IMG/VR virus record: IMGVR_UViG_3300030397_000530 | Location: 1-46,741 of that record | Direction: 5' to 3' (one strand) | DNA from: a virus | Taxonomy: Duplodnaviria > Caudoviricetes | Length of the DNA: 46,741 nt | Shown here: one piece after another, positions 1 through 46,741 of the stretch | Position numbering within the stretch: the first letter of the stretch is position 1 | Layout of the letters: every line of letters starts with the position of its first letter | Position numbers and translations under genes: made by a program | Notes under the pieces: model-generated | Database searches by the model: none | What the model was told of the DNA's origin: nothing | What the model saw: the letters and a program-made list of their open reading frames with translations, nothing else

Positions 1-1
1 G

Positions 2-532
2 TATAATGTCTATGAGGCGGCTAGAATACTTGGTTTGTCTCCGCACCTGCTTTTCGCCCTGGATCGGGCCAATTTCTCCAATATAGAAACCTTAAATCTG
101 GAATACCGGCAATTTACTCTCACTCCGCTGGTGGAATCGATTGAACAGGAATTTACCCGGAAGCTATTCACCAGGGATTCAGAGCGAGGCAGCATCAAAG
201 CAATGCTCGATATGGATGCGTTCTTACGCTCTGATCCGGAAACCAGAATAAAGTATCTGGTCGGATCTGTTCAGAATGGGTTGATGTCATTTAATGAGGC
301 CAGAAGAAAAGAGGGGAATAATAGCCTACCTAATGGAGATCGCAGGATGGTTCCGAAGAACATGTCTTTGCTGGATGAGGATGGCAATATTGTTCCGGAA
401 TCAAGCGAAAGCAACAATATGCAACCTGGGGATATTGACGCAAGCGATTTTGAGAGAATGATCAGGTCGGGAGAATGGAGCGAAGTAAAAGAAAAAAATG
501 GTCATCTAAACGGCCACAGTATAAAGAATTAA
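2..532 (+). CDS. Portal protein, HK97 family (5'-truncated)
   Basis: Frame is open from base 2 (YNVYEAARILGLSPHLL...ANFSNIE...LTPLVESIEQEF...GLMSFNEAR). This is the typical HK97 portal C-terminus, and it lies directly upstream of the protease and capsid genes. Confidence 0.93.
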   Translation, partial: YNVYEAARILGLSPHLLFALDRANFSNIETLNLEYRQFTLTPLVESIEQEFTRKLFTRDSERGSIKAMLDMDAFLRSDPETRIKYLVGSVQNGLMSFNEARRKEGNNSLPNGDRRMVPKNMSLLDEDGNIVPESSESNNMQPGDIDASDFERMIRSGEWSEVKEKNGHLNGHSIKN

Positions 533-535
533 GCT

Positions 536-1498
536 ATGAAACCGAAAATTGAAACCAAAGATATAGAGCGCAGAACCTTTTCTTATGAAGTCAGAGCAGG
601 GGAAAGTGAAGAAAGCAGGACGGTAACAGGCTATGCTGCTGTCTTTAGCTCTCCAAGTGAGTTAATGTGGGGTTTTACAGAGGAAATTGCGCCAGGTGCA
701 TTTGATAGCGTTCTGGATGACGATGTAAGGGCTCTGTTCAACCATGATCCGAATCAGATCCTTGCCCGAACCAAAGCTGGAAACCTTTCGATCAGTGTAG
801 ATGAGCGTGGATTGAAGTATGAATTCGATGCGCCTAACACCACTGCCGGAAATGACCTGCTGATTAATCTTCGGAACGGCAATGTGTCGCAAAGTTCTTT
901 TGGATTCACTGTTGAGTCTGATGAATGGACCTCCAATGGAGATGGAACAGAAAAACGGACGATTACAAAAGTAGGGCGGTTATTTGATGTATCTCCGGTA
1001 ACCTATCCAGCCTATGATACCACAGAAGTCACAGCGCGCAGCCTTCAAGCTGCAAAGGCGGGAAAATCAAGTACTGAAAACCCAAAGGAGTTAAGAACGG
1101 GGCAAATTCGAGTCGAATCCCGTGTGTTCGAAATATACGATTTAGTAGATGCTATTTCGGCCAAATTCAGGGAGCAAAACGGCTGGCCCTTTTACATCTC
1201 CATGATTTTAATTGACGGAACACTGATTCTGAAGAACTGGGAAACAATGATGCTTTTCCGGGCTGAATGGTCTGTTGGCGAGGGCGATGAAATAATCATT
1301 TCAGAGCGCGATGATTGGCAGGAAGTCGAAATGGTTTTTGTGGAGAAAAATAACAGTAAAGCACTATACCAAAGTACAAAAAAACCCAAGCAAGAAAAAA
1401 GAAAAAAACAAACAGAAAATCCGGCGTCTGACCCTGATTTAATTCCAGGAATTGATCGCTGGAGAAAGAAAACAAAACTATTGAAACTGCGAGGGTAA
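536..1498 (+). CDS. Prohead maturation protease (HK97 family) with C-terminal extension
   Basis: Motifs GYAAVF, ALFNHD, SFGF and DVSPVTYPAY in the first ~170 aa, followed by ~150 extra aa. Confidence 0.93.
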   Translation: MKPKIETKDIERRTFSYEVRAGESEESRTVTGYAAVFSSPSELMWGFTEEIAPGAFDSVLDDDVRALFNHDPNQILARTKAGNLSISVDERGLKYEFDAPNTTAGNDLLINLRNGNVSQSSFGFTVESDEWTSNGDGTEKRTITKVGRLFDVSPVTYPAYDTTEVTARSLQAAKAGKSSTENPKELRTGQIRVESRVFEIYDLVDAISAKFREQNGWPFYISMILIDGTLILKNWETMMLFRAEWSVGEGDEIIISERDDWQEVEMVFVEKNNSKALYQSTKKPKQEKRKKQTENPASDPDLIPGIDRWRKKTKLLKLRG

Positions 1499-1531
1499 GA
1501 CCTGAGCAAATAAACACAAATTTTTTAAGCT

Positions 1532-2875
1532 ATGAAAACTGTAAACGAGCTGCTCGACACCCGCGCAGAGCTAATAGAGCAAATGGATGCGGTTGTTGCA
1601 GGAGCAGAACAGGAGAAGCGCGAACTCAGCACAGAGGAAAGCGGTGATCTTGAAAAATGGGAATCTGAGATTGCCCAATTGGATAAGCAAATTGATTTGC
1701 GCAAAAAAGTAGAAGCCCGCAGAGCAAGCCTGGCCGAAGAACGCGCAAAAGTCAATCCGGAACTACGGCACAAAAAGCCAGAGCAGGAGAAGGAAGAAAA
1801 GAAGATCGTTAAGCGTTTTTCCTTTCTCAAGGCTATTGAAAGCCGCCTGAATGGCAAGCCATTGGAGGGTCTGGAAAGAGAAATGCACGAGGAGGCAGTG
1901 AGAGAGGCTCGTCAGTCTGGTACGGTCATCCAGGGAATTGGCGTTCCTTCTTTCTTCTTCAATCGCAACCCAGAAAAACGGGATCTGACAGCCGGAACCA
2001 CTACCGAAGGCGGGTTCACCGTTCAGACCGATGTAGGTGAGCTGATCGACTACCTGTGGCCTCGCCTGGTCACTGAGGAATTAGGAGCTACCATGCTGAC
2101 AGGACTTACCAGTAATGTTGATTTTCCACGCAATGACGCAGTAGCCACCGGAACCTGGGAGGGTGAGAATGATGCCAACGCTGAAAGTTCTCCAACCTTT
2201 GATCGCCTCCAGTTAACTCCGAATCGAGTTGGTACTTATGCCGATGTCTCCAAGCAATTGATCGTACAGTCCACCATCGATGCAGAAGGATTTGTTCGTC
2301 GTAACATCGAACGCGCAATTGCCCAGGCGGTTGATACCGCTGCTATCAATGGATCTGGATCAGGCAACCAGCCTACTGGAATCTTGAATACTTCCGGCAT
2401 TGGTGATGTAGCAGGTGGAACAAACGGTGCTGCTCCTACGTGGCCCAATATTGTAGGTCTGGAAACTGATGTAGCCACTGCAAACGCAGATTTTGGCCGG
2501 TTAGCTTATCTGACCACTCCGGGTATTGCCGGGAAGCTGAAAACCACCGAGAAAGCCACTAACACTGCCCAGTTTGTCTGGATGGACGCCATCAACGGCA
2601 TGGCTGGCGAAGGCCGGTTGAATAACTACCGCTCAATGGTTTCCACCCTGGTTCCTTCTACCCTCACTAAAGGAACAGGAACTGGACTACACGCTATCAT
2701 TTTCGGTAACTGGGAAGAACTGCTGGTTGCTCAATTTGGCGGCATGGATTTGATTGTAGATCCTTATACTCAAGCTACTTCCTCTCTGCTTCGCATTGTA
2801 GTGAATAGCTGGTGGGATATTGGAGTGCGTCATGCTGCTTCTTTCAGCGCAATGAAAGATGCTGATGCAAGCTAA
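1532..2875 (+). CDS. Major capsid protein, HK97 fold
   Basis: N-terminal coiled-coil delta domain, GGFTV, WEGE, GSGSGNQPTGIL, IIFGNW, VDPYT; position after the protease. Confidence 0.95.
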   Translation: MKTVNELLDTRAELIEQMDAVVAGAEQEKRELSTEESGDLEKWESEIAQLDKQIDLRKKVEARRASLAEERAKVNPELRHKKPEQEKEEKKIVKRFSFLKAIESRLNGKPLEGLEREMHEEAVREARQSGTVIQGIGVPSFFFNRNPEKRDLTAGTTTEGGFTVQTDVGELIDYLWPRLVTEELGATMLTGLTSNVDFPRNDAVATGTWEGENDANAESSPTFDRLQLTPNRVGTYADVSKQLIVQSTIDAEGFVRRNIERAIAQAVDTAAINGSGSGNQPTGILNTSGIGDVAGGTNGAAPTWPNIVGLETDVATANADFGRLAYLTTPGIAGKLKTTEKATNTAQFVWMDAINGMAGEGRLNNYRSMVSTLVPSTLTKGTGTGLHAIIFGNWEELLVAQFGGMDLIVDPYTQATSSLLRIVVNSWWDIGVRHAASFSAMKDADAS

Positions 2876-2880
2876 TTCCG

Positions 2881-3132
2881 ATGAATAAGCTAAAGAAAAT
2901 ACGAGTCATAAAACCCAGCACTGGCGCGCCTTTTTTCCTGGGCGCCAGTGTTGGGCAAGTCACTGAAACGTTCGCTGATCTAGCCCAAAAGCTGATCGAA
3001 GCTGGACACGCAGAAGAAGTGAAAGAATCTCAGCGGGTTCCTGCTTACGAAAAAGAGACAGCGACCAGTAAGACACAAGAGGCGGCAACAACTCGCAAGA
3101 GTCGCAAGCCTCGGAAGAAAAAAGACTCATAG
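2881..3132 (+). CDS. Small hypothetical head-associated protein
   Basis: 83 aa between capsid and connector; LIEAGHAEEV motif and basic tail, as often found at this position. Confidence 0.65.
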   Translation: MNKLKKIRVIKPSTGAPFFLGASVGQVTETFADLAQKLIEAGHAEEVKESQRVPAYEKETATSKTQEAATTRKSRKPRKKKDS

Positions 3133-3714
3133 ATGGCATACGAAGTAACGACCGGACCAGCGAGCGAGCCACTGACCAGCACAGAGGTTAAGAATCATCT
3201 GAAGGTTGATTTCACTACAGATGACGACCTGATCACCACTCTGATCGAGTCAGCCAGGCAGTGGGCAGAGGACGAGTTAAACATGGGATTGTTACCACAG
3301 ACAGTTAAGGAAACCTTTGATTGTTTTCCTAAGTCAACTGCTGGTAATCCAAATCAATTGATTTTTCTGTCTCTCTCTCCGGTTCGATCGATTACAGACA
3401 TTACTTACACAGACGAAGACGGCACCCCGGGGCAGACAGTTTCAACTTCTGCTTACACGCTTTCAAGTTATCACAAACCACCTGTTATTGGCCTGAAACT
3501 GGATCAGGAATGGCCCGATACATCAGAGGAGTTAGCTAATGTGATCGTGGAATACACCATCGGATATGATGATACCGATAGTATTCCGAGCAACATTAAA
3601 CAGGCTATGCTGATGAAGATTTCCGAATGGTACGAAAAGAGAGCGGATTATGCAAGTCGCTACAAAAGTGCAGCAGAGAAGCTATTGCACCAGCGTAGAG
3701 TAACTACAGTTTGA
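3133..3714 (+). CDS. Head-tail connector (HK97 gp6-like)
   Basis: EPLT..EVKNHLKVD..DDDLI..LI..AR and IP..IKQAML....WYEKR motifs. Confidence 0.9.
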   Translation: MAYEVTTGPASEPLTSTEVKNHLKVDFTTDDDLITTLIESARQWAEDELNMGLLPQTVKETFDCFPKSTAGNPNQLIFLSLSPVRSITDITYTDEDGTPGQTVSTSAYTLSSYHKPPVIGLKLDQEWPDTSEELANVIVEYTIGYDDTDSIPSNIKQAMLMKISEWYEKRADYASRYKSAAEKLLHQRRVTTV

Positions 3715-3715
3715 C

Positions 3716-4219
3716 ATGCTGGACGATATTGGAAAAATGAATCGAAGGATTGCTTTTTCTGTCCCTCTCCAGGGTGTCAACCCGAATGACGGAGGGCAGA
3801 AATTAACCTGGATAGTCAGCAGTGAGATCTGGGCATCGGTGAACTATCAGAAGGTAGGTACTGACGAACGCTTTTTTGCTGGTCGAGATACAGCAGTCAC
3901 GGCAGTTGATTTCATTATTCGATACCGACAAGGAATACGACCCAATTTCAAAGTGAAATACGACGGTCTTTATTTTGACATTACAGGAGTGCTGGAGGAT
4001 GCAGAAAAGAAATATATCACACTGGAGACAAAGCAGGTTGAACCAGGTCACGATCTGGCACTGACTACTTCAGATGGTCGAACATGGGTAGATGGATCTG
4101 GAAATGCGATAGTGGTTGAAATGGGGAGCGATAGCGGACAGACAGATGAAATCAATTACAAACCACCCTCCACACTGGTTTTTACCGACTCAGAAGGCAA
4201 CACCTTTTCAATGATATAG
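3716..4219 (+). CDS. Head closure / head-tail adaptor (SPP1 gp16-like)
   Basis: IGKMNRRI, WA.V, F.IRYR and FDI..V motifs; synteny; ~60-aa C-terminal extension. Confidence 0.85.
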   Translation: MLDDIGKMNRRIAFSVPLQGVNPNDGGQKLTWIVSSEIWASVNYQKVGTDERFFAGRDTAVTAVDFIIRYRQGIRPNFKVKYDGLYFDITGVLEDAEKKYITLETKQVEPGHDLALTTSDGRTWVDGSGNAIVVEMGSDSGQTDEINYKPPSTLVFTDSEGNTFSMI

Positions 4220-4221
4220 CG

Positions 4222-4761
4222 ATGGCACAGATAATTGATGGAAGGGATTTAAGTCGAATCAATGCCGGGTTTCGGGCGATACTCAAGGATTTTGAAAAAA
4301 AGTCTGAGCAGCGCAAAATATTGACCCCTGCTGCCTCAAAAGTGAGGAAAGTAACCAGGGATAAAGCTCGGCCAAGCGTGTGGTCATATAAACACGCGCC
4401 AAAGAAAACGCAGGGAAACAGAGGTGCGGTAAGTGTGCGATATTCCAATGGCAGGCCAGTAGCTTGGTATTACAAGGGGAATCTAAGGCGGTCTATCAAA
4501 ACATTCCGATTCCGTAGATCAAAGGCGCTATTTGTTGGCCCAACGGTTAGTGGCAGTACCAAAGGGGATATAGGGCTTTCTTTTTCCAATGCAGACGGTT
4601 ATTACGCACAAATGATCTTCGGGAGCGCAAGTGCTTTTTTTGACCGCATCCTAGGGCCGGCACTAGTGCAAGCAGAGCCAGCAGCAAGAGCAGCAGCAGA
4701 GGCAAAGGCTAAGGAATTAGCAGATAAATCAATCAAACGCAATGGCTTCAAAGCTAGGTAA
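4222..4761 (+). CDS. HK97 gp10-like tail completion protein
   Basis: Basic protein with GNLRRSI and YYA motifs, located between the adaptor and the terminator. Confidence 0.75.
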   Translation: MAQIIDGRDLSRINAGFRAILKDFEKKSEQRKILTPAASKVRKVTRDKARPSVWSYKHAPKKTQGNRGAVSVRYSNGRPVAWYYKGNLRRSIKTFRFRRSKALFVGPTVSGSTKGDIGLSFSNADGYYAQMIFGSASAFFDRILGPALVQAEPAARAAAEAKAKELADKSIKRNGFKAR

Positions 4762-5134
4762 CGGAATATACTATTTACTGACGCAGGATAATGGGGTTTC
4801 GGAATTGATCGGAACAAAAGTGCATCCGGGAAAGATTCCAGAAACAACCAGTTTTCCGGCCTGCGCATACAGTAATAATTCTACCCGGCTTTCCACTAAA
4901 GATGCGACAGAAGAAAATGAGGCCACTGTAGGGATAGATATATACGCAAATGAATATGACCTGTGCTATCAGATAGGAAATGCGATCAGTGCAGTCCTGG
5001 ATAGGTACGACGGCACAGCGAATGGTGAAAAAATGGAAATCTACCTAACTAATCAATCGGACGCAGCATGGCAAAGCGAGGTAGAGCAATTTCACCTGCA
5101 ACAAAATTACAAGGTTTGGCATAAGTCAACCTAA
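4742..5134 (+). CDS. Tail terminator (DUF3168-like)
   Basis: IYYLL..D..V..LIG.KVHP...P....FP, IDIYA; immediately before the major tail gene. Confidence 0.8.
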   Translation: MASKLGNGIYYLLTQDNGVSELIGTKVHPGKIPETTSFPACAYSNNSTRLSTKDATEENEATVGIDIYANEYDLCYQIGNAISAVLDRYDGTANGEKMEIYLTNQSDAAWQSEVEQFHLQQNYKVWHKST

Positions 5135-5160
5135 GAATAAAGCTATAAAACTAAAATATC

Positions 5161-5586
5161 ATGGCAATTACTTCAGGAAAGAACTTGCGCTTTCTGGTGG
5201 CTAGTGAGCCGATCGGCTATGCGCAGAGTTCCACGTTTGACGGAGAATGGAGTACAATTAGCGTGACTCATAAGGATACTTCCAATAACTCAGCAGAAGT
5301 TGAACTGGATCAAAAGACCCATTCTTTCTCTGTAGAGGCTTTGTATTCCGAGGATACGACGATTAATTCCAATAACCGCTACACAGCAGTTGAGGTGTAC
5401 GACATTTTTGCTGCCGGCACACTGGTAACGGTAAACTTCCAGGATAGCAGTGATTCAGGTAGTACCAAATACACTTGCTCTGCTTATTGCACGAATATTT
5501 CCATCAATGCAACAGATGGTGAAAAAGCAAGCTATTCAGCCACATTCACTGTTAGCGGAGCAGTTACAAAAGGAACGGTGACATAA
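5161..5586 (+). CDS. Major tail tube protein
   Basis: 141-aa beta-rich Ser/Thr protein with VTHKDT and a C-terminal AY.TNISINA..GEKASYSATFTVSG motif (TP901-1-like tube). Confidence 0.85.
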   Translation: MAITSGKNLRFLVASEPIGYAQSSTFDGEWSTISVTHKDTSNNSAEVELDQKTHSFSVEALYSEDTTINSNNRYTAVEVYDIFAAGTLVTVNFQDSSDSGSTKYTCSAYCTNISINATDGEKASYSATFTVSGAVTKGTVT

Positions 5587-5624
5587 ACTGTTCGCTTTTT
5601 CTTGGATCACAAAACAGGTAAATA

Positions 5625-6011
5625 ATGCTAAGTATAAAATATATCCAGCTCGATAAAGAAAGACCCGCTTTTTTCGGCATGTACGCAATGGCTGAACTGT
5701 CCGAAAGAGAGGGTCTTTCCTTTGATGAACTCCAGAAAAAGATCATCGAGGTATTCAGTGATGAGAACCTGGTTAATCTAGGCGGTGCAGAATTGAAATT
5801 CCTTTTCCGATTAGTAGATACCGGCCTAAAGGTTGGCGCAATGCTGGCTAAAGAGGAACACGACCTGAACGAAGTGTTGTTGGGTAATTTGCTCTTTACT
5901 GTTCCGGGCGCAATGGAGTCAATCGGAAAGGCAATTTCTGAAACCATGCCCAGGCCGCAAACGGAGGAAAAAAAAGTCAAGGCCAGAACGAGCAGGAGCC
6001 GGAAGAAATAA
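5625..6011 (+). CDS. Tail assembly chaperone (lambda G-like)
   Basis: Lies between the tube and tape-measure genes and ends in a slippery A-run. Confidence 0.8.
   Translation: MLSIKYIQLDKERPAFFGMYAMAELSEREGLSFDELQKKIIEVFSDENLVNLGGAELKFLFRLVDTGLKVGAMLAKEEHDLNEVLLGNLLFTVPGAMESIGKAISETMPRPQTEEKKVKARTSRSRKK
5967..5976 (+). other. Programmed -1 ribosomal frameshift site (GAA AAA AAA G)
   Basis: A8 run at 5968-5975. The -1 frame is open from here (KKSQGQNEQEPEEITLDWLQRVC) into the ORF at 6038-6355. Confidence 0.8.
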
Positions 6012-6355
6012 CACTGGATTGGCTGCAAAGGGTTTGCATGGGTAAGATGGGAATGACCAGAGGGGATTTCTATCTATCCACCTGGCGAGAGTTATACAAC
6101 CGAATCAGTGGATTCACGGAGCTGGAGAATGATCGGCAATTAGCAGCAATGGCGAGGACTAGATTGTTGGCTTGTTACACATTTGCGCCCTACTCAAAAA
6201 AGAAACTCAATAAGCCCTCAGATCTGTTCAAGCTCCCTAACGAGGAGGGTTTTAGTGAAATAACCGACGAGGAGCTAGCAGAGATGCGTGAAATGTGGGA
6301 TGCGTATGATAAACGAGTAAAAGCGAAGAAAACTAAAACAGATGGCGAAGTCTGA
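5969..6355 (+). CDS. C-terminal part of frameshifted tail chaperone (GT-like)
   Basis: ORF 6038..6355 is in the -1 frame relative to 5625..6011, with no stop back to the slippery site. Confidence 0.78.
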   Translation, partial: KKSQGQNEQEPEEITLDWLQRVCMGKMGMTRGDFYLSTWRELYNRISGFTELENDRQLAAMARTRLLACYTFAPYSKKKLNKPSDLFKLPNEEGFSEITDEELAEMREMWDAYDKRVKAKKTKTDGEV

Positions 6356-8741
6356 TCTACTCATAAGGATTGGTGCAGATATTCAGAACCTGAAAAAAGG
6401 CATGCAGGGTGCTGTTCGGGAAATGAAACGCGCTGGTAGAGAGTTTACTGAAATCGGTCGCTCCCTGACACTGGGTGTTAGCGCACCTTTGGGTTTAGTA
6501 GGTGCAGCAGCCGTCAAGACTTTTGCTGACTTTGACAAGCTGGAAAAAGGACTCGCAGCGATCACTGGAAGCACATCAGAAGCTAAAAGGCAGTTTAAAG
6601 CCCTGCTGGATGTAACAAAGGACGTACGAACCACACTGGACTTAAAAACCGCTGTTTCTGCCTCTCTTCAATTACAGGCAGTTGGCATCGATGCAGCAAA
6701 TGCCACCAATGCGATTAAGCAGCTCGGTATTGCTGCCACCGTTTCAGGAGCAAGCGTAGATGATATTGGCGAGATCGCCCGGCAGTTCGCTCAAATTGCA
6801 GCCAACGGCAAGGTGTTGCAAGCTGACCTGAGAATTATCCTGCAACGGGTTCCGGCTCTGGCTGCGGTGATTAAAAAGGAATTTGGAACAACCACAGCAG
6901 AAGGACTGAATGATGCAGGAGTGAGTGCGGAGCAATTCATCAAACGCTTGACAGGAGCAATTGAAAAGAATGAGCAGTTTCAGAACGTACAGGCAAGCCT
7001 CGCAAAGACCTTTGAAACCTTTACGCTAGAGGTTCGGTTGGCTGGCGCAGAGCTAGGCAAGACAATTGCTAACTCTATCGGATTACAAGATATACTGCAA
7101 AGAGTATCCAATGTTATTTCCAATCTGGTTCAAGGCTTTTCTAATCTCTCTCCTGTTGTTCAAAAAACCATCCTGACTTATGCTGCTTTAGCGGTTGGAA
7201 TTGGCCCGGTAATTTTTGGACTCGGAACAATCATAAAATTCCTGCCTGTTCTCCGGGTGGGCTTTGCTGCTTTGGGTGGTCCAATTGGTTTAGCTGTGGC
7301 AGCACTCGCAGCTCTTGTTCCGCTTGTAATATCCCTGGCGCAAGGAACAGATCGGGTGACAAAAGCTACCAATGATGCAAGCAAAGCAATCCAGAAAGAA
7401 CAGATTGAAACAGGCTTACTTTTTGACAAACTAAAAGACACGAATGTTTCCCAAGAAGAAAGAGCAAAAATACTGGATGATCTTAAAACAAGGTATCCAG
7501 GCTATTTAGGAAATCTTTCTGTTGAAAAAAGCTCGCTGGAGGATATTGAGAAAGCGCAGGAAGGTGTGAATAAGGCTATTGTCAATCGAATAGCACTTGA
7601 AAAAAAGGCGGTTGCCCAGGGCGAAATCGGGGAAAAGATTGCTAACAAGCTACTAAGGATTGCAGAGCTAGAAAACGGGGAACGCGCAAAAGCCTCTGAA
7701 TTAGCCAGTAGGACATTTATCCGATCACTCCGGCCTAATCAGCAACGCCTGGACTTGATTGCGGCACTTAAAAAAGAGGTTGGAGGTTTAAACGAGGATT
7801 TATCAAAGTTAGATCGGGTTTTCGATCAGGCGTTTGATCTATCCGCTGGTGCATCATCATCTAGCAGTCCATCAATCCCTGACATCACAACGAATGCGAG
7901 TGCTGCTGTTGTTCCAAAATCCCCTAAAAAAGAAGCAGAGAAGATCAAGGAAGCCTATGCAGGTCCATTTGATTTTGTCTCTCTAGCCATCGACAGGGCG
8001 GTTGAATCAGTTAAGCTATTTGGCAGCGGCATTGCCCCGCTATTGACTGACGGTGAGAAGTTGGAAAGGCAGTTGGAGGCGCAAAGTTTATCCTTAGACA
8101 AGCTAGACCAAAGTAGCACATCATACAATGCCACCATAAGAGAATTAAAACAGAATCAGGAAAGCCAAAACGAACAAACCAGGCTTCAAATTATCGAGGC
8201 CAATGCACTACAGGAGCTTTTGCAGGGAATCGGGCAGCAATTGGGCTTGGTATTTGACGAAAACGGACAGGCTTTTATTGACTTCACCTCTATCGGCATC
8301 GACTCGCTAAATGGACTGATTGACGGCTTTGTAAACAGCATAACCAGCGCCAAATCATTCGGTCAGGCAGTTGGTGAGGTGTTTCGGGACTTGTTAGCCC
8401 GGATTGCAAAAGCAGTAGCAGCGGCAGCGGCATTCTCTTTAATTCTAGGCGCATTTAGCGGAGGCGGCAGCCTGTTTTCTGGCTTTGGCGGTAACTTCCT
8501 AAGCATACTGAAAGGAGGTTTTAAAATACCTGGCTTGGCGCGCGGCGGTGTTGTTCCTCCGGGTTTCCCGAATGACTCCTTCCCTGCTTTTCTGAGCAGC
8601 GGAGAGACTGTTTTGCCTTCTCCGAGATCCCTGGATAGTGTATTTGGGAATATTGGGTTAAGAACACTTTTAGCCGGTCAAGACATCCTGTTGGCTTCTG
8701 ACCGATCAGCAAGAAATCGTGAACGAATAAGAGGATATTAA
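6342..8741 (+). CDS. Tape measure protein
   Basis: 799 aa, Ala/Leu/Gly-rich and helical, with hydrophobic stretches; N-terminal LLIRIGAD and C-terminal PGLARGG...GE motifs; follows the chaperone. Confidence 0.92.
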   Translation: MAKSDLLIRIGADIQNLKKGMQGAVREMKRAGREFTEIGRSLTLGVSAPLGLVGAAAVKTFADFDKLEKGLAAITGSTSEAKRQFKALLDVTKDVRTTLDLKTAVSASLQLQAVGIDAANATNAIKQLGIAATVSGASVDDIGEIARQFAQIAANGKVLQADLRIILQRVPALAAVIKKEFGTTTAEGLNDAGVSAEQFIKRLTGAIEKNEQFQNVQASLAKTFETFTLEVRLAGAELGKTIANSIGLQDILQRVSNVISNLVQGFSNLSPVVQKTILTYAALAVGIGPVIFGLGTIIKFLPVLRVGFAALGGPIGLAVAALAALVPLVISLAQGTDRVTKATNDASKAIQKEQIETGLLFDKLKDTNVSQEERAKILDDLKTRYPGYLGNLSVEKSSLEDIEKAQEGVNKAIVNRIALEKKAVAQGEIGEKIANKLLRIAELENGERAKASELASRTFIRSLRPNQQRLDLIAALKKEVGGLNEDLSKLDRVFDQAFDLSAGASSSSSPSIPDITTNASAAVVPKSPKKEAEKIKEAYAGPFDFVSLAIDRAVESVKLFGSGIAPLLTDGEKLERQLEAQSLSLDKLDQSSTSYNATIRELKQNQESQNEQTRLQIIEANALQELLQGIGQQLGLVFDENGQAFIDFTSIGIDSLNGLIDGFVNSITSAKSFGQAVGEVFRDLLARIAKAVAAAAAFSLILGAFSGGGSLFSGFGGNFLSILKGGFKIPGLARGGVVPPGFPNDSFPAFLSSGETVLPSPRSLDSVFGNIGLRTLLAGQDILLASDRSARNRERIRGY

Positions 8742-11700
8742 TGGCAACAAGACTACAAGGTGATTTTGTTTCAAACAAAGAAAGTCATGACTACACAATT
8801 AGCATCGATGACGCTGATTTTGTGGGCAGTGCTACTGACTTTAAAGCGGTTGCTATGTCTATTGAATGGGTAGAGCCGGAAAATGGAACTTTTGGAGTCA
8901 TGCCTTCTTTTTGCTCGTTCAGCATCCTTGTAACAAGCAGCACCCTGAATAATTTTGCAAATGCGCTAGTGGGCGCAGAAGAGGGGCGGTTCACGATAAA
9001 GATCGAAAAAAACAGCAGCTTGTACTGGGTTGGATATGTGCTGACCGACCTGATCACCATTGAGGACAAACCCTACCCCTATGTATTGAGTTTGCGCGCC
9101 ACAGACGGGATTGGCAGACTTAAAGATATTGATTACAATAATTCAGGAACTGCATATTCCGGGAAAGAAACAGTTACAGGTCATTTATTTAATATACTTG
9201 GAAAAATCGGGCTGGATTCCTATTGGGGTGCATCTGATATTTATTTAACCAGTGTGGTTAATTGGTGGGAGGATTCGCAGACTTTTGCTAACGCAACCGA
9301 CCCCTGGACTGTTACCCGTTTTGATCACCGGGTATTTATAAGGCTAGACCAAAGTGGCAACCAATCTTATTTCTCAGCCTTTCAGGTATTAAGCGCATTG
9401 ATTAATCAATGGAAAGCCTTGTTTTACCACGCTGGAGGGCGGTATTATCTTATTCAAACCAACGAATATGCTGAAACTGGAAATGTCGTTCTGAGGCACT
9501 TTGTGAAAGCAGGAACCTATGATAGCAACACGGTTGTAGCCTCTTTCTCTAATACCGATAAAACATGGGGCAATCCTAGCGAGTACAAAGCTGGATCTGC
9601 TGACCTGGTGGGCATTGCCGATAGTCCTATTTGGAATTTCAACCCGTCACTTGATCACATTACAGTAGATTACAAGCATTTTTCACTTCAAAATCTAGCC
9701 AGAGACGCAGCGTGGAACAGTGAATCTTCAACGACTTATTCGCTTGCTAATATAGATAGCAACTCTGGAGATGCAAAAGCGGCTATCCGGTTTTATCTCT
9801 CCCACAAACTGGACTTTAATACCAATTCCTTCATTATCTCTTTTATGAAGTTTCGTTTTAAAGTCTACATAGATAATGGTTCTACTATTTATTATTTAAA
9901 AAGGGTTGTTAATAGTCCTTATGTGTCTACAACTGTCGAGTGGACGACCACTGATAGCAATTATGAATTTTACACCAATGTACAGGCAGAGGATGATTTA
10001 ACCCAGTATCTGCAATTTTCCATAATTACTCCGGACTTGCCACAGGATGGCGACATGTCTCTGAAGCTAACCTACTGGCAAGCGTATGACCTGGATAATC
10101 AACTTATCAATAGCTTTGATTATACAGAAACATGGATAGCGCGAAATTTCTATTTAGAGATCTTGGTTGATGGCACACTAGAGGGGCAATCCAGCACTAC
10201 CCGATACCGGGTAAATAATACCGACGCTACCACAAATAGCGCAAAAGTGGAATTAGAATTCCTGCTGGGTGATGGCCCAACTGGAAACGCGCTTGGACAT
10301 TACGAGGTTTACGATGGTTCGGATTGGTCGAATTCCAGCGCATGGAGAAAAGGGAGTACAGGTGCTTATGATTTCAAGATAAACGAACTTTTTGCCAGAG
10401 AGGTACTGTCTACCAATATCACTCCGGTTAGAAAATATGTAGGGCGGGTATTGGGTGATATTGAAATTTACTCTACCCTGGTTCGAGATACATACAACCT
10501 CATTGCATCTGGTGTTCGCTTCGATATGGTAACAGATATTTGGGACGGTGAATGGTTTCAAATATCTGCCAACCCGACCCCGATTGATGTGGCAGAGGAA
10601 GAAGAATGGGTGCAAACTCCAGAAAATCCATCTGGTGGAGAAAGTGGGCCAACATCAGATCCAGGAACACCCGCACCAAGCCAGGATGGAACTCCAGTGA
10701 CGCCAACACCGGCAGGAGATACAGGACTGACAACCCCCTCTTTCCCTGATATATTCGTAGCTCAGGAAGACCAGAGCATTGACGAGGGCAGCAACATAAC
10801 CGACTTTGAAATAGTTAGCGGGAATGAGGATGAAATCTTTTTTGGCGATGACTCGGTGATCCTGATCAATCCCGGAACAGGAGAGCAACAAATTGTGATT
10901 ATAGATCCAACTGTCGATCATGCTACCGGAGACACCACGGTCGGCATTCTGGAAACGGTTGCTAATTATAACTTTCCGGCAGGGTCTTACATTATCGCCA
11001 ATCCGGTCGAGCAGCAAGCTAATATTCAATGGGGGCGCAGAAAGTTTATGGATTATCAGTTGGTTGCATTTGGCACTGATCTAACCACCTCTACCAGCTA
11101 CGTTAATTTTGATCCGTTCTTTCGCCCGTATTCCGCAGCAGCTACTGCAACAGGTTATCAATTTGAAGGCAAAAAATATATTCGTAGGGTTTATTTCCTT
11201 TGCGCTACCAATCCGAGCGGGTCTGCCCTAGTGAGCTATACCGCTCAGGTGGTGCGCGGCTCCACTCCTGATGTGGTGGCAAGTGCTACCATTACCGGAC
11301 AAGTGACAGAGGCGACGGTCACGCCAAATTCAGGAGAGGAATTATTGCAAGATGACTATTATTATTTTCGGATTAAGCAAAATTCAGCATCTGGATTGAG
11401 TATGAATAAGGGGCTGCATGTGATGCTGGAAATCATTAATAAATCCTTTGCACCTGATGATATTACAGGGCTGGAGTTGTGGTTGAGGGCTGATGCAGAT
11501 GTTTACAATGATGCTGGAACTGCCAAGTGTACCAACGGGCAATCGGTTCAGGAATGGCATGATCAAACCACAAACAGCCGGGATGTCACACAGACCACAG
11601 CAGGGAACAAACCGACATGGAACACAGGAGGTCAAAATGGCTATCCTTATATCACTTTTGACGGCACTGATGATTACTTGGTTCAATCTTCTGTTTTAGG

Positions 11701-12964
11701 CTTAACCGATTATCCATTTACGATTATTGTCGTTTTCCAACAGGATTCCAGCGCAAGCAGTGAACAGAGTGTAGTTGCTATTAATGACAATTCCGGAACC
11801 GGCACTGATTACCATACCATTTTTGCAGATGCCAATACACCAGCACTGGAAGCGGCAAGTAAAGACGGGACAGAATATAGTTCCACTAATTACTATAAAG
11901 CCGGACAGTTTATGATTGCGACCGGCATCTGGTCCGGCGATACTTCGCGAAAGGTGTTTTTTAATCTGGTAGCAGCTCCAGAAAGTACGGATTCTGTTAA
12001 CTGGGATGCGGCAGTGCTGGATGAGTTTTTAGTTGGTCGGTTAAAGAATAGCGGAGCAAGGCGAGACTTTGCAGGTGACATCTATGAAATATTAGTCTAT
12101 TCCGCTGCTTTAACTGATGCGGAACGGCAGCAGGTGTACACTTACCTGGCTAGAAAATACGATGTGCCAAATTACATTTTTGAACCGGATCATCTGGGAG
12201 GCCTTGACTTATGGCTCGATGCCGGATCAGAAGTATACAGCGACGCCGGAACAACACTAGCAACAAACGGAGATAGTGTACAAGAATGGCACAACCAGGC
12301 AGGAGCAAGCCTGGACGCTTCGCAGACTACCGGAGCAGCGCAACCAACTTATAACACTGGAGGACCAAACGGAAAGCCTTATTTAAGTTTTGATGGCGGC
12401 GATTACCTAGACGTTGGAGCCGTTTCTGATTTTGTTTACATGCACGATACCGGCGGGACTGTTTTTATAGTTGTTCAGCCCGGAACAAGTAGCAATCCGG
12501 ATGCCTTATATGGGATCATTGGTAACAATGCCAGCACAGCAGGAAATATAGGATTCTCTCTGGATTATGATGACCGCTCTGCTATCCCTAGAAATAACCG
12601 CATAAAGCACTTTGTAAGTGCTGGCGGCGGCACTTCGGTTGCATCAAATGTAAGTGCAGATGATGTAGTCACACCTAATTCAAATTATAACGTAATCACA
12701 CTGGTATCTGACCCCGACAACGGAACGGCAGCAGATCGAAGCTCCATTTATATTGATTCTGGCGCTGCGATTGCTAACAACAGCACTAGCGATGCAAGCA
12801 GTAGCAGTAATGCTAGTAATGTATTGCAGATTGGCGCAAATGGGAATAATACCTGGCCGATGGTAGGCGGGATTGCTGAGGTGCTTATTTACGATACACC
12901 ACTTAGTAATAGTGACCGCGCATTAGTAGAAAATTACTTGAGCAACAAGTACAATATAACATAG
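8741..12964 (+). CDS. Large tail tip protein with two C-terminal LamG/ConA-like domains
   Basis: Directly after the tape measure gene. N-terminal hub-like beta region (ATDGIGRLKD), Pro/Thr linker, then two repeats of GL.LWL.A...V.EW.DQ...FDG..DYL...G.I.E.L.Y..AL...ER..V..YL..KY. Confidence 0.8.
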   Translation: MATRLQGDFVSNKESHDYTISIDDADFVGSATDFKAVAMSIEWVEPENGTFGVMPSFCSFSILVTSSTLNNFANALVGAEEGRFTIKIEKNSSLYWVGYVLTDLITIEDKPYPYVLSLRATDGIGRLKDIDYNNSGTAYSGKETVTGHLFNILGKIGLDSYWGASDIYLTSVVNWWEDSQTFANATDPWTVTRFDHRVFIRLDQSGNQSYFSAFQVLSALINQWKALFYHAGGRYYLIQTNEYAETGNVVLRHFVKAGTYDSNTVVASFSNTDKTWGNPSEYKAGSADLVGIADSPIWNFNPSLDHITVDYKHFSLQNLARDAAWNSESSTTYSLANIDSNSGDAKAAIRFYLSHKLDFNTNSFIISFMKFRFKVYIDNGSTIYYLKRVVNSPYVSTTVEWTTTDSNYEFYTNVQAEDDLTQYLQFSIITPDLPQDGDMSLKLTYWQAYDLDNQLINSFDYTETWIARNFYLEILVDGTLEGQSSTTRYRVNNTDATTNSAKVELEFLLGDGPTGNALGHYEVYDGSDWSNSSAWRKGSTGAYDFKINELFAREVLSTNITPVRKYVGRVLGDIEIYSTLVRDTYNLIASGVRFDMVTDIWDGEWFQISANPTPIDVAEEEEWVQTPENPSGGESGPTSDPGTPAPSQDGTPVTPTPAGDTGLTTPSFPDIFVAQEDQSIDEGSNITDFEIVSGNEDEIFFGDDSVILINPGTGEQQIVIIDPTVDHATGDTTVGILETVANYNFPAGSYIIANPVEQQANIQWGRRKFMDYQLVAFGTDLTTSTSYVNFDPFFRPYSAAATATGYQFEGKKYIRRVYFLCATNPSGSALVSYTAQVVRGSTPDVVASATITGQVTEATVTPNSGEELLQDDYYYFRIKQNSASGLSMNKGLHVMLEIINKSFAPDDITGLELWLRADADVYNDAGTAKCTNGQSVQEWHDQTTNSRDVTQTTAGNKPTWNTGGQNGYPYITFDGTDDYLVQSSVLGLTDYPFTIIVVFQQDSSASSEQSVVAINDNSGTGTDYHTIFADANTPALEAASKDGTEYSSTNYYKAGQFMIATGIWSGDTSRKVFFNLVAAPESTDSVNWDAAVLDEFLVGRLKNSGARRDFAGDIYEILVYSAALTDAERQQVYTYLARKYDVPNYIFEPDHLGGLDLWLDAGSEVYSDAGTTLATNGDSVQEWHNQAGASLDASQTTGAAQPTYNTGGPNGKPYLSFDGGDYLDVGAVSDFVYMHDTGGTVFIVVQPGTSSNPDALYGIIGNNASTAGNIGFSLDYDDRSAIPRNNRIKHFVSAGGGTSVASNVSADDVVTPNSNYNVITLVSDPDNGTAADRSSIYIDSGAAIANNSTSDASSSSNASNVLQIGANGNNTWPMVGGIAEVLIYDTPLSNSDRALVENYLSNKYNIT
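12710..12753 (+). repeat. 44-bp exact repeat, copy 1 (copy 2 at 14530-14573)
   Basis: GACCCCGACAACGGAACGGCAGCAGATCGAAGCTCCATTTATAT is identical in the paralogous LamG domains of two adjacent genes. Confidence 0.95.
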
Positions 12965-12966
12965 CT

Positions 12967-14787
12967 ATGAAAACGATATTAACAACCATATTGCTGTTTG
13001 TCACACTTTCGGTTTTTGGGCAGATCCGACCGGACCAGCAACCGGTAGATTATAGCCCGACCTTAAGCAATGAGATCTACACAATGGAGTTAGGGATTGT
13101 GAAAAGATTCCTTTTTTCTTCCTTAGACTCTCTTTTCTCTAGTGGCTCATTCACTGAGATCACCAATGTATCAGACACCGCCGGTATCTCTTCCCCGCAA
13201 CTGGGAGATATTGCTATTAACTCTAGTAATGATACGCTGATGTTTCGCTCTACTTATGGGTGGATAGTTTTTGTCGGTGGATCAGGCGGCGGTGGCGGCG
13301 GTGGTACATGGGGCAGCATTACCGGAACCCTAAGTAATCAAACGGACCTACAAAGCGCCTTAGATGCAAAGCTAAGTACGGAAGTAGATGGCAGCGTATC
13401 GAATGAATTAGACACGATCACCATAGCAGGCAATTCAGGGAGCGCTGATATCTCAGACGGGGAAACACTAACCATTGCAGGCGGCGGCATTGCCTCTACT
13501 TCAGTAAGCGGCAACACCTTGACCGTAACAGCTACCGAAGTAGATGGCAGTGTATCTAATGAAATTCAAACCATAGACACCGCTTCTTTTTCCTCTGGTA
13601 CGATCAGCCTAAGCCTTTCCAGCGATGGAGAAGCGGCCAAAGAGATAGACATATCAAGCATAGGCACTTACTCTCTAAATACTACCACAGCAGATGGGAA
13701 AGACACACTTGATTTCAATACCCAACCCAATGGCTACTGGCGTATTGATTTAAGCTCTTTGACTACCGCTGACTCCGTATTTTTTGAAAACCCACTAACA
13801 ACAGCAGTGCCTACTTATACGGTCCATATCGACAATGCAACCACTGATACTATTGTGTGGCCTCCTAACCTACTAGATGCAAATAGAGATACCGTAGGGA
13901 CCAGGAAATACACAACAGGCGCAATGATGTCTTTTTGGTATGACGGCACAAATTATATCACACCCGCAGCAGTTGGCGAGGCAGCTACTATACCTGATCC
14001 GGTCAGCTTCGATCTGGATAGTTTATACACGCTTATTGATGCGGTTTCCACACCTTCAGCTTTTTGGAGTGCCGACAGTGTAACCACAAACGGCAGTCAT
14101 GTAACTGTCTGGGTAGATATCACAGGAAACGGCTTAAACTTCAGCCAGATAGACACCACAAAAACAGGGCAATTATTAAGCAGTGAGATAGGCTCAAGAG
14201 ATGCCGTAGATTTTGCCAGTGGTGACAATTACGCTAGTGGCACAACCTCCAGCTTTGACTACCTGCACGACACCGGCGGCACTTTATTTGTAGTCGCTCA
14301 GATCGGATCAGAAGCAGACCCGGACGCCTTGCAGTCGATCATGGGTACTAATAACTCATCAAGTGCCAGTAGTGGCTTTTCTCTGGATTATGACGATCGA
14401 TCTAGTATACCCCGTAATAACCGGATAAAAACTTTTGTGTCTAACAGTGCCGGAACAGTCGTTTCAAATGTAAGCTCTGACAATGCCGTTACACCCAATT
14501 CAGGGTATTACGTGATCTGCTTAATGCTAGACCCCGACAACGGAACGGCAGCAGATCGAAGCTCCATTTATATCAATGGCGGGGCAGCAATAGCTAATAA
14601 CAGCACCGGGAATGCCCCAGATACCGGCGCGCAATCCTTTACTCTTAAGCTGGGCAACGGCGGCAATGGTAGCAATCCCTTTGACGGGATAGTTGGAACG
14701 GCTATCATTTACAATTCTGTGCTTTCATCCGGCAACATCAGTACTATCATGGGTCACTTAAATACCTACTATGGATCGCTTTATTAA
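12967..14787 (+). CDS. Tail-fibre-like protein with signal peptide and C-terminal LamG-like domain
   Basis: MKTILTTILLFVTLSVFG-Q signal peptide; WGSITGTLSNQTDLQSALDAK fibre motif; TEVDGSVSNE twice; C-terminal domain paralogous to the last domain of 8741..12964. Confidence 0.7.
   Translation: MKTILTTILLFVTLSVFGQIRPDQQPVDYSPTLSNEIYTMELGIVKRFLFSSLDSLFSSGSFTEITNVSDTAGISSPQLGDIAINSSNDTLMFRSTYGWIVFVGGSGGGGGGGTWGSITGTLSNQTDLQSALDAKLSTEVDGSVSNELDTITIAGNSGSADISDGETLTIAGGGIASTSVSGNTLTVTATEVDGSVSNEIQTIDTASFSSGTISLSLSSDGEAAKEIDISSIGTYSLNTTTADGKDTLDFNTQPNGYWRIDLSSLTTADSVFFENPLTTAVPTYTVHIDNATTDTIVWPPNLLDANRDTVGTRKYTTGAMMSFWYDGTNYITPAAVGEAATIPDPVSFDLDSLYTLIDAVSTPSAFWSADSVTTNGSHVTVWVDITGNGLNFSQIDTTKTGQLLSSEIGSRDAVDFASGDNYASGTTSSFDYLHDTGGTLFVVAQIGSEADPDALQSIMGTNNSSSASSGFSLDYDDRSSIPRNNRIKTFVSNSAGTVVSNVSSDNAVTPNSGYYVICLMLDPDNGTAADRSSIYINGGAAIANNSTGNAPDTGAQSFTLKLGNGGNGSNPFDGIVGTAIIYNSVLSSGNISTIMGHLNTYYGSLY
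14530..14573 (+). repeat. 44-bp exact repeat, copy 2
   Basis: Identical to 12710-12753. Confidence 0.95.
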
Positions 14788-17047
14788 AATATTAATACTC
14801 GCTTTTCTTCCTGGTTTTGCGTGGTCGCAGCAGATGTATATACAGACGCCCAGCAGCTACGCAAAGCAGTATAAGTATTTGCATCTGGATACAGAAAGCA
14901 ATGCGTTAACGATCAATGCAAATGGTTATTCGAGCTATATTGTTCAGCGCAAAACCAGCGGTGATTTTTCTAATATCGACACTACCACAGAAACGAGCTA
15001 CACGGATGCGACAGCAACGGAAGGAACTTTGTATTACTACCGGATAGAAAGTAGTGGAGATCAAAGCAGTGAGCAGAAAGGCGGCAAATTCCCCTATGCT
15101 AGCCTAAATGGAACGGATGAGTATTTTACACTATCTCATAAGTCGGAAATAGCATATACTTTGGATTCAGCCTTTACTATTGAATCTTGGTTTAGACCCG
15201 TAACTACTACCAGTAGTCAGCGGTTATTCTCAAAAGTTAGCGGCTCTAATGCTATCATTATCTTCCTGGAATACGATAGTGATAACACGCCCTATATTTC
15301 TGTTCAATTTGGCGGCAGTTCTAATATTTGGAAGATGGCGGCTGATGCAGAAGATTCCTATGATAGCCAGCATTTATTTCAGGATTTAGAGTTTTATCAT
15401 TTGGTTGTCACCTATGACGGCTCAGGAGTCAGAACAGGAATAACTATTTACATTAATGGATACGAGGCAACAGGACTAACAACAGTTAGTAATTTAGGGA
15501 CGCCGGTAATAGCTAACACAGAGGGAATCAATATAGGCTATAACGGATCTAGTCAGTTTTACAAATTTGACTACCTGATGACGCGCATGTTTTCTGGTGA
15601 GCTTTCGGCGGCTAATGCTCTGACATTGTTTAACTCAGGCGTTCCGCTATATGACGCTTCAGGAGTAGCCACCGCCAAACTGGAACACACGATGCTACAA
15701 GACAGTTTAGGGGGCGCAAATTGGATTCCTTATGATTCGGGCGAAAGTCCCGGCTATGGCAGTAGTTCAGGCTTGCTATCCAGTGAGAAAGTGTTTACTC
15801 ACTCGCTACCTGGCTTTTTTAGAAAGAACCACACTTTTGGTACAAAGTTGACGCAGGGATCAGATAAGGTAGGCGGCTTAACATTTGGAACGACTAACAA
15901 CTATAAAAGCCCAATACTTACTAAAGACTTTGCCCCTATTATCATTTACGATAATGGGACTAGTTATATAGCAGGACACGGCAGAGGGCAAGCGGGTTTT
16001 GCAAATAAGCCATTAGTCTATTCCTTCAATCATCGGTCTAAGGCACTAAGGATTGACACTATCTATGATGCCCAGGATAGTCGCTTTAGTGATGATGTAC
16101 ACACAGGACCGGCATTAAACAAAATTGGTGATCAGTGGAACCTTTGGATTGAAAATGTACACTGCAATGAGATTAAAGCCTATTCAGGTGCGGAGCCTGG
16201 AGAGATGAGTCAGCAAAGCCTTTTGTCTGGCAAGCCTTCATATATCCAAACCTTTAATTTTAACGACACTTCTTTTGCCTTTGTTCGAGGCGGGAACAAT
16301 GATTGCCAACGATATAATCATGTTTATTATTCATCGAACAACTGGAGCAGCAGTAGCTCAAACATGGTAGTGGATCTTGGGAATGATTATTGGGCTTATC
16401 CCCATTGTATTAGCAATGATAGCGTGACTTATTGCTTCATTAATTCCAGACAAGACGCCGGCGGGAGTAATTACAAGCATCTATTTGCTATCAAAACTAC
16501 AGACGGGATTAACTACACCAACCTAAGTGGTAGTTATTCGCAAGATTCCGGATCATCGCAGTTTTTTGATACCACAGAATTAAAAACCTATTGCTTGATA
16601 GACTCTGTTACCTCTGTTTCTTCTCAGACAGTAAGATGGTTAGATGGGTTTATTAAAGATGGTATCCCCTACTTTGTGGCTCGCAACACCGAAACAGACA
16701 CCACTACCCTTTATTATTACGATGGTACACTTAATTCAGTGGCTTTGCCCTGGAATACATTAAGCTCAGATATGAGATCAATTTGTATCATTCCGGTTCA
16801 AGGTCAAGAGTTTGATCTTTTTATGATCGATAGTATTGATAACTATACAGTGCCGGTTCGATACAAAACCACAGATAATTTTGCCACGTTTGGCCCTGTC
16901 CTGCAACTGGAAGCCGGCAGTAATCACCAGGCTTTGCAATGCAACGCAAGGCGGGAAGATGGCAACCCGATCATCCTGGTTTGCAATCAGTTGGTAGGGA
17001 CCAATGAGGAAACAAAACTTTGGCTTTACGAATACCATGTAAAATGA
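14771..17047 (+). CDS. Signal-peptide protein with FN3-like, LamG and BNR-type beta-propeller domains
   Basis: MDRFIKILILAFLPGFAWS-QQ; YTD......YYYRI (FN3-like); FTIESWFRP / YHLVVTYDGSG / IYING (LamG); DDVHTGPAL, SSNNWS, TTDGINY, TTDNFATF (Asp-box/BNR-like). Confidence 0.65.
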   Translation: MDRFIKILILAFLPGFAWSQQMYIQTPSSYAKQYKYLHLDTESNALTINANGYSSYIVQRKTSGDFSNIDTTTETSYTDATATEGTLYYYRIESSGDQSSEQKGGKFPYASLNGTDEYFTLSHKSEIAYTLDSAFTIESWFRPVTTTSSQRLFSKVSGSNAIIIFLEYDSDNTPYISVQFGGSSNIWKMAADAEDSYDSQHLFQDLEFYHLVVTYDGSGVRTGITIYINGYEATGLTTVSNLGTPVIANTEGINIGYNGSSQFYKFDYLMTRMFSGELSAANALTLFNSGVPLYDASGVATAKLEHTMLQDSLGGANWIPYDSGESPGYGSSSGLLSSEKVFTHSLPGFFRKNHTFGTKLTQGSDKVGGLTFGTTNNYKSPILTKDFAPIIIYDNGTSYIAGHGRGQAGFANKPLVYSFNHRSKALRIDTIYDAQDSRFSDDVHTGPALNKIGDQWNLWIENVHCNEIKAYSGAEPGEMSQQSLLSGKPSYIQTFNFNDTSFAFVRGGNNDCQRYNHVYYSSNNWSSSSSNMVVDLGNDYWAYPHCISNDSVTYCFINSRQDAGGSNYKHLFAIKTTDGINYTNLSGSYSQDSGSSQFFDTTELKTYCLIDSVTSVSSQTVRWLDGFIKDGIPYFVARNTETDTTTLYYYDGTLNSVALPWNTLSSDMRSICIIPVQGQEFDLFMIDSIDNYTVPVRYKTTDNFATFGPVLQLEAGSNHQALQCNARREDGNPIILVCNQLVGTNEETKLWLYEYHVK

Positions 17048-17631
17048 AAGCATACACCATAAAAAAAGGCCAGCATGATTTTAAGCCCAGGGATGGTTTC
17101 GGGCTGATCTGGTGGCCTAAGATTAAAAAGAGGGTCTTAACAGTGGAATTCGAGTTTGGCAAGGATGCCTTATTTGATCCCGGCAATGACAAAGATTTAC
17201 AGCACGATTGGAATAAATTACCGGGTATTTCTTTAGGGTATCCCTGGACAAAGAAGAATAAGAATGCCATTATGGTCGGCTGGCGTCCGAAAGATGGCGA
17301 GTTTTTGGAATGTACCTTTTACATCAATAGAGACTTTGATCACAACGCGCCGGACCATCCACGTATCGACCTACGCCCTGGAGAGCGTGCCGGCTATGCC
17401 ATATGGCCGACCAGCAAGAGCGAATGGAGGGCGGTATTTTATGCGATCAATGAGAAAGGACAATTTACCAGTATGTCCGAACAGCTAAGGATAAAGCATA
17501 GATCTAGCTTCCTGATGGCTCCTATCGGCCTTTGGTTCGGAGGGAATAAAACGGCTCCGCAAGACATGTCTATCTATGTCAATCGGGGCTACGAATTACA
17601 AAGCGAGTTAAAGAAGAAAAACCTAATGTGA
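17044..17631 (+). CDS. Hypothetical beta-sandwich protein, possibly distant PL14 polysaccharide-lyase-like
   Basis: ATG at 17044 overlaps the upstream stop. WNKLPG, GWR and WFGG recall the PL14 KLPG / MWR / FFGG motifs. Confidence 0.4.
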   Translation: MKAYTIKKGQHDFKPRDGFGLIWWPKIKKRVLTVEFEFGKDALFDPGNDKDLQHDWNKLPGISLGYPWTKKNKNAIMVGWRPKDGEFLECTFYINRDFDHNAPDHPRIDLRPGERAGYAIWPTSKSEWRAVFYAINEKGQFTSMSEQLRIKHRSSFLMAPIGLWFGGNKTAPQDMSIYVNRGYELQSELKKKNLM

Positions 17632-17657
17632 AGAACACACCCCCATGAGTAGAATAG

Positions 17658-18242
17658 ATGACGCTGAACTTTATTTTTGGTTTTATTGCTCTGGTAGCTG
17701 TCTCGATGTCGATCCTAATAGCTCGGAAGCGCAATACCAACTTTTCAGGGCATCTTGAGGACTTAGAAAACATATTCAAAGTTTTATCGGGTATCGAAAG
17801 AGAAACCCAGATTGAGCGCACATTGATATTTATGACTAAAAACACGGGCACAAAGCCGACACCCGGCGTACCTATTTATGTTACCTGTATCTATGAGGGA
17901 CCGAATACGCAAGAGAGAGCGCAGTATCAAAATATACAGGTAGATGCTGAGTATGTATCAATGATGTTACAGGCCAAAAGAGATAACCGAATAGATTATG
18001 TTGTCGAGCTAATGGAGCCTTCATTATTGCAAAGGATCTATACTTCGCAAGGTGTGACATTTAGTTCTATCTTCTTTATTCATGAAGACTCGAAAGCGTT
18101 TTACTATGGTTCTTTTGCATCCCACACGATGAAGTACCCGGATGCCGCCACCGATGTAAAGATAGACTTAGCTATTAGCCAGTTGCAATACATCTGGAAG
18201 CGGCCAAAGAATAAAATTTTCAACTTTAAAATAAAGCTATGA
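17658..18242 (+). CDS. Single-pass membrane protein, putative holin
   Basis: One N-terminal transmembrane segment plus a globular alpha/beta domain (T4 T-holin-like architecture), at the end of the tail module. Confidence 0.45.
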   Translation: MTLNFIFGFIALVAVSMSILIARKRNTNFSGHLEDLENIFKVLSGIERETQIERTLIFMTKNTGTKPTPGVPIYVTCIYEGPNTQERAQYQNIQVDAEYVSMMLQAKRDNRIDYVVELMEPSLLQRIYTSQGVTFSSIFFIHEDSKAFYYGSFASHTMKYPDAATDVKIDLAISQLQYIWKRPKNKIFNFKIKL

Positions 18243-18469
18243 ACATCGAGAAAAAACAGGAACAGTTAAAGAGAGCATTTGAAAAGAATATAGCCATTAC
18301 AGAAGAGACTATCCAAAAGCACAAAAGCGGCATCGATGAAGAACACCAGATAATTAGTGCCGCTCAGGGAAAGATAGTGCTACATAATCAGTCTATCGAT
18401 GCCCTGGAATCCGAGAAAGAAAAGCTGGTCAATGAATACCGCGAATTTATAGAAACGATCGAAGAATGA
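18239..18469 (+). CDS. Coiled-coil hypothetical protein
   Basis: 76 aa; ATGA overlap with the upstream stop; AAGCTATG start context. Confidence 0.65.
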   Translation: MNIEKKQEQLKRAFEKNIAITEETIQKHKSGIDEEHQIISAAQGKIVLHNQSIDALESEKEKLVNEYREFIETIEE

Positions 18470-18569
18470 AAGCGAGGCGAACCGGAAGAAAACGAATGCA
18501 AAAGCAGTATTTGAAGTACTACGGAAATTCATTGCGTAATTTTTACACATTTAAATAAAGCAGAAAACT

Positions 18570-18926
18570 ATGACTGAAAAAGCAAGAGGTTTTGGAGAAA
18601 CGATCGGTAAAGTCACAACCAATGTGATCTACATCGACTCTAACAGAGACGGCAAAATTAGCCGAACAGAAATACTTTCATTTATTACCGCCATTGCCCT
18701 GGAGGGAATCCAGAGCTTTGATGACATCCCGGCTGCGATTGAGGAATTAAAAACAGAAGGGAGCGCAGCAAGAACAGCTTTCGTTGAGGGGATCAAAAAA
18801 GAATTCGACCTAATTAACGATACGGTTGAATTCTTGATTGAAGATTGGCTGGAATGGCTTGAGAAAGGAATAACACTTGGCGAACGTACCGGAAAGGTAC
18901 TGAGGCCGCAAAACGCAAAAGTGTAG
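18570..18926 (+). CDS. Hypothetical protein with EF-hand-like loop
   Basis: DSNRDGKISRTE fits the DxNxDGxIxxxE EF-hand loop pattern. Confidence 0.6.
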   Translation: MTEKARGFGETIGKVTTNVIYIDSNRDGKISRTEILSFITAIALEGIQSFDDIPAAIEELKTEGSAARTAFVEGIKKEFDLINDTVEFLIEDWLEWLEKGITLGERTGKVLRPQNAKV

Positions 18927-18970
18927 TTTTCTCATAGTAAGCAGTAAGTTGTCTTAATTTACCTGTTGTT

Positions 18971-19017
18971 ACTGCCCTGGTTGGTACACTATGAAGCACT
19001 ATACTGGGGCAGTTTTG
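18971..19017 (+). terminator. Intrinsic terminator-like hairpin ending the structural operon
   Basis: ACTGCCCTGGT...ACTGGGGCAGT stem (with G.U pairs) followed by TTTGAAA. Confidence 0.65.
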
Positions 19018-19304
19018 AAAACTATGCGTAAAAATTAGCGCATTGTGGGCTATTCTGAGCGAGTTTAAGACATTTTGTTCTTTCCAGGGGTTTGTATCAT
19101 TTCGCCCTTGAGTCGCTTAAAACAGCTTAAAACGCCTTAAAGATGTTTTGAAGCGGATATTAAATATCCATTCCCCCGCGAACTGCACCAAAGCAGATCA
19201 TTCCCCCGTCCCCCTAATTTTTAAAATTATCGTCCGGTCCTCTCTCAGTACATCTGTTGGGGGACTTTTGTATTTGGGGTTGGGCCGGACCAATTCTAAA
19301 TGCT

Positions 19305-20552
19305 ATGAGGGGGACATACCGACCAAGAATACCAACCTATTTTGAGCAGCATTTACCCTGGATTAGAAATCTAAGCCATGAGCAACTGTGTAACATCAGA
19401 GACAATCTAGGCGATCTATCCAATCCAGAGAGTAGCTTCACCAGGAAAAAGGAAGAAATAAAGAAGGAATCCAAAAACGGGGTTTTGTCTGTAGAGTACA
19501 AGGGACCAAAAACAATTACCACTACTGAACAGGCTGCGGAGCTTTGCGACATTGATTTAAACCAATGGGAAGCTAAAGACGGAATCTCTTTTCGGAATTG
19601 GGAAGTGACCACAAGCGAGGGCAATACCTACACTAATTATTACTTCCGGGTAGATTTCAAAAGAAAGAAAAAAGACCTGGAGCAGATCAGAGCTGCGCTG
19701 CTGGCTGATATTCCCTCTGCTCCGGTATCGAAACCCGTTCAAAGAAAAAAAAGGGCATCACAGCATCCCTATGTGGTCGAGTTTGCTATTATGGATCTGC
19801 ATTTGGGCAAGATTCCGTACACCAAAGAGGTAGAATGGAGCTTGGAGGATTCCCGCAAAGTCTATTTTGCTGCGATCTTTGACACATTGGAGCAATTAGA
19901 TACTTCGAAGATTGATCACTTTATTCTGCCTACCGGAAACGATTTTTTCAATATTGATACTCCATTCAATGCCACCACGAAAGGCACTCCGCAAATGGCC
20001 GGCATTCACTGGACTGATTTATTTTCTTTTGGTCATCAGTTGGTGAGTAGTGCCATAACTGAACTAGTGAAGATTGCACCCGTTTTTGTTTACATGGTTC
20101 CGGGTAATCATGATCAGAATAGTGTGTTTACAATGGGAGAAGTTTTGGCAGCAAGATTTGAAGGGAATAAATATGTGACAATTAATAACACGCCTATCAA
20201 AAGAAAGTATCACCGCTTCGGATTGAATCTCATTGGCTTTTCTCATGGGAATAATATCAAAGCAAAAGACGCATTCAGTGCAATGAGTACAGATCAGCCG
20301 GTCGAATTTGGACAAACGAAATTCCGATACTTTCATACCGGACACCTACACAAAAATTCAAAGCGGTGGAATGTCGATACTCAGATCAAGGATGAATACA
20401 ACGGGGTCGAAATCGAGGTCTGCCCGTCCTTGTCTCCGACCGATGTTTGGCATTATCAGAATTTATACACCGGGAACATTCGCAGGTCAAAGGCTTTTGT
20501 TTACCACCGAGATAAGGGAATGGTAAAGGAATTCAATTACACCCTTCAATAA
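19305..20552 (+). CDS. Calcineurin-like metallophosphoesterase
   Basis: DLHLG, GNDFF..D, PGNHD, SHG and GHLH motifs. ATG at 19305 (GCTATG context) is preferred to TTG at 19257. Confidence 0.88.
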   Translation: MRGTYRPRIPTYFEQHLPWIRNLSHEQLCNIRDNLGDLSNPESSFTRKKEEIKKESKNGVLSVEYKGPKTITTTEQAAELCDIDLNQWEAKDGISFRNWEVTTSEGNTYTNYYFRVDFKRKKKDLEQIRAALLADIPSAPVSKPVQRKKRASQHPYVVEFAIMDLHLGKIPYTKEVEWSLEDSRKVYFAAIFDTLEQLDTSKIDHFILPTGNDFFNIDTPFNATTKGTPQMAGIHWTDLFSFGHQLVSSAITELVKIAPVFVYMVPGNHDQNSVFTMGEVLAARFEGNKYVTINNTPIKRKYHRFGLNLIGFSHGNNIKAKDAFSAMSTDQPVEFGQTKFRYFHTGHLHKNSKRWNVDTQIKDEYNGVEIEVCPSLSPTDVWHYQNLYTGNIRRSKAFVYHRDKGMVKEFNYTLQ

Positions 20553-20885
20553 AAAAGCCGGATCAATTGACCCGGCCACAAAGCACAAAAAACGCATAAG
20601 AGCGTTCTCCAACAGCTTTAACTGAACTTCATTGCTAGTGAAAGCCGGGCCAACTTCTGCCCGGCTGCTAATAACAGATCTATTTCACTAATACAACTAT
20701 TGCCTTTCTGAAAAAGACTGCGACCGGAGTCGCAGCCCTGAGCAACTTATGCGAAAACAACTCTACTCTTCAAGTAAAAGCCAGGGCTGGAGCCCTGACC
20801 GATCGATACTAAAAGAAACTTACTCGCTGATTTTGGAAAATGGACCAGGCTGACGGATCAGCCCGATCCAATACCCCAAAAAACC
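20553..20885 (-). ncRNA. Hairpin-spacer array L1 (five GC hairpins), putative sRNA array
   Basis: Hairpins at 20557-76, 20643-66, 20716-37, 20779-800 and 20842-69. Plus-strand A.C mismatches become G.U pairs on the minus strand; two UCCG loops; each hairpin is followed by a short U-run on the minus strand. Confidence 0.55.
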
Positions 20886-20890
20886 TTCTT

Positions 20891-21442
20891 TTATCTCTTT
20901 GTTGATTCTGCATAAACCCATTTATAGCCACAAACTAGGTGGTTCTTTTTCTTTCCTGCGACATTTCTAATCGTCTGATTGTGAACACCCATTGCCCTGG
21001 CAGCCTGACCTGCCGAATAGTATGTTTTTACAATCTCGTTTGTTTCGGGGTCTAACTGGTGGACTGCTTTAGATAGTGGGTGTTTTTGAAATGCACGATC
21101 TATTAAGCCGTTGGTAATTGCGTGCCTAATATTGCTTTTGTGGCTAACCCACTCTAAATTATCCAAGCAATTATTACTCTTGTCTCCATCTATATGGTTC
21201 ACATACTCCATTCCTTCGGGCGGTCCTCCCTTAAACGAAAGCAGTACAAGCCTGTGAACTCTGGCGAATTTATACTTTCCCTTATTGCTTAACCAAATTC
21301 TGCAATACCCTTTTCTGTTTGTTTGTTGCTTTCTTATCATTGCAACTTTACCACAAAGGGACTTTATTCTCCCATAGTTTGAGATCTCATAACGCCCTTC
21401 ATAACCCAACATTGGAACAAATATTTCATCTATTTCTTGCAT
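20891..21442 (-). CDS. NUMOD4-HNH-NUMOD1 homing endonuclease
   Basis: GYEGRYEISNYGRIKS (NUMOD4), VHRLV...VNHIDGDKSNN.LDNLEWV (HNH), YYSAGQAAR (NUMOD1), GYKW. Confidence 0.92.
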   Translation of the reverse strand: MQEIDEIFVPMLGYEGRYEISNYGRIKSLCGKVAMIRKQQTNRKGYCRIWLSNKGKYKFARVHRLVLLSFKGGPPEGMEYVNHIDGDKSNNCLDNLEWVSHKSNIRHAITNGLIDRAFQKHPLSKAVHQLDPETNEIVKTYYSAGQAARAMGVHNQTIRNVAGKKKNHLVCGYKWVYAESTKR

Positions 21443-21640
21443 AAAAACAATTTGATTATCCCGCTAATTAAAGAAATGCAATTCAAGCTACCCAAAGGCC
21501 GGACCCGAACAGGTGAAGGAACAGGCCCGGCATAAAGCAAAATGAAATTAGAAAATATTAAACTCCAGTATGAAAACATGATAAATTCTTTTAAAAGGCC
21601 CGGCCAGCTTCCCAACCGAACCGGGCGTCTAGGGGGAATG
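21443..21640 (-). ncRNA. Hairpin-spacer array L2 (two hairpins), continuation of L1 across the HNH gene
   Basis: GCCGG..CCGGC at 21498-21531 and GCCCGG..CCGGGC at 21598-21626, each followed by TTT on the minus strand. Confidence 0.45.
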
Positions 21641-21642
21641 AA

Positions 21643-22962
21643 TTATCTGTTTGGCTTGCACCCATCGGAGCAATACCTATTCCTTGGACCCGCTGCCTTG
21701 AACTCAGTTCCACATCCTTTGCACTCGATTATATCTCCCTTTCTCACGCGTACGCGTGCGCGGCTACGTGCGGCTGCGCGCGCAGCTGCGCGCGCAGCTG
21801 CATTATGCGTAGGCGCGAGGGAATTACTCTTGTCTCTTTTTTTCGGAGCAGGGGAGGTGTTTTGACTCTCGATGCTCTCTCCTGCTTTGATAGCAAGCCT
21901 TGTATTCAATTCCTGGTTTTGAATTGCCATACTTGCAGTCAATCGACTAAAGGGTATTTTAATCCGATCAATGATTGCTTGAATAGTAATTGATTCTTTT
22001 ATTTCGATTCCGTTTTTACCCTGCTCCCTTCTTTTCTCAATTTTGAGCGTGAATAGGAGGAATGATAAAAGAGCCAAAGCAGGCTCCAGAAAGTTCAAAA
22101 ATACAGACAATCTTTTTCCCGCTTTACGCGCACTGTCATTGGTTGTTTCTATGTCGTTGTTTACCATTTCGACTACCTGATTTTTGGCGGCTGATTGATC
22201 CATTTTAGACTGATAGGCAAAGTCGTTTATTTTCTTTTGTAGTTCGTCTATTTCATTGTCTTTCTTTGTGATAGCTTGAGAAAAAGCCTTTAGCGTATGG
22301 CAGTTTTCACAGCGATTCAATGCAGAGTTAATACTACCTGCAAGATACTGCTTTCTGGCATAAGATGTTGTTTGATTGAGCATGGTTTCCTTTTCCCGCT
22401 TCAGTGTTGTTAGCTGATCATTCCAGGAAGCCAATAAAGGGTCTTCCGTGATGCTTTCGATCTGGTTAGCCACGATTGCTTTTTCAACCAATTCTGTCCT
22501 TTCTTGGATCGTGACTTTCTTTGATTCCTCATAGGCGTCTTTGATGAATCCATTTGATAGAAGACTTACAGTTGCAGTCAGTGCGTACAGAAAGAAAATC
22601 ACTAGCATGATACTAAACCATTTAGCTGTCTTTGGTTGAAGATCTCCGGCATGTGCCTTTTCCTGTGCAGTCTCTTTGTAAATAGCCAAAATCCCATCGA
22701 CACACATGGCAGATATAAGGGCAGTTACTATGCACCAAGCCTTGTGTAGTTCGAATGACGCTCCGATATTATATCCAGTTACTCCACTGGTGATAGCTAA
22801 AACCATATCAGGAGCTATGCTTGCGTATTTGAGCTTGGTATAACTCTGCCTGAGTGCAGTCTTATGCACAAAGTTATCATAAAGCCTAATTAACTTTCCT
22901 CCAGAGGGTATCTTTTTTTGTTGCTTGTTTTCTCCTAAATGCTCGACCTTTAATGCTTTCAT
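21643..22962 (-). CDS. Membrane protein with coiled coil, Arg/Ala linker and C-terminal zinc finger
   Basis: Three to four hydrophobic segments, a long coiled coil, CENC, and CKGC-x11-RYCSDGC at the C-terminus. Confidence 0.75.
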   Translation of the reverse strand: MKALKVEHLGENKQQKKIPSGGKLIRLYDNFVHKTALRQSYTKLKYASIAPDMVLAITSGVTGYNIGASFELHKAWCIVTALISAMCVDGILAIYKETAQEKAHAGDLQPKTAKWFSIMLVIFFLYALTATVSLLSNGFIKDAYEESKKVTIQERTELVEKAIVANQIESITEDPLLASWNDQLTTLKREKETMLNQTTSYARKQYLAGSINSALNRCENCHTLKAFSQAITKKDNEIDELQKKINDFAYQSKMDQSAAKNQVVEMVNNDIETTNDSARKAGKRLSVFLNFLEPALALLSFLLFTLKIEKRREQGKNGIEIKESITIQAIIDRIKIPFSRLTASMAIQNQELNTRLAIKAGESIESQNTSPAPKKRDKSNSLAPTHNAAARAAARAAARSRARVRVRKGDIIECKGCGTEFKAAGPRNRYCSDGCKPNR

Positions 22963-22983
22963 AATTCACCTGTTTTTAAATTT

Positions 22984-23358
22984 TTAAATCACCTCCAGTT
23001 CATTTGCTTTTGTGTAGTCTATTTCTGAATATATTGGCTTTAACTCATCTTCTGTTATAGTCCGGATCAGCCGATCCAGCTCGGCAGTCACTTCATCCAT
23101 TGTCATTTCTCGCTCTGGCTTTATTGGTTCCAAAACAGGGAATGAATCAAGCAGGTCACAAAGGCATTGCCGCTGCTCCTTTTCTTCTTTGATGAAATGT
23201 AGATTAACTTGCCGGTCTGCGTGCGTTCCCTTTGGACCTGGTGTGATTTCTCCACTTACTGATCCGTAAAGCAACCAATCAAGGAAATGAATAACCAGAT
23301 AGGCTGATCCAAATAAGCACAACACAAAGACAATCAATTCTTTTAACTCCGGACTCAT
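22984..23358 (-). CDS. Hypothetical membrane-anchored protein
   Basis: N-terminal hydrophobic helix; tightly coupled within the leftward operon. Confidence 0.65.
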   Translation of the reverse strand: MSPELKELIVFVLCLFGSAYLVIHFLDWLLYGSVSGEITPGPKGTHADRQVNLHFIKEEKEQRQCLCDLLDSFPVLEPIKPEREMTMDEVTAELDRLIRTITEDELKPIYSEIDYTKANELEVI

Positions 23359-23359
23359 A

Positions 23360-23617
23360 TTAATTTATTTCAAATTTAACACCCTGTTTTACTCGCTTTG
23401 GTTGGTTCTTGTAAACCACCTTAGTCATTCCGCTTTTATCGCGCTTCTCTTTGACTACCTCCCTCAATTCATCCTCTAGTCCTCGGATTTCTCCTGTTAG
23501 TCTTGCAATCTCATTTCTTTCCTCTGCCTGTTCCCATGCCAGTCGCTTGCGCTCTTGAAGCAACACAAAAAGCCGAAACAAAATATCTATCGCAATGAGA
23601 ATGAGGATTGCATTCAT
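23360..23617 (-). CDS. Hypothetical protein, N-terminal TM plus coiled coil
   Basis: Likely start at 23617 (MNAILILIAIDILFRLFVLL); first gene of the leftward operon. Confidence 0.6.
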   Translation of the reverse strand: MNAILILIAIDILFRLFVLLQERKRLAWEQAEERNEIARLTGEIRGLEDELREVVKEKRDKSGMTKVVYKNQPKRVKQGVKFEIN

Positions 23618-23663
23618 GCAGGAAACTTTGTATAATTTTAAATATATTGCAAAATACAAAAAT

Positions 23664-23679
23664 TAGCACTATGTTGCAA
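23664..23679. promoter_or_regulatory. Putative operator TAGCA-N6-TGCAA
   Basis: 23666-79 (GCACTATGTTGCAA) is the exact inverted copy of 23969-82. It adjoins a minus-strand TATTTTGC -7-like box at 23649-56. Confidence 0.55.
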
Positions 23680-23703
23680 AACACACGAGTGAAACTTGCC
23701 CAA

Positions 23704-23967
23704 ATGAGTGATAAAAATTACTTTCAGGGAGACAATACAGAAGGAATGGAGACGACTCCCGAAAGGTTTTACGACCTGTTAAACAACTACTTAGACAGCC
23801 ATAATCGAAGCAGATCAGCAGCAGCGAATGAATTATCAGCAGCGACCGGCATTTCTCCGAGAATGATTATTTATTATGCAGCCAGAGAAAAAGAGGCCAC
23901 TTTGGCGAACTTTTTCAAGATAATGGACGCGATAGGGCGGCAGGTTCAGGATTTTCCGAAAGAATAA
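23704..23967 (+). CDS. XRE-family helix-turn-helix regulator
   Basis: ELSAATGISPRMIIYY.....ATL..FFKIMDAIG HTH pattern; divergent from the leftward operon. The start could be 23671, 23704 or 23746. Confidence 0.75.
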   Translation: MSDKNYFQGDNTEGMETTPERFYDLLNNYLDSHNRSRSAAANELSAATGISPRMIIYYAAREKEATLANFFKIMDAIGRQVQDFPKE

Positions 23968-23968
23968 A

Positions 23969-23984
23969 TTGCAACATAGTGCAA
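23969..23984. promoter_or_regulatory. Putative operator TTGCA-N6-TGCAA
   Basis: Perfect 5-bp inverted arms; inverted twin of 23664-79. Confidence 0.55.
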
Positions 23985-24214
23985 AATCATTGCGTAAAAT
24001 TTACACAAAATTAAATTTAATACCTTTCCGGGCGCAACTTGTTTTTATTACTCTTTTCTCTTATATTGTTTACCCCCTCGTAATATACAATCCTTTTCAA
24101 GCCTTAAGGCAGGACTAAACTCCTGTCTACCATAACTATTTTTCTATCTATGAAGCCCTTGCAGCCTTGCTATGCTTGAATAGTTAAGATCATTCATGTA
24201 CAACCCTGTTACCC

Positions 24215-24964
24215 ATGAAAAGCACCAAAAATACCAAGCTAATAGAGAGCAGGTATAAACACAAAACCAAGTTATATATTTTCCTGATCTCCGCTGCACT
24301 AGCCTCTGTTAACTACCTTTTAGCTGTCATTTTTAGTGATGGACACGCTAAGGTTTACTTATTTGTAACCTGGCAGCTATTCTGGTGGTTCATGTACAGC
24401 TACTCCAAACACTTGATCAAAGACGGTATTATTCCACAAAAGACACCTACCCGGATATTTGCTATCGGTATTTCCATAAATGCCGCATTTCTGGCAGTAG
24501 GGCAGTTGATAACCAGGTGGCTAACAGATCTGCGTTTTGCTGATCCATTTTGGAAGATATTCGCCTCTGATATGGTGGCGGCCGTTTTGATCGGAGGCAT
24601 TTACTTTTACTTTAGAACACACCAGCACAATGCCAAACGCAGGAAACAGGAAATGAAAACCTATGAGGTATTAGGGAAGCGGTTGGTACTGAATCTGCGG
24701 AGTATGGAGAATTGGTCATCGATCCGGCTTGAATCAGAATACCTCTACCCAGGACTGATTGATGAAATAAAAAAAAATGGTGATTTTCCAGATATATACA
24801 TCCGTATGATCGTATATAATAAATTTGATTTCTCAGCGGCTAAAATTATGCAGATAGAAGGGATTACTCGACAAACAATGAGAAAACGGAATGAGCGAAT
24901 GAGAGACAAGGTAAGGCAGGAAACAGGCATGGAGTTGTCAGATTTCTTGCAAAAACTCGGTTAG
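24215..24964 (+). CDS. Membrane-anchored transcriptional regulator (4 TM plus LuxR-like HTH)
   Basis: Four hydrophobic helices, then FSAAKIMQIEGITRQTMRKRNERMRDKV, resembling Bacteroidota C-terminal LuxR-type HTH domains. Confidence 0.6.
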   Translation: MKSTKNTKLIESRYKHKTKLYIFLISAALASVNYLLAVIFSDGHAKVYLFVTWQLFWWFMYSYSKHLIKDGIIPQKTPTRIFAIGISINAAFLAVGQLITRWLTDLRFADPFWKIFASDMVAAVLIGGIYFYFRTHQHNAKRRKQEMKTYEVLGKRLVLNLRSMENWSSIRLESEYLYPGLIDEIKKNGDFPDIYIRMIVYNKFDFSAAKIMQIEGITRQTMRKRNERMRDKVRQETGMELSDFLQKLG

Positions 24965-25040
24965 TCACGCAATGTCACGGTCTGGTCACGATTTGTCACG
25001 GCTTGTCACGCAATGTCACAACCCGGTCACACAGGGTCAC
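24964..25040 (+). repeat. Eight helically phased GTCAC direct repeats
   Basis: GTCAC starts at 24964, 24974, 24985, 24995, 25005, 25015, 25026 and 25036. Confidence 0.92.
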
Positions 25041-25144
25041 AAAGATTTAATAGAAAAAGAAATGAACTATTGACATAAGGGTGATATGTGCATAAATTAT
25101 TAATTGTCACCTATTAACAAACCAAAACAACAGGGGGGGGAGAT

Positions 25145-25318
25145 ATGGAAAAAATAGAAACAGAAATAGAAGCAGAGAACCACACTAAACCACACGCTCT
25201 CGAAACTATCAATTCTCTTGAATTAATAATCAAAGACTTGAAGCTGCAAGAAAAGAAGCTAATAGACGAGATCAGACAGACTACTGAGTTGCTGAATCAG
25301 AAGCTGCAAGCGAAGTGA
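25145..25318 (+). CDS. Small coiled-coil protein (57 aa, below the ORF-track cutoff)
   Basis: MEKIETEIEAENHTKPHALETINSLELIIKDLKLQEKKLIDEIRQTTELLNQKLQAK; A-rich leader. Confidence 0.5.
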   Translation: MEKIETEIEAENHTKPHALETINSLELIIKDLKLQEKKLIDEIRQTTELLNQKLQAK

Positions 25319-26060
25319 TCAACTCTGCAAGCCGGTAGCACTCTGCTATCGCTTGTTTGTCACCACTACGCAGTGTGATGTCATGATAGTATTTATCGCC
25401 CGTAAAGCGAACCTTAATCGTCTTATCGACATTGCTGGAGATAGCGCGGAGGATTGCCTTTTCGTTTTCATAGGTAATCACCTCCCAAACTTTACCGCCT
25501 TCGTTTTCTCGCCTGTTGTTGTCATTGTACGACGGCACTGTTGCGCTTTGGTATTTGTCCTCACCGATCAACACTGTGATCTTGGTATGAAACAACCAAT
25601 CGTCTGCATGGTAGTTGCTGTTCAACCACGCATACCCGGAGGAATTAACGCCAGCGGTCAGGGTGGTGCGGTTAGGCCAGTAGTTACCCCAGCGTTTGTG
25701 GTTGTAAAATCCAATATCCTGGAATTCATCTTTTTTGTAGGTGAATTTTGCTTTGAGCTGGTCGAATTCTTTTTGATTAGCTTTTCGCTGCTCCGCTTTC
25801 TCTGCCTTTACCTGAGCAATCTGCCCCCGGATCACCTGGTCAACCGAATCCGCAAATGGTATTTTTCTTTCGGGATCTGCTTTGGCAAGCTGCAAATAAA
25901 GACTATCTGTCGGAATGGTGATACCTGCTGCCTTTGCGTCCGTAACTGCTTTGACCAGGATTGAAGATGCGCTATCCTGTAATATGCGGCTGGCTTTTGA
26001 TTGTTCACTTTCAGAACAGGCGAGACAAAGGAGTAAAGGAATCCAAAAGAGGTTTTTCAT
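25281..26060 (-). CDS. Lipoprotein, possibly lysogenic conversion or superinfection exclusion
   Basis: MKNLFWIPLLLCLA-C lipobox; lies downstream of the repressor gene. Confidence 0.7.
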   Translation of the reverse strand: MKNLFWIPLLLCLACSESEQSKASRILQDSASSILVKAVTDAKAAGITIPTDSLYLQLAKADPERKIPFADSVDQVIRGQIAQVKAEKAEQRKANQKEFDQLKAKFTYKKDEFQDIGFYNHKRWGNYWPNRTTLTAGVNSSGYAWLNSNYHADDWLFHTKITVLIGEDKYQSATVPSYNDNNRRENEGGKVWEVITYENEKAILRAISSNVDKTIKVRFTGDKYYHDITLRSGDKQAIAECYRLAELITSLAASDSATQ

Positions 26061-26074
26061 GATGCAGGGGAATT

Positions 26075-26112
26075 AAAAACCTCCTACCTAAAAACGACAA
26101 TAAGTAGGAGGT
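26075..26112 (-). terminator. Terminator-like hairpin after the repressor gene
   Basis: ACCTCCTAC (26079-87) / GTAGGAGGT (26104-12) stem, with a T-run on the minus strand. Confidence 0.55.
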
Positions 26113-26130
26113 GGTATAGCACGAAAAAAT

Positions 26131-26475
26131 TTATTGACTATCTAGCTTGTGTAATATCAAATTCAGAGTATTCTTTATCTCTGCTAAATCAAAAATAGAT
26201 TTCTTTAGTTGCTCAACCTCTTCTTTCAGGGCTTTGATCTGTGCCTGTGCATCAAAAACCGAGTTGTTCTCCTGGGCTTCTTCTGGCAGAAATAGAGAAT
26301 AAGCACTCGCCAATCGATTCAATTCACCCTCCTGTACTTTCTTAACCCTGCCTGTGTTAATATTCTTTAGTCGCTGCTCGTCTATTCCGATCCGATTAGA
26401 AATGGCATGATAGGAGACTCCTTCTGTACCATTGATGATTCCAAGGTATTCAATAAATTTTTCGCTGTTACTCAC
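26131..26475 (-). CDS. CI-like HTH repressor without peptidase domain
   Basis: VSYHAISNRIGIDEQRLKNINTGR HTH plus a C-terminal coiled coil; divergent from the early rightward operon. Confidence 0.75.
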   Translation of the reverse strand: MSNSEKFIEYLGIINGTEGVSYHAISNRIGIDEQRLKNINTGRVKKVQEGELNRLASAYSLFLPEEAQENNSVFDAQAQIKALKEEVEQLKKSIFDLAEIKNTLNLILHKLDSQ

Positions 26476-26625
26476 CTGTTGTTGTTTTGCGCTAAAATTC
26501 GCGCTTTATTTTTTCAATTCCCTACCCTAAAAAGGGTATATAATAAAATTTATCGCACTTTTATTTGCAATTATGCACTTTTACGAGTACATTGTGTACA
26601 TATTCATTATAAAACTACGTGAATA

Positions 26626-26838
26626 ATGGTAAATACACAAGATACTGGAACGGTAAAAATCAGAAAAACCATTTGTTTCACAAAAGATAACAGAGAAAGG
26701 ATTGAGGCAAAATGGAGAGCAGAAAAGAAAAAAGTGGAGCAATCCGAAGCTAAAGGAGTTACCGTTACACTGAATAAACTTCTTAATGATCTATTGGAAT
26801 TAGCCCTGAATGTAGAAGCTGAATCAGAAGCCATTTAA
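26626..26838 (+). CDS. Cro-position regulator, ribbon-helix-helix (Arc-like)
   Basis: KIRKTICF beta strand, a helix, then TLNKLLNDLLELAL; first gene divergent from the repressor. Confidence 0.55.
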   Translation: MVNTQDTGTVKIRKTICFTKDNRERIEAKWRAEKKKVEQSEAKGVTVTLNKLLNDLLELALNVEAESEAI

Positions 26839-26850
26839 AACCCACTCACC

Positions 26851-27303
26851 ATGACCAAACACATCCAACCAGTAACGAACTGTCCACAATGGGATGCAAT
26901 CGATCAAAACCCGATTGAATCGGACGGAAAGGGATTTCTAATTATTTGCAGCAGAGGGCCAATGAGGCTTTTCATCTACAATGATGATCACGAATTCGAG
27001 ATCATTGACAAAAAGGTTTTGCAGATCCTGAATGCAGCGGGAGTGATTTCAGACTACCGGATTTCAGAAACGCGGAGAGGGATCAGGATGGTAAATATTT
27101 TCACAGAAATCAGGGTAGACAAAAAACTGCACGCTCATGGGCGACAAATGAAGGTTTTTGAATTCCTACGGCAAAACACAGAAAAGAATTTAGACCTGCT
27201 CTTAGCCACTGCGATCGAGGAAACGAAAGAGGGCAGTATTGAAGGGATATATATTCCTGAGAAGCATGTTTCTGCGATAGACCTGATTAACGAACTCCTA
27301 TAA
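26851..27303 (+). CDS. Hypothetical protein
   Basis: 150-aa ORF in the early operon. Confidence 0.7.
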   Translation: MTKHIQPVTNCPQWDAIDQNPIESDGKGFLIICSRGPMRLFIYNDDHEFEIIDKKVLQILNAAGVISDYRISETRRGIRMVNIFTEIRVDKKLHAHGRQMKVFEFLRQNTEKNLDLLLATAIEETKEGSIEGIYIPEKHVSAIDLINELL

Positions 27304-27352
27304 AACAAAAAGGGCAGCAGCTCATCGCCAATGCCCTTAAAAAAGATTCGGT

Positions 27353-28309
27353 ATGACAAAAGTAAATAATAATCAACAAAAGGGCAAGATGTCAGCAGTT
27401 CAGAAACTGGTCAGCAGTAAGAAGGATTTAGCGGAAAAAATGGAACAGGCCGGAATGCAGCCGAAAGCCATTTTTAGGGAAATCTCTTTTGCTCTTCAAT
27501 TGGTTAATCAGGATCAGCAGTTGCAAAAATGCACTCCCGTTAGTTTGCAAAGCGCTGTGGTTAATATCGCCAATATCGGATTAACACTGAATCCGGCAGC
27601 ACAAGAGGCGGCACTGATTGCCCGTTACAATGGCAGGACCAGGCAACTGGAGGCTCAACTGATGCCGCAATATAGAGGACTTGCAAAGCTCGCCTGTCAA
27701 AATTCAAACGTAGTTGATATTACTTGCAATGTGGTTTTTGATAAGGATGAATTTTCTCTGGACCTTGCCAATACTGATAAGCCGGTAACGCACAAACCAT
27801 ATCTGAAAAAAGATCGCGGCGAGATATACGGAGCTTATGCCATTGCAACTGATGCGAACGGATTGAAAAAGGTTGAATGGATGCCGATTGAAGATATTGA
27901 GCAGGCCCGTAATTGCAGCGATGGATTCAAAGCATTTCAGAGCAAGAAAATCAAATCTACTCCCTGGCATGATTGGTTCCCTGAGATGGCAAGAAAGAGT
28001 GTCTTGAAAAGGATCATCAAGTATATCTCCGGCACAACTGAAAATGAGGAATTGTCAACAGCAGTACAGCTGGATAATGAGGATTACCCGGCTGATGCTA
28101 ATCAGATGATGTACATCGATCATTTGCTCAGAACAGCTAATATCTCAGACGAAGAAAACAACCGGATTTACAGTACTTCAAGCATGAGCAGATCAGAGGC
28201 AACTGAGACAATCAAATACCTGAAAGCAAATCAACTCGAAGGAGTCCGCTATAATGGAGGCGGCAGCATGAAGGAAATAGGCGATAGTGTTGAAAATGCA
28301 GTCAAGTGA
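27353..28309 (+). CDS. recT: RecT-family single-strand annealing protein
   Basis: GLTLNP...AALI, YRGLAKLA, V...DEF, GAYA, PW..WFPEMARKSVLKR motifs. Confidence 0.88.
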   Translation: MTKVNNNQQKGKMSAVQKLVSSKKDLAEKMEQAGMQPKAIFREISFALQLVNQDQQLQKCTPVSLQSAVVNIANIGLTLNPAAQEAALIARYNGRTRQLEAQLMPQYRGLAKLACQNSNVVDITCNVVFDKDEFSLDLANTDKPVTHKPYLKKDRGEIYGAYAIATDANGLKKVEWMPIEDIEQARNCSDGFKAFQSKKIKSTPWHDWFPEMARKSVLKRIIKYISGTTENEELSTAVQLDNEDYPADANQMMYIDHLLRTANISDEENNRIYSTSSMSRSEATETIKYLKANQLEGVRYNGGGSMKEIGDSVENAVK

Positions 28310-28794
28310 AAGACCTAATTCTTACATACACAGGTAAAGTTGAGAACGGCCAAGTATTTGGTCCACGTACCAAGCAACGATTCAGAGCAGAGGTCGGCAG
28401 GGCCTTTGAAGGCAAGCGGATCGAAATTACTGTACAGCGAAAAAAGAAGCGCAGGAGTCCGGAACAGAATCGATACTATTGGGGATTGGTGTTGAATATT
28501 TTATCTCACCAATTCAAAGAGTGGAATCCTGATCTGGAGATTACAACCGATATAGTCCATGAATGGTGCAAAGAGCGTTTTTTACCAATGATTTCCGATT
28601 GGGAGGATGTGAAGATAAAAACGCCGGAAGGAGAAAAGGAAATCCGTAAAACTACTACGCGGATGACTACAGTTCAGTTCATGGATTATATCGCTTTGAT
28701 TCAGCAGTTTGCAGCAGAGTATGGCTTTTATATTCCGGATCCGGATGAGTGGGAATTTGAGAGCGTGGAGGCTATTGATATCGATGCACACTAG
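28306..28794 (+). CDS. NinB/Orf-like recombination accessory protein
   Basis: RSPEQNRYYWG and TT.MT..QF.DYI..IQ.FAAEYG..IP motifs. Confidence 0.75.
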   Translation: MKDLILTYTGKVENGQVFGPRTKQRFRAEVGRAFEGKRIEITVQRKKKRRSPEQNRYYWGLVLNILSHQFKEWNPDLEITTDIVHEWCKERFLPMISDWEDVKIKTPEGEKEIRKTTTRMTTVQFMDYIALIQQFAAEYGFYIPDPDEWEFESVEAIDIDAH

Positions 28795-28818
28795 GTAGTA
28801 ACTAACACTTTATGATCC

Positions 28819-28905
28819 ATGAATACAGGAATACTAGTGCTGATACTGGCCTTTCTTTGGCTGATCGCACGACCACGAAAAACACAGATCAAAAGAGATC
28901 TGTAA
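28819..28905 (+). CDS. 28-aa hydrophobic peptide
   Basis: MNTGILVLILAFLWLIARPRKTQIKRDL: one TM segment and a basic tail. Confidence 0.5.
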   Translation: MNTGILVLILAFLWLIARPRKTQIKRDL

Positions 28906-28919
28906 GTGTTGCAGATGAT

Positions 28920-29270
28920 TGCAGGGCCCGGTTAGACTTCCGGGCTTAATTTGAATGATTTTCGTTTTTTCATATAGGTTTAATGATTGATTCCGGCTGC
29001 AAGGTCGCGCAGCCGGTTTTCTTTGAAAAGGTTACCAGGGTTTATTTTTTCATGTGCAAATTGATTGAAGTTTTTGGGGTTTACCGTCCGGTCACTGAGG
29101 CCGGACCTTTTCAAAGAAAGAGAGGTTATAGGTAATAGGGTTTAAGCATGTTTCTAGCCGGGCTTTTGTGATTGGATCGGCCCGGCTTTATTTGAAAAGT
29201 TGGTTTTCGTTTGATACTCACCAGGGGCGCAATTATTTTCTCTCGGTTAGGGAATTGCCCCTGGTTAATT
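28920..29270 (+). ncRNA. Hairpin-spacer array R (five GC hairpins), putative sRNA array
   Basis: Hairpins at 28924-47, 28993-29016, 29086-106, 29156-87 and 29220-65, separated by U/G-rich spacers. Four are followed by TT..GAA. Confidence 0.55.
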
Positions 29271-29295
29271 TTCTAACGGCTTTAAACAAAACATC

Positions 29296-29496
29296 ATGAA
29301 CGAAAAGGATTTGCAACTACTGGAAGATGCCAGAATGGAAGCCTGGCACAAAGGCGACAAAGAAGAGTTTGATACCCTCGGCAAAGAGGGTAAGCGATTA
29401 GAGGATGAAGATATTGAACCCAAGTATGGACCGCAGCCAGACAGATCAGATTGTCCAGCATACAAAAGCGGATGTTGGGGTATTAATTGCTGTTAA
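29296..29496 (+). CDS. Hypothetical protein
   Basis: 66 aa with Cys-rich end; A-rich leader. Confidence 0.6.
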   Translation: MNEKDLQLLEDARMEAWHKGDKEEFDTLGKEGKRLEDEDIEPKYGPQPDRSDCPAYKSGCWGINCC

Positions 29497-29517
29497 TTAA
29501 CTGGTCGGAAACATACT

Positions 29518-29739
29518 ATGCTATTAATAAGAATTAAGAATACAGTAGAGATCAAAGGAAGGCGAAACCTCAAGGAGTCCATAGGCGAGGCTATTTGGTT
29601 TTGCAAAATATTTGAATGCAATGCTGTACTGATTTGGGGGCTGAATGAGGAATACAAGTTCCCGATTACCAAAGAATCAAGAGTTGAAGAAATACAGGAA
29701 TTGGCGCATAAAGAATTTAATAAATCAAGGCTCAAATAG
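29518..29739 (+). CDS. Cassette hypothetical protein
   Basis: 73 aa, bounded by GGTCG sites. Confidence 0.6.
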   Translation: MLLIRIKNTVEIKGRRNLKESIGEAIWFCKIFECNAVLIWGLNEEYKFPITKESRVEEIQELAHKEFNKSRLK

Positions 29740-29756
29740 GGTCGAAATAGTGTAAC

Positions 29757-29969
29757 ATGAAAAAGCTAAAGTATAAGAAAATGAAGCGGCTTTTTTTCAG
29801 CAACAGGAAGAAGTTTGAAAAAAAGATTAAGAAATATTACAAGAACTCAGATAGGAGATATGAAGAAACTTTTCAGAATGAAGGGGAAAAGGAAATTTGG
29901 GTTGTGACTAATGGACATTGTTATTCATTAAAAGAAGTTTGTAAGGTGTATGTCCCAATATTTTTTTAA
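29757..29969 (+). CDS. Cassette hypothetical protein (Lys-rich)
   Basis: 70 aa, bounded by GGTCG sites. Confidence 0.6.
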   Translation: MKKLKYKKMKRLFFSNRKKFEKKIKKYYKNSDRRYEETFQNEGEKEIWVVTNGHCYSLKEVCKVYVPIFF

Positions 29970-29988
29970 CGGTCGAAATTCCGAAATT

Positions 29989-30114
29989 ATGGAAAACTTA
30001 TTAATCAAGTACGCTATAATGCTGTCCAGTAGTCCAAAAAAGGACTACAAAGAAGTACTTCGACTATTAAGAGAATTGGAGAAAAAAATTAAATCACAGA
30101 AGACCGCAGAATAG
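29989..30114 (+). CDS. Cassette hypothetical protein (41 aa)
   Basis: MENLLIKYAIMLSSSPKKDYKEVLRLLRELEKKIKSQKTAE fills the space between two GGTCG sites. Confidence 0.55.
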   Translation: MENLLIKYAIMLSSSPKKDYKEVLRLLRELEKKIKSQKTAE

Positions 30115-30264
30115 CGGTCGGTTTGATAGCATGATAATTCATTATTAAGTATAGCCACAGGCGGCTTAAGGGCTTTCGGATAAATGACCAGCCCGGATGT
30201 AAGAAGACAATCAGAGTAACCAGATCGAAAGGGATGCCGCCGCCTTTTCGGTCGATTTAGCAGC

Positions 30265-30432
30265 ATGGAAAAAGAGGAATTAATACAGGTAATAACAGAA
30301 CTCAGGGTCTTACACGACTGCAAAGATAGCCTAACAGAACACGGAGAGTCTGAATATATTAGGCTGAAAGAATTATTACTTGATCACTTGTTAGACCTCA
30401 AAGAATTAATTAACCAACCGGCCCAGTCATAG
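30265..30432 (+). CDS. Cassette hypothetical protein (55 aa)
   Basis: MEKEELIQVITELRVLHDCK...NQPAQS fills the space between two GGTCG sites. Confidence 0.55.
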   Translation: MEKEELIQVITELRVLHDCKDSLTEHGESEYIRLKELLLDHLLDLKELINQPAQS

Positions 30433-30531
30433 GGTCGAATTAAGAAGTAGACCTTTGCGCCACCAACTCGGGCGACATTGGGCGGTGGGTGGAAGCCCCA
30501 CACTTTTTTAACGGTTGTTAAACTAACTGAT

Positions 30532-30729
30532 ATGATTTTCGATTGCTTTGAAGGTAAATTAGGGAAAACCATAATTATAATGGAAGATGCAGCCATTATC
30601 CTTTATGTACATGATGACAAGAGAATACAGCAGCCAGAAGGAAAGCCAGTTAATGTTGAGTTGATAAAATTAGCTTGTATTATATGCGAGAACTTTGATT
30701 TTTGGTGGATAAGATTGCAGATTTTATAA
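30532..30729 (+). CDS. Cassette hypothetical protein (65 aa)
   Basis: ATG at 30532 follows TAACGGTTG; the ORF ends at TAACGGTCG. Confidence 0.55.
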   Translation: MIFDCFEGKLGKTIIIMEDAAIILYVHDDKRIQQPEGKPVNVELIKLACIICENFDFWWIRLQIL

Positions 30730-30800
30730 CGGTCGGTTAAATAACCACCAGAACACCCAAAGCTCACAAGAGATCGCACCTAAAACCACAAAAGACACAC

Positions 30801-30864
30801 TATTAGAAAAAGGTTAACCTTGATAATTTTAAGAAATATTAAAGTGTAATGGCTTTTGTGTAAT
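30801..30864 (+). repeat. res-like direct repeat, copy A
   Basis: 57/64 identical to 41144-41207, which lies directly upstream of the resolvase gene. Confidence 0.9.
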
Positions 30865-31031
30865 GCGCACAATTAAACCATTGAAAATCAGAGGCGCTAC
30901 AATTTGACCAGATCCAGGCACTCTTCCCAAATCCTCCCTGCCTGGATTTACAACAACAGGTGAATTTTTGACTTAACCGGCTATGAGTCGGAATGAAATT
31001 GATTTGTAAAAACTGAAAAACATTTAAGGGA

Positions 31032-31400
31032 ATGAAGATTACACAATACAGTAATGATGAGGCGACCTACACTTTTAGGGTCAACCTTATTGATTTTCCA
31101 GCAACCAGGAGAAAAAAGCCTGGTGTGTACCAAATAGATAACGTCTACATAGGCGCATCAAAAAGCATAATACCAAGAATAAATTCACACTTGAGGGCTG
31201 CTGTGAACGAAACTCACGACAACTCTAGGTTGGGCACATACCTTAAAGATAGGATTAGCAAAAACGATGTAATTGATGTCAAACTCCTTTGCGACGATCC
31301 GTTTAAAGAGTCCAATTACATACAGGCGTTAAACCCTCCTTTGAATGGCAAAGAGCAACACCTGCTTTATCATAGCCATCCAAAAACAAAAAACAAATAA
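31032..31400 (+). CDS. GIY-YIG nuclease domain protein
   Basis: PGVYQI...YIGAS....R...H...E..YI....P.LN. Confidence 0.8.
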   Translation: MKITQYSNDEATYTFRVNLIDFPATRRKKPGVYQIDNVYIGASKSIIPRINSHLRAAVNETHDNSRLGTYLKDRISKNDVIDVKLLCDDPFKESNYIQALNPPLNGKEQHLLYHSHPKTKNK

Positions 31401-31405
31401 ACGCC

Positions 31406-32302
31406 ATGAATACACTAAAGAAAATCTTATCCAGGTTAGTCGGAAATGCCAACACGCTATCCAATAACGTTCTGTTTATTGACTTCACCGGATCACACGA
31501 AAAAGGCCAGTATTTGAGCCAGTTATTTTACTGGAGCGGGAAGACCAAAATGAAGGATGGTTTTTTCGCCAAAAGCTATGCCGATTGGTACGAAGAAATC
31601 CGAATAAAAGAACATAGTATCAGGAGATACACGAAGGAATTTAAGTCATTCGGCTGGCTCGAAACAAAGGTTGTGAAATTCAATAAAGTGCCAACTCTGC
31701 ACTACAAATTAGACCAGGATAAATTAATCACTGCACTGGTGACATTTTGCGATACTGACAATTTGCGACCCTCACACGGTGCAAGGGTGGACCCTGACAA
31801 TTTGCAAGGGTCCAGGGAACCTGACACTGTGCAAGGGTCCATTAACAGAGACTTACATAGATTACATACAGAGAGAGAACGCGCGCACGAAAAAGAAAAT
31901 AATATCCAACCTAAACAAAATAATAACCCTCCAAAAGTTGCGCTAAAAGGTTCCCTGGATATTAACCCGCTGAAATACGAATCCACCGCGATCTTTTTTG
32001 CCAATCAATTACAAAAGACTTTCCCGACATCCATCAAGGAGCTACAAAACATAGTCGGCGGTAAAATCGGAGAGCATATCAAATCCTATTTCCGGAACCT
32101 ACAGAAAAAGGACGAATGGTATCAATTACAGGAACCAGACGAATCCAGGATGAATTCATGGATCTCCAAGCACTATGCCGGAGTAGAAATGTGGCTAAAG
32201 AATGAAAAGAAGTTTTGGCCAACCAAAGAAGATAAAAACAAAGTCAGATACGAAGCACCAAAAAATGTTTTCACTGCTGATCAGTTGAAAAAATCCGCAT
32301 GA
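31406..32302 (+). CDS. Replication initiator (lambda O-like, winged helix)
   Basis: LSQLFYWS...DGFFAKSY..W.EE HTH; internal iterons; directly upstream of DnaB. Confidence 0.8.
   Translation: MNTLKKILSRLVGNANTLSNNVLFIDFTGSHEKGQYLSQLFYWSGKTKMKDGFFAKSYADWYEEIRIKEHSIRRYTKEFKSFGWLETKVVKFNKVPTLHYKLDQDKLITALVTFCDTDNLRPSHGARVDPDNLQGSREPDTVQGSINRDLHRLHTERERAHEKENNIQPKQNNNPPKVALKGSLDINPLKYESTAIFFANQLQKTFPTSIKELQNIVGGKIGEHIKSYFRNLQKKDEWYQLQEPDESRMNSWISKHYAGVEMWLKNEKKFWPTKEDKNKVRYEAPKNVFTADQLKKSA
31739..31930 (+). other. Putative origin of replication (iterons plus A-rich tract)
   Basis: TGACAnnnTGC(AAGGGTCC)-like repeats at about 31740, 31756, 31772, 31795 and 31822 inside the initiator gene, followed by an A-rich tract at 31890-31930. 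Confidence 0.7.
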
Positions 32303-33747
32303 CCAACCAGGCTAACATATCAAAATTTGTTTTCGGCAAAGTGCCACCTCAAGCGGTCGAGCTGGAGCAGGTTGTTCTGGGTGCGGTTATGCAATACCGG
32401 GAAGCCTTAACCATCGCAGCAGGGGAATTGGTGCAGCAAGACTTCTATGATCAGCGCAATGGCAATATTTTCCAATCTGCTTTGGAGTTGTACGAATTAA
32501 ATCAGCCAGTCGATCAGTTAACCGTCATGGAGCGATTGAAAAAGAATGGTTTGCTGGATCAGTCAGGTGGAGTGATTTATTTATCTGAACTAACCAACCG
32601 GGTCGCATCCGCAGCCAATCAGGAGTACCATTGCCGATTGATCAAGCAGAAAGCGATTGCCAGAAAATTGATCGCCTTTGGCAGTGAATTGATCAGAGAG
32701 TCCTACCAGGAGTCTACCGATGTAATTGATTTGATCGGAAAAGCAGAGGAATCGATCTTTAATATCTCCGTTCGCAACAGTGGCAGTATTTCGGGAATGT
32801 CGCAAGTCATGAGCAAGGTAGTTGCCAGAATGCAGGAAGCCCAACAGTCAAAAGACGGCATTACCGGAGTGCCAACCGGCTATGCAGATATCGATCGGTT
32901 ATTCGGAGGATTGCAACCACAGAAAACCTATATCATCGCTGCCCGTCCTGGAATGGGTAAAACTGCCCTGGTTTTAGGCATGGCAAAAAATGCAGCAGAG
33001 TTTGGCCGATCCGGAGCTTTCTTCTCCCTGGAAATGGGTGATGTAGAACTAGGAACCAGATTGGTGTGCGCAGAGGCTGGCATCAATGGGGAAAAGGTAA
33101 ACACCGGCACACTGGACGAATCCGAACAGCAGCAGTTTATGGCAGCAGCGGAGCGGTTGTCTGATCTAGGGATTTACATAGACGATACTCCTGGAGTTTC
33201 CATCATGGAAATGCGAAGCAAGGCGAGGCTGCTAAAAGCGAAGAATGATATTCAATATATCATGGTCGATTATATCCAGTTAATGGAGGGTGACGAAAAG
33301 CACGGAAACAGAGAGCAGGAAGTGAGCAAGATCAGCAGGGCATTAAAAGGAATCGCTAAAGAATTGAATGTACCTGTTATTGAGCTGGCGCAACTCAGCA
33401 GAGCTGTTGAAACACGCGGAGGAACAAAGCGACCTCAATTATCTGACTTGCGCGAAAGCGGGTCTATTGAGCAAGATGCAGATGTAGTGGCTTTCCTTTA
33501 TCGCCCGGAATACTATCAGATTTTGGAAGATGAAGAAGGAAAAAGCCTGAAAGGGATCTGTGAGTTTATAGTGGCTAAAAACAGATCAGGTAGACTAACA
33601 ACAGTCAAGCTGAAGTTCAACCCTGAAAACGCCAAATTTTCAGACATCAACGATCCGGGTGATTTTCCAACCGCTGATGATGATCCCTGGAATAGCACCA
33701 AAATACAACCAGCAAAAAGAAACGATGATGAAGACATCCCATTTTGA
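32299..33747 (+). CDS. dnaB: Replicative DNA helicase
   Basis: GKVPPQAVELE, AARPGMGKT Walker A, FSLEM, VDYIQL, QLSR, SDLRESGSIEQDAD, KNRSG. Confidence 0.97.
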   Translation: MTNQANISKFVFGKVPPQAVELEQVVLGAVMQYREALTIAAGELVQQDFYDQRNGNIFQSALELYELNQPVDQLTVMERLKKNGLLDQSGGVIYLSELTNRVASAANQEYHCRLIKQKAIARKLIAFGSELIRESYQESTDVIDLIGKAEESIFNISVRNSGSISGMSQVMSKVVARMQEAQQSKDGITGVPTGYADIDRLFGGLQPQKTYIIAARPGMGKTALVLGMAKNAAEFGRSGAFFSLEMGDVELGTRLVCAEAGINGEKVNTGTLDESEQQQFMAAAERLSDLGIYIDDTPGVSIMEMRSKARLLKAKNDIQYIMVDYIQLMEGDEKHGNREQEVSKISRALKGIAKELNVPVIELAQLSRAVETRGGTKRPQLSDLRESGSIEQDADVVAFLYRPEYYQILEDEEGKSLKGICEFIVAKNRSGRLTTVKLKFNPENAKFSDINDPGDFPTADDDPWNSTKIQPAKRNDDEDIPF

Positions 33748-33748
33748 A

Positions 33749-33967
33749 ATGCAGAATTATCAGGATTATCATGTGCTGGAATACAGCAAGTCACAGCAAT
33801 CATATAACATCTGCACGATGGATGAAATGATCAAGCGCAATATCAAATCCATGATTATCGAAAGTGAAAACGATTGGTTTTTGCTTGGTGTGTTTGGCAG
33901 TTACGAAAAGGCATCGCAGGAAATGAAAGTATTTTCTGAATTGATCGATCAAAGGCAGCGCGCTTGA
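33749..33967 (+). CDS. Hypothetical protein
   Basis: ATG 1 nt after the dnaB stop; 72 aa. Confidence 0.55.
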   Translation: MQNYQDYHVLEYSKSQQSYNICTMDEMIKRNIKSMIIESENDWFLLGVFGSYEKASQEMKVFSELIDQRQRA

Positions 33968-34266
33968 CAGCAAAGGCAAATATACAGTTAACCGAACTGG
34001 ATCTACTTGATTTGATCTTTACCCGGTACTGTATGCGCAATCTGTTCAACCTGAAAAGACGGGTTAAAGAACTTGGATTTTCAGAGGATTTGATCAGTCA
34101 CCTGGAAAGCTCAGGCGCAATTGAAATAGAATTAGCGGGACCGGATGAGTACTCTACGCACTTGAGGCGGGTAGAATACCGGAAGCAAAAAGCCACACTT
34201 TTAGATGGCTCCCGGTCCTGGATATTTGAATTTAAAAATAAATCTCATGAACAAGGAACAGATTGA
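33964..34266 (+). CDS. Hypothetical protein
   Basis: TTG start overlapping the upstream stop; 100 aa. Confidence 0.5.
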   Translation: MTAKANIQLTELDLLDLIFTRYCMRNLFNLKRRVKELGFSEDLISHLESSGAIEIELAGPDEYSTHLRRVEYRKQKATLLDGSRSWIFEFKNKSHEQGTD

Positions 34267-34615
34267 AAGACTGTATGAATTGGAGAGAGGATTGCACGAA
34301 TTGAAAAAGGAACTGAAAGGCGAAAGCCTGGTTACTGACTTGATTACTCAGGCTTGCAAGGCATTCAATTGCAGCCGCAGTCAACTCAGGGCAGATAGCA
34401 AGCTCCATTTTTTCGCAGACATCAGAAAGATCATTGCATACCAGGCAGAGCAGAAGAAATGCAGTAGACGCGAAATCGCATTGATGCTAAATCGGGATGT
34501 GTCCAGTATATCATCTGCGATCCGGAATTACAAGCACTTTGTAAGAAACGAAGATCCTCAGTTTTTGGAAATGGTCGAACGGTTTAATAGTTACAAATTA
34601 AAAATAGCAGCCTAA
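34247..34615 (+). CDS. DnaA C-terminal-like HTH protein
   Basis: AC.AF..S...L...S......R.I.AY......S..EIA..LNRD.SSI..AIR matches the DnaA domain IV pattern. Confidence 0.7.
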   Translation: MNKEQIERLYELERGLHELKKELKGESLVTDLITQACKAFNCSRSQLRADSKLHFFADIRKIIAYQAEQKKCSRREIALMLNRDVSSISSAIRNYKHFVRNEDPQFLEMVERFNSYKLKIAA

Positions 34616-35037
34616 TGGTAAATAGAGTAATCTTAATCGGCAACCTCGGCAAAGACCCGGAAGTCAGACGACTGGAAAACGGGCAGACCGTCGCCAAATT
34701 CTCACTCGCCACCAATGAGAACTACAAAGACAAAAGCGGAGAATGGCAAAAGCAGACTGAATGGCATGATTGCGTCGTTTGGAGGTCATTGGCCGAAAAG
34801 GCAGAAGCCAGTCTAAAAAAAGGAATGGCAATTTACATCGAGGGCAAACTGACGCACCGCACCTGGCAGGACAAAGACGGGAATAACCGGAAAACTACGG
34901 AGGTGGTTGGGAATTACTTTCGGGTGCTTAGTAAGCGAGAAGAAAGCAATAGCGATCCGGCACGAAGTCCAGATCCGATACCGGAACCCGAAGGAGTGAA
35001 GGAAGGCGATAGCGGAGAGGATGATTTACCATTTTGA
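34615..35037 (+). CDS. ssb: Single-stranded DNA-binding protein
   Basis: VNRVILIGNLGKDPE, TEWH, EGKL..R.W and DDLPF tail. Confidence 0.97.
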   Translation: MVNRVILIGNLGKDPEVRRLENGQTVAKFSLATNENYKDKSGEWQKQTEWHDCVVWRSLAEKAEASLKKGMAIYIEGKLTHRTWQDKDGNNRKTTEVVGNYFRVLSKREESNSDPARSPDPIPEPEGVKEGDSGEDDLPF

Positions 35038-36122
35038 TCATGAAGCTACTAGATTTATTTGCAGGGATCGGCGGTTTTTCATTGGCTGCGCATTGGCTCG
35101 AATGGCAGACCGCCGCCTTTGTGGAATGGGATAAGTACCGCCAAAGAGTATTAAAAAAGAATTTTCCAAACATACCGATACATGGAGACATCAGAGAATT
35201 TGACGGAATGATCTACCAGGGAGCAGTTGACATTATTTCAGGAGGCTTCCCTTGTCAGCCCTTCAGCGCAGCCGGAAAACGGAAAGGAGCAGATGACAAT
35301 CGTTACCTCTGGCCGCAGATGCTTAGAGTTATCCAAGAAGTTAGGCCGGCCTTTGTTGTTGGCGAAAATGTTGCTGGGCTCCTCAGCATGGACAGCGGGA
35401 AAGTATTCGAACAAATTTGCACTTCGCTGGAAGATGAAGCCTATGAGGTCGAATCGTTTGTTATTCCAGCTTGCGCAAAAGGAGCTCCGCACCGTAGGGA
35501 CAGAGTGTGGATTATTGCTCACTCCCTCGACAGTTATGCCGGATTATCCACCCGAACATTACAAGAAGAGAACCAAGGAGAAGGGGTACAACAGGAACAA
35601 CGAATGGGTGAGCCTGGCAGCGCAAGTGAAGCACATGCATTTACTACCCACTCCAACAGCAAACAAAATAACAGCTCACACCAGGAAAGACTTTACCCCG
35701 AATCTGGTAGCGAGGATCCAGAATCTACTGCCGACGCCAACCAACAGGGATTACAGGGCTCCATTTGCGGAGAATTCGGAAGCATTCAAGAAACGAATAG
35801 AGCATACCAGAGGGGTGAATCTGGTCGAACAGTTCCAGCGTCTGAACAATGGAAAGAACACTGGTTTGAAGTTGCAACCCTGCTTTGTAGAATGGATGAT
35901 GGGCTACCCGAAACACTGGACAGTGCTGAAAGAAAGACAATTTACAACGCAGTCGGGCACTTCGGCAGAGAAGAAGTTGAGCAAAAAATTGGAGTTGATT
36001 GCTCAAAAGTTGAAGAATATGTCCAGAGAACAAGTCGCCTTAAAGCTCTTGGAAACGCCATCGTGCCACAGGTAGCCTGTGAGATATTTAAAGCGATTAA
36101 AACCGCAAGCAACTCAGTATGA
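35034..36122 (+). CDS. C5 cytosine DNA methyltransferase, alpha chain
   Basis: LDLFAGIGG, GGFPCQPFS, ENV, HRRDRVW, and motif X LKALGNAIVP; the variable region is low-complexity filler. Confidence 0.92.
   Translation: MIMKLLDLFAGIGGFSLAAHWLEWQTAAFVEWDKYRQRVLKKNFPNIPIHGDIREFDGMIYQGAVDIISGGFPCQPFSAAGKRKGADDNRYLWPQMLRVIQEVRPAFVVGENVAGLLSMDSGKVFEQICTSLEDEAYEVESFVIPACAKGAPHRRDRVWIIAHSLDSYAGLSTRTLQEENQGEGVQQEQRMGEPGSASEAHAFTTHSNSKQNNSSHQERLYPESGSEDPESTADANQQGLQGSICGEFGSIQETNRAYQRGESGRTVPASEQWKEHWFEVATLLCRMDDGLPETLDSAERKTIYNAVGHFGREEVEQKIGVDCSKVEEYVQRTSRLKALGNAIVPQVACEIFKAIKTASNSV
35293..36075 (+). CDS. Nested +1-frame methyltransferase beta chain
   Basis: Frame open 35227-36075 inside the MTase gene; AAGGAG-cag-ATG at 35293; three LL(P/L)TP repeats and LQPCFVEWMMGYP..WT (motif IX-like). 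Confidence 0.7.
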   Translation: MTIVTSGRRCLELSKKLGRPLLLAKMLLGSSAWTAGKYSNKFALRWKMKPMRSNRLLFQLAQKELRTVGTECGLLLTPSTVMPDYPPEHYKKRTKEKGYNRNNEWVSLAAQVKHMHLLPTPTANKITAHTRKDFTPNLVARIQNLLPTPTNRDYRAPFAENSEAFKKRIEHTRGVNLVEQFQRLNNGKNTGLKLQPCFVEWMMGYPKHWTVLKERQFTTQSGTSAEKKLSKKLELIAQKLKNMSREQVALKLLETPSCHR

Positions 36123-36565
36123 GAATACCCACGCTTATATCATTTTTATTATCAGCTTTCATCACCACCGCTGGCTTTGCACAAATCAATGGGTTTTCAT
36201 CGGCTGGCGGTGGTTTTTACTCCAAATCTGATCCGGGTTTGTTCCGGTCGATTGGAGTGATCAAGCAGAGCGGGATCGGGTTGATCTTTTCGGCTGAGTA
36301 CGGATATAGAAAAGAATCTGAATTTGGATCGCTCGGAATGGGAGCGGTTATATCGAGCAGATCAGCATGGTTGTTCTGCATGGATTATTACCCAGCTAAG
36401 GACGCAGACGGCAGTTTGGGAGATATTGGCGGCAATGGCTTGGTGCTGATCGAGATTATTGAGGGTGGCTTTGTTTCCTGGCTTGGATCGCTCCGGGTTG
36501 GATTTAGTACGAAAGGGGCATACATGGAGATTGGGACGGGTATTAAAATAAGATTATCGAATTGA
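36119..36565 (+). CDS. Exported protein, probable small outer-membrane beta-barrel
   Basis: Signal peptide ending AGFA-Q; Gly/aromatic alternating strands. Confidence 0.55.
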   Translation: MRIPTLISFLLSAFITTAGFAQINGFSSAGGGFYSKSDPGLFRSIGVIKQSGIGLIFSAEYGYRKESEFGSLGMGAVISSRSAWLFCMDYYPAKDADGSLGDIGGNGLVLIEIIEGGFVSWLGSLRVGFSTKGAYMEIGTGIKIRLSN

Positions 36566-36579
36566 AAAACAGGTAAATC

Positions 36580-37398
36580 ATGGCGTACGAATCAAAAATA
36601 CAATGGACGGAAACAACATGGAATCCTTGGCACGGCTGCAAAAAAGTCTCTCCTGGTTGCAAATTCTGCTACATGTACCGGGATAAAGAGCGGTATGGGC
36701 AAGACCCCTCCACTGTTTTGCGGAGTAAATCAAGCTTTAATGCCCCGTTAAGATGGGATAAACCGAGATTGATTTTTACTTGCTCGTGGTCGGATTGGTT
36801 TATTGAAGAGGCTGACGAATGGAGGGCAGAAGCTTGGGAGGTTATTAGACAAACACCGCAGCACACCTACCAGATTTTAACCAAAAGGCCGGAACGGATT
36901 ATGGATTGCTTGCCTCCAGATTGGGGTGATGGGTATGATAATGTTTGGATGGGGGTAAGTATAGAAGGGCAGGACCAAGTACATAGAATGGGAGCGCTGG
37001 ACCGCATACCAGCTAAGACGAAATTTTTGTCACTAGAGCCATTGATTGCTCCTGTTGATTTGTATTCATTGATGACGAATTACCCGACATTCGATGACCC
37101 TGGGAATTGCGGCGAACCAGTTCTGTGGGGTATTGATTGGGTTATAATTGGAGGCGAAAGCGGGAATGAGTCTGGAAAATACAGGTATCGACCATGCAGC
37201 CAAAAGTGGATCAAGAACATCATCCTTCAATGCAAAAACAAATATGCTGACATCCCTGTATTTGTAAAGCAACTAGGAGCTTACTTATCAAAAGAACTTT
37301 TTCTAAAAGACCGGCATGGTGGAGATATAAACGAATGGCCGGAGTATTTGCGAGTTCGGGAGATGCCGAAAGTTTATCATGCTAAACTAGAAAACTAA
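36580..37398 (+). CDS. Phage Gp37/Gp68 (DUF5131) family protein
   Basis: SKIQWT..TWNPWHGC.KVSPGC..CY, SWSD.F, QILTKRPER, FLSLEPL, IDWVIIGGESG, FVKQLG. Confidence 0.92.
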   Translation: MAYESKIQWTETTWNPWHGCKKVSPGCKFCYMYRDKERYGQDPSTVLRSKSSFNAPLRWDKPRLIFTCSWSDWFIEEADEWRAEAWEVIRQTPQHTYQILTKRPERIMDCLPPDWGDGYDNVWMGVSIEGQDQVHRMGALDRIPAKTKFLSLEPLIAPVDLYSLMTNYPTFDDPGNCGEPVLWGIDWVIIGGESGNESGKYRYRPCSQKWIKNIILQCKNKYADIPVFVKQLGAYLSKELFLKDRHGGDINEWPEYLRVREMPKVYHAKLEN

Positions 37399-37403
37399 TC
37401 ACC

Positions 37404-37703
37404 ATGACCACATTAGCCCAATTGATAGAAGACAGGGATCAGGATAACATAAAAGCAATCCTGGATAAGCAAGATCAACTGATCGCGGCTATTGCTGGCC
37501 TGACTGATTTAATCACCAGTGAAAAAGAAAGCTTTTTCACGAAGGCACAATTCATGGAAAAAATGCAGATCGGTAAAACAACCCTGAATAAATGGATCGC
37601 TGATCAAAAGCATCCTATTCCCTGTTATCGGAATGGAAACTCTGTTGTGTTCTTGGAATCGGAGGTGATTGATTGGGTTGTGAAAACATGGATTAGGGGT
37701 TAG
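37404..37703 (+). CDS. Excisionase-like winged HTH protein
   Basis: FTKAQFMEKMQIGKTTLNKW......PCYR.G..V.F..SEV..W; upstream of attP and the integrase. Confidence 0.75.
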   Translation: MTTLAQLIEDRDQDNIKAILDKQDQLIAAIAGLTDLITSEKESFFTKAQFMEKMQIGKTTLNKWIADQKHPIPCYRNGNSVVFLESEVIDWVVKTWIRG

Positions 37704-37745
37704 CTGAAAATATTAGTTCTTTGAAATATTGCTTTGTAACAAAAT

Positions 37746-37970
37746 GTGACGTATATTGAGTGCATGGAAATAATCACTGGATACATAGAGCGGATTTTGG
37801 AAAATCCTGAGCTGTACCAAAAACTCCACCGACAGACAAAGAAGCGACTCCAGGAAGGTAGCGCAAAATTAGAGTTGCAAAAAAGAGCAGTTGAGACATG
37901 CTTCCCCGGTTGCAGGGTTTTATTGGTGGTTGAGGATGAAAAAGCGCGGATCGATACAGAAGAGGCATAA
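37746..37970 (+). CDS. Hypothetical protein
   Basis: 74-aa ORF with GTG start. Confidence 0.5.
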   Translation: MTYIECMEIITGYIERILENPELYQKLHRQTKKRLQEGSAKLELQKRAVETCFPGCRVLLVVEDEKARIDTEEA

Positions 37971-37999
37971 ATTACGTAAACACCTTGTTTTTATCCAAA

Positions 38000-38215
38000 A
38001 AGGATACAAAACGGATACACAAAAAATAAAAACCGTTGTAACTAATTGATAAACAGGCAGGTAAAAAAGAGACACTAAGTTATAGTTTAACTTTTTCAGC
38101 GAGTTTTAACGGTTTGGTTTTGGCAACGCAAAGTATTGTTTTGCGTAGGATTAGGAGAGGGGTTTTCCAAAAGTAGCCAGAAGCGAACATAAAAACGGAT
38201 ACATTTTGGATACAC
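38000..38215. other. Putative intact attP
   Basis: Paired GGATACA arm-type repeats at 38002/38013 and 38197/38208. IHF-consensus site on the minus strand at 38039-51. Candidate core AAGTTA-N5-TAACTT at 38077-93. Confidence 0.7.
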
Positions 38216-38251
38216 CTCATTTCCATTTTAAACAACAGGTAAATTTTTAAC

Positions 38252-39451
38252 ATGCGAACATTGCGACACTCTTTTAAGTTCAACCGAAGGAAAAAGCAAC
38301 TTAAATCAGGCCAATCCGCTTCAGTGGAAATTGAAATGCGGTATAGATCTGAGCGGAAATGGAGGAGCATAGGAATATCGCTTGAGTCGCACCAGTGGGA
38401 TGTAAAGAACGAAAGAGTGATCAAGCACGAATTGGAAAGAGAATACAATGTCAGGCTAAACGAGATTCGATTGAAAGCAGATCGATTTTTCATGGACTGC
38501 CAAAATTCCGGCAGTCGGTTTAGTTTGACTGCCTTAATCGATCACTTAGAAGGAAATAAAACTGGATTAACATTAACCGGGTATATGTGGCAGGAATTGG
38601 AGATTATGAATATCTCAGCCGGAACACACCTGGTTTATTCATCTTTGATCCGAAAACTGGAGCAATACAAAGAAGTGCTTTTATCTGATGTGGATTACAC
38701 CTTTACTGCCCAATTGGAAAACTGGCTACTTGCTAGGAAGTCAGGGAGAGAAAGCAAGACGCTCCAACAAAGTACAGTTAGCAAGGACTTGGGCTACCTA
38801 AAGAGCTTTCTGAAAAAAGCAGTGCAGCGCGGATTGTTAGATAAAAACCCTTTTGATATTCACAAGATCAAGCGAGTTAAGAAACATCAGGAAGGATTGA
38901 CTAGAGAGGAATTAACAGCGATTGAGCAGGTTGAGTTAATCAATCAGGTAGAAATGTTCATCCGGGATGCGTTTTTGTTCATGTGTTATTCCAGCTTCCG
39001 TTTCTCCGATGTGCTAGATCTGGAGCATGGAGTAAAGGTAAAGCATCTGAAGATCAAGGCCGGTCAAAGATGGCTGATTAAGGAGAGTAAGAAAACAGGC
39101 GTGTCATACAAAGTGCCGGTTGATGATACTTTTGGCGGAGCGAAATTTCTGATTGATCGATACATTGAGGGCAAGAGTAAAGAGGACTTTATTTTCAAGC
39201 CCTACAATAACCGCAACTTTAACAAAGGGTTGAAGGCTGTCAAAGAAAAAGCTGGAATTGAAAGAAATATTACTGCTCACATTGGCCGACACACTTTCGG
39301 AATGCTGGTTTTAGAAAAGCCAGATGTTAAACTTTCGGATCTGAAAGTCATGATGGGGCATAAGTCCCTGGAGAGTACGCAGAAATATTCCAGGGCCACA
39401 GAAAGGAGTATAGGGGATAAGATGAGGAAAGCGAATAAGAAAATAGGGTAA
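38252..39451 (+). CDS. int: Tyrosine integrase (Bacteroidota type)
   Basis: N-terminal arm-binding domain, SAM-like domain, catalytic R (FRFSD), K (KKTG), HIGRHTF, GH, TQKY. Confidence 0.93.
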   Translation: MRTLRHSFKFNRRKKQLKSGQSASVEIEMRYRSERKWRSIGISLESHQWDVKNERVIKHELEREYNVRLNEIRLKADRFFMDCQNSGSRFSLTALIDHLEGNKTGLTLTGYMWQELEIMNISAGTHLVYSSLIRKLEQYKEVLLSDVDYTFTAQLENWLLARKSGRESKTLQQSTVSKDLGYLKSFLKKAVQRGLLDKNPFDIHKIKRVKKHQEGLTREELTAIEQVELINQVEMFIRDAFLFMCYSSFRFSDVLDLEHGVKVKHLKIKAGQRWLIKESKKTGVSYKVPVDDTFGGAKFLIDRYIEGKSKEDFIFKPYNNRNFNKGLKAVKEKAGIERNITAHIGRHTFGMLVLEKPDVKLSDLKVMMGHKSLESTQKYSRATERSIGDKMRKANKKIG

Positions 39452-39481
39452 TTTTTTAACTGGTCGAGATACTAAAGAACC

Positions 39482-39571
39482 ATGGATAAAGCAATGCTAT
39501 TAATATTGGGCTTCGCTCTTTACGGTCACGCCCGAATGTTTATAGAACTTTTCAACCAAGATCGCAGGTAA
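39482..39571 (+). CDS. Cassette peptide (29 aa, hydrophobic)
   Basis: MDKAMLLILGFALYGHARMFIELFNQDRR, between two GGTCG sites. Confidence 0.45.
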   Translation: MDKAMLLILGFALYGHARMFIELFNQDRR

Positions 39572-39805
39572 AGCGGTCGCTTAAAAGACAGAAACCCAAT
39601 GTAAAACAGAACCGGGGAAAGGAACGGCGTTGGCCGTTGTGAGTTGTACCCGGTGGCCGTCTTGTGTTTCCAAAATGAGGATAACCGACCCATTTAAACC
39701 TTTACAATTGATTTGAACTAGTGAAAAACGGAAGTGGTCCGGCGCAAGCTTAAAAATGGTTACTAAGTAGCGTTTGGCAATATGTCATTTATCTAAACTT
39801 GCATA

Positions 39806-40015
39806 ATGAAAATTTTAAATTCAAAAGTTCCCGGTTTCGTGGGCGAATGTTCGCCAACTTGGATAAATTACAATCAAGTTGACCATAGGATAGACGGCGG
39901 TATAACTGGATTTTTCAAACTGGTTAAAAAGGTTTGGATTTTTAAGGTTAAAACCGGCAAAGAGTTCCACGGGATCATAAAAAACGGAATTGTTGAAACA
40001 ACCGAAGGGCGTTAA
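39806..40015 (+). CDS. Hypothetical protein
   Basis: 69-aa ORF. Confidence 0.5.
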   Translation: MKILNSKVPGFVGECSPTWINYNQVDHRIDGGITGFFKLVKKVWIFKVKTGKEFHGIIKNGIVETTEGR

Positions 40016-40059
40016 ACGCCCCTATTGACTTAAAACAACAACCTTTAAAACTTAAAAGC

Positions 40060-40503
40060 ATGAACCACGCAAAATTTAAAGAAATAAAGAATTTCCTAGC
40101 TGAAAAGGTAGCCCCTTTAAGCTTTGAGGACTTCAATAAATTGGTAATTGAAGACGACAATTTTAAAAAGGCCATGGGGTCAATTTGGAAATCAATAAGG
40201 GATTTCGAGATAAAAGGCAAACGGGCTATTGTTAGGACCGCCGAACGCGAAAACAACGCCAAGTATGTTTATGAAGGTGCCGAACTGGAAATAATAGGCG
40301 TTTATATGATTTGCCCCGCCTTTCCAGACGACGAACATGGCCCCGGAAGCCCGGAACACGTCCAATATAAACTAAGCTTGGTTGGTACCAAGTTTGAAGA
40401 AACACAAGGCAAATATACAGTAATCGCCGACTATGATTTAGAATTTATTAACGGATCACCGAGCGAAGAGATTATAAGCAAACACCACGCCGCGCTTAGT
40501 TAA
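40060..40503 (+). CDS. Hypothetical protein
   Basis: 147-aa ORF with A-rich leader, ending at TAAGCGGTCG. Confidence 0.7.
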   Translation: MNHAKFKEIKNFLAEKVAPLSFEDFNKLVIEDDNFKKAMGSIWKSIRDFEIKGKRAIVRTAERENNAKYVYEGAELEIIGVYMICPAFPDDEHGPGSPEHVQYKLSLVGTKFEETQGKYTVIADYDLEFINGSPSEEIISKHHAALS

Positions 40504-40515
40504 GCGGTCGAAAAA

Positions 40516-41124
40516 TTAAGAGGCTTCATCCGACCTCTTTTTCTTTTCCTTCAATTTTTCCTCATACCAGTGCAAGTGTTTATAGTAGGTAGTAGTTGAG
40601 CCGATCTTTAACATCTCCATGACTTCTTTGACGGTATATTCCCCAGTGTGATGCAAGGCATGTAATTGAACCGCTCTGACCTGGTTGCGCCTGGTAATCC
40701 CTTTTGGCCTCCCGATCACCATGCCTTTCTTCCTGGCTGCTTCCAAGCCTCCCTTTGTCCGCTCCACAATTAACTCTCGTTCAAACTCAGCCAACGCAGC
40801 CAGAATGGTAAATACCAACTTTCCGATTGCGGAGCTGGTGTCAATGCTTTCAGTCAGTGAAATAAATTCGATTTTCTCTTTCTGGAAATAAGTGATTAAT
40901 TCAATCAGGTGTTTTACCGACCTTCCGATCCGGGATAGCTTGACCACTACCACAGTATCACCAGGGCGCAACATCTCCAACATTCGGTTCAATCCGCTTC
41001 GATTAGTCTTTGCTCCACTGGCAATATCTTTGAAAATACGATCGCAGCCATATTTCTCCAACTGCATTTCTTGTCTACCAAAATCCTGTGATTCAGTAGA
41101 GATCCGCATATATCCAAACCTCAT
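40516..41124 (-). CDS. Small serine recombinase (resolvase/invertase)
   Basis: GYMRIST..Q...RQ, D.ASG...R.GL, GDTVVV.KL.RIGR, LAEFERELI.ERT..G...AR..G...GRP, plus C-terminal HTH. Confidence 0.95.
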   Translation of the reverse strand: MRFGYMRISTESQDFGRQEMQLEKYGCDRIFKDIASGAKTNRSGLNRMLEMLRPGDTVVVVKLSRIGRSVKHLIELITYFQKEKIEFISLTESIDTSSAIGKLVFTILAALAEFERELIVERTKGGLEAARKKGMVIGRPKGITRRNQVRAVQLHALHHTGEYTVKEVMEMLKIGSTTTYYKHLHWYEEKLKEKKKRSDEAS

Positions 41125-41143
41125 GTTTTAGTATTTCATAGCG

Positions 41144-41254
41144 TATTAGAAAAAGGTCAAGTTAGCGAATTTTAAGAAATATTAAAGTGTAATGACTTTT
41201 GTGTAATCTGATCCAAAAAGGGTAAAATTGCACCATTACGGATAATTTCGTAAC
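41144..41254. promoter_or_regulatory. res-like site, copy B, overlapping the resolvase and late promoters
   Basis: 41144-41207 repeats copy A; an extra inverted repeat, ATTACG..CGTAAC, lies at 41235-54. The site begins 20 nt upstream of the resolvase ATG. Confidence 0.65.
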
Positions 41255-41258
41255 TTGC
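41228..41258 (+). promoter_or_regulatory. Putative late-operon promoter
   Basis: TTG at 41228 and TAACTTGC at 41251-58 resemble the Bacteroidota -33/-7 consensus. Confidence 0.45.
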
Positions 41259-41266
41259 AACCTCAC

Positions 41267-41309
41267 AAAAAGTCATATCTCTGTCTTCGGGCAGGGTATG
41301 ACTTTTTTT
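41267..41309 (+). terminator. Strong intrinsic terminator in the late-operon leader
   Basis: AAAAAGTCATATCTCTGTC-TTCG-GGCAGGGTATGACTTTTTTT: long stem, cUUCGg loop and U7 tail. Confidence 0.8.
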
Positions 41310-41322
41310 ATTTGGGGGAATT

Positions 41323-41718
41323 ATGATTTTGAAAACACTATCAGGAAACACTAAAAATAATACTGCACAAAGCAGATCGCTATCCTCTGGCGATCAGAAG
41401 TTCTGTAATTCGCGAAGATGGCGAAAGACTTCTGTTGACTATCGCAAAGAGAAGCCGCTTTGCGAAAACTGCCTTAACAAAGACCGCGCTACACCCTCAC
41501 ACGTAACTGATCATATTATTCCCGAATCTCAAGGCGGCTCAAAATTTGATCCAGATAACCACATGGCATTATGTGACAGCAGAGGTGGCTCATCCTGGAA
41601 ATGCCATGATCGAAAAAGAGGCATGGAGAAGAATCAGCCGATTGTTGCGTACAAAGAAAACAAGGACGGTGAATTAATTCCAATAAACAGAGAAGATGTA
41701 TTTAATGTACTCCCATGA
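41323..41718 (+). CDS. HNH endonuclease (terminase-associated, HK97 gp74-like)
   Basis: RRWRK.S......PLCENC......VTDHIIP...GG..FD..N..ALC...CH..K. Confidence 0.88.
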   Translation: MILKTLSGNTKNNTAQSRSLSSGDQKFCNSRRWRKTSVDYRKEKPLCENCLNKDRATPSHVTDHIIPESQGGSKFDPDNHMALCDSRGGSSWKCHDRKRGMEKNQPIVAYKENKDGELIPINREDVFNVLP

Positions 41719-42437
41719 AAATATTACTACTGATAGCAGCATGGCAGCGACATGAAACTGCTCGGATAACCTACCAGCAATTAATGCAGGTAGAAACAGA
41801 ATGGAATAATCTAGGCATTACACTCATTCCGCTTGTAATTTGCAGCAACTCAGAAGATGCTGCTCTGGCTAATTCGTTCGGGTTCATCACCTATTATCAC
41901 AAAAACTCACCACTTGGCGAAAAGATGAATGCAGGGCTGAAAAGAGCCCTAGAATTCAAGTGTGACTACATCATGCAGCTAGGTAGCGATGATCTGTTAG
42001 ATGCAAACCTCATTAATTTCTATTTAGATCCCTTGCTTAGAAAGTCGCCTTTCTTTGGCCTTTCATCTCTGTATTTCTATGATCAACAAGGCGACCGGCT
42101 AAAGGAATTGCAATTAACAAATGTTATTGGGGCAGGACGGTGTATAAGGCGTGACATTTGCGAATTTATGTCTGAGAATTTCGGCCTGTGGTATTACAGG
42201 ACTGAAAAGGGATTAGATAATGACAGCGAGGCCCGCATTTATGACTTCATGGGGTTTGAGCAACATAGAGTGCAATATATCAAAACACCAACTCCGATGA
42301 TCCTGGACATCAAAGATGGTGAAAATCTGCATTCTTTTGATGATTGGGGATCAGCCAATGGAGAGCAGCAGCGAATGATTGAGGGAGGCGAAAAAGCAGG
42401 GGTATTAAGAAGATTTGGAATGAACAAAGGCGAATGA
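41715..42437 (+). CDS. Glycosyltransferase, GT-A fold
   Basis: LIAAWQR, PLGEKMNAGL, YIMQLGSDDL, GAGR and GLD motifs. Confidence 0.72.
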   Translation: MKILLLIAAWQRHETARITYQQLMQVETEWNNLGITLIPLVICSNSEDAALANSFGFITYYHKNSPLGEKMNAGLKRALEFKCDYIMQLGSDDLLDANLINFYLDPLLRKSPFFGLSSLYFYDQQGDRLKELQLTNVIGAGRCIRRDICEFMSENFGLWYYRTEKGLDNDSEARIYDFMGFEQHRVQYIKTPTPMILDIKDGENLHSFDDWGSANGEQQRMIEGGEKAGVLRRFGMNKGE

Positions 42438-43024
42438 TAAAAGTCATCGGAACTGGATCTGGCCGCTGTGGAACAACTAGCCTTGCGGAATTACTGGATA
42501 AACAACCATGTATTGTGTCATGCACACATGAGTTATTCCGGTTTAATATTCCCTATCCTGGTAGCCAGAGCAGTAAAGCGCAGGGAAATGCCTTAGCAAA
42601 AGCAATGATAGAAAACGAAGGATGCGACGTGGCCCTGCAATGGCTCTGGTATGCTTCGATCTTTATCAATGCTGGCTACAAGATTATTTGCCTACAGCGC
42701 AACAAACGGGAAACGATTAAATCATTTGAGCGCAAATTAACTCCATTTGCCTACAATCATTTTAGCGAAAAGGACGGCAACCCCTCGCCCTGGGATCAGT
42801 GCTTTCCAAAGTTCAAAGAAAGGACACTCAAGGTAGGGGTTAACAAATACTACGACATGTTTTATTTCCAGGCTAGATTTCTGGCAAGACAATCTGATCG
42901 GTTCAGGATATTCGATAGCTCAAAGGTTCTGAATAATGCTGAAGCACAAAAAGAAATGCTGAACTGGATTGGTATTGAAGATCCGGTAATTGATACAGGG
43001 ATAAGAAAAAACGCATTGGCATGA
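42434..43024 (+). CDS. Sulfotransferase-like P-loop protein
   Basis: KVIGTGSGRCGTTSL..LL (5'-PSB loop), HE, IICLQR...TIKS (3'-PB). Confidence 0.75.
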   Translation: MIKVIGTGSGRCGTTSLAELLDKQPCIVSCTHELFRFNIPYPGSQSSKAQGNALAKAMIENEGCDVALQWLWYASIFINAGYKIICLQRNKRETIKSFERKLTPFAYNHFSEKDGNPSPWDQCFPKFKERTLKVGVNKYYDMFYFQARFLARQSDRFRIFDSSKVLNNAEAQKEMLNWIGIEDPVIDTGIRKNALA

Positions 43025-43743
43025 ATTACGCATTTGCCATAACCACCTTTTTAAGACCGAACAGCTTTAAAAACTGCCTGGAATCGGTTCGAGAATTCTA
43101 TCCGGATATTCCGATATACGTAGCTGATGATAGCGACGATCAAAGCTATCATGATAATCCGGACTATGAACTGATCTCGCTGCCATTTAATCAGGGAATC
43201 AGCGTAAAGCGAAATGTAATTGCACAACAGGCCAAAGAAGATATACTGATTTATTTCGACGATGATTTTGCATTAGATGATAAAGAAGCTATTGAAAAAC
43301 TGATTACTCCAGTTTGGTTAGATCAGTGCGATTTATGTGCCGGCAGTGTGGCGAATAACGGCGAGAAAGTAAAATACGAAGGTCGATTCTATCAAAATGG
43401 CAATACGTTGGAAGTCCAGGCAGAGGCAACGCATATCAAAACAAACTACCTGGAAACGGACCTGGTGCAAAACTTCTTCGCTGCAAAACGGTCTACATTG
43501 CTCCTCAATGCGTGGGATGACGATTTAAAGATTGGAGAACACATTTTTTTCTTTCATGACGCCTGGAAAACCGGAATGCGTGTCTGGTGGTGCAATGATT
43601 CTGTTATCCCACATGTGCAGGAAGAAAATGCCAGATACATGATGTTTAGAGACACATTCCGAAAATATCAATTAGAAGGCATGAAGAAAAGAGGCATAAG
43701 CGAATTAATAAACCATATTAACGGATCAAATATAAAGCTATGA
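43021..43743 (+). CDS. Glycosyltransferase family 2
   Basis: ITTFLRP...CLES, IYVADDS, GIS.KRN, YFDDDF, NFF, WD..LK.GEH..FF. Confidence 0.88.
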   Translation: MNYAFAITTFLRPNSFKNCLESVREFYPDIPIYVADDSDDQSYHDNPDYELISLPFNQGISVKRNVIAQQAKEDILIYFDDDFALDDKEAIEKLITPVWLDQCDLCAGSVANNGEKVKYEGRFYQNGNTLEVQAEATHIKTNYLETDLVQNFFAAKRSTLLLNAWDDDLKIGEHIFFFHDAWKTGMRVWWCNDSVIPHVQEENARYMMFRDTFRKYQLEGMKKRGISELINHINGSNIKL

Positions 43744-44111
43744 GCTATCGGCAGTATGTAGACAAGGGTAAAGAAACCGACCTGAGCAGCATTGTTGTTC
43801 CAAGCGAAGCTGTCAATGTGTTGTATAACAGAAACCAAACAATTGGCTCTGCATTTGTAAACAGGGACTCAACCGGCATAATGGCTGAGATTAATCTGAA
43901 TGAAATACCCTCTAATGCGGAGCTGTACCCTGTTATAATTGTGCAGCACAATCGCCTAGTGTCGATAAGCCTGAATCCTGAGCGAAATGCAGACCGGACA
44001 ATCAAGGCAATTCAGTTTGTGACGAGCGACGTGATTGAAAAGGAGATCGCGAAAGATGTTCTGAGTGGATTCGAGACATTCGGTAGTGCTATTTTAAGCG
44101 AAGAAGAGTAA
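43740..44111 (+). CDS. Hypothetical protein
   Basis: 123 aa; ATGA overlap with the upstream stop. Confidence 0.65.
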   Translation: MSYRQYVDKGKETDLSSIVVPSEAVNVLYNRNQTIGSAFVNRDSTGIMAEINLNEIPSNAELYPVIIVQHNRLVSISLNPERNADRTIKAIQFVTSDVIEKEIAKDVLSGFETFGSAILSEEE

Positions 44112-44115
44112 GGCT

Positions 44116-44316
44116 ATGCTTAATTCCCCAAACTTTAAAATATCATTTTCTAACCGCATGGGTCTTGCTGTGCGTAGGGCGTCTTACTCGCTAGTAGAAC
44201 TTTCTATCGCGATTTACTTAATAGATAATAATTACGAATCAGCTCTTAATCGAATTCCTGACCTTATAGAAAATTATGTTGATTTGAAGATTTTAGAATT
44301 GAATCAAGATGAATAG
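44116..44316 (+). CDS. Hypothetical protein
   Basis: 66 aa, operonic spacing. Confidence 0.5.
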   Translation: MLNSPNFKISFSNRMGLAVRRASYSLVELSIAIYLIDNNYESALNRIPDLIENYVDLKILELNQDE

Positions 44317-44842
44317 ACGCAGCTTTATAAATAGATCATTATTAGCTGGATTTGGAGCAATGCTACTAACGCCAAATGTAGCAAAGACCCTTGCTATTAA
44401 AAAGAATGCACCAAAAGATCAGGTCAAGGTAATTGGTAATCTGATTGAATTTAATGCCGATTGGCAGGTAAAAATATCCGAGCATTTAGTATTCAAATCA
44501 GATCAGTGTTCCGATTATTATTTCTCCCATCAAAGCCACCGCTGTCGGTACTCAATAGATAAGAACACAGAGATTAAAAAGATACCTGTTAATAGCATAG
44601 ACAAGGTAAGGCTGATCGAGGGCGAGGCAAGGATTATTGATAGTGGCTTTATTTTGGATACCAAAACCTGTTTCCGCTTAGTGGACAACCAAGAACTCAC
44701 GACATTGAAGCTCAATACAATTCATGGCAAATCTCTGGTTTTTGATGCCTACATGACTTCATTGAGCGTTACAGTAGGATCTGGGCAATTTGCGGAAAAA
44801 GATTTAGAGTTTGTAATTACAGGCGCAATACAACTAATGTAA
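44309..44842 (+). CDS. Twin-arginine signal protein with tail-tube-like C-terminus
   Basis: MNRRSFINRSLLAGFGAMLL Tat motif; C-terminal FDAYMTSLSVTVGSGQFAEKDLEFVITGAI. Confidence 0.6.
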   Translation: MNRRSFINRSLLAGFGAMLLTPNVAKTLAIKKNAPKDQVKVIGNLIEFNADWQVKISEHLVFKSDQCSDYYFSHQSHRCRYSIDKNTEIKKIPVNSIDKVRLIEGEARIIDSGFILDTKTCFRLVDNQELTTLKLNTIHGKSLVFDAYMTSLSVTVGSGQFAEKDLEFVITGAIQLM

Positions 44843-44854
44843 AAATACAAAGCT

Positions 44855-45256
44855 ATGAAACACGACACTAAAACACTCATACTGTTATTCGGGTACATCA
44901 TTCTGGTATTCTCTTTCTGCCAATGCAATCAAGGTGATCCGGTTCAACCGATTTGCGACTACACGCACGAAGTTCAATTCAATAATTACGTGTGGGATGT
45001 TATAGTAGACGGGGAAAGCCTGAAAGACAACCCGGCCTTTGATTTTCCATACACAACCGCTGTACCTGGATTAATCGAATCAGATTTGAATACCTGGTTA
45101 AATAGCGATGGCATTGCTGCTGTGACCATAACGAGTCCGGAAAGAGGCTTTTTAATTGTGGTAGAGGAAACGGATAAGGTCTTTGAATCGGTTATATTCT
45201 CAGGAGATAACAGCGGAGGTAATCAGGTTGTGATTGAGTTTATTCAAAGTTGCTGA
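44855..45256 (+). CDS. Putative lipoprotein
   Basis: Hydrophobic N-terminus ending FSFCQC; acidic beta-rich body. Confidence 0.6.
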   Translation: MKHDTKTLILLFGYIILVFSFCQCNQGDPVQPICDYTHEVQFNNYVWDVIVDGESLKDNPAFDFPYTTAVPGLIESDLNTWLNSDGIAAVTITSPERGFLIVVEETDKVFESVIFSGDNSGGNQVVIEFIQSC

Positions 45257-45810
45257 TTTTGAAAAAAGAACAATACAAAGAGCAATTAATGGGCTTGCCT
45301 GAATTAAGCCAAGATCAAAGAGAGGATTCCGTTGATCTGATAGCGGCACTGTTGAGCGAAGCTGACGAATTAAGGAAGATGTTAAGCGATTCAGGGTTGC
45401 GAGTTACTGGACAGCCACCACTACCAATTGTGCAAGGTTTAATTGAAAGAGCAAAACCGAGGATAGAGGAAGAAAAAGTGATTGCAGTAATCAAGAACGG
45501 GCAGCAAATACTGTATTCAGAACAAGGTGAGCGATTGAATTATTTAGCCAGAACAGTAATTGTTGATAGCCCAGAACACAAAGAATGTGAGTTTGAGATG
45601 CTTGTTGATGGCGATTTAGGAACACCAGAACTGCCACAATGGACAACCGAGAAGCATGAAAAATACGATGGTATTTATTACCTGGTTTCTCCGCTCGGTG
45701 TAAAACACGCGTTCAGCCGCTTGTTTGTGCCGTTTCAGGTTAATGACGAAACCAGAGTGCAGATACAATGCGCTGTGGAATTAAGGAATGAACCACCAAA
45801 AGCAGAATAA
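45250..45810 (+). CDS. Hypothetical protein
   Basis: 186-aa ORF; start uncertain. Confidence 0.6.
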   Translation: MLILKKEQYKEQLMGLPELSQDQREDSVDLIAALLSEADELRKMLSDSGLRVTGQPPLPIVQGLIERAKPRIEEEKVIAVIKNGQQILYSEQGERLNYLARTVIVDSPEHKECEFEMLVDGDLGTPELPQWTTEKHEKYDGIYYLVSPLGVKHAFSRLFVPFQVNDETRVQIQCAVELRNEPPKAE

Positions 45811-45812
45811 AC

Positions 45813-46010
45813 ATGGAAAAGAAGAAGCAAACAGACAAACCTAAAGGGCCGCCACCACCTAAAGGGCCGCCACCGAGGATAATAACGCCAAAGCCAAGAC
45901 TAATAATGGAGCCAAGTAGTGTTGACTATGGATTGGGATTAGGCTGGTTCAAGTATCCAATTATTGGCGGACTTATCGCATTACTTGGTTATTTGTTCAC
46001 GCAATTATAA
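45813..46010 (+). CDS. Small Pro-rich, C-terminally anchored membrane protein
   Basis: PKGPPP twice from an 18-bp tandem duplication (45839-45874); C-terminal TM segment. Confidence 0.55.
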   Translation: MEKKKQTDKPKGPPPPKGPPPRIITPKPRLIMEPSSVDYGLGLGWFKYPIIGGLIALLGYLFTQL

Positions 46011-46017
46011 GACGCAA

Positions 46018-46287
46018 ATGAGCGAACTAAAGGATTTCATTGATCATCATTTCATAGGCGATGCAGCAAGAGCGATCATCGGGCAATTGGGTGACTCAGA
46101 AGAGTGGGTTATTGGTCAATATCAGGTGCTACACATCTCAGGCATTACGTTATGGACCACCAATGGAATGCACTTTGTTTATGAAGTATCTACCAAAAAG
46201 AGATTCAATGTATTCGAGAAAGCTGCAATATGGAGAGCAATAAACAGAATGAAATCAGAGAAGATTAAACTAACACTAAATGAATAG
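46018..46287 (+). CDS. Hypothetical protein
   Basis: ATG at 46018, 7 nt after the upstream stop. Confidence 0.55.
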   Translation: MSELKDFIDHHFIGDAARAIIGQLGDSEEWVIGQYQVLHISGITLWTTNGMHFVYEVSTKKRFNVFEKAAIWRAINRMKSEKIKLTLNE

Positions 46288-46724
46288 TAAGTCACGACCA
46301 CTAATAAGATACTGGAACAGCCAGCAATACCAGGTTTCTTTTCTTGGCATCCCCAAAACAGGAAGCAGCACTGTTCGGAAGATACTAGGCATCGACACTG
46401 AAAGCGAATGGAGCCTGCAACCAGAGTACAGCCAGGTTTTCACCGTACTCAGAGAGCCGACAGAGCGAATCAAAAGCGGATACCAGGAATGCAAGCGCAG
46501 AAGAACATTAAGACCAGGGACGACTTGCTTTGGATCTTTTGTGAAGAGTATAGAACAATGCGACTTCTTTGATGAGCATATAAGACCAATGAGTTACTAC
46601 TTCAATGATCAGGTTAGTCATGTGTTCGCCCTTGATAACTTGTCTACATTATGGAGTTGGTTGAACATCGTTCTGGTCAATGATATAAAAGAGAATGCAA
46701 GCAAAGCATACGATATTGGGACGA
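46280..46724 (+). CDS. Sulfotransferase family 2 protein (3'-truncated)
   Basis: FLGIPKTGSSTV (5'-PSB), VLREPTERIKSGY (3'-PB), FDEHIRPM. The apparent stop lies within the primer artefact. Confidence 0.85.
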
Positions 46725-46741
46725 GATCGTGACTGGGAAAC
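46725..46741 (-). other. Random-amplification (SISPA / Round A-B) primer artefact
   Basis: GATCGTGACTGGGAAAC is the exact reverse complement of primer GTTTCCCAGTCACGATC and forms the contig end. Confidence 0.92.

Follow-up and report, generated by a model that had tools for sequence, protein, structure and literature searches.

To our knowledge, the phage small RNAs described so far are single molecules from enterobacterial and a few other phages, and the messages of Bacteroidota are without the usual Shine-Dalgarno signal. In Bacteroides thetaiotaomicron, the FopS small RNAs are built from a promoter, an anti-start seed and a terminator; the available portions of the FopS report describe a GUGUUUUUCAUAG seed at the 5' end that binds near susC start codons and represses translation, association with RbpB through the 5' part, and one occurrence in a phage (PMC11697453). 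Phage lambda encodes PreS (LPR1), a small RNA that, according to the accessible part of its preprint, pairs in trans upstream of the start codon of host dnaN (bioRxiv 10.1101/2024.10.31.621285), and AgvB of the EHEC prophage Sp5 is outlined, in the available sections of a 2025 review of phage small RNAs, as a prophage RNA that interferes with the host small-RNA network (PMC12197685). The words 'array', 'tandem' and 'Bacteroid' do not occur in those sections of the review, and in the mostly open-access literature that we searched, neither phage small RNAs stacked in tandem nor small RNAs of Saprospiraceae were described.

Here we analysed a whole virus record of 46,741 bases (the window) from a tailed, temperate phage. 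Its portal, capsid and tail genes run rightward up to 20552, a rightward early block carries RecT, a NinB-like gene, DnaB and an integrase, and a leftward early operon ends at 21643, with a stack of hairpins (20553-21640) at the junction of this operon and the end of the late block (Table 1). The stack is a real, conserved RNA element, and we put at roughly even the chance that it is a series of tandem FopS-like small RNAs, taken in part from the host and predicted to repress host translation. The hosts of the phage are likely Saprospiraceae bacteria, as judged from a related prophage in G404 with a like gene order and from the sequence kinship of a stack unit. The integrase-resolvase region, used as a host probe, matched 0/301 host-family genomes, the NinB-like alignment search matched 0/301 genomes of the order, and close relatives sought by single proteins (the 439-aa protein, RecT and DnaB) were not found. 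The host-family genome sample for the family of G404 includes Flavilitoribacter nigricans.

Table 1 The leftward hairpin stack, its spacers and neighbouring features. Positions are those of the window; X5 is an independent relative of the phage, and families 1 and 2 are host elements described in the text.
Feature	Position	Strand	Remarks
Last gene of the rightward virion/late block	19257-20552	+	Convergent on the leftward stack
Hairpin 1	20556-20577	-	Final hairpin, with the longest U-run; host-family genomes have nearly identical terminators; kept in X5
Spacer before hairpin 1	20578-20642	-	U-rich, without a CAT-type anti-start
Hairpin 2	20643-20666	-	By folding
Spacer before hairpin 2	20667-20713	-	Similar to the 3' end of family 1 seeds over its last 10 bases, though not significantly (P 0.18)
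Hairpin 3	20714-20739	-	UCCG loop; replaced in X5
Spacer before hairpin 3	20740-20778	-	Complementary to an ATG reading MRKQLY
Hairpin 4	20779-20800	-	Replaced in X5
Hairpin 5	20841-20870	-	13 pairs, UCCG loop
13-base motif GGUUUUUUGGGGU	20873-20885	-	3' half of the family 2 seed; anti-AUG half missing
NUMOD4-HNH-NUMOD1 homing-endonuclease-type gene	20891-21442	-	183 aa, by domain search; splits the stack
Hairpin 6	21498-21531	-	With its spacer, second-best match of model R3, E 0.42
Spacer before hairpin 6	21532-21596	-	Contains UUUUCAU (anti-AUGAAAA), a FopS-type core
Hairpin 7	21597-21626	-	Separated by 17 bases from the stop of the 439-aa gene
439-aa gene, function not assigned	21643-22962	-	Last protein gene upstream of the stack, leftward early operon
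Sister stack, rightward early operon	28924-29266	+	Four strong hairpins, one weak

Several other features of the genome were recorded. No tRNA genes were found in the 46,741 bases. The middle of the 439-aa gene (21947-22516), whose protein had no homolog in the protein search, has a depth ~10-30x that of its surroundings in runs X1, X3 and X4, and on this account the segment appears to be common to a more abundant element. A 64-base direct repeat (30801-30864 and 41144-41207, 89% alike) has one copy just upstream of a serine resolvase gene, and these 64 bases recur, with different flanks, in further contigs of X1, X3 and X5; the repeat is a possible recombination site. A cluster after an HNH gene (41715-46732) includes a family 2 glycosyltransferase and two weak sulfotransferase matches. 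Short tandem repeats comprise a GTCAC-rich pair at 24958-25030, after the gene at 24215-24964, and three 26-base copies at 31766-31841, inside the gene at 31406-32302, and these are possibly origin iterons.

A first-pass annotation of this DNA had described seven hairpins in the stack, and our folding check recovered all of them in place. Its argument that they form in minus-strand RNA is borne out by six hairpins, which fold 4-9 kcal/mol better on that strand; hairpin 2 folds equally well on either (-17.2 vs -17.1). The two UCCG loops it had named are present, on hairpins 3 and 5, and so is the short U-run after each hairpin, of 3-6 U on the minus strand with no U-run on the plus strand. The annotation had, however, treated the hairpins as one continuous array; hairpins 5 and 6 are instead separated by an HNH gene of 552 bases, which divides the set into five and two. 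Its domains (NUMOD4, E 5.6e-10; HNH_3, E 4.3e-11; NUMOD1, E 2.9e-4, the last below its cut-off) are those of NUMOD4-HNH homing endonucleases, and the gene would be a later insertion into the stack. The 538 non-coding bases hold seven hairpins, compared to a mean of 0.36 and a maximum of 3 in 200 dinucleotide shuffles, and the leftward stack contributes 7/25 of the minus-strand hairpins of the genome. Over 20540-20900 the folding energy is -138.4 kcal/mol on the minus strand (z -5.9) and -93.1 kcal/mol on the plus strand. The leftward operon likely ends at hairpin 1, as its last intrinsic terminator. No match of the stack to Rfam was found at gathering score, and none that was meaningful up to E 10. 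Folding of each tail back on its own seed was predicted for hairpins 2, 5 and 6 and was rejected as a feature of the units, as it was not above that of swapped tails (P 0.37 for 11 units, 0.12 for the leftward stack and 0.16 for 20 units of relatives).

The stack turns over in modules between relatives, as seen by comparison with X5, which is one independent relative, a run from another study, known as contigs only. No RNA run was among those listed as matching the stack region. An X5 contig matches 20546-20681, 20834-20885 and 21545-21641; hairpins 1, 2, 5 and 7 are kept and the units between are exchanged: 87 different letters stand where hairpins 3-4 would be, and 20886-21544, with the HNH gene and hairpin 6, gives way to 353 different letters. 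The neighbouring late gene is also swapped for other sequence. Across 20834-20885 the two phages are identical (52/52), and identity stops exactly at the edge of a G-run motif, at 20885. Among the substitutions listed, 12/14 lie in spacers and 2/14 in stems, and there are 9 further differences near the piece ends. The stem change at 20644 (hairpin 2) converts G-C to G-U and so keeps the pairing on the minus strand only, and the one at 21604 (hairpin 7) converts G-U to A-U on the minus strand. The spacer before hairpin 1 has taken 9 substitutions and 5 indels around an unchanged core, and the longest plus-strand frame, of 107 codons, is disrupted by the insertion of a single base behind 21588. 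A second X5 contig retains the sister stack, with indels in its spacers.

The spacers are rich in U on the transcribed strand (41% in the leftward stack and 42% in the sister stack), as compared to 23% in the genes of the operon and in 15 co-oriented intergenic stretches. This bias opposes the normal sense-strand bias of the genome, and U-rich spacers mirror the A-rich start regions of these bacteria. The heptamer UUUUCAU is present in 3/10 spacers of both stacks where 0.2 would be expected (1/6 leftward, 2/4 sister); a further spacer of the sister stack carries the G-run motif of family 2. The spacer before hairpin 3 resembles the 5' half of the family 2 seed with P 0.017, uncorrected and one of 26 tests. 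Start-like ATGs on the non-transcribed strand had been pointed out earlier at 20749, 21476, 21542 and 21570. They are present at these positions, but they are not in excess (3/6 spacers, 3.3 expected, P 0.77), nor do they look like starts: with a start-site matrix built from 441 predicted starts, they score -3.1, -0.8 and 0.8, whereas the median of 39 real starts of this phage is 4.5 (P 0.73).

Two families of elements in Saprospiraceae genomes bear on the origin of the units. The G404 prophage has one two-hairpin chain, and a spacer of this prophage matched a second place in the host, itself a seed with a terminator, which led to the discovery of family 1. The family 1 seed gave 37 matches in five genomes versus 3 in the control; 13/30 of the matches fetched were seed-terminator units, and 7/30 were starts of long ORFs with ends that look signal-peptide-like by inspection. 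A model of 12 host copies (R1) matches a unit of the L527 prophage (E 7.5e-5) and L081 (E 0.0019). It has no match in the leftward or sister stack, and a matrix of family 1 seeds did not single out the stacks either. The seed occurs in 15 viral stretches, at least six times directly before a hairpin, three of those within longer chains, and chains that bear family 1 adjoin tRNA genes in L624 and L632. Multicopy chromosomal loci of family 1 (L573, L575, L576, L583, L585, L599, L602, L610, L615 and L618) show two seed types, anti-MK and anti-MNI, and no Rfam match. As 7/8 RRM protein genes begin with MNIF, RRM protein mRNAs are a possible target of family 1; for rbp mRNAs, pairing of 11-12 bases across the start codon is possible, and this candidate was rejected with duplex ranks that are unremarkable among 353 starts.

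Family 2 links the host elements to the stack itself. There are exactly two copies of UUUUGGGGU in the 46.7-kb genome, one per stack, each on the transcribed strand just 5' of a hairpin (hairpin 5 of the leftward stack and hairpin 3 of the sister stack). The G-run motif gave 55 matches in five host genomes versus 13 in the control, and 8/30 of those fetched were seed-terminator units and 0/30 were starts. The full family 2 seed is found in 75/101 Saprospiraceae genomes (110 matches, 1 in the control), and the genome collection as a whole has it in about 990 stretches; among the family 2 matches listed (80), nearly all are titled Saprospiraceae or wider Bacteroidota ranks. A terminator-type hairpin lies within 20 bases in 128/133 host copies, its stem covaries (7/8 pairs changed on both sides), a promoter lies within 150 bases in 38/133 copies, and 24/133 have a base that would not pair with the A of AUG. 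Host copies are sometimes tandem (L776, L787). The chromosomal loci (L773-L802, L835-L955) have a nearly invariant seed, come from several cultured species among others, and have no Rfam match.

The hairpin-5 unit is the top match in the phage genome for models of 31 host copies (E 0.0019 and 0.0015), a result that is partly circular, with rough E-values, because family 2 was reached by searching hosts with a 12-mer from the phage genome. The design of the search did not dictate that the 12-mer would belong to an element present across the family, or that its position ahead of a terminator would be the same there. For the host-copy model, 7/11 top matches lie in the two stacks, and the hairpin-6 unit comes second (E 0.42). 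As in family 2, the hairpin-5 unit has the G-run motif directly 5' of a terminator hairpin, and relative to the host copy L780 it lacks 10 bases, including the anti-AUG part; as judged from this alignment, the unit is a truncated relative of family 2 and not a full member. Intact family 2 units are present in the phages L632, L804 and L807, and intact units of family 1 or 2 stand in the phage hairpin chains of L114, L621, L624, L632 and L804 and in the related prophage L527. Two conserved families, likely of small RNAs and without an Rfam model, are exposed in Saprospiraceae, and since one of them is carried by the cultured Flavilitoribacter nigricans and Neolewinella aquimaris, its expression and targets are directly testable.

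Comparable chains occur in other phages. Among 169 loci with NinB-like proteins, chains of GC-hairpins with U-rich spacers were found in L001, L081 and L114. Scanning for pairs of promoter motifs separated by about the length of a unit yielded 85 stretches, and 19/61 distinct ones have a hairpin between the promoters. From 12 phage records, which were fetched whole or nearly so and chosen from the promoter-scan matches plus G003 and G004, together with L081, we collected 27 promoter-seed-terminator units. CAT is present in 21/27 of them versus 9.0 expected, and UUUCAU in 6/27 versus 0.6 expected; the units were collected without requiring CAT, two of them from a record first found by a CAT pattern. 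The promoter-bearing units of other phages had no convincing targets in their own genomes.

Further observations were made on these chains. In L411, L478, L420 and L436, two to three promoter-seed-terminator units stand right after a gene resembling a major tail/capsid gene, with seeds that differ between the phage families. In four related phages, tRNA genes (mostly Met) lie in or beside the hairpin chains (L001, 11376-11449; L081, 2569-2640; L624, 3224-3296; L632, 3150-3224 and 3387-3461), and tRNA processing could release chain units. In the phage studied here, the minus strand at 30234-30328 has a lone promoter-seed-hairpin unit with a TATCTTTG motif and without CAT, antisense to the rightward early block.

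Pattern scans were less productive. One gave a single clear array (L240 and its duplicate) among 120 loci, a second gave no array among 113 loci, and a further scan gave 2/91 with two hairpins, neither array-like. Another, with 7 loci, picked up an unrelated Alistipes leader element and was discarded; the multicopy leader element of Alistipes (L514, L515, L517, L519 and L520) is bracketed by two TATCTTTG-type motifs and lies upstream of metabolic genes. BLAST of the stacks and L240 against cultured phages returned HNH matches or chance matches only. The first-pass annotation had argued for a general system of minus-strand modules. At the level of a class this is supported, by the phage chains, the CAT excess and the match to a Saprospiraceae element; the evidence that it had offered does not carry the claim, with ATGs at chance level and the HNH gene missed.

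We propose that RNA of the leftward early operon would read through into the stack, within which the minus strand (20553-21640) has no TAnnTTTG, which we take to be the promoter consensus. Each spacer would then serve as a seed and each hairpin as a leaky terminator, and partial termination at the hairpins together with nuclease trimming would generate short seed-plus-terminator RNAs. The predicted targets of these RNAs are the A-rich start regions of host mRNAs, where pairing would lower translation; by analogy with FopS, the proteins affected would be secreted and outer-membrane ones with frames that open with MK codons. Some of the units may descend from host small RNAs that were subsequently re-seeded or truncated.

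Target prediction against candidate hosts, as suggested by the first-pass annotation, found none in 201-301 genomes of the likely host family, and such tests are weak since the true host of the phage is absent from the genomes identified. With the whole stack region, no target above control was found in 301 family genomes. The MRKQLY-type spacer gave 9 host matches versus 17 in the control, 3/9 of them at the starts of three different long ORFs. The core of the hairpin-1 spacer gave 54 versus 49, with 0/20 of those fetched near a start, and a sister-stack seed gave 1 versus 2 (five genomes). The anti-start half of family 2 gave 10 versus 5, of which three are the elements themselves and one is at a long-ORF start.

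Other explanations would account for part of these observations. The units could be decoys: once transcribed, they would imitate host small RNAs and sequester an RbpB-type RRM protein or a nuclease, and so shift host regulation with no specific mRNA pairing involved. The best-kept part of the hairpin-5 unit is indeed the G-run motif, which is exact in X5 and complementary to no start seen (0/30), while the anti-AUG half is gone; RRM proteins are encoded in 5/5 host-family genomes tested, and FopS, in what is available of that work, bind RbpB in their 5' part. A decoy for a single protein, however, does not need diverse spacers that turn over between relatives, and most phage copies of host elements retain the anti-AUG half. 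On balance we consider the decoy explanation improbable.

It is likewise unlikely, in our estimation, that the stack is a set of leaky terminators and decayed remnants that insulate the convergent operons and keep HNH expression weak, with the likeness to small RNAs surviving from host sequence that was once captured. The operon that contains the sister stack is co-directional, and insulation is not needed there. The same motif stands before a hairpin in both stacks and nowhere else in the genome, relatives keep such chains, often beside tRNA genes, and the U bias is contrary to that of sense strands in this genome. These points have to be set against the location of the stack between convergent early and late operons, its short U-runs and chance-level ATGs, the faster drift of spacers than of stems in X5, and the truncated seed of hairpin 5, a fragment that ends six bases from the HNH stop codon.

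The P1 c4 and P4 CI RNAs regulate the phage's own genes in trans, and similar action of the stack RNAs on genes of this phage appears very improbable. The hairpin-6 spacer does match 46239-46271 better than 30/30 shuffles, but at the middle of this match is a methionine inside a 107-aa frame and not a gene start. The other 9 spacers of both stacks match no better than shuffles, and 4/44 seeds beat all 30 shuffles where about 1.4 would be expected. No targets were found in the phage's own genome, as covered by a contig without part of the packaging region. We give hardly any credence to the plus-strand ATGs as real micro-genes with the minus-strand RNA as their cis antisense partner, the type I toxin-antitoxin layout of AapA/IsoA: the four ATGs do stand in A-rich context, and the frames that they begin have 34, 19, 107 and 3 codons, but by inspection none encodes the short hydrophobic peptide of a type I system, the 34- and 19-codon frames lie in segments replaced in X5, the 107-codon frame is hit by the one-base insertion there, the start scores are poor, and opposite-strand frames of the promoter-bearing units in other phages are mostly short, of unrelated lengths, or antisense into tail genes.

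Beyond the reading of the stack as tandem FopS-like small RNAs, we tentatively put forward a wider proposal, which we regard as possible rather than probable. Bacteroidota phages may capture host anti-start small-RNA scaffolds, stack them in early operons as multiplexed, protein-free guide cassettes, and exchange seeds from lineage to lineage so that chosen sets of host genes for surface, secretion or defence functions are silenced. The two stacks would then belong to a widespread and hitherto undescribed class, in other forms of which each unit has its own promoter or the units adjoin tRNA genes that may cut them free. If true, phages would have in such a tandem, modular cassette, made from small-RNA parts of the host, a new means to reprogram host translation.

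Among known systems, CRISPR arrays also alternate structured and variable segments and gain and lose units, as the stack does. Unlike in CRISPR, the hairpins of the stack are not sequence repeats and its spacers run from ~40 to 66 bases, that is, conserved direct repeats and even spacers are lacking, and no cas genes were found among 59 proteins scanned. AgvB is a model for the decoy explanation, with the difference that AgvB, in the available account of it, mimics the mRNA targets of GcvB, whereas the stack units resemble host small RNAs. The build of the units is that of FopS (and GibS); as far as the available parts of the FopS report describe them, FopS share one seed, are scattered and have their own sigma-ABfr promoters, whereas the stack units stand head to tail at an operon end, with differing spacers and no internal promoter consensus. 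The FopS-type core is found in 1/6 leftward-stack spacers, with flanks that differ from the 5' end of FopS-10 in the portion available, and unlike FopS the stack has its host kin in two Saprospiraceae elements without an Rfam match. The stack therefore falls outside FopS membership, as it has no promoter of its own and diverse seeds. PreS resembles the proposed stack RNAs in being a small RNA of a temperate phage that acts on a host message, and differs from them, in the accessible part of its preprint, as a single, Hfq-associated, activating RNA without tandem organization that has been experimentally tested; on that account, it is the nearest tested example of a trans-acting phage RNA.

Follow-up and report, generated by a model that had tools for sequence, protein, structure and literature searches.

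Two five-unit hairpin-spacer arrays in a temperate phage, possible precursors of antisense small RNAs

What does a run of strong GC hairpins, set apart by dissimilar spacers, do in the early operon of a phage? A sequence-only reading of this locus had proposed that it yields several RNAs masking the start codons of host or competitor mRNAs. We analysed the locus in its full context, the window being the whole virus record of 46,741 nt. Head, tail, repressor-like (26131-26475, - strand), RecT, NinB, O-like initiator, DnaB, excisionase and integrase genes were recognised in the window using PHROGs (51 ORFs), a gene content from which we deduced that the record is a temperate tailed phage. Its host group is probably the Bacteroidota; a tblastn search against plasmids and phages indicated no host. 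The record was found in three aquatic metagenome runs of one study and partly in a coral metagenome run, X4, whose contigs represent a related phage (hereafter the X4 relative). A candidate attP (37770-38225) lies between the excisionase and integrase genes, with repeated GGATACA arm-like sites around a core that reads like a gene end on the - strand. No attB was found: the attP-core pattern occurred in 0 metagenome stretches and gave only chance-level matches in 201 genomes.

The right array (28924..29272, + strand) belongs to the rightward early operon. It follows recT (27353..28309, + strand), the ninB homologue encoding a NinB/Orf recombination mediator (28306..28794, + strand) and, immediately 5' of it, a 28-codon ORF (28819..28905, + strand), and it precedes the O-like and DnaB genes. 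It is made of five GC hairpins with U-rich tails and of four spacers, R1 to R4, of approximately 46, 69, 49 and 32 nt. The five hairpins described in the sequence-only reading were all recovered, with energies of -13.4 to -20.4 kcal/mol each: Rh1 (28924-28947, -14.1 kcal/mol), Rh2 (28993-29016, -16.0 kcal/mol), which carries the strongest U tail of this array, Rh3 (29086-29106, -13.4 kcal/mol), Rh4 (29156-29187, -17.1 kcal/mol) and Rh5 (29220-29265, -20.4 kcal/mol). CCGG in four of the stems and the four tails that had been quoted are present, TGAA standing in the tails of Rh1 and Rh4. Likewise, CAT is found at 28971 in R1 (28948..28992), at 29051 in R2 (29017..29085) and at 29147 in R3 (29107..29155), R4 (29188..29219) having none. 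The complement of R1 reads MKKRKSF and that of R3 MLKPYYL; the CAT of R2 sits in a core at 29049-29059, and the R2 unit is closed by a 15-nt perfect inverted repeat (29018-29032 / 29105-29119). Over the region 28880-29320 the folding z-score was -4.1 and 0 of 100 shuffles folded as well. Rfam gave no match at gathering scores anywhere in the window.

The region had also been described as free of ORFs, which proved true of convincing coding sequence only: a 50-codon ORF (28983-29135, + strand) does overlap the right array. It has no PHROG match, its start lies in a segment replaced in the X4 relative and its frame is broken there by listed indels, and for these reasons it was treated as non-coding. 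The 28-codon ORF 5' of the array has a hydrophobic N-terminus and a basic C-terminus; it matched no family, and the changes listed in the X4 relative create no stop in it. Its product is conceivably a type I toxin-like peptide, or a membrane peptide acting in exclusion. A small ORF like it also occurs in the recT operon (4636-4710) of L082, a phage devoid of arrays. On the 5' side of recT, a 150-aa protein (26851-27303, + strand) gave weak structural matches to ferredoxin-like (ACT/ABM) folds, with a TM of about 0.4 and a low-confidence model; an RNA-binding fold is conceivable for it.

Several other features of the window were recorded on the way. In a run of small ORFs (29503-30738, + strand), the motif GGTCGRWW is placed between a stop codon and the next start, with 7 sites in 1.25 kb; it recurs at 39462 and 40506 and has 29 exact matches in the window for 6.7 expected. 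It reads as a cassette-junction or leader tag, and no spacer is antisense to it. Three 26-nt iteron-like repeats (31766-31841) lie within the gene for the O-like replication protein. Two 64-nt direct repeats, 89% identical to each other (30801-30864 and 41144-41207), surround a 10.3-kb segment containing replication genes, a methyltransferase, the excisionase, attP, the integrase and a serine resolvase (40516-41124, - strand), and contigs of runs X3 and X4 have loose ends at 30864; the repeat pair looks like resolvase sites that could excise the segment. At the right end of the record (42434-46732, + strand), sulfotransferase-like genes (42434-43024 and 46280-46732) and a family 2 glycosyltransferase gene (43021-43743) form a possible virion or surface modification module.

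A second array, absent from the sequence-only reading, was found at the end of the leftward operon (20548-20870, - strand). It has the same design as the right one, with five hairpins (20841-20870, 20779-20800, 20714-20739, 20643-20666 and 20556-20577, all on the - strand, -15.2 to -21.5 kcal/mol) and four spacers, L1 to L4. Its folding z-score is -6.5 and its longest U run is that of the last hairpin. L2 (20740..20778) has a CAT at 20749-20751, its complement reading MRKQLY, and L4 (20578..20642) has no CAT; a TAT in a hairpin loop of L4 could pair with AUG by G:U. An HNH homing endonuclease gene (20891..21442, - strand), skipped in the contig of the X4 relative, lies just 5' of the array, and an exonuclease-like gene (19257..20552, + strand) converges on its last hairpin. 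The leftward operon also encodes a 439-aa protein (21643-22962, - strand) with membrane segments, a coiled coil and a C-terminal cysteine finger; no family could be assigned to it, and the finger is common to a syntenic protein of L082 (800-2008, - strand; E 3e-4). GTCAC-rich 10-nt tandem repeats (24958-25042) occur 5' of a small ORF.

Both arrays stand in non-structural operons and share one unit design, in which a U/G-rich spacer leads into a GC stem followed by a U-rich tail, with WGAA as its usual end. WGAA is found within 16 nt in the tail of 8 of the 10 units versus 24 of 208 U-tailed host hairpins, a contrast inflated by the shared ancestry of the units. Between the hairpins lies a single variable part of 23-58 nt each time. 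Neither array has a near-identical direct repeat: the mean column identity is 37%, no tandem repeat was found and the period ranges from 61 to 93 nt.

An array detector, written after the right array had been seen, returned exactly two five-unit arrays in the 46.7-kb window; a stricter first version, which missed these two arrays, was not used. One three-unit cluster was the only detection in 84 RecT loci, and no array was detected in 160 NinB loci (1.45 Mb) or in 800 kb of Chitinophagales DNA; arrays of at least 4 units were absent from approximately 3 Mb of other phage and bacterial DNA. With a looser detector applied to a single strand of 165 sequences (2.36 Mb), the right array alone was found and the left one missed. 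In L024, a distant RecT phage, three GC hairpins with short U tails and spacers of about 30 nt were observed (17746-17888, + strand), their CATs having no start reading. The RecT alignment (80 viral and 4 genome loci, all at most 47% identical) and the NinB alignment (160 loci, 24-44% identity) contain no locus with a comparable array, and no relative emerged when viral contigs were searched with RecT alone. When 50,697 phage records were queried with the array by BLAST, chance matches only were returned, and motif scanning of viral contigs, done twice (32 and 87 stretches), returned chance matches or single terminators. L082, which is distant and syntenic, has a single hairpin at each of the two sites and neither array. 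The array is a real feature, present twice in this phage and rare within the DNA searched.

The X4 contigs align on both arrays and provide conservation evidence from one run and one relative. In the right array, the Rh1 unit is replaced by 67 other letters, and the 3' arm of Rh5 is seen in a loose end. Between 28991 and 29238, the variable spacer parts, 48% of this interval, contain every listed change, 12 indels (p ~1e-4 for the indel bias) and 6 substitutions; the aligned piece has 18 substitutions in all, up to 12 of them unlocalised, and changes near its ends are unlisted. Six of the indels are in R3 and one listed indel is in R4, the stems having none. The conserved stems and variable spacers that the sequence-only reading expected from an alignment of related phages are thus seen in this one. 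In R2, the 11 nt around the anti-AUG (29049-29059) have no listed change, their flanks being altered. As read from the change table, the change adjoining this core is Lys-to-Lys in the complement, and two more R2 changes convert the complement Met-Lys-Lys-stop into an open Met-Lys-Lys-Asn-Thr. Over about 66 codons of ninB, the listed changes are 14 synonymous and 5 non-synonymous; with only these 19 listed, the spacers change much faster than the drift of the neighbouring gene would predict. Alignment on the left array is confined to its first and last units, the middle being unaligned. Of the 10 substitutions listed there, nine are located in L4; the remaining one leaves a stem pair intact, as G-U in place of G-C. 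Judging from these alignments, the arrays appear to evolve in a guide-like way in the single relative available.

All 10 hairpins are strong and U tails are on the operon strand in 10 of 10 units. The U runs, of 4 to 7 U, are often interrupted. Of the five right stems, two are recognised by a terminator scan, which also gives one chance overlap there; it recognises no left stem, and the BLAST matches of the last left unit resemble ordinary terminator-like hairpins. In R2, R3, L1 and L3, the unit can be closed by back-pairing of the tail that follows the hairpin with sequence 5' of the spacer. Pairing of tails with their own unit exceeds permuted pairing (p 0.005-0.03 over six related variants of a comparison found after the fact), and these fold-back tails weakly favour a post-transcriptional RNA function over plain termination. 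In the right array, tail 3 has two possible partners, tail 2 and tail 4, only one of which it can pair with at a time (inverted repeats I1 and I2), an arrangement suggestive of alternative folds or processing. In the unit folds the seeds of R2, L2 and L4 are partly paired. The TAnnTTTG box, the promoter consensus used, does not occur inside either array, so that any RNAs would come from upstream promoters; nor does any nearby box face the arrays from the far side.

The proposed function depends on how far the spacers resemble start regions read in mirror image. Their composition (U 0.43, G 0.24, C 0.11) is close to that of the complement of start regions (U 0.37, G 0.21, C 0.14) and unlike the other intergenic DNA of the phage, and their keto skew exceeds that of terminator flanks (p 1e-4 against 70 upstream and 9e-4 against 64 downstream flanks). 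The pattern anti-(AUG-NNN-Lys), i.e. anti-AUG-NNN-AAR, occurs in 4 of the 8 spacers versus about 3% of the same 70 upstream and 64 downstream flanks. All four CAT-containing spacers read AUG-NNN-Lys (shuffle p 5e-5, for a Met-x-Lys statistic picked after the data were seen). The CAT count itself is not significant over both arrays (4 of 8 spacers versus 2.6 in shuffles, p ~0.2), and the position of CAT inside the spacer varies from 6 to 32 nt ahead of the next stem. A start model built from 529 predicted starts placed R1 at the 81st and R2 at the 89th percentile, both above 99.7% of 2,896 internal ATGs, and scored R3 and L2 near zero. The summed strict score was borderline (p 0.02-0.10 depending on the type of shuffle, 0.19-0.71 with wobble allowed). 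Among the three complements described earlier as reading like Bacteroidota start regions, that of R2 reads Met-Lys-Lys-stop, so that R2 is an imperfect mirror of a real start beyond codon 3. Overall, the spacers look like mirrored starts in general, on mixed evidence.

Target tests were all carried out on proxy host genomes, and this weakens every one of them. The proxies were chosen from RecT relatives in named genomes, the best being those in MAGs of the Saprospiraceae (44%), of Lewinella (47%, partial) and of the Cyclobacteriaceae (34%); one more, L082 (41%), is titled Acidimicrobiia and we take it for a mis-binned phage contig. Genomes of the family and of the order to which the Saprospiraceae MAG belongs thus served as proxy hosts, as did those of the order of the Cyclobacteriaceae MAG. 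The R2 core had 31 matches in 251 genomes versus 3 for its reversed control, approximately a tenfold excess. Among 30 of these matches examined, 12 were clear starts and one more was borderline; nearly all the start matches encode Met-Lys-Lys followed by a hydrophobic stretch, mostly in signal-peptide-like proteins. Since the matched genes are all different and ATGAAAAAA by itself marks a start in 16 of 76 cases, this enrichment may only reflect the likeness of R2 to a generic start. The other cores, searched in the same genome family, were not enriched: 8 matches versus 19 for the reversed control with R1 (0 of 8 clear starts), 10 versus 16 with R3 (1 of 10) and 9 versus 7 with L2 (0 of 9).

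The sequence-only reading had also predicted that spacer matches would concentrate over start codons relative to shuffled controls. In a first sample, which had also trained the model, 14 of 320 best duplex matches were at starts versus 3-10 in 15 shuffles; this enrichment failed to replicate in a held-out 800 kb (7 of 320 versus a mean of 6.4, p 0.44). No target gene was identified and no gene recurs as a target in the proxy genomes. The absence of a good self-target in the phage, previously noted, was confirmed within the window. R1 matches 22 of 22 nt over the start of rsmA (ksgA) in genome G148, the only perfect match among the 20 best, for about 0.13 expected over 151 genomes. The leader of this gene is mismatched and 26 other rsmA starts of the G148 family match less well, so that rsmA, near chance level, is a weak candidate. 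BLAST of both arrays against the G148 family gave nothing beyond the rsmA match. A BLAST against the Cytophagales order gave 23 matches, 3 of them in register with a start, all in different genes, and a BLAST of the left array gave 13 matches, 0 at starts. In viral contigs, the exact R2 core was found in 4 stretches, none at a long ORF, the exact L2 core in 1 stretch, at a 46-codon ORF, and the exact R1 core in 0. An absence of specific targets is expected without the true host, and also if the antisense idea is wrong.

We compared the arrays with described systems. The previous statement that no named system is like this one was too strong, as a unit taken alone would act like FopS, GibS or DicF, and tandem processed sRNAs are exemplified by CcsR1-4. 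The likeness to FopS and GibS of Bacteroides thetaiotaomicron lies in the 5' seed followed by a terminator hairpin, and in the U-rich anti-AUG seed. FopS RNAs are reported to consist of a 5' seed and a terminator and pair with susC start regions, one copy being carried by a phage, RbpB is said to prefer AU-rich RNA, and Bacteroides are presented as missing RNA chaperones and having distinct initiation signals (PMC11697453). The same study counts 14 FopS copies sharing one seed (R1 of FopS), each with its own sigma-ABfr promoter (PMC11697453), whereas the phage units are head-to-tail, have differing seeds and contain no internal TAnnTTTG box. R1 together with Rh2 (28955-29027) aligns with positions 1-71 of the Rfam FopS model RF04319, scoring 19 bits (E = 2) where the cut-off is 56. 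Scores of 22-32 bits are attained by unrelated sites in genomes of the Saprospiraceae family and 0 of 101 proxy genomes exceed the cut-off, so membership in FopS was rejected; the left array gave no FopS row against RF04319.

DicF of the Qin prophage is an RNA within a polycistronic operon that blocks host mRNA translation, with a 5' end made by RNase E and a 3' end made by intrinsic termination or RNase III (PMC5069750). The arrays are placed alike, in a non-coding part of what would be a co-transcribed polycistronic prophage operon, and end in a terminator-like hairpin. DicF differs in being one RNA per operon, Hfq-dependent and active in an Escherichia coli host; the arrays have no Rfam match. 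CcsR1-4 of Rhodobacter sphaeroides are several sRNAs cut from a 3' UTR behind a small ORF (PMC8625941), and the right array is similarly preceded by its 28-codon ORF. CcsR is chromosomal, and CcaF1 is an RNA-binding protein whereas the phage ORF looks like a membrane peptide and has no family match. The CcsR units are homologous copies with one shared motif, whereas the array spacers are unrelated in sequence.

TIGR arrays are another phage-borne series of tandem stem-loops with variable guides and little repeat conservation; their units are reported to carry two 8-12-nt spacers between box C and box D, stand beside a Nop-domain Tas gene and target DNA (PMC12045711). By inspection, the present arrays have instead one variable part of 23-58 nt between hairpins, and Pfam detected no Nop family among 57 ORFs, the array neighbours being NinB, the 28-codon peptide, the HNH endonuclease and the exonuclease. 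CRISPR arrays and mini-arrays alternate constant and variable parts, as do these, whose units seem to be exchanged between related phages. The CRISPR assignment was rejected, there being neither near-identical repeats at a regular period nor any cas family: in agreement with the sequence-only reading, none was found in 51 ORFs with PHROGs, 57 with Pfam and 30 with PADLOC, many ORFs having no family at all. The c4 antisense RNA of phages P1 and P7 is a processed phage RNA with paired ends that displays antisense segments and targets its own transcript; it was rejected as well, with no C4 match in Rfam and no self-target in the phage. In the literature searched, most subscription papers lying outside it, no phage array of different anti-start seeds is described, and a tandem array of units with individual seeds appears undescribed.

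Taken together, what the sequence-only reading observed is confirmed and its interpretation is partly supported. We give an even chance to the arrays being precursors of polycistronic antisense sRNAs that act in the manner of FopS or DicF, each unit with its own seed. They would be transcribed from the upstream operon promoters, and RNAs of 55-100 nt would be released by partial termination at the U tails together with cuts by a host nuclease near the U-rich/UGAA linker. Maturation may resemble that of DicF or that of BatR, whose seed is reported to be released by an unidentified Bacteroides nuclease (PMC10861873). The 3' hairpin would protect each RNA, whose tail may fold back on its own unit, and each seed would anneal to a target mRNA across its AUG and first codons, blocking translation. 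More speculatively, the targets may be host genes with Met-Lys/Arg/Leu-Lys starts, probably for exported or envelope proteins as for FopS, and their silencing might exclude competitors or blunt defence; the spacers would turn over as the targets do. A stronger form of this proposal, which we hold to be doubtful, is a programmable multi-guide system devoid of Cas: guide units with constant stem and UGAA tail and variable anti-start seed, exchangeable and kept in two cassettes, would be cut apart at the shared tail and would shut down, at the start codon, eight different mRNAs of host or competitor, units being swapped when the host changes.

The same hairpins can be understood as stacked intrinsic terminators or attenuators with spacers as filler, the right array gating recT-ninB read-through into the replication genes, for which the nin region of lambda offers a parallel, and the left one stopping an antiterminated leftward transcript before the convergent exonuclease gene. 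We consider this possible but unlikely. It agrees with the GC hairpin and U-rich tail of every unit in the operon direction, with the location of the right array between the ninB homologue and the O-like/DnaB genes, with the ending of the left array at a convergent gene on its longest U run, and with the ordinary terminator-like hairpins matched by the last left unit. Conserved stems and drifting spacers would be expected as well, and it is favoured by the target tests, negative in three of four cases, and by the failed held-out enrichment. It accounts less well for spacers whose composition and anti-start content set them apart from the flanks of real terminators (70 upstream, 64 downstream), and which change far faster than ninB while the R2 anti-AUG core is kept. 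Several U runs are short or interrupted, the scan calling two of five right stems (plus one chance overlap) and no left stem; no NusG-, N- or other antiterminator-like family was detected among 57 ORFs; L082 makes do with a single hairpin per site; and the fold-back tails are left unexplained. Less probable in our view is that each array acts as one unprocessed structured RNA or a set of protein-binding sites, i.e. a multi-seed regulator, a decoy for an RbpB-like protein or a nuclease, or an antitermination scaffold, bound at the stem and U-rich/UGAA tail. The tail motif of 8 of the 10 units, the mutually exclusive cross-unit tail pairings (I1 and I2), the half of the spacers devoid of CAT and the preference of RbpB for AU-rich RNA (PMC11697453) point in this direction. 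Unit-wise replacement in the X4 relative, affecting the first right unit and perhaps the unaligned left middle, fits independent modules better, and there was neither an Rfam match nor an RNA-binding family among the scanned ORFs.

Two further accounts were considered. The arrays could be neutral relics, in which terminators and inverted-leader fragments were heaped by recombination at cassette hot spots; small cassette-like genes sharing GGTCGRWW do start right after the right array, and distant relatives have no arrays. A five-unit design occurring twice, stems free of listed indels, and tails that share a motif and pair with their own unit make this highly improbable. The least probable account places the function on the opposite strand, where hairpin, A-rich leader and tiny ORFs (MKK, MLKPYYL, MKKRKSFKLSPEV and one of 34 codons) would be minigenes stalling ribosomes or draining tRNA-Lys, as the bar minigenes of lambda. 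The mini-ORFs exist and have a start-like context, but U tails are on the operon strand in all ten units, no nearby TAnnTTTG box faces the arrays from the far side, and the R2 stop codon is lost in the X4 relative.

The described phage sRNAs that we found act singly, and known tandem sRNAs repeat one seed. If the terminator account were true, the arrays would point to an undescribed antitermination system in such phages. If instead they are precursors of antisense sRNAs, eight anti-start seeds in two modular arrays would be a compact means of reprogramming a host that lacks Hfq and Shine-Dalgarno initiation. The spacers would then list the host proteins that the phage must shut off, and the unit would provide a natural scaffold for multiplexed translational knock-down in Bacteroidota.

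What the first reader, a model, noticed from the sequence alone, without database searches (positions are those of the whole stretch)
29497..30735. Integron-like run of mini-cassettes delimited by a stop+GGTCG mini-palindrome
Seen: every junction in this 1.2-kb stretch carries GGTCG (29503, 29740, 29971, 30116, 30250, 30433, 30731; GGTTG at 30513). By base composition only about one per 2 kb would be expected. It follows TAA/TAG almost directly and usually lies 10-14 nt before the next ATG. It is often the right arm of a short inverted repeat with the stop in the spacer: GACCGC-agaata-GCGGTC, CGGCCC-agtcata-GGGTCG, GGCTC-aaata-GGGTC, GATTG..CGGTC. Units are unrelated 41-73-aa ORFs or non-coding segments. 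Established: integron cassettes are single genes bounded by palindromic sites, but these ~20-bp sites lack attC RYYYAAC/GTTRRRY boxes. Inference: an undescribed cassette capture or shuffling system, or alternatively an RNA-processing or translational-coupling signal.
Basis: partly seen in the sequence, partly recalled or inferred. Interest (0 to 1): 0.85.

Follow-up and report, generated by a model that had tools for sequence, protein, structure and literature searches.

The report
Five-base joints between phage mini-genes
A temperate marine phage carries two rows of unrelated tiny genes in which the same five bases (GGTCG, once GGTTG), often closing a predicted small hairpin over the previous gene's stop codon, sit at the joints; they likely mark where single genes are swapped in and out, by an enzyme not yet identified.

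Summary
GGTCG (once GGTTG) marks all eight joints at 29503-30731 and three more at 39462, 39575 and 40506, between the phage's tyrosine integrase and a Gin-like serine recombinase. It follows the stop of 8 of 78 plus-strand ORFs, all in these arrays (P 3e-5 after correction). Six of ten GGTCG sites close a stem of 5 bp or more with the upstream unit's end; five of these need G.T pairs on the coding strand (1.1 expected, P 2e-4). A relative in an independent metagenome has other DNA in place of array 1 and rejoins 6 nt after its last site; its replaced letters were not seen. The sites are not attC (RYYYAAC 0 of 12), not dyad recombinase sites, and too far from ATG for Shine-Dalgarno use. No second array with this motif was found in viral, metagenome or 400 Saprospiraceae sequences. 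Best reading (0.42): cassette joints recombined as folded single strands, attC-like in logic, enzyme unknown. Main rival (0.28): an RNA processing or coupling signal. The scan has noted junction-marked mini-gene arrays and Bacteroidota hairpin cassettes on other DNA, but not this motif.

The parts
29274..29282 (+). Degenerate first joint (TAAC GGCTT), 13 nt before the ATG of the 66-aa ORF
   Evidence: read by eye as a decayed site, not among the top 35 matrix hits
29296..29496 (+). Unit 0: 66-aa orphan ORF
   Evidence: singleton cluster
29503..29507 (+). Joint GGTCG (after TTAACT; no upstream stem)
29518..29739 (+). Unit 1: 73-aa ORF; predicted fold like small phage proteins of unknown function
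   Evidence: no sequence relative; TM 0.75-0.78 to 70-74-aa viral clusters
29730..29744 (+). Joint GGTCG (29740) closing GGCTC-aaata-GGGTC over the TAG stop
29757..29969 (+). Unit 2: 70-aa (or 62-aa) lysine-rich ORF
29967..29975 (+). Joint TAAC GGTCG (29971); no local stem, but 29966-29977 pairs at 10 of 12 positions with 30059-30070 inside the next ORF
29989..30114 (+). Unit 3: 41-aa ORF
30102..30120 (+). Joint GGTCG (30116) closing the perfect stem GACCGC-agaata-GCGGTC over the TAG stop
   Evidence: z -3.47, 0 of 200 shuffles
30121..30249 (+). Unit 4: essentially non-coding (five-codon ORF, then GC-rich stems)
   Evidence: no Rfam match with E below 6
30223..30254 (+). Joint GGTCG (30250) closing an 11-bp wobble stem; no stop codon beside it
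30265..30432 (+). Unit 5: 55-aa ORF
30420..30437 (+). Joint GGTCG (30433) closing GGCCC-agtcata-GGGTC over the TAG stop
30438..30512 (+). Unit 6: 80-nt non-coding, 54% GC, ends in a terminator-like hairpin and T run
30509..30523 (+). Variant joint TAAC GGTTG, overlapping GTTAAAC (fits GTTRRRY)
30532..30729 (+). Unit 7: 65-aa ORF, a real small protein family
   Evidence: two relatives at 46% identity, 63-65 aa, aligned from Met1
30714..30742 (+). Terminal joint of array 1: GATTG...TAAC GGTCG (30731) GTTAAAT; closest to consensus; the relative rejoins at 30742
30801..30864 (+). 64-bp element, copy 1 (89% identical to copy 2), after array 1 and before the replication genes; promoter or recombinase-binding site, undecided
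   Evidence: region kept in the relative, 11 differences over 30742-30968
38252..39451 (+). Tyrosine integrase with arm-binding and SAM domains; ordinary prophage type, not an integron integrase
   Evidence: TIGR02249 23 bits against cut-off 265; four GGATACA repeats at 38002-38214
39457..39466 (+). Array 2, first joint TAACT GGTCG (39462), 10 nt after the integrase stop
39482..39571 (+). Array 2 unit: 29-aa ORF
39561..39579 (+). Joint GGTCG (39575) closing GATCGC-aggtaaa-GCGGTC over the TAA stop
39580..40503 (+). Array 2 unit: structured non-coding stretch with an inverted GGTCG at 39686-39690, then 69-aa and 147-aa orphan ORFs
40501..40510 (+). Terminal joint of array 2: TAAGC GGTCG (40506), 5 nt from the stop of the convergent serine recombinase; the relative reads CGGTCA here
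40516..41124 (-). Small serine recombinase (resolvase/invertase), closest solved structure a DNA invertase
   Evidence: PF00239; 4m6f E 2e-42
41144..41207 (+). 64-bp element, copy 2, 19 nt upstream of the serine recombinase start and before the late genes

Best explanation
GGTCG sits at the joints of two accessory arrays and likely marks cassette boundaries, where single promoterless units would be added or swapped by site-specific recombination on a folded single strand, in the manner of a much shortened attC. Shown: the motif, its position at n+1 boundaries, and a predicted coding-strand stem whose 5' arm (GRYY, usually after AG) lies at the end of the upstream unit and whose 3' arm is GGTC. 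Inferred: each unit begins with GGTCG plus a 10-15-nt leader and ends at its stop; the arm on the incoming side has to stay invariant so that it still pairs with whichever unit lands upstream, as the downstream half of the attC R box does. The base just inside the arms changes together on both sides (G-C at four sites, C-G at two), as expected if both belong to the upstream unit and the cut lies at the 5' edge of GGTCG. The enzyme is not identified; a tyrosine recombinase (host integron-like enzyme, or the adjacent phage integrase) is my guess. Sites without a stem (T run plus AAC or AACT) would be decayed or of a second, unfolded type.
For: Motif after 8 of 78 plus-strand stops, all in the arrays. 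It also bounds non-coding units and both array ends, where no gene follows. The two terminal sites score highest in leave-one-out tests, 20.4 and 18.1 bits. Upstream stem of 5 bp or more at 6 of 10 sites against 2 of 26 other plus-strand GGTCG and 1.11 expected, P 1.9e-4; with bottom-strand wobble or Watson-Crick pairs only, 1 of 10: one strand folds and the loop varies, as for attC (bottom-strand structure, passages of bioRxiv 2022.09.11.507474). An independent relative (run X4) replaces 29239-30741 by 1,291 other letters and rejoins at 30742; its serine-recombinase piece matches from 40534 and keeps CGGTC at the 40506 site while array 2 has no cover. Phages with related RecT carry full attC-like hairpins that begin TAAC-GG (L087, L104), and Saprospiraceae carry integron-like loci (L371).
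Against: No breakpoint is shown exactly at the motif: the relative rejoins 6 nt after it, not at its 5' edge as the model predicts; its left boundary (29238) is 35 nt before the degenerate first site; and module boundaries fall at gene ends anyway. It is one relative and its replaced letters were not seen. Four of ten sites have no upstream stem of 5 bp. G.U-rich coding-strand stems fit RNA at least as well as DNA. No second array with the motif: 0 of 10 and 0 of 34 hits of two-site patterns in viral contigs were arrays; the stop+GGTCG+ATG pattern is not enriched in five Saprospiraceae genomes, 31 matches against 42 for the reversed control. The phage encodes no integron integrase. No known recombinase is known to me (recalled) to use a 5-bp stem.
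Confidence: 0.42

Rival explanations
1. RNA-level signal: the hairpin and GGUCG act on the polycistronic message, either as an endonuclease site that cuts it into single-gene and small non-coding RNAs, or as a coupling switch that the terminating ribosome opens.
For: All 11 sites are on the coding strand; the stem needs G.U pairs there; the stop lies in the loop at five sites; initiation in Bacteroidetes is tuned by mRNA structure and A at -3 (abstract of PMC6847099), and 7 of the 8 ATGs that follow a site have A at -3.
Against: Absent from all core-gene junctions, including the early operon around it. Four sites have no ATG within 20 nt, and one faces the 3' end of a convergent gene. Spacing of 10-15 nt is long for a Shine-Dalgarno element, which this phylum places near -8 and rarely uses; GGUCG matches neither anti-SD given in PMC7797042 (passages). 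Coupling alone would not need an invariant sequence.
Confidence: 0.28
2. Eroded integron-type cassettes: the joints are what is left of the attC-like TAAC-GG...GTTA hairpins common in Bacteroidota phages, or truncated attI-like ends, after loss of the hairpin body.
For: TAAC lies within 12 nt upstream at 6 of 12 sites and GTTRRRY follows 2 of 12. Unit 3 keeps a 105-nt imperfect inverted repeat starting at the site, 10 of 12 Watson-Crick pairs, 0 of 300 shuffles. Full hairpins starting TAAC-GG occur in related phages. Cassettes ending in truncated attI are known (abstract of PMC12901181).
Against: RYYYAAC 0 of 12; no attC-like fold in the arrays by two scans. The bases after AAC vary widely among the real hairpins, whereas GGTCG is fixed at 10 of 11 sites; ten independent erosions would not converge on it. 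The unit-3 repeat is 1 of 12 sites under three pairing rules.
Confidence: 0.15
3. Half-sites of the adjacent serine invertase: GGTCG is the strictly read part (positions 2-6) of one half of a crossover site, and units are captured at secondary sites; the 64-bp element is the accessory site.
For: The gene abuts array 2 and both arrays end upstream of the 64-bp element. In this family positions 2-6 are read strictly and 7-10 loosely, Gin has GG at 2-3, and the Tn3 half-site CGAAATATT resembles GGTCG+RWWW in another register (Table 1 and passages of PMC3985619).
Against: No mirror half-site at fixed spacing; the would-be central dinucleotide varies in both registers (columns); distance to the 64-bp element is 70 bp in one array and 638 bp in the other; 30 resolvase loci from Saprospiraceae and 80 from viral contigs show no such array.
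Confidence: 0.08
4. Chance plus AT-rich intergenic context, with the array an ordinary hyperplastic region.
For: As a bare cluster GGTCG ranks only 24th; a distant relative has an accessory array after ninB with no GGTCG at its listed junctions (L389).
Against: Stop-anchored enrichment P 3e-5 after correction, a second array, the strand-specific stem, and informative flanks: at most 7 of 58 other GGTCG score as high in flank-only leave-one-out tests.
Confidence: 0.03

Closest known systems
Integron gene cassettes and attC sites, including CALINs in phage genomes (PMC9892861, abstract and section 3.4 read; PMC9024848, passages read)
   Same: Promoterless single small ORFs in tandem; a site at every boundary that overlaps the stop; a one-strand fold with a degenerate outer arm pairing to an arm on the far side of the boundary.
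   Different: No RYYYAAC box, no L boxes, stem of 5-6 bp with a loop of 5-12 nt instead of a long hairpin; the folding strand is the coding strand; invariant bases are GGTCG, not GTT; no IntI in the genome.
PeSL cassettes of T4-type phages (PMC2839356, abstract and sections 13 and 16 read)
   Same: Repeated intergenic motif beside orphan ORFs in hyperplastic regions, with stem-loops near upstream stops; proposed to be the points of gene swapping.
   Different: PeSLs are about 100 bp, carry sigma70 promoters and terminators and can recombine by homology; here 5 fixed bases and about 20 weakly conserved ones, with no promoter excess (6 found, 5.6 expected).
Crossover sites of small serine recombinases (gix, hix, res, six; PMC3985619, passages and Table 1 read)
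   Same: A Gin-like enzyme abuts array 2; five strictly kept bases with looser AT-rich flanks.
   Different: No dyad symmetry at fixed spacing and no constant central dinucleotide.
DGR target-site hairpin (PMC3240598, passages read)
   Same: In Saprospiraceae several DGR-linked hairpins end in GCGGTCG followed by AT-rich bases (L371, L430, L431, L448, L459).
   Different: DGR hairpins are perfect 7-10-bp stems with a conserved short loop; these have wobble stems with stop-containing loops, and the phage has no reverse transcriptase hit. My search pattern imposed GGTCG, so its frequency there is untested.

Membership tests
Integron cassette array (attC/CALIN) | R'' box RYYYAAC at the gene end | tested here: not met
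   0 of 12 sites; TAAC alone at 6 of 12
Integron cassette array (attC/CALIN) | R' box GTTRRRY closing the site | tested here: not met
   2 of 12 sites
Integron cassette array (attC/CALIN) | Long imperfect hairpin with R and L boxes, folded on the bottom strand | tested here: not met
   own scans found none in the arrays while finding them in related phages; the IntegronFinder model itself was not available
Integron cassette array (attC/CALIN) | Integron integrase nearby (not needed for CALIN) | tested here: not met
   TIGR02249 23 bits, cut-off 265
Integron cassette array (attC/CALIN) | Tandem promoterless single ORFs in one orientation | tested here: met
   two units are non-coding and one holds two ORFs
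Integron cassette array (attC/CALIN) | Excision and insertion of units at the site | not testable with these tools
   only contigs were laid; no joint skipping a single unit was listed
PeSL | Sigma70-like promoter within the repeat | tested here: not met
   6 found, 5.6 expected; the scan does not cover Bacteroidota promoters
PeSL | Terminator-like stem-loop at each repeat | tested here: not met
   1 listed inside array 1 (30485-30501)
PeSL | About 100 bp of shared sequence | tested here: not met
   information falls to 1 bit or less outside the five core bases
PeSL | Gene gain and loss between relatives at the motif | tested here: inconclusive
   one relative rejoins 6 nt after the last site
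Serine resolvase/invertase crossover site | Two inverted half-sites around a 2-bp centre | tested here: not met
   partner arms lie 5-22 nt away, variable
Serine resolvase/invertase crossover site | Same central dinucleotide among partners | tested here: not met
   read from the site alignment
Serine resolvase/invertase crossover site | Binding and recombination by the enzyme | not testable with these tools
   needs purified protein
Shine-Dalgarno element | Complement of the host anti-SD near position -8 | tested here: not met
   10-15 nt from ATG, no ATG at four sites; no match to the two anti-SD types in PMC7797042; the host's own 16S end is unknown
DGR target hairpin | Perfect GC-rich stem with conserved short loop, with RT and template repeat | tested here: not met
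   1 of 10 stems is perfect; no RT among 63 proteins scanned

The most novel reading that the evidence does not exclude
A phage-lineage cassette system with the smallest recombination site yet seen: a 15-20-nt hairpin built from a gene's last codons, its stop codon and an invariant GGTCG arm, folded on the coding strand and used by a dedicated or host recombinase to add and shuffle single mini-genes and small RNAs.
Probability: 0.2. Interest if true: 0.85.

Novelty: new variant of a known kind. Interest (0 to 1): 0.52.

Why it matters
How phages stack unrelated mini-genes cleanly, stop to start, in their variable regions is an open question. Known answers need about 100 bp of homology (PeSL) or a long attC hairpin. 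A 5-base core with a 5-bp fold would be a far more compact joint, hidden from repeat finders and attC models, and easy to test with two oligonucleotide sites and three candidate enzymes. If it is an RNA signal instead, it would be a new processing or coupling element in a phylum that does not use Shine-Dalgarno pairing. The weight is limited by having one genome and one partly seen relative.

Tried and rejected
Relatives: none close in viral contigs by NinB or RecT as single proteins or by the 64-bp element; none in metagenome contigs by the element; DnaB found nothing in genome contigs; the RecT alignment gave 80, 54 and 55 loci, long matches at most 48% identical, none with the array. DNA 28300-31400 against 401 Saprospiraceae genomes: 4 short chance matches; NinB 4 of 400 weak; DnaB 136 of 400 at 51-57%, taken as chromosomal copies without checking; 65-aa ORF profile 1 of 186, weak and with a stop; no match in cultured phages. 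Motif patterns: 3, 10 and 34 viral hits, read as chance or coding repeats; the two-site patterns cover only 30-nt ranges of unit length, so arrays of other sizes would be missed. No tRNA, no Rfam family. No PHROG, Pfam, PADLOC or NCBIfam hit for any array ORF scanned. No RNA holder listed. Downstream pairing of GGTC with RACC: 5 of 10 against 1.57 expected, P 0.003, 0 of 26 controls, but the 4-bp threshold was chosen after looking and it vanishes at 5 bp; left unexplained. The dip in contig depth over 28800-30981 in run X1 (71 against 232 and 202) may mean other variants co-occur but is no copy number. MITE or IS reading rejected: no target duplications, sites in direct order. Literature searches for a prior description (listings only) returned none on this motif; subscription papers and supplements were not seen.

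Full report
Setting. The window is a whole 46,741-bp virus record: a temperate tailed phage with portal, protease, capsid, tail, RecT, NinB, replication initiator, DnaB, SSB, C5 methyltransferase, excisionase, tyrosine integrase and a small serine recombinase. The host is probably a Saprospiraceae: SSB is 64-78% identical to that of three genomes of the family against 58% and 43% for a Crocinitomicaceae and a Bacteroidales genome, and the best genome hit of RecT is a Saprospiraceae MAG. It is held in three aquatic runs that may be its source and, in part, in one coral metagenome of another study.

Observation. Seven in 1,239 nt compares with 0.30 in shuffles, 0 of 5,000 reaching 7, but as a bare cluster it ranks only 24th among 5-mers. 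Position decides it: GGTCG starts within 0-7 nt of the stop of 8 of 78 plus-strand ATG-ORFs and of 0 of 113 on the minus strand, P 3.4e-5 after multiplying by 1,024, against 92 of 10,161 ORFs in 194 other loci. In that control some other 5-mer reached 7 or 8 in 3 of 384 locus strands, so the count alone is rare, not unique; here six of the eight fall in 1.25 kb.

Larger than reported. Three more sites lie at 39462, 39575 and 40506, between the integrase and the convergent serine recombinase, and a decayed site (TAAC GGCTT) precedes the 66-aa ORF at 29296. Units are 80-237 nt in array 1 and 113 and 931 nt in array 2. They hold ORFs of 29-147 aa or no ORF. None of the ORFs scanned has a family hit; those looked up exactly have no cluster member beyond this phage's own forms, and the 41-aa form is not in the collection. 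The 65-aa ORF has two relatives at 46% identity and equal length and the 73-aa ORF has structural look-alikes among small phage proteins, so at least some are real genes. Both arrays end upstream of a 64-bp element (30801, 41144; 89% identical). I first took it for a res site; it may as well be a promoter, since it precedes the replication and the late genes (a weak fit to the Bacteroidota promoter consensus, recalled, not tested).

Anatomy of the site. Outside the five core bases conservation is weak: W at -4 and -3, mostly C at -1, W at +3 and +4, a purine at +8 in 11 of 11. Flanks are still informative: in flank-only leave-one-out tests at most 7 of 58 other GGTCG score as high, and the two terminal sites are closest to consensus. 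Six of ten GGTCG sites close a stem of at least 5 bp with the end of the upstream unit (GGCTC, GACCGC, GATCGAAAGGG, GGCCC, GATTG, GATCGC; loops 5-12 nt), against 2 of 26 other plus-strand GGTCG and 1.11 expected from shuffled upstream sequence, P 1.9e-4. The stem exists only if G.T pairs are allowed on the coding strand: 1 of 10 with bottom-strand wobble or with Watson-Crick pairs alone. It is therefore a fold of one strand, RNA or single-stranded DNA, not a cruciform or a dyad site. Five of the six arms follow AG. The other sites follow an AT- or T-rich run and AAC or AACT; 40506 can form a stem with one bulge. A second, weaker pattern, RACC downstream at 5 of 10 sites, is unexplained.

Comparative evidence. 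Only one relative was within reach. In run X4 a 9,456-bp contig matches 28566-29238, has 1,291 other letters in place of 29239-30741, and rejoins at 30742, 6 nt after the last GGTCG; it then keeps 30742-30968 with 11 differences. Another X4 contig matches the serine recombinase and element from 40534 to 41309; its 30-letter loose end keeps CGGTC at the 40506 site, and the integrase and array 2 have no cover. So the arrays are the variable parts and their right borders lie close to the motif. This is weak: the left border is 35 nt short of the decayed site, the rejoining point is not the 5' edge that my model predicts, and borders fall at gene ends in any case. The replaced letters were not seen. 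All searches for other carriers failed. A distant phage with RecT and NinB also has small ORFs after ninB, with no GGTCG at the listed junctions (L389). The motif is so far confined to this lineage.

Mechanism. Shown: motif, position, one-strand stem, second array, variability of the arrays. Inferred: that the site is a recombination joint. [quoted passage not shown] The enzyme is open. The phage integrase looks like an ordinary prophage integrase with arm-type repeats. Saprospiraceae carry tyrosine recombinases followed by attC-like cassettes (L371), although none of five genomes passed the IntI cut-off. The RNA reading is nearly as good on the stem and cannot be excluded; a plain Shine-Dalgarno role can. 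Erosion from the longer TAAC-GG hairpins of related phages explains TAAC at half the sites and one long inverted repeat in unit 3, but not the fixed core. The serine enzyme's site rules (PMC3985619) are not met.

Known systems and novelty. It works, if the best reading holds, like an integron cassette array, but fails the attC box, hairpin and integrase tests, so it is not filed as one. It resembles PeSL shuffling (PMC2839356) in setting but not in size or content. Four literature searches (listings only) showed no description of the motif; no supplements were read. Earlier notes of this scan describe junction-marked mini-gene arrays with 19-32-nt joints and Bacteroidota hairpin-first cassettes on other genomes; they gave me two papers and the erosion rival, and are not evidence. 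Other papers seen: PMC3084882 and PMC3240598 and PMC7797042 (passages), PMC6847099 and PMC12901181 (abstracts).

Verdict. A real, non-random boundary motif of unknown chemistry in one phage lineage: new variant of junction-marked cassette arrays, interest 0.52; 0.85 if it proves to be a minimal hairpin recombination site (probability 0.2).

Noticed in passing
window 30801-30864 and 41144-41207: 64-bp direct repeat (89%) with two GTGTAAT copies, flanking a 10.3-kb replication-integration-recombinase block; both copies lie in stretches kept in the X4 relative. Promoter, operator or res site undecided.
   Followed up: partly
window 28884-29266: Non-coding leader between ninB and array 1 with several GC-rich hairpins followed by T-rich runs; kept with many indels in the X4 relative; only a sub-threshold Rfam hit (FopS, E 8.7).
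   Followed up: partly
window 5614, 30956, 36569, 38235 (+); 18966, 22973 (-): Motif ACAGGTRAAT occurs six times, four of them 4-9 nt before an ATG; possibly a second initiation or operator signal.
   Followed up: no
window 30503: All three source runs have one more T in the T run before 30509; with it the 83-aa TTG-started frame is broken and the 65-aa ATG frame remains.
   Followed up: yes
window 39575-39690: GGTCG on the plus strand and GGTCG on the minus strand face each other across a 115-nt stretch that folds as a long imperfect hairpin.
   Followed up: partly
window 38002-38214: Four GGATACA repeats in two pairs between excisionase and integrase: likely arm-type sites of attP.
   Followed up: no
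window 24324-26200 (densest near 24958-25030): Cluster of GTCAC/TGTCAC repeats, the strongest 5-mer cluster in the genome; possibly operator or iteron-like.
   Followed up: no
L371 10200-13920 (minus strand; G296:C2): Tyrosine recombinase followed by an attC-like bounded unit holding a complete DGR (Lcl_C target, bAvd, RT); the hairpin after the target gene ends in GCGGTCG, as do several other DGR-linked hairpins in the family.
   Followed up: partly
L087, L089, L090, L096, L104, L403: attC-like hairpins of 50-135 nt scattered in phages with related RecT; several begin TAAC-GG in one orientation.
   Followed up: partly
window 41715-46732: Run of glycosyltransferase- and sulfotransferase-like genes at the start of the late region.
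   Followed up: no
window 30969-31916: The 122-aa ORF and the N-terminal part of the replication initiator are replaced by 711 other letters in the X4 relative, with no GGTCG at these borders: module exchange in this phage does not always use the motif.
   Followed up: no
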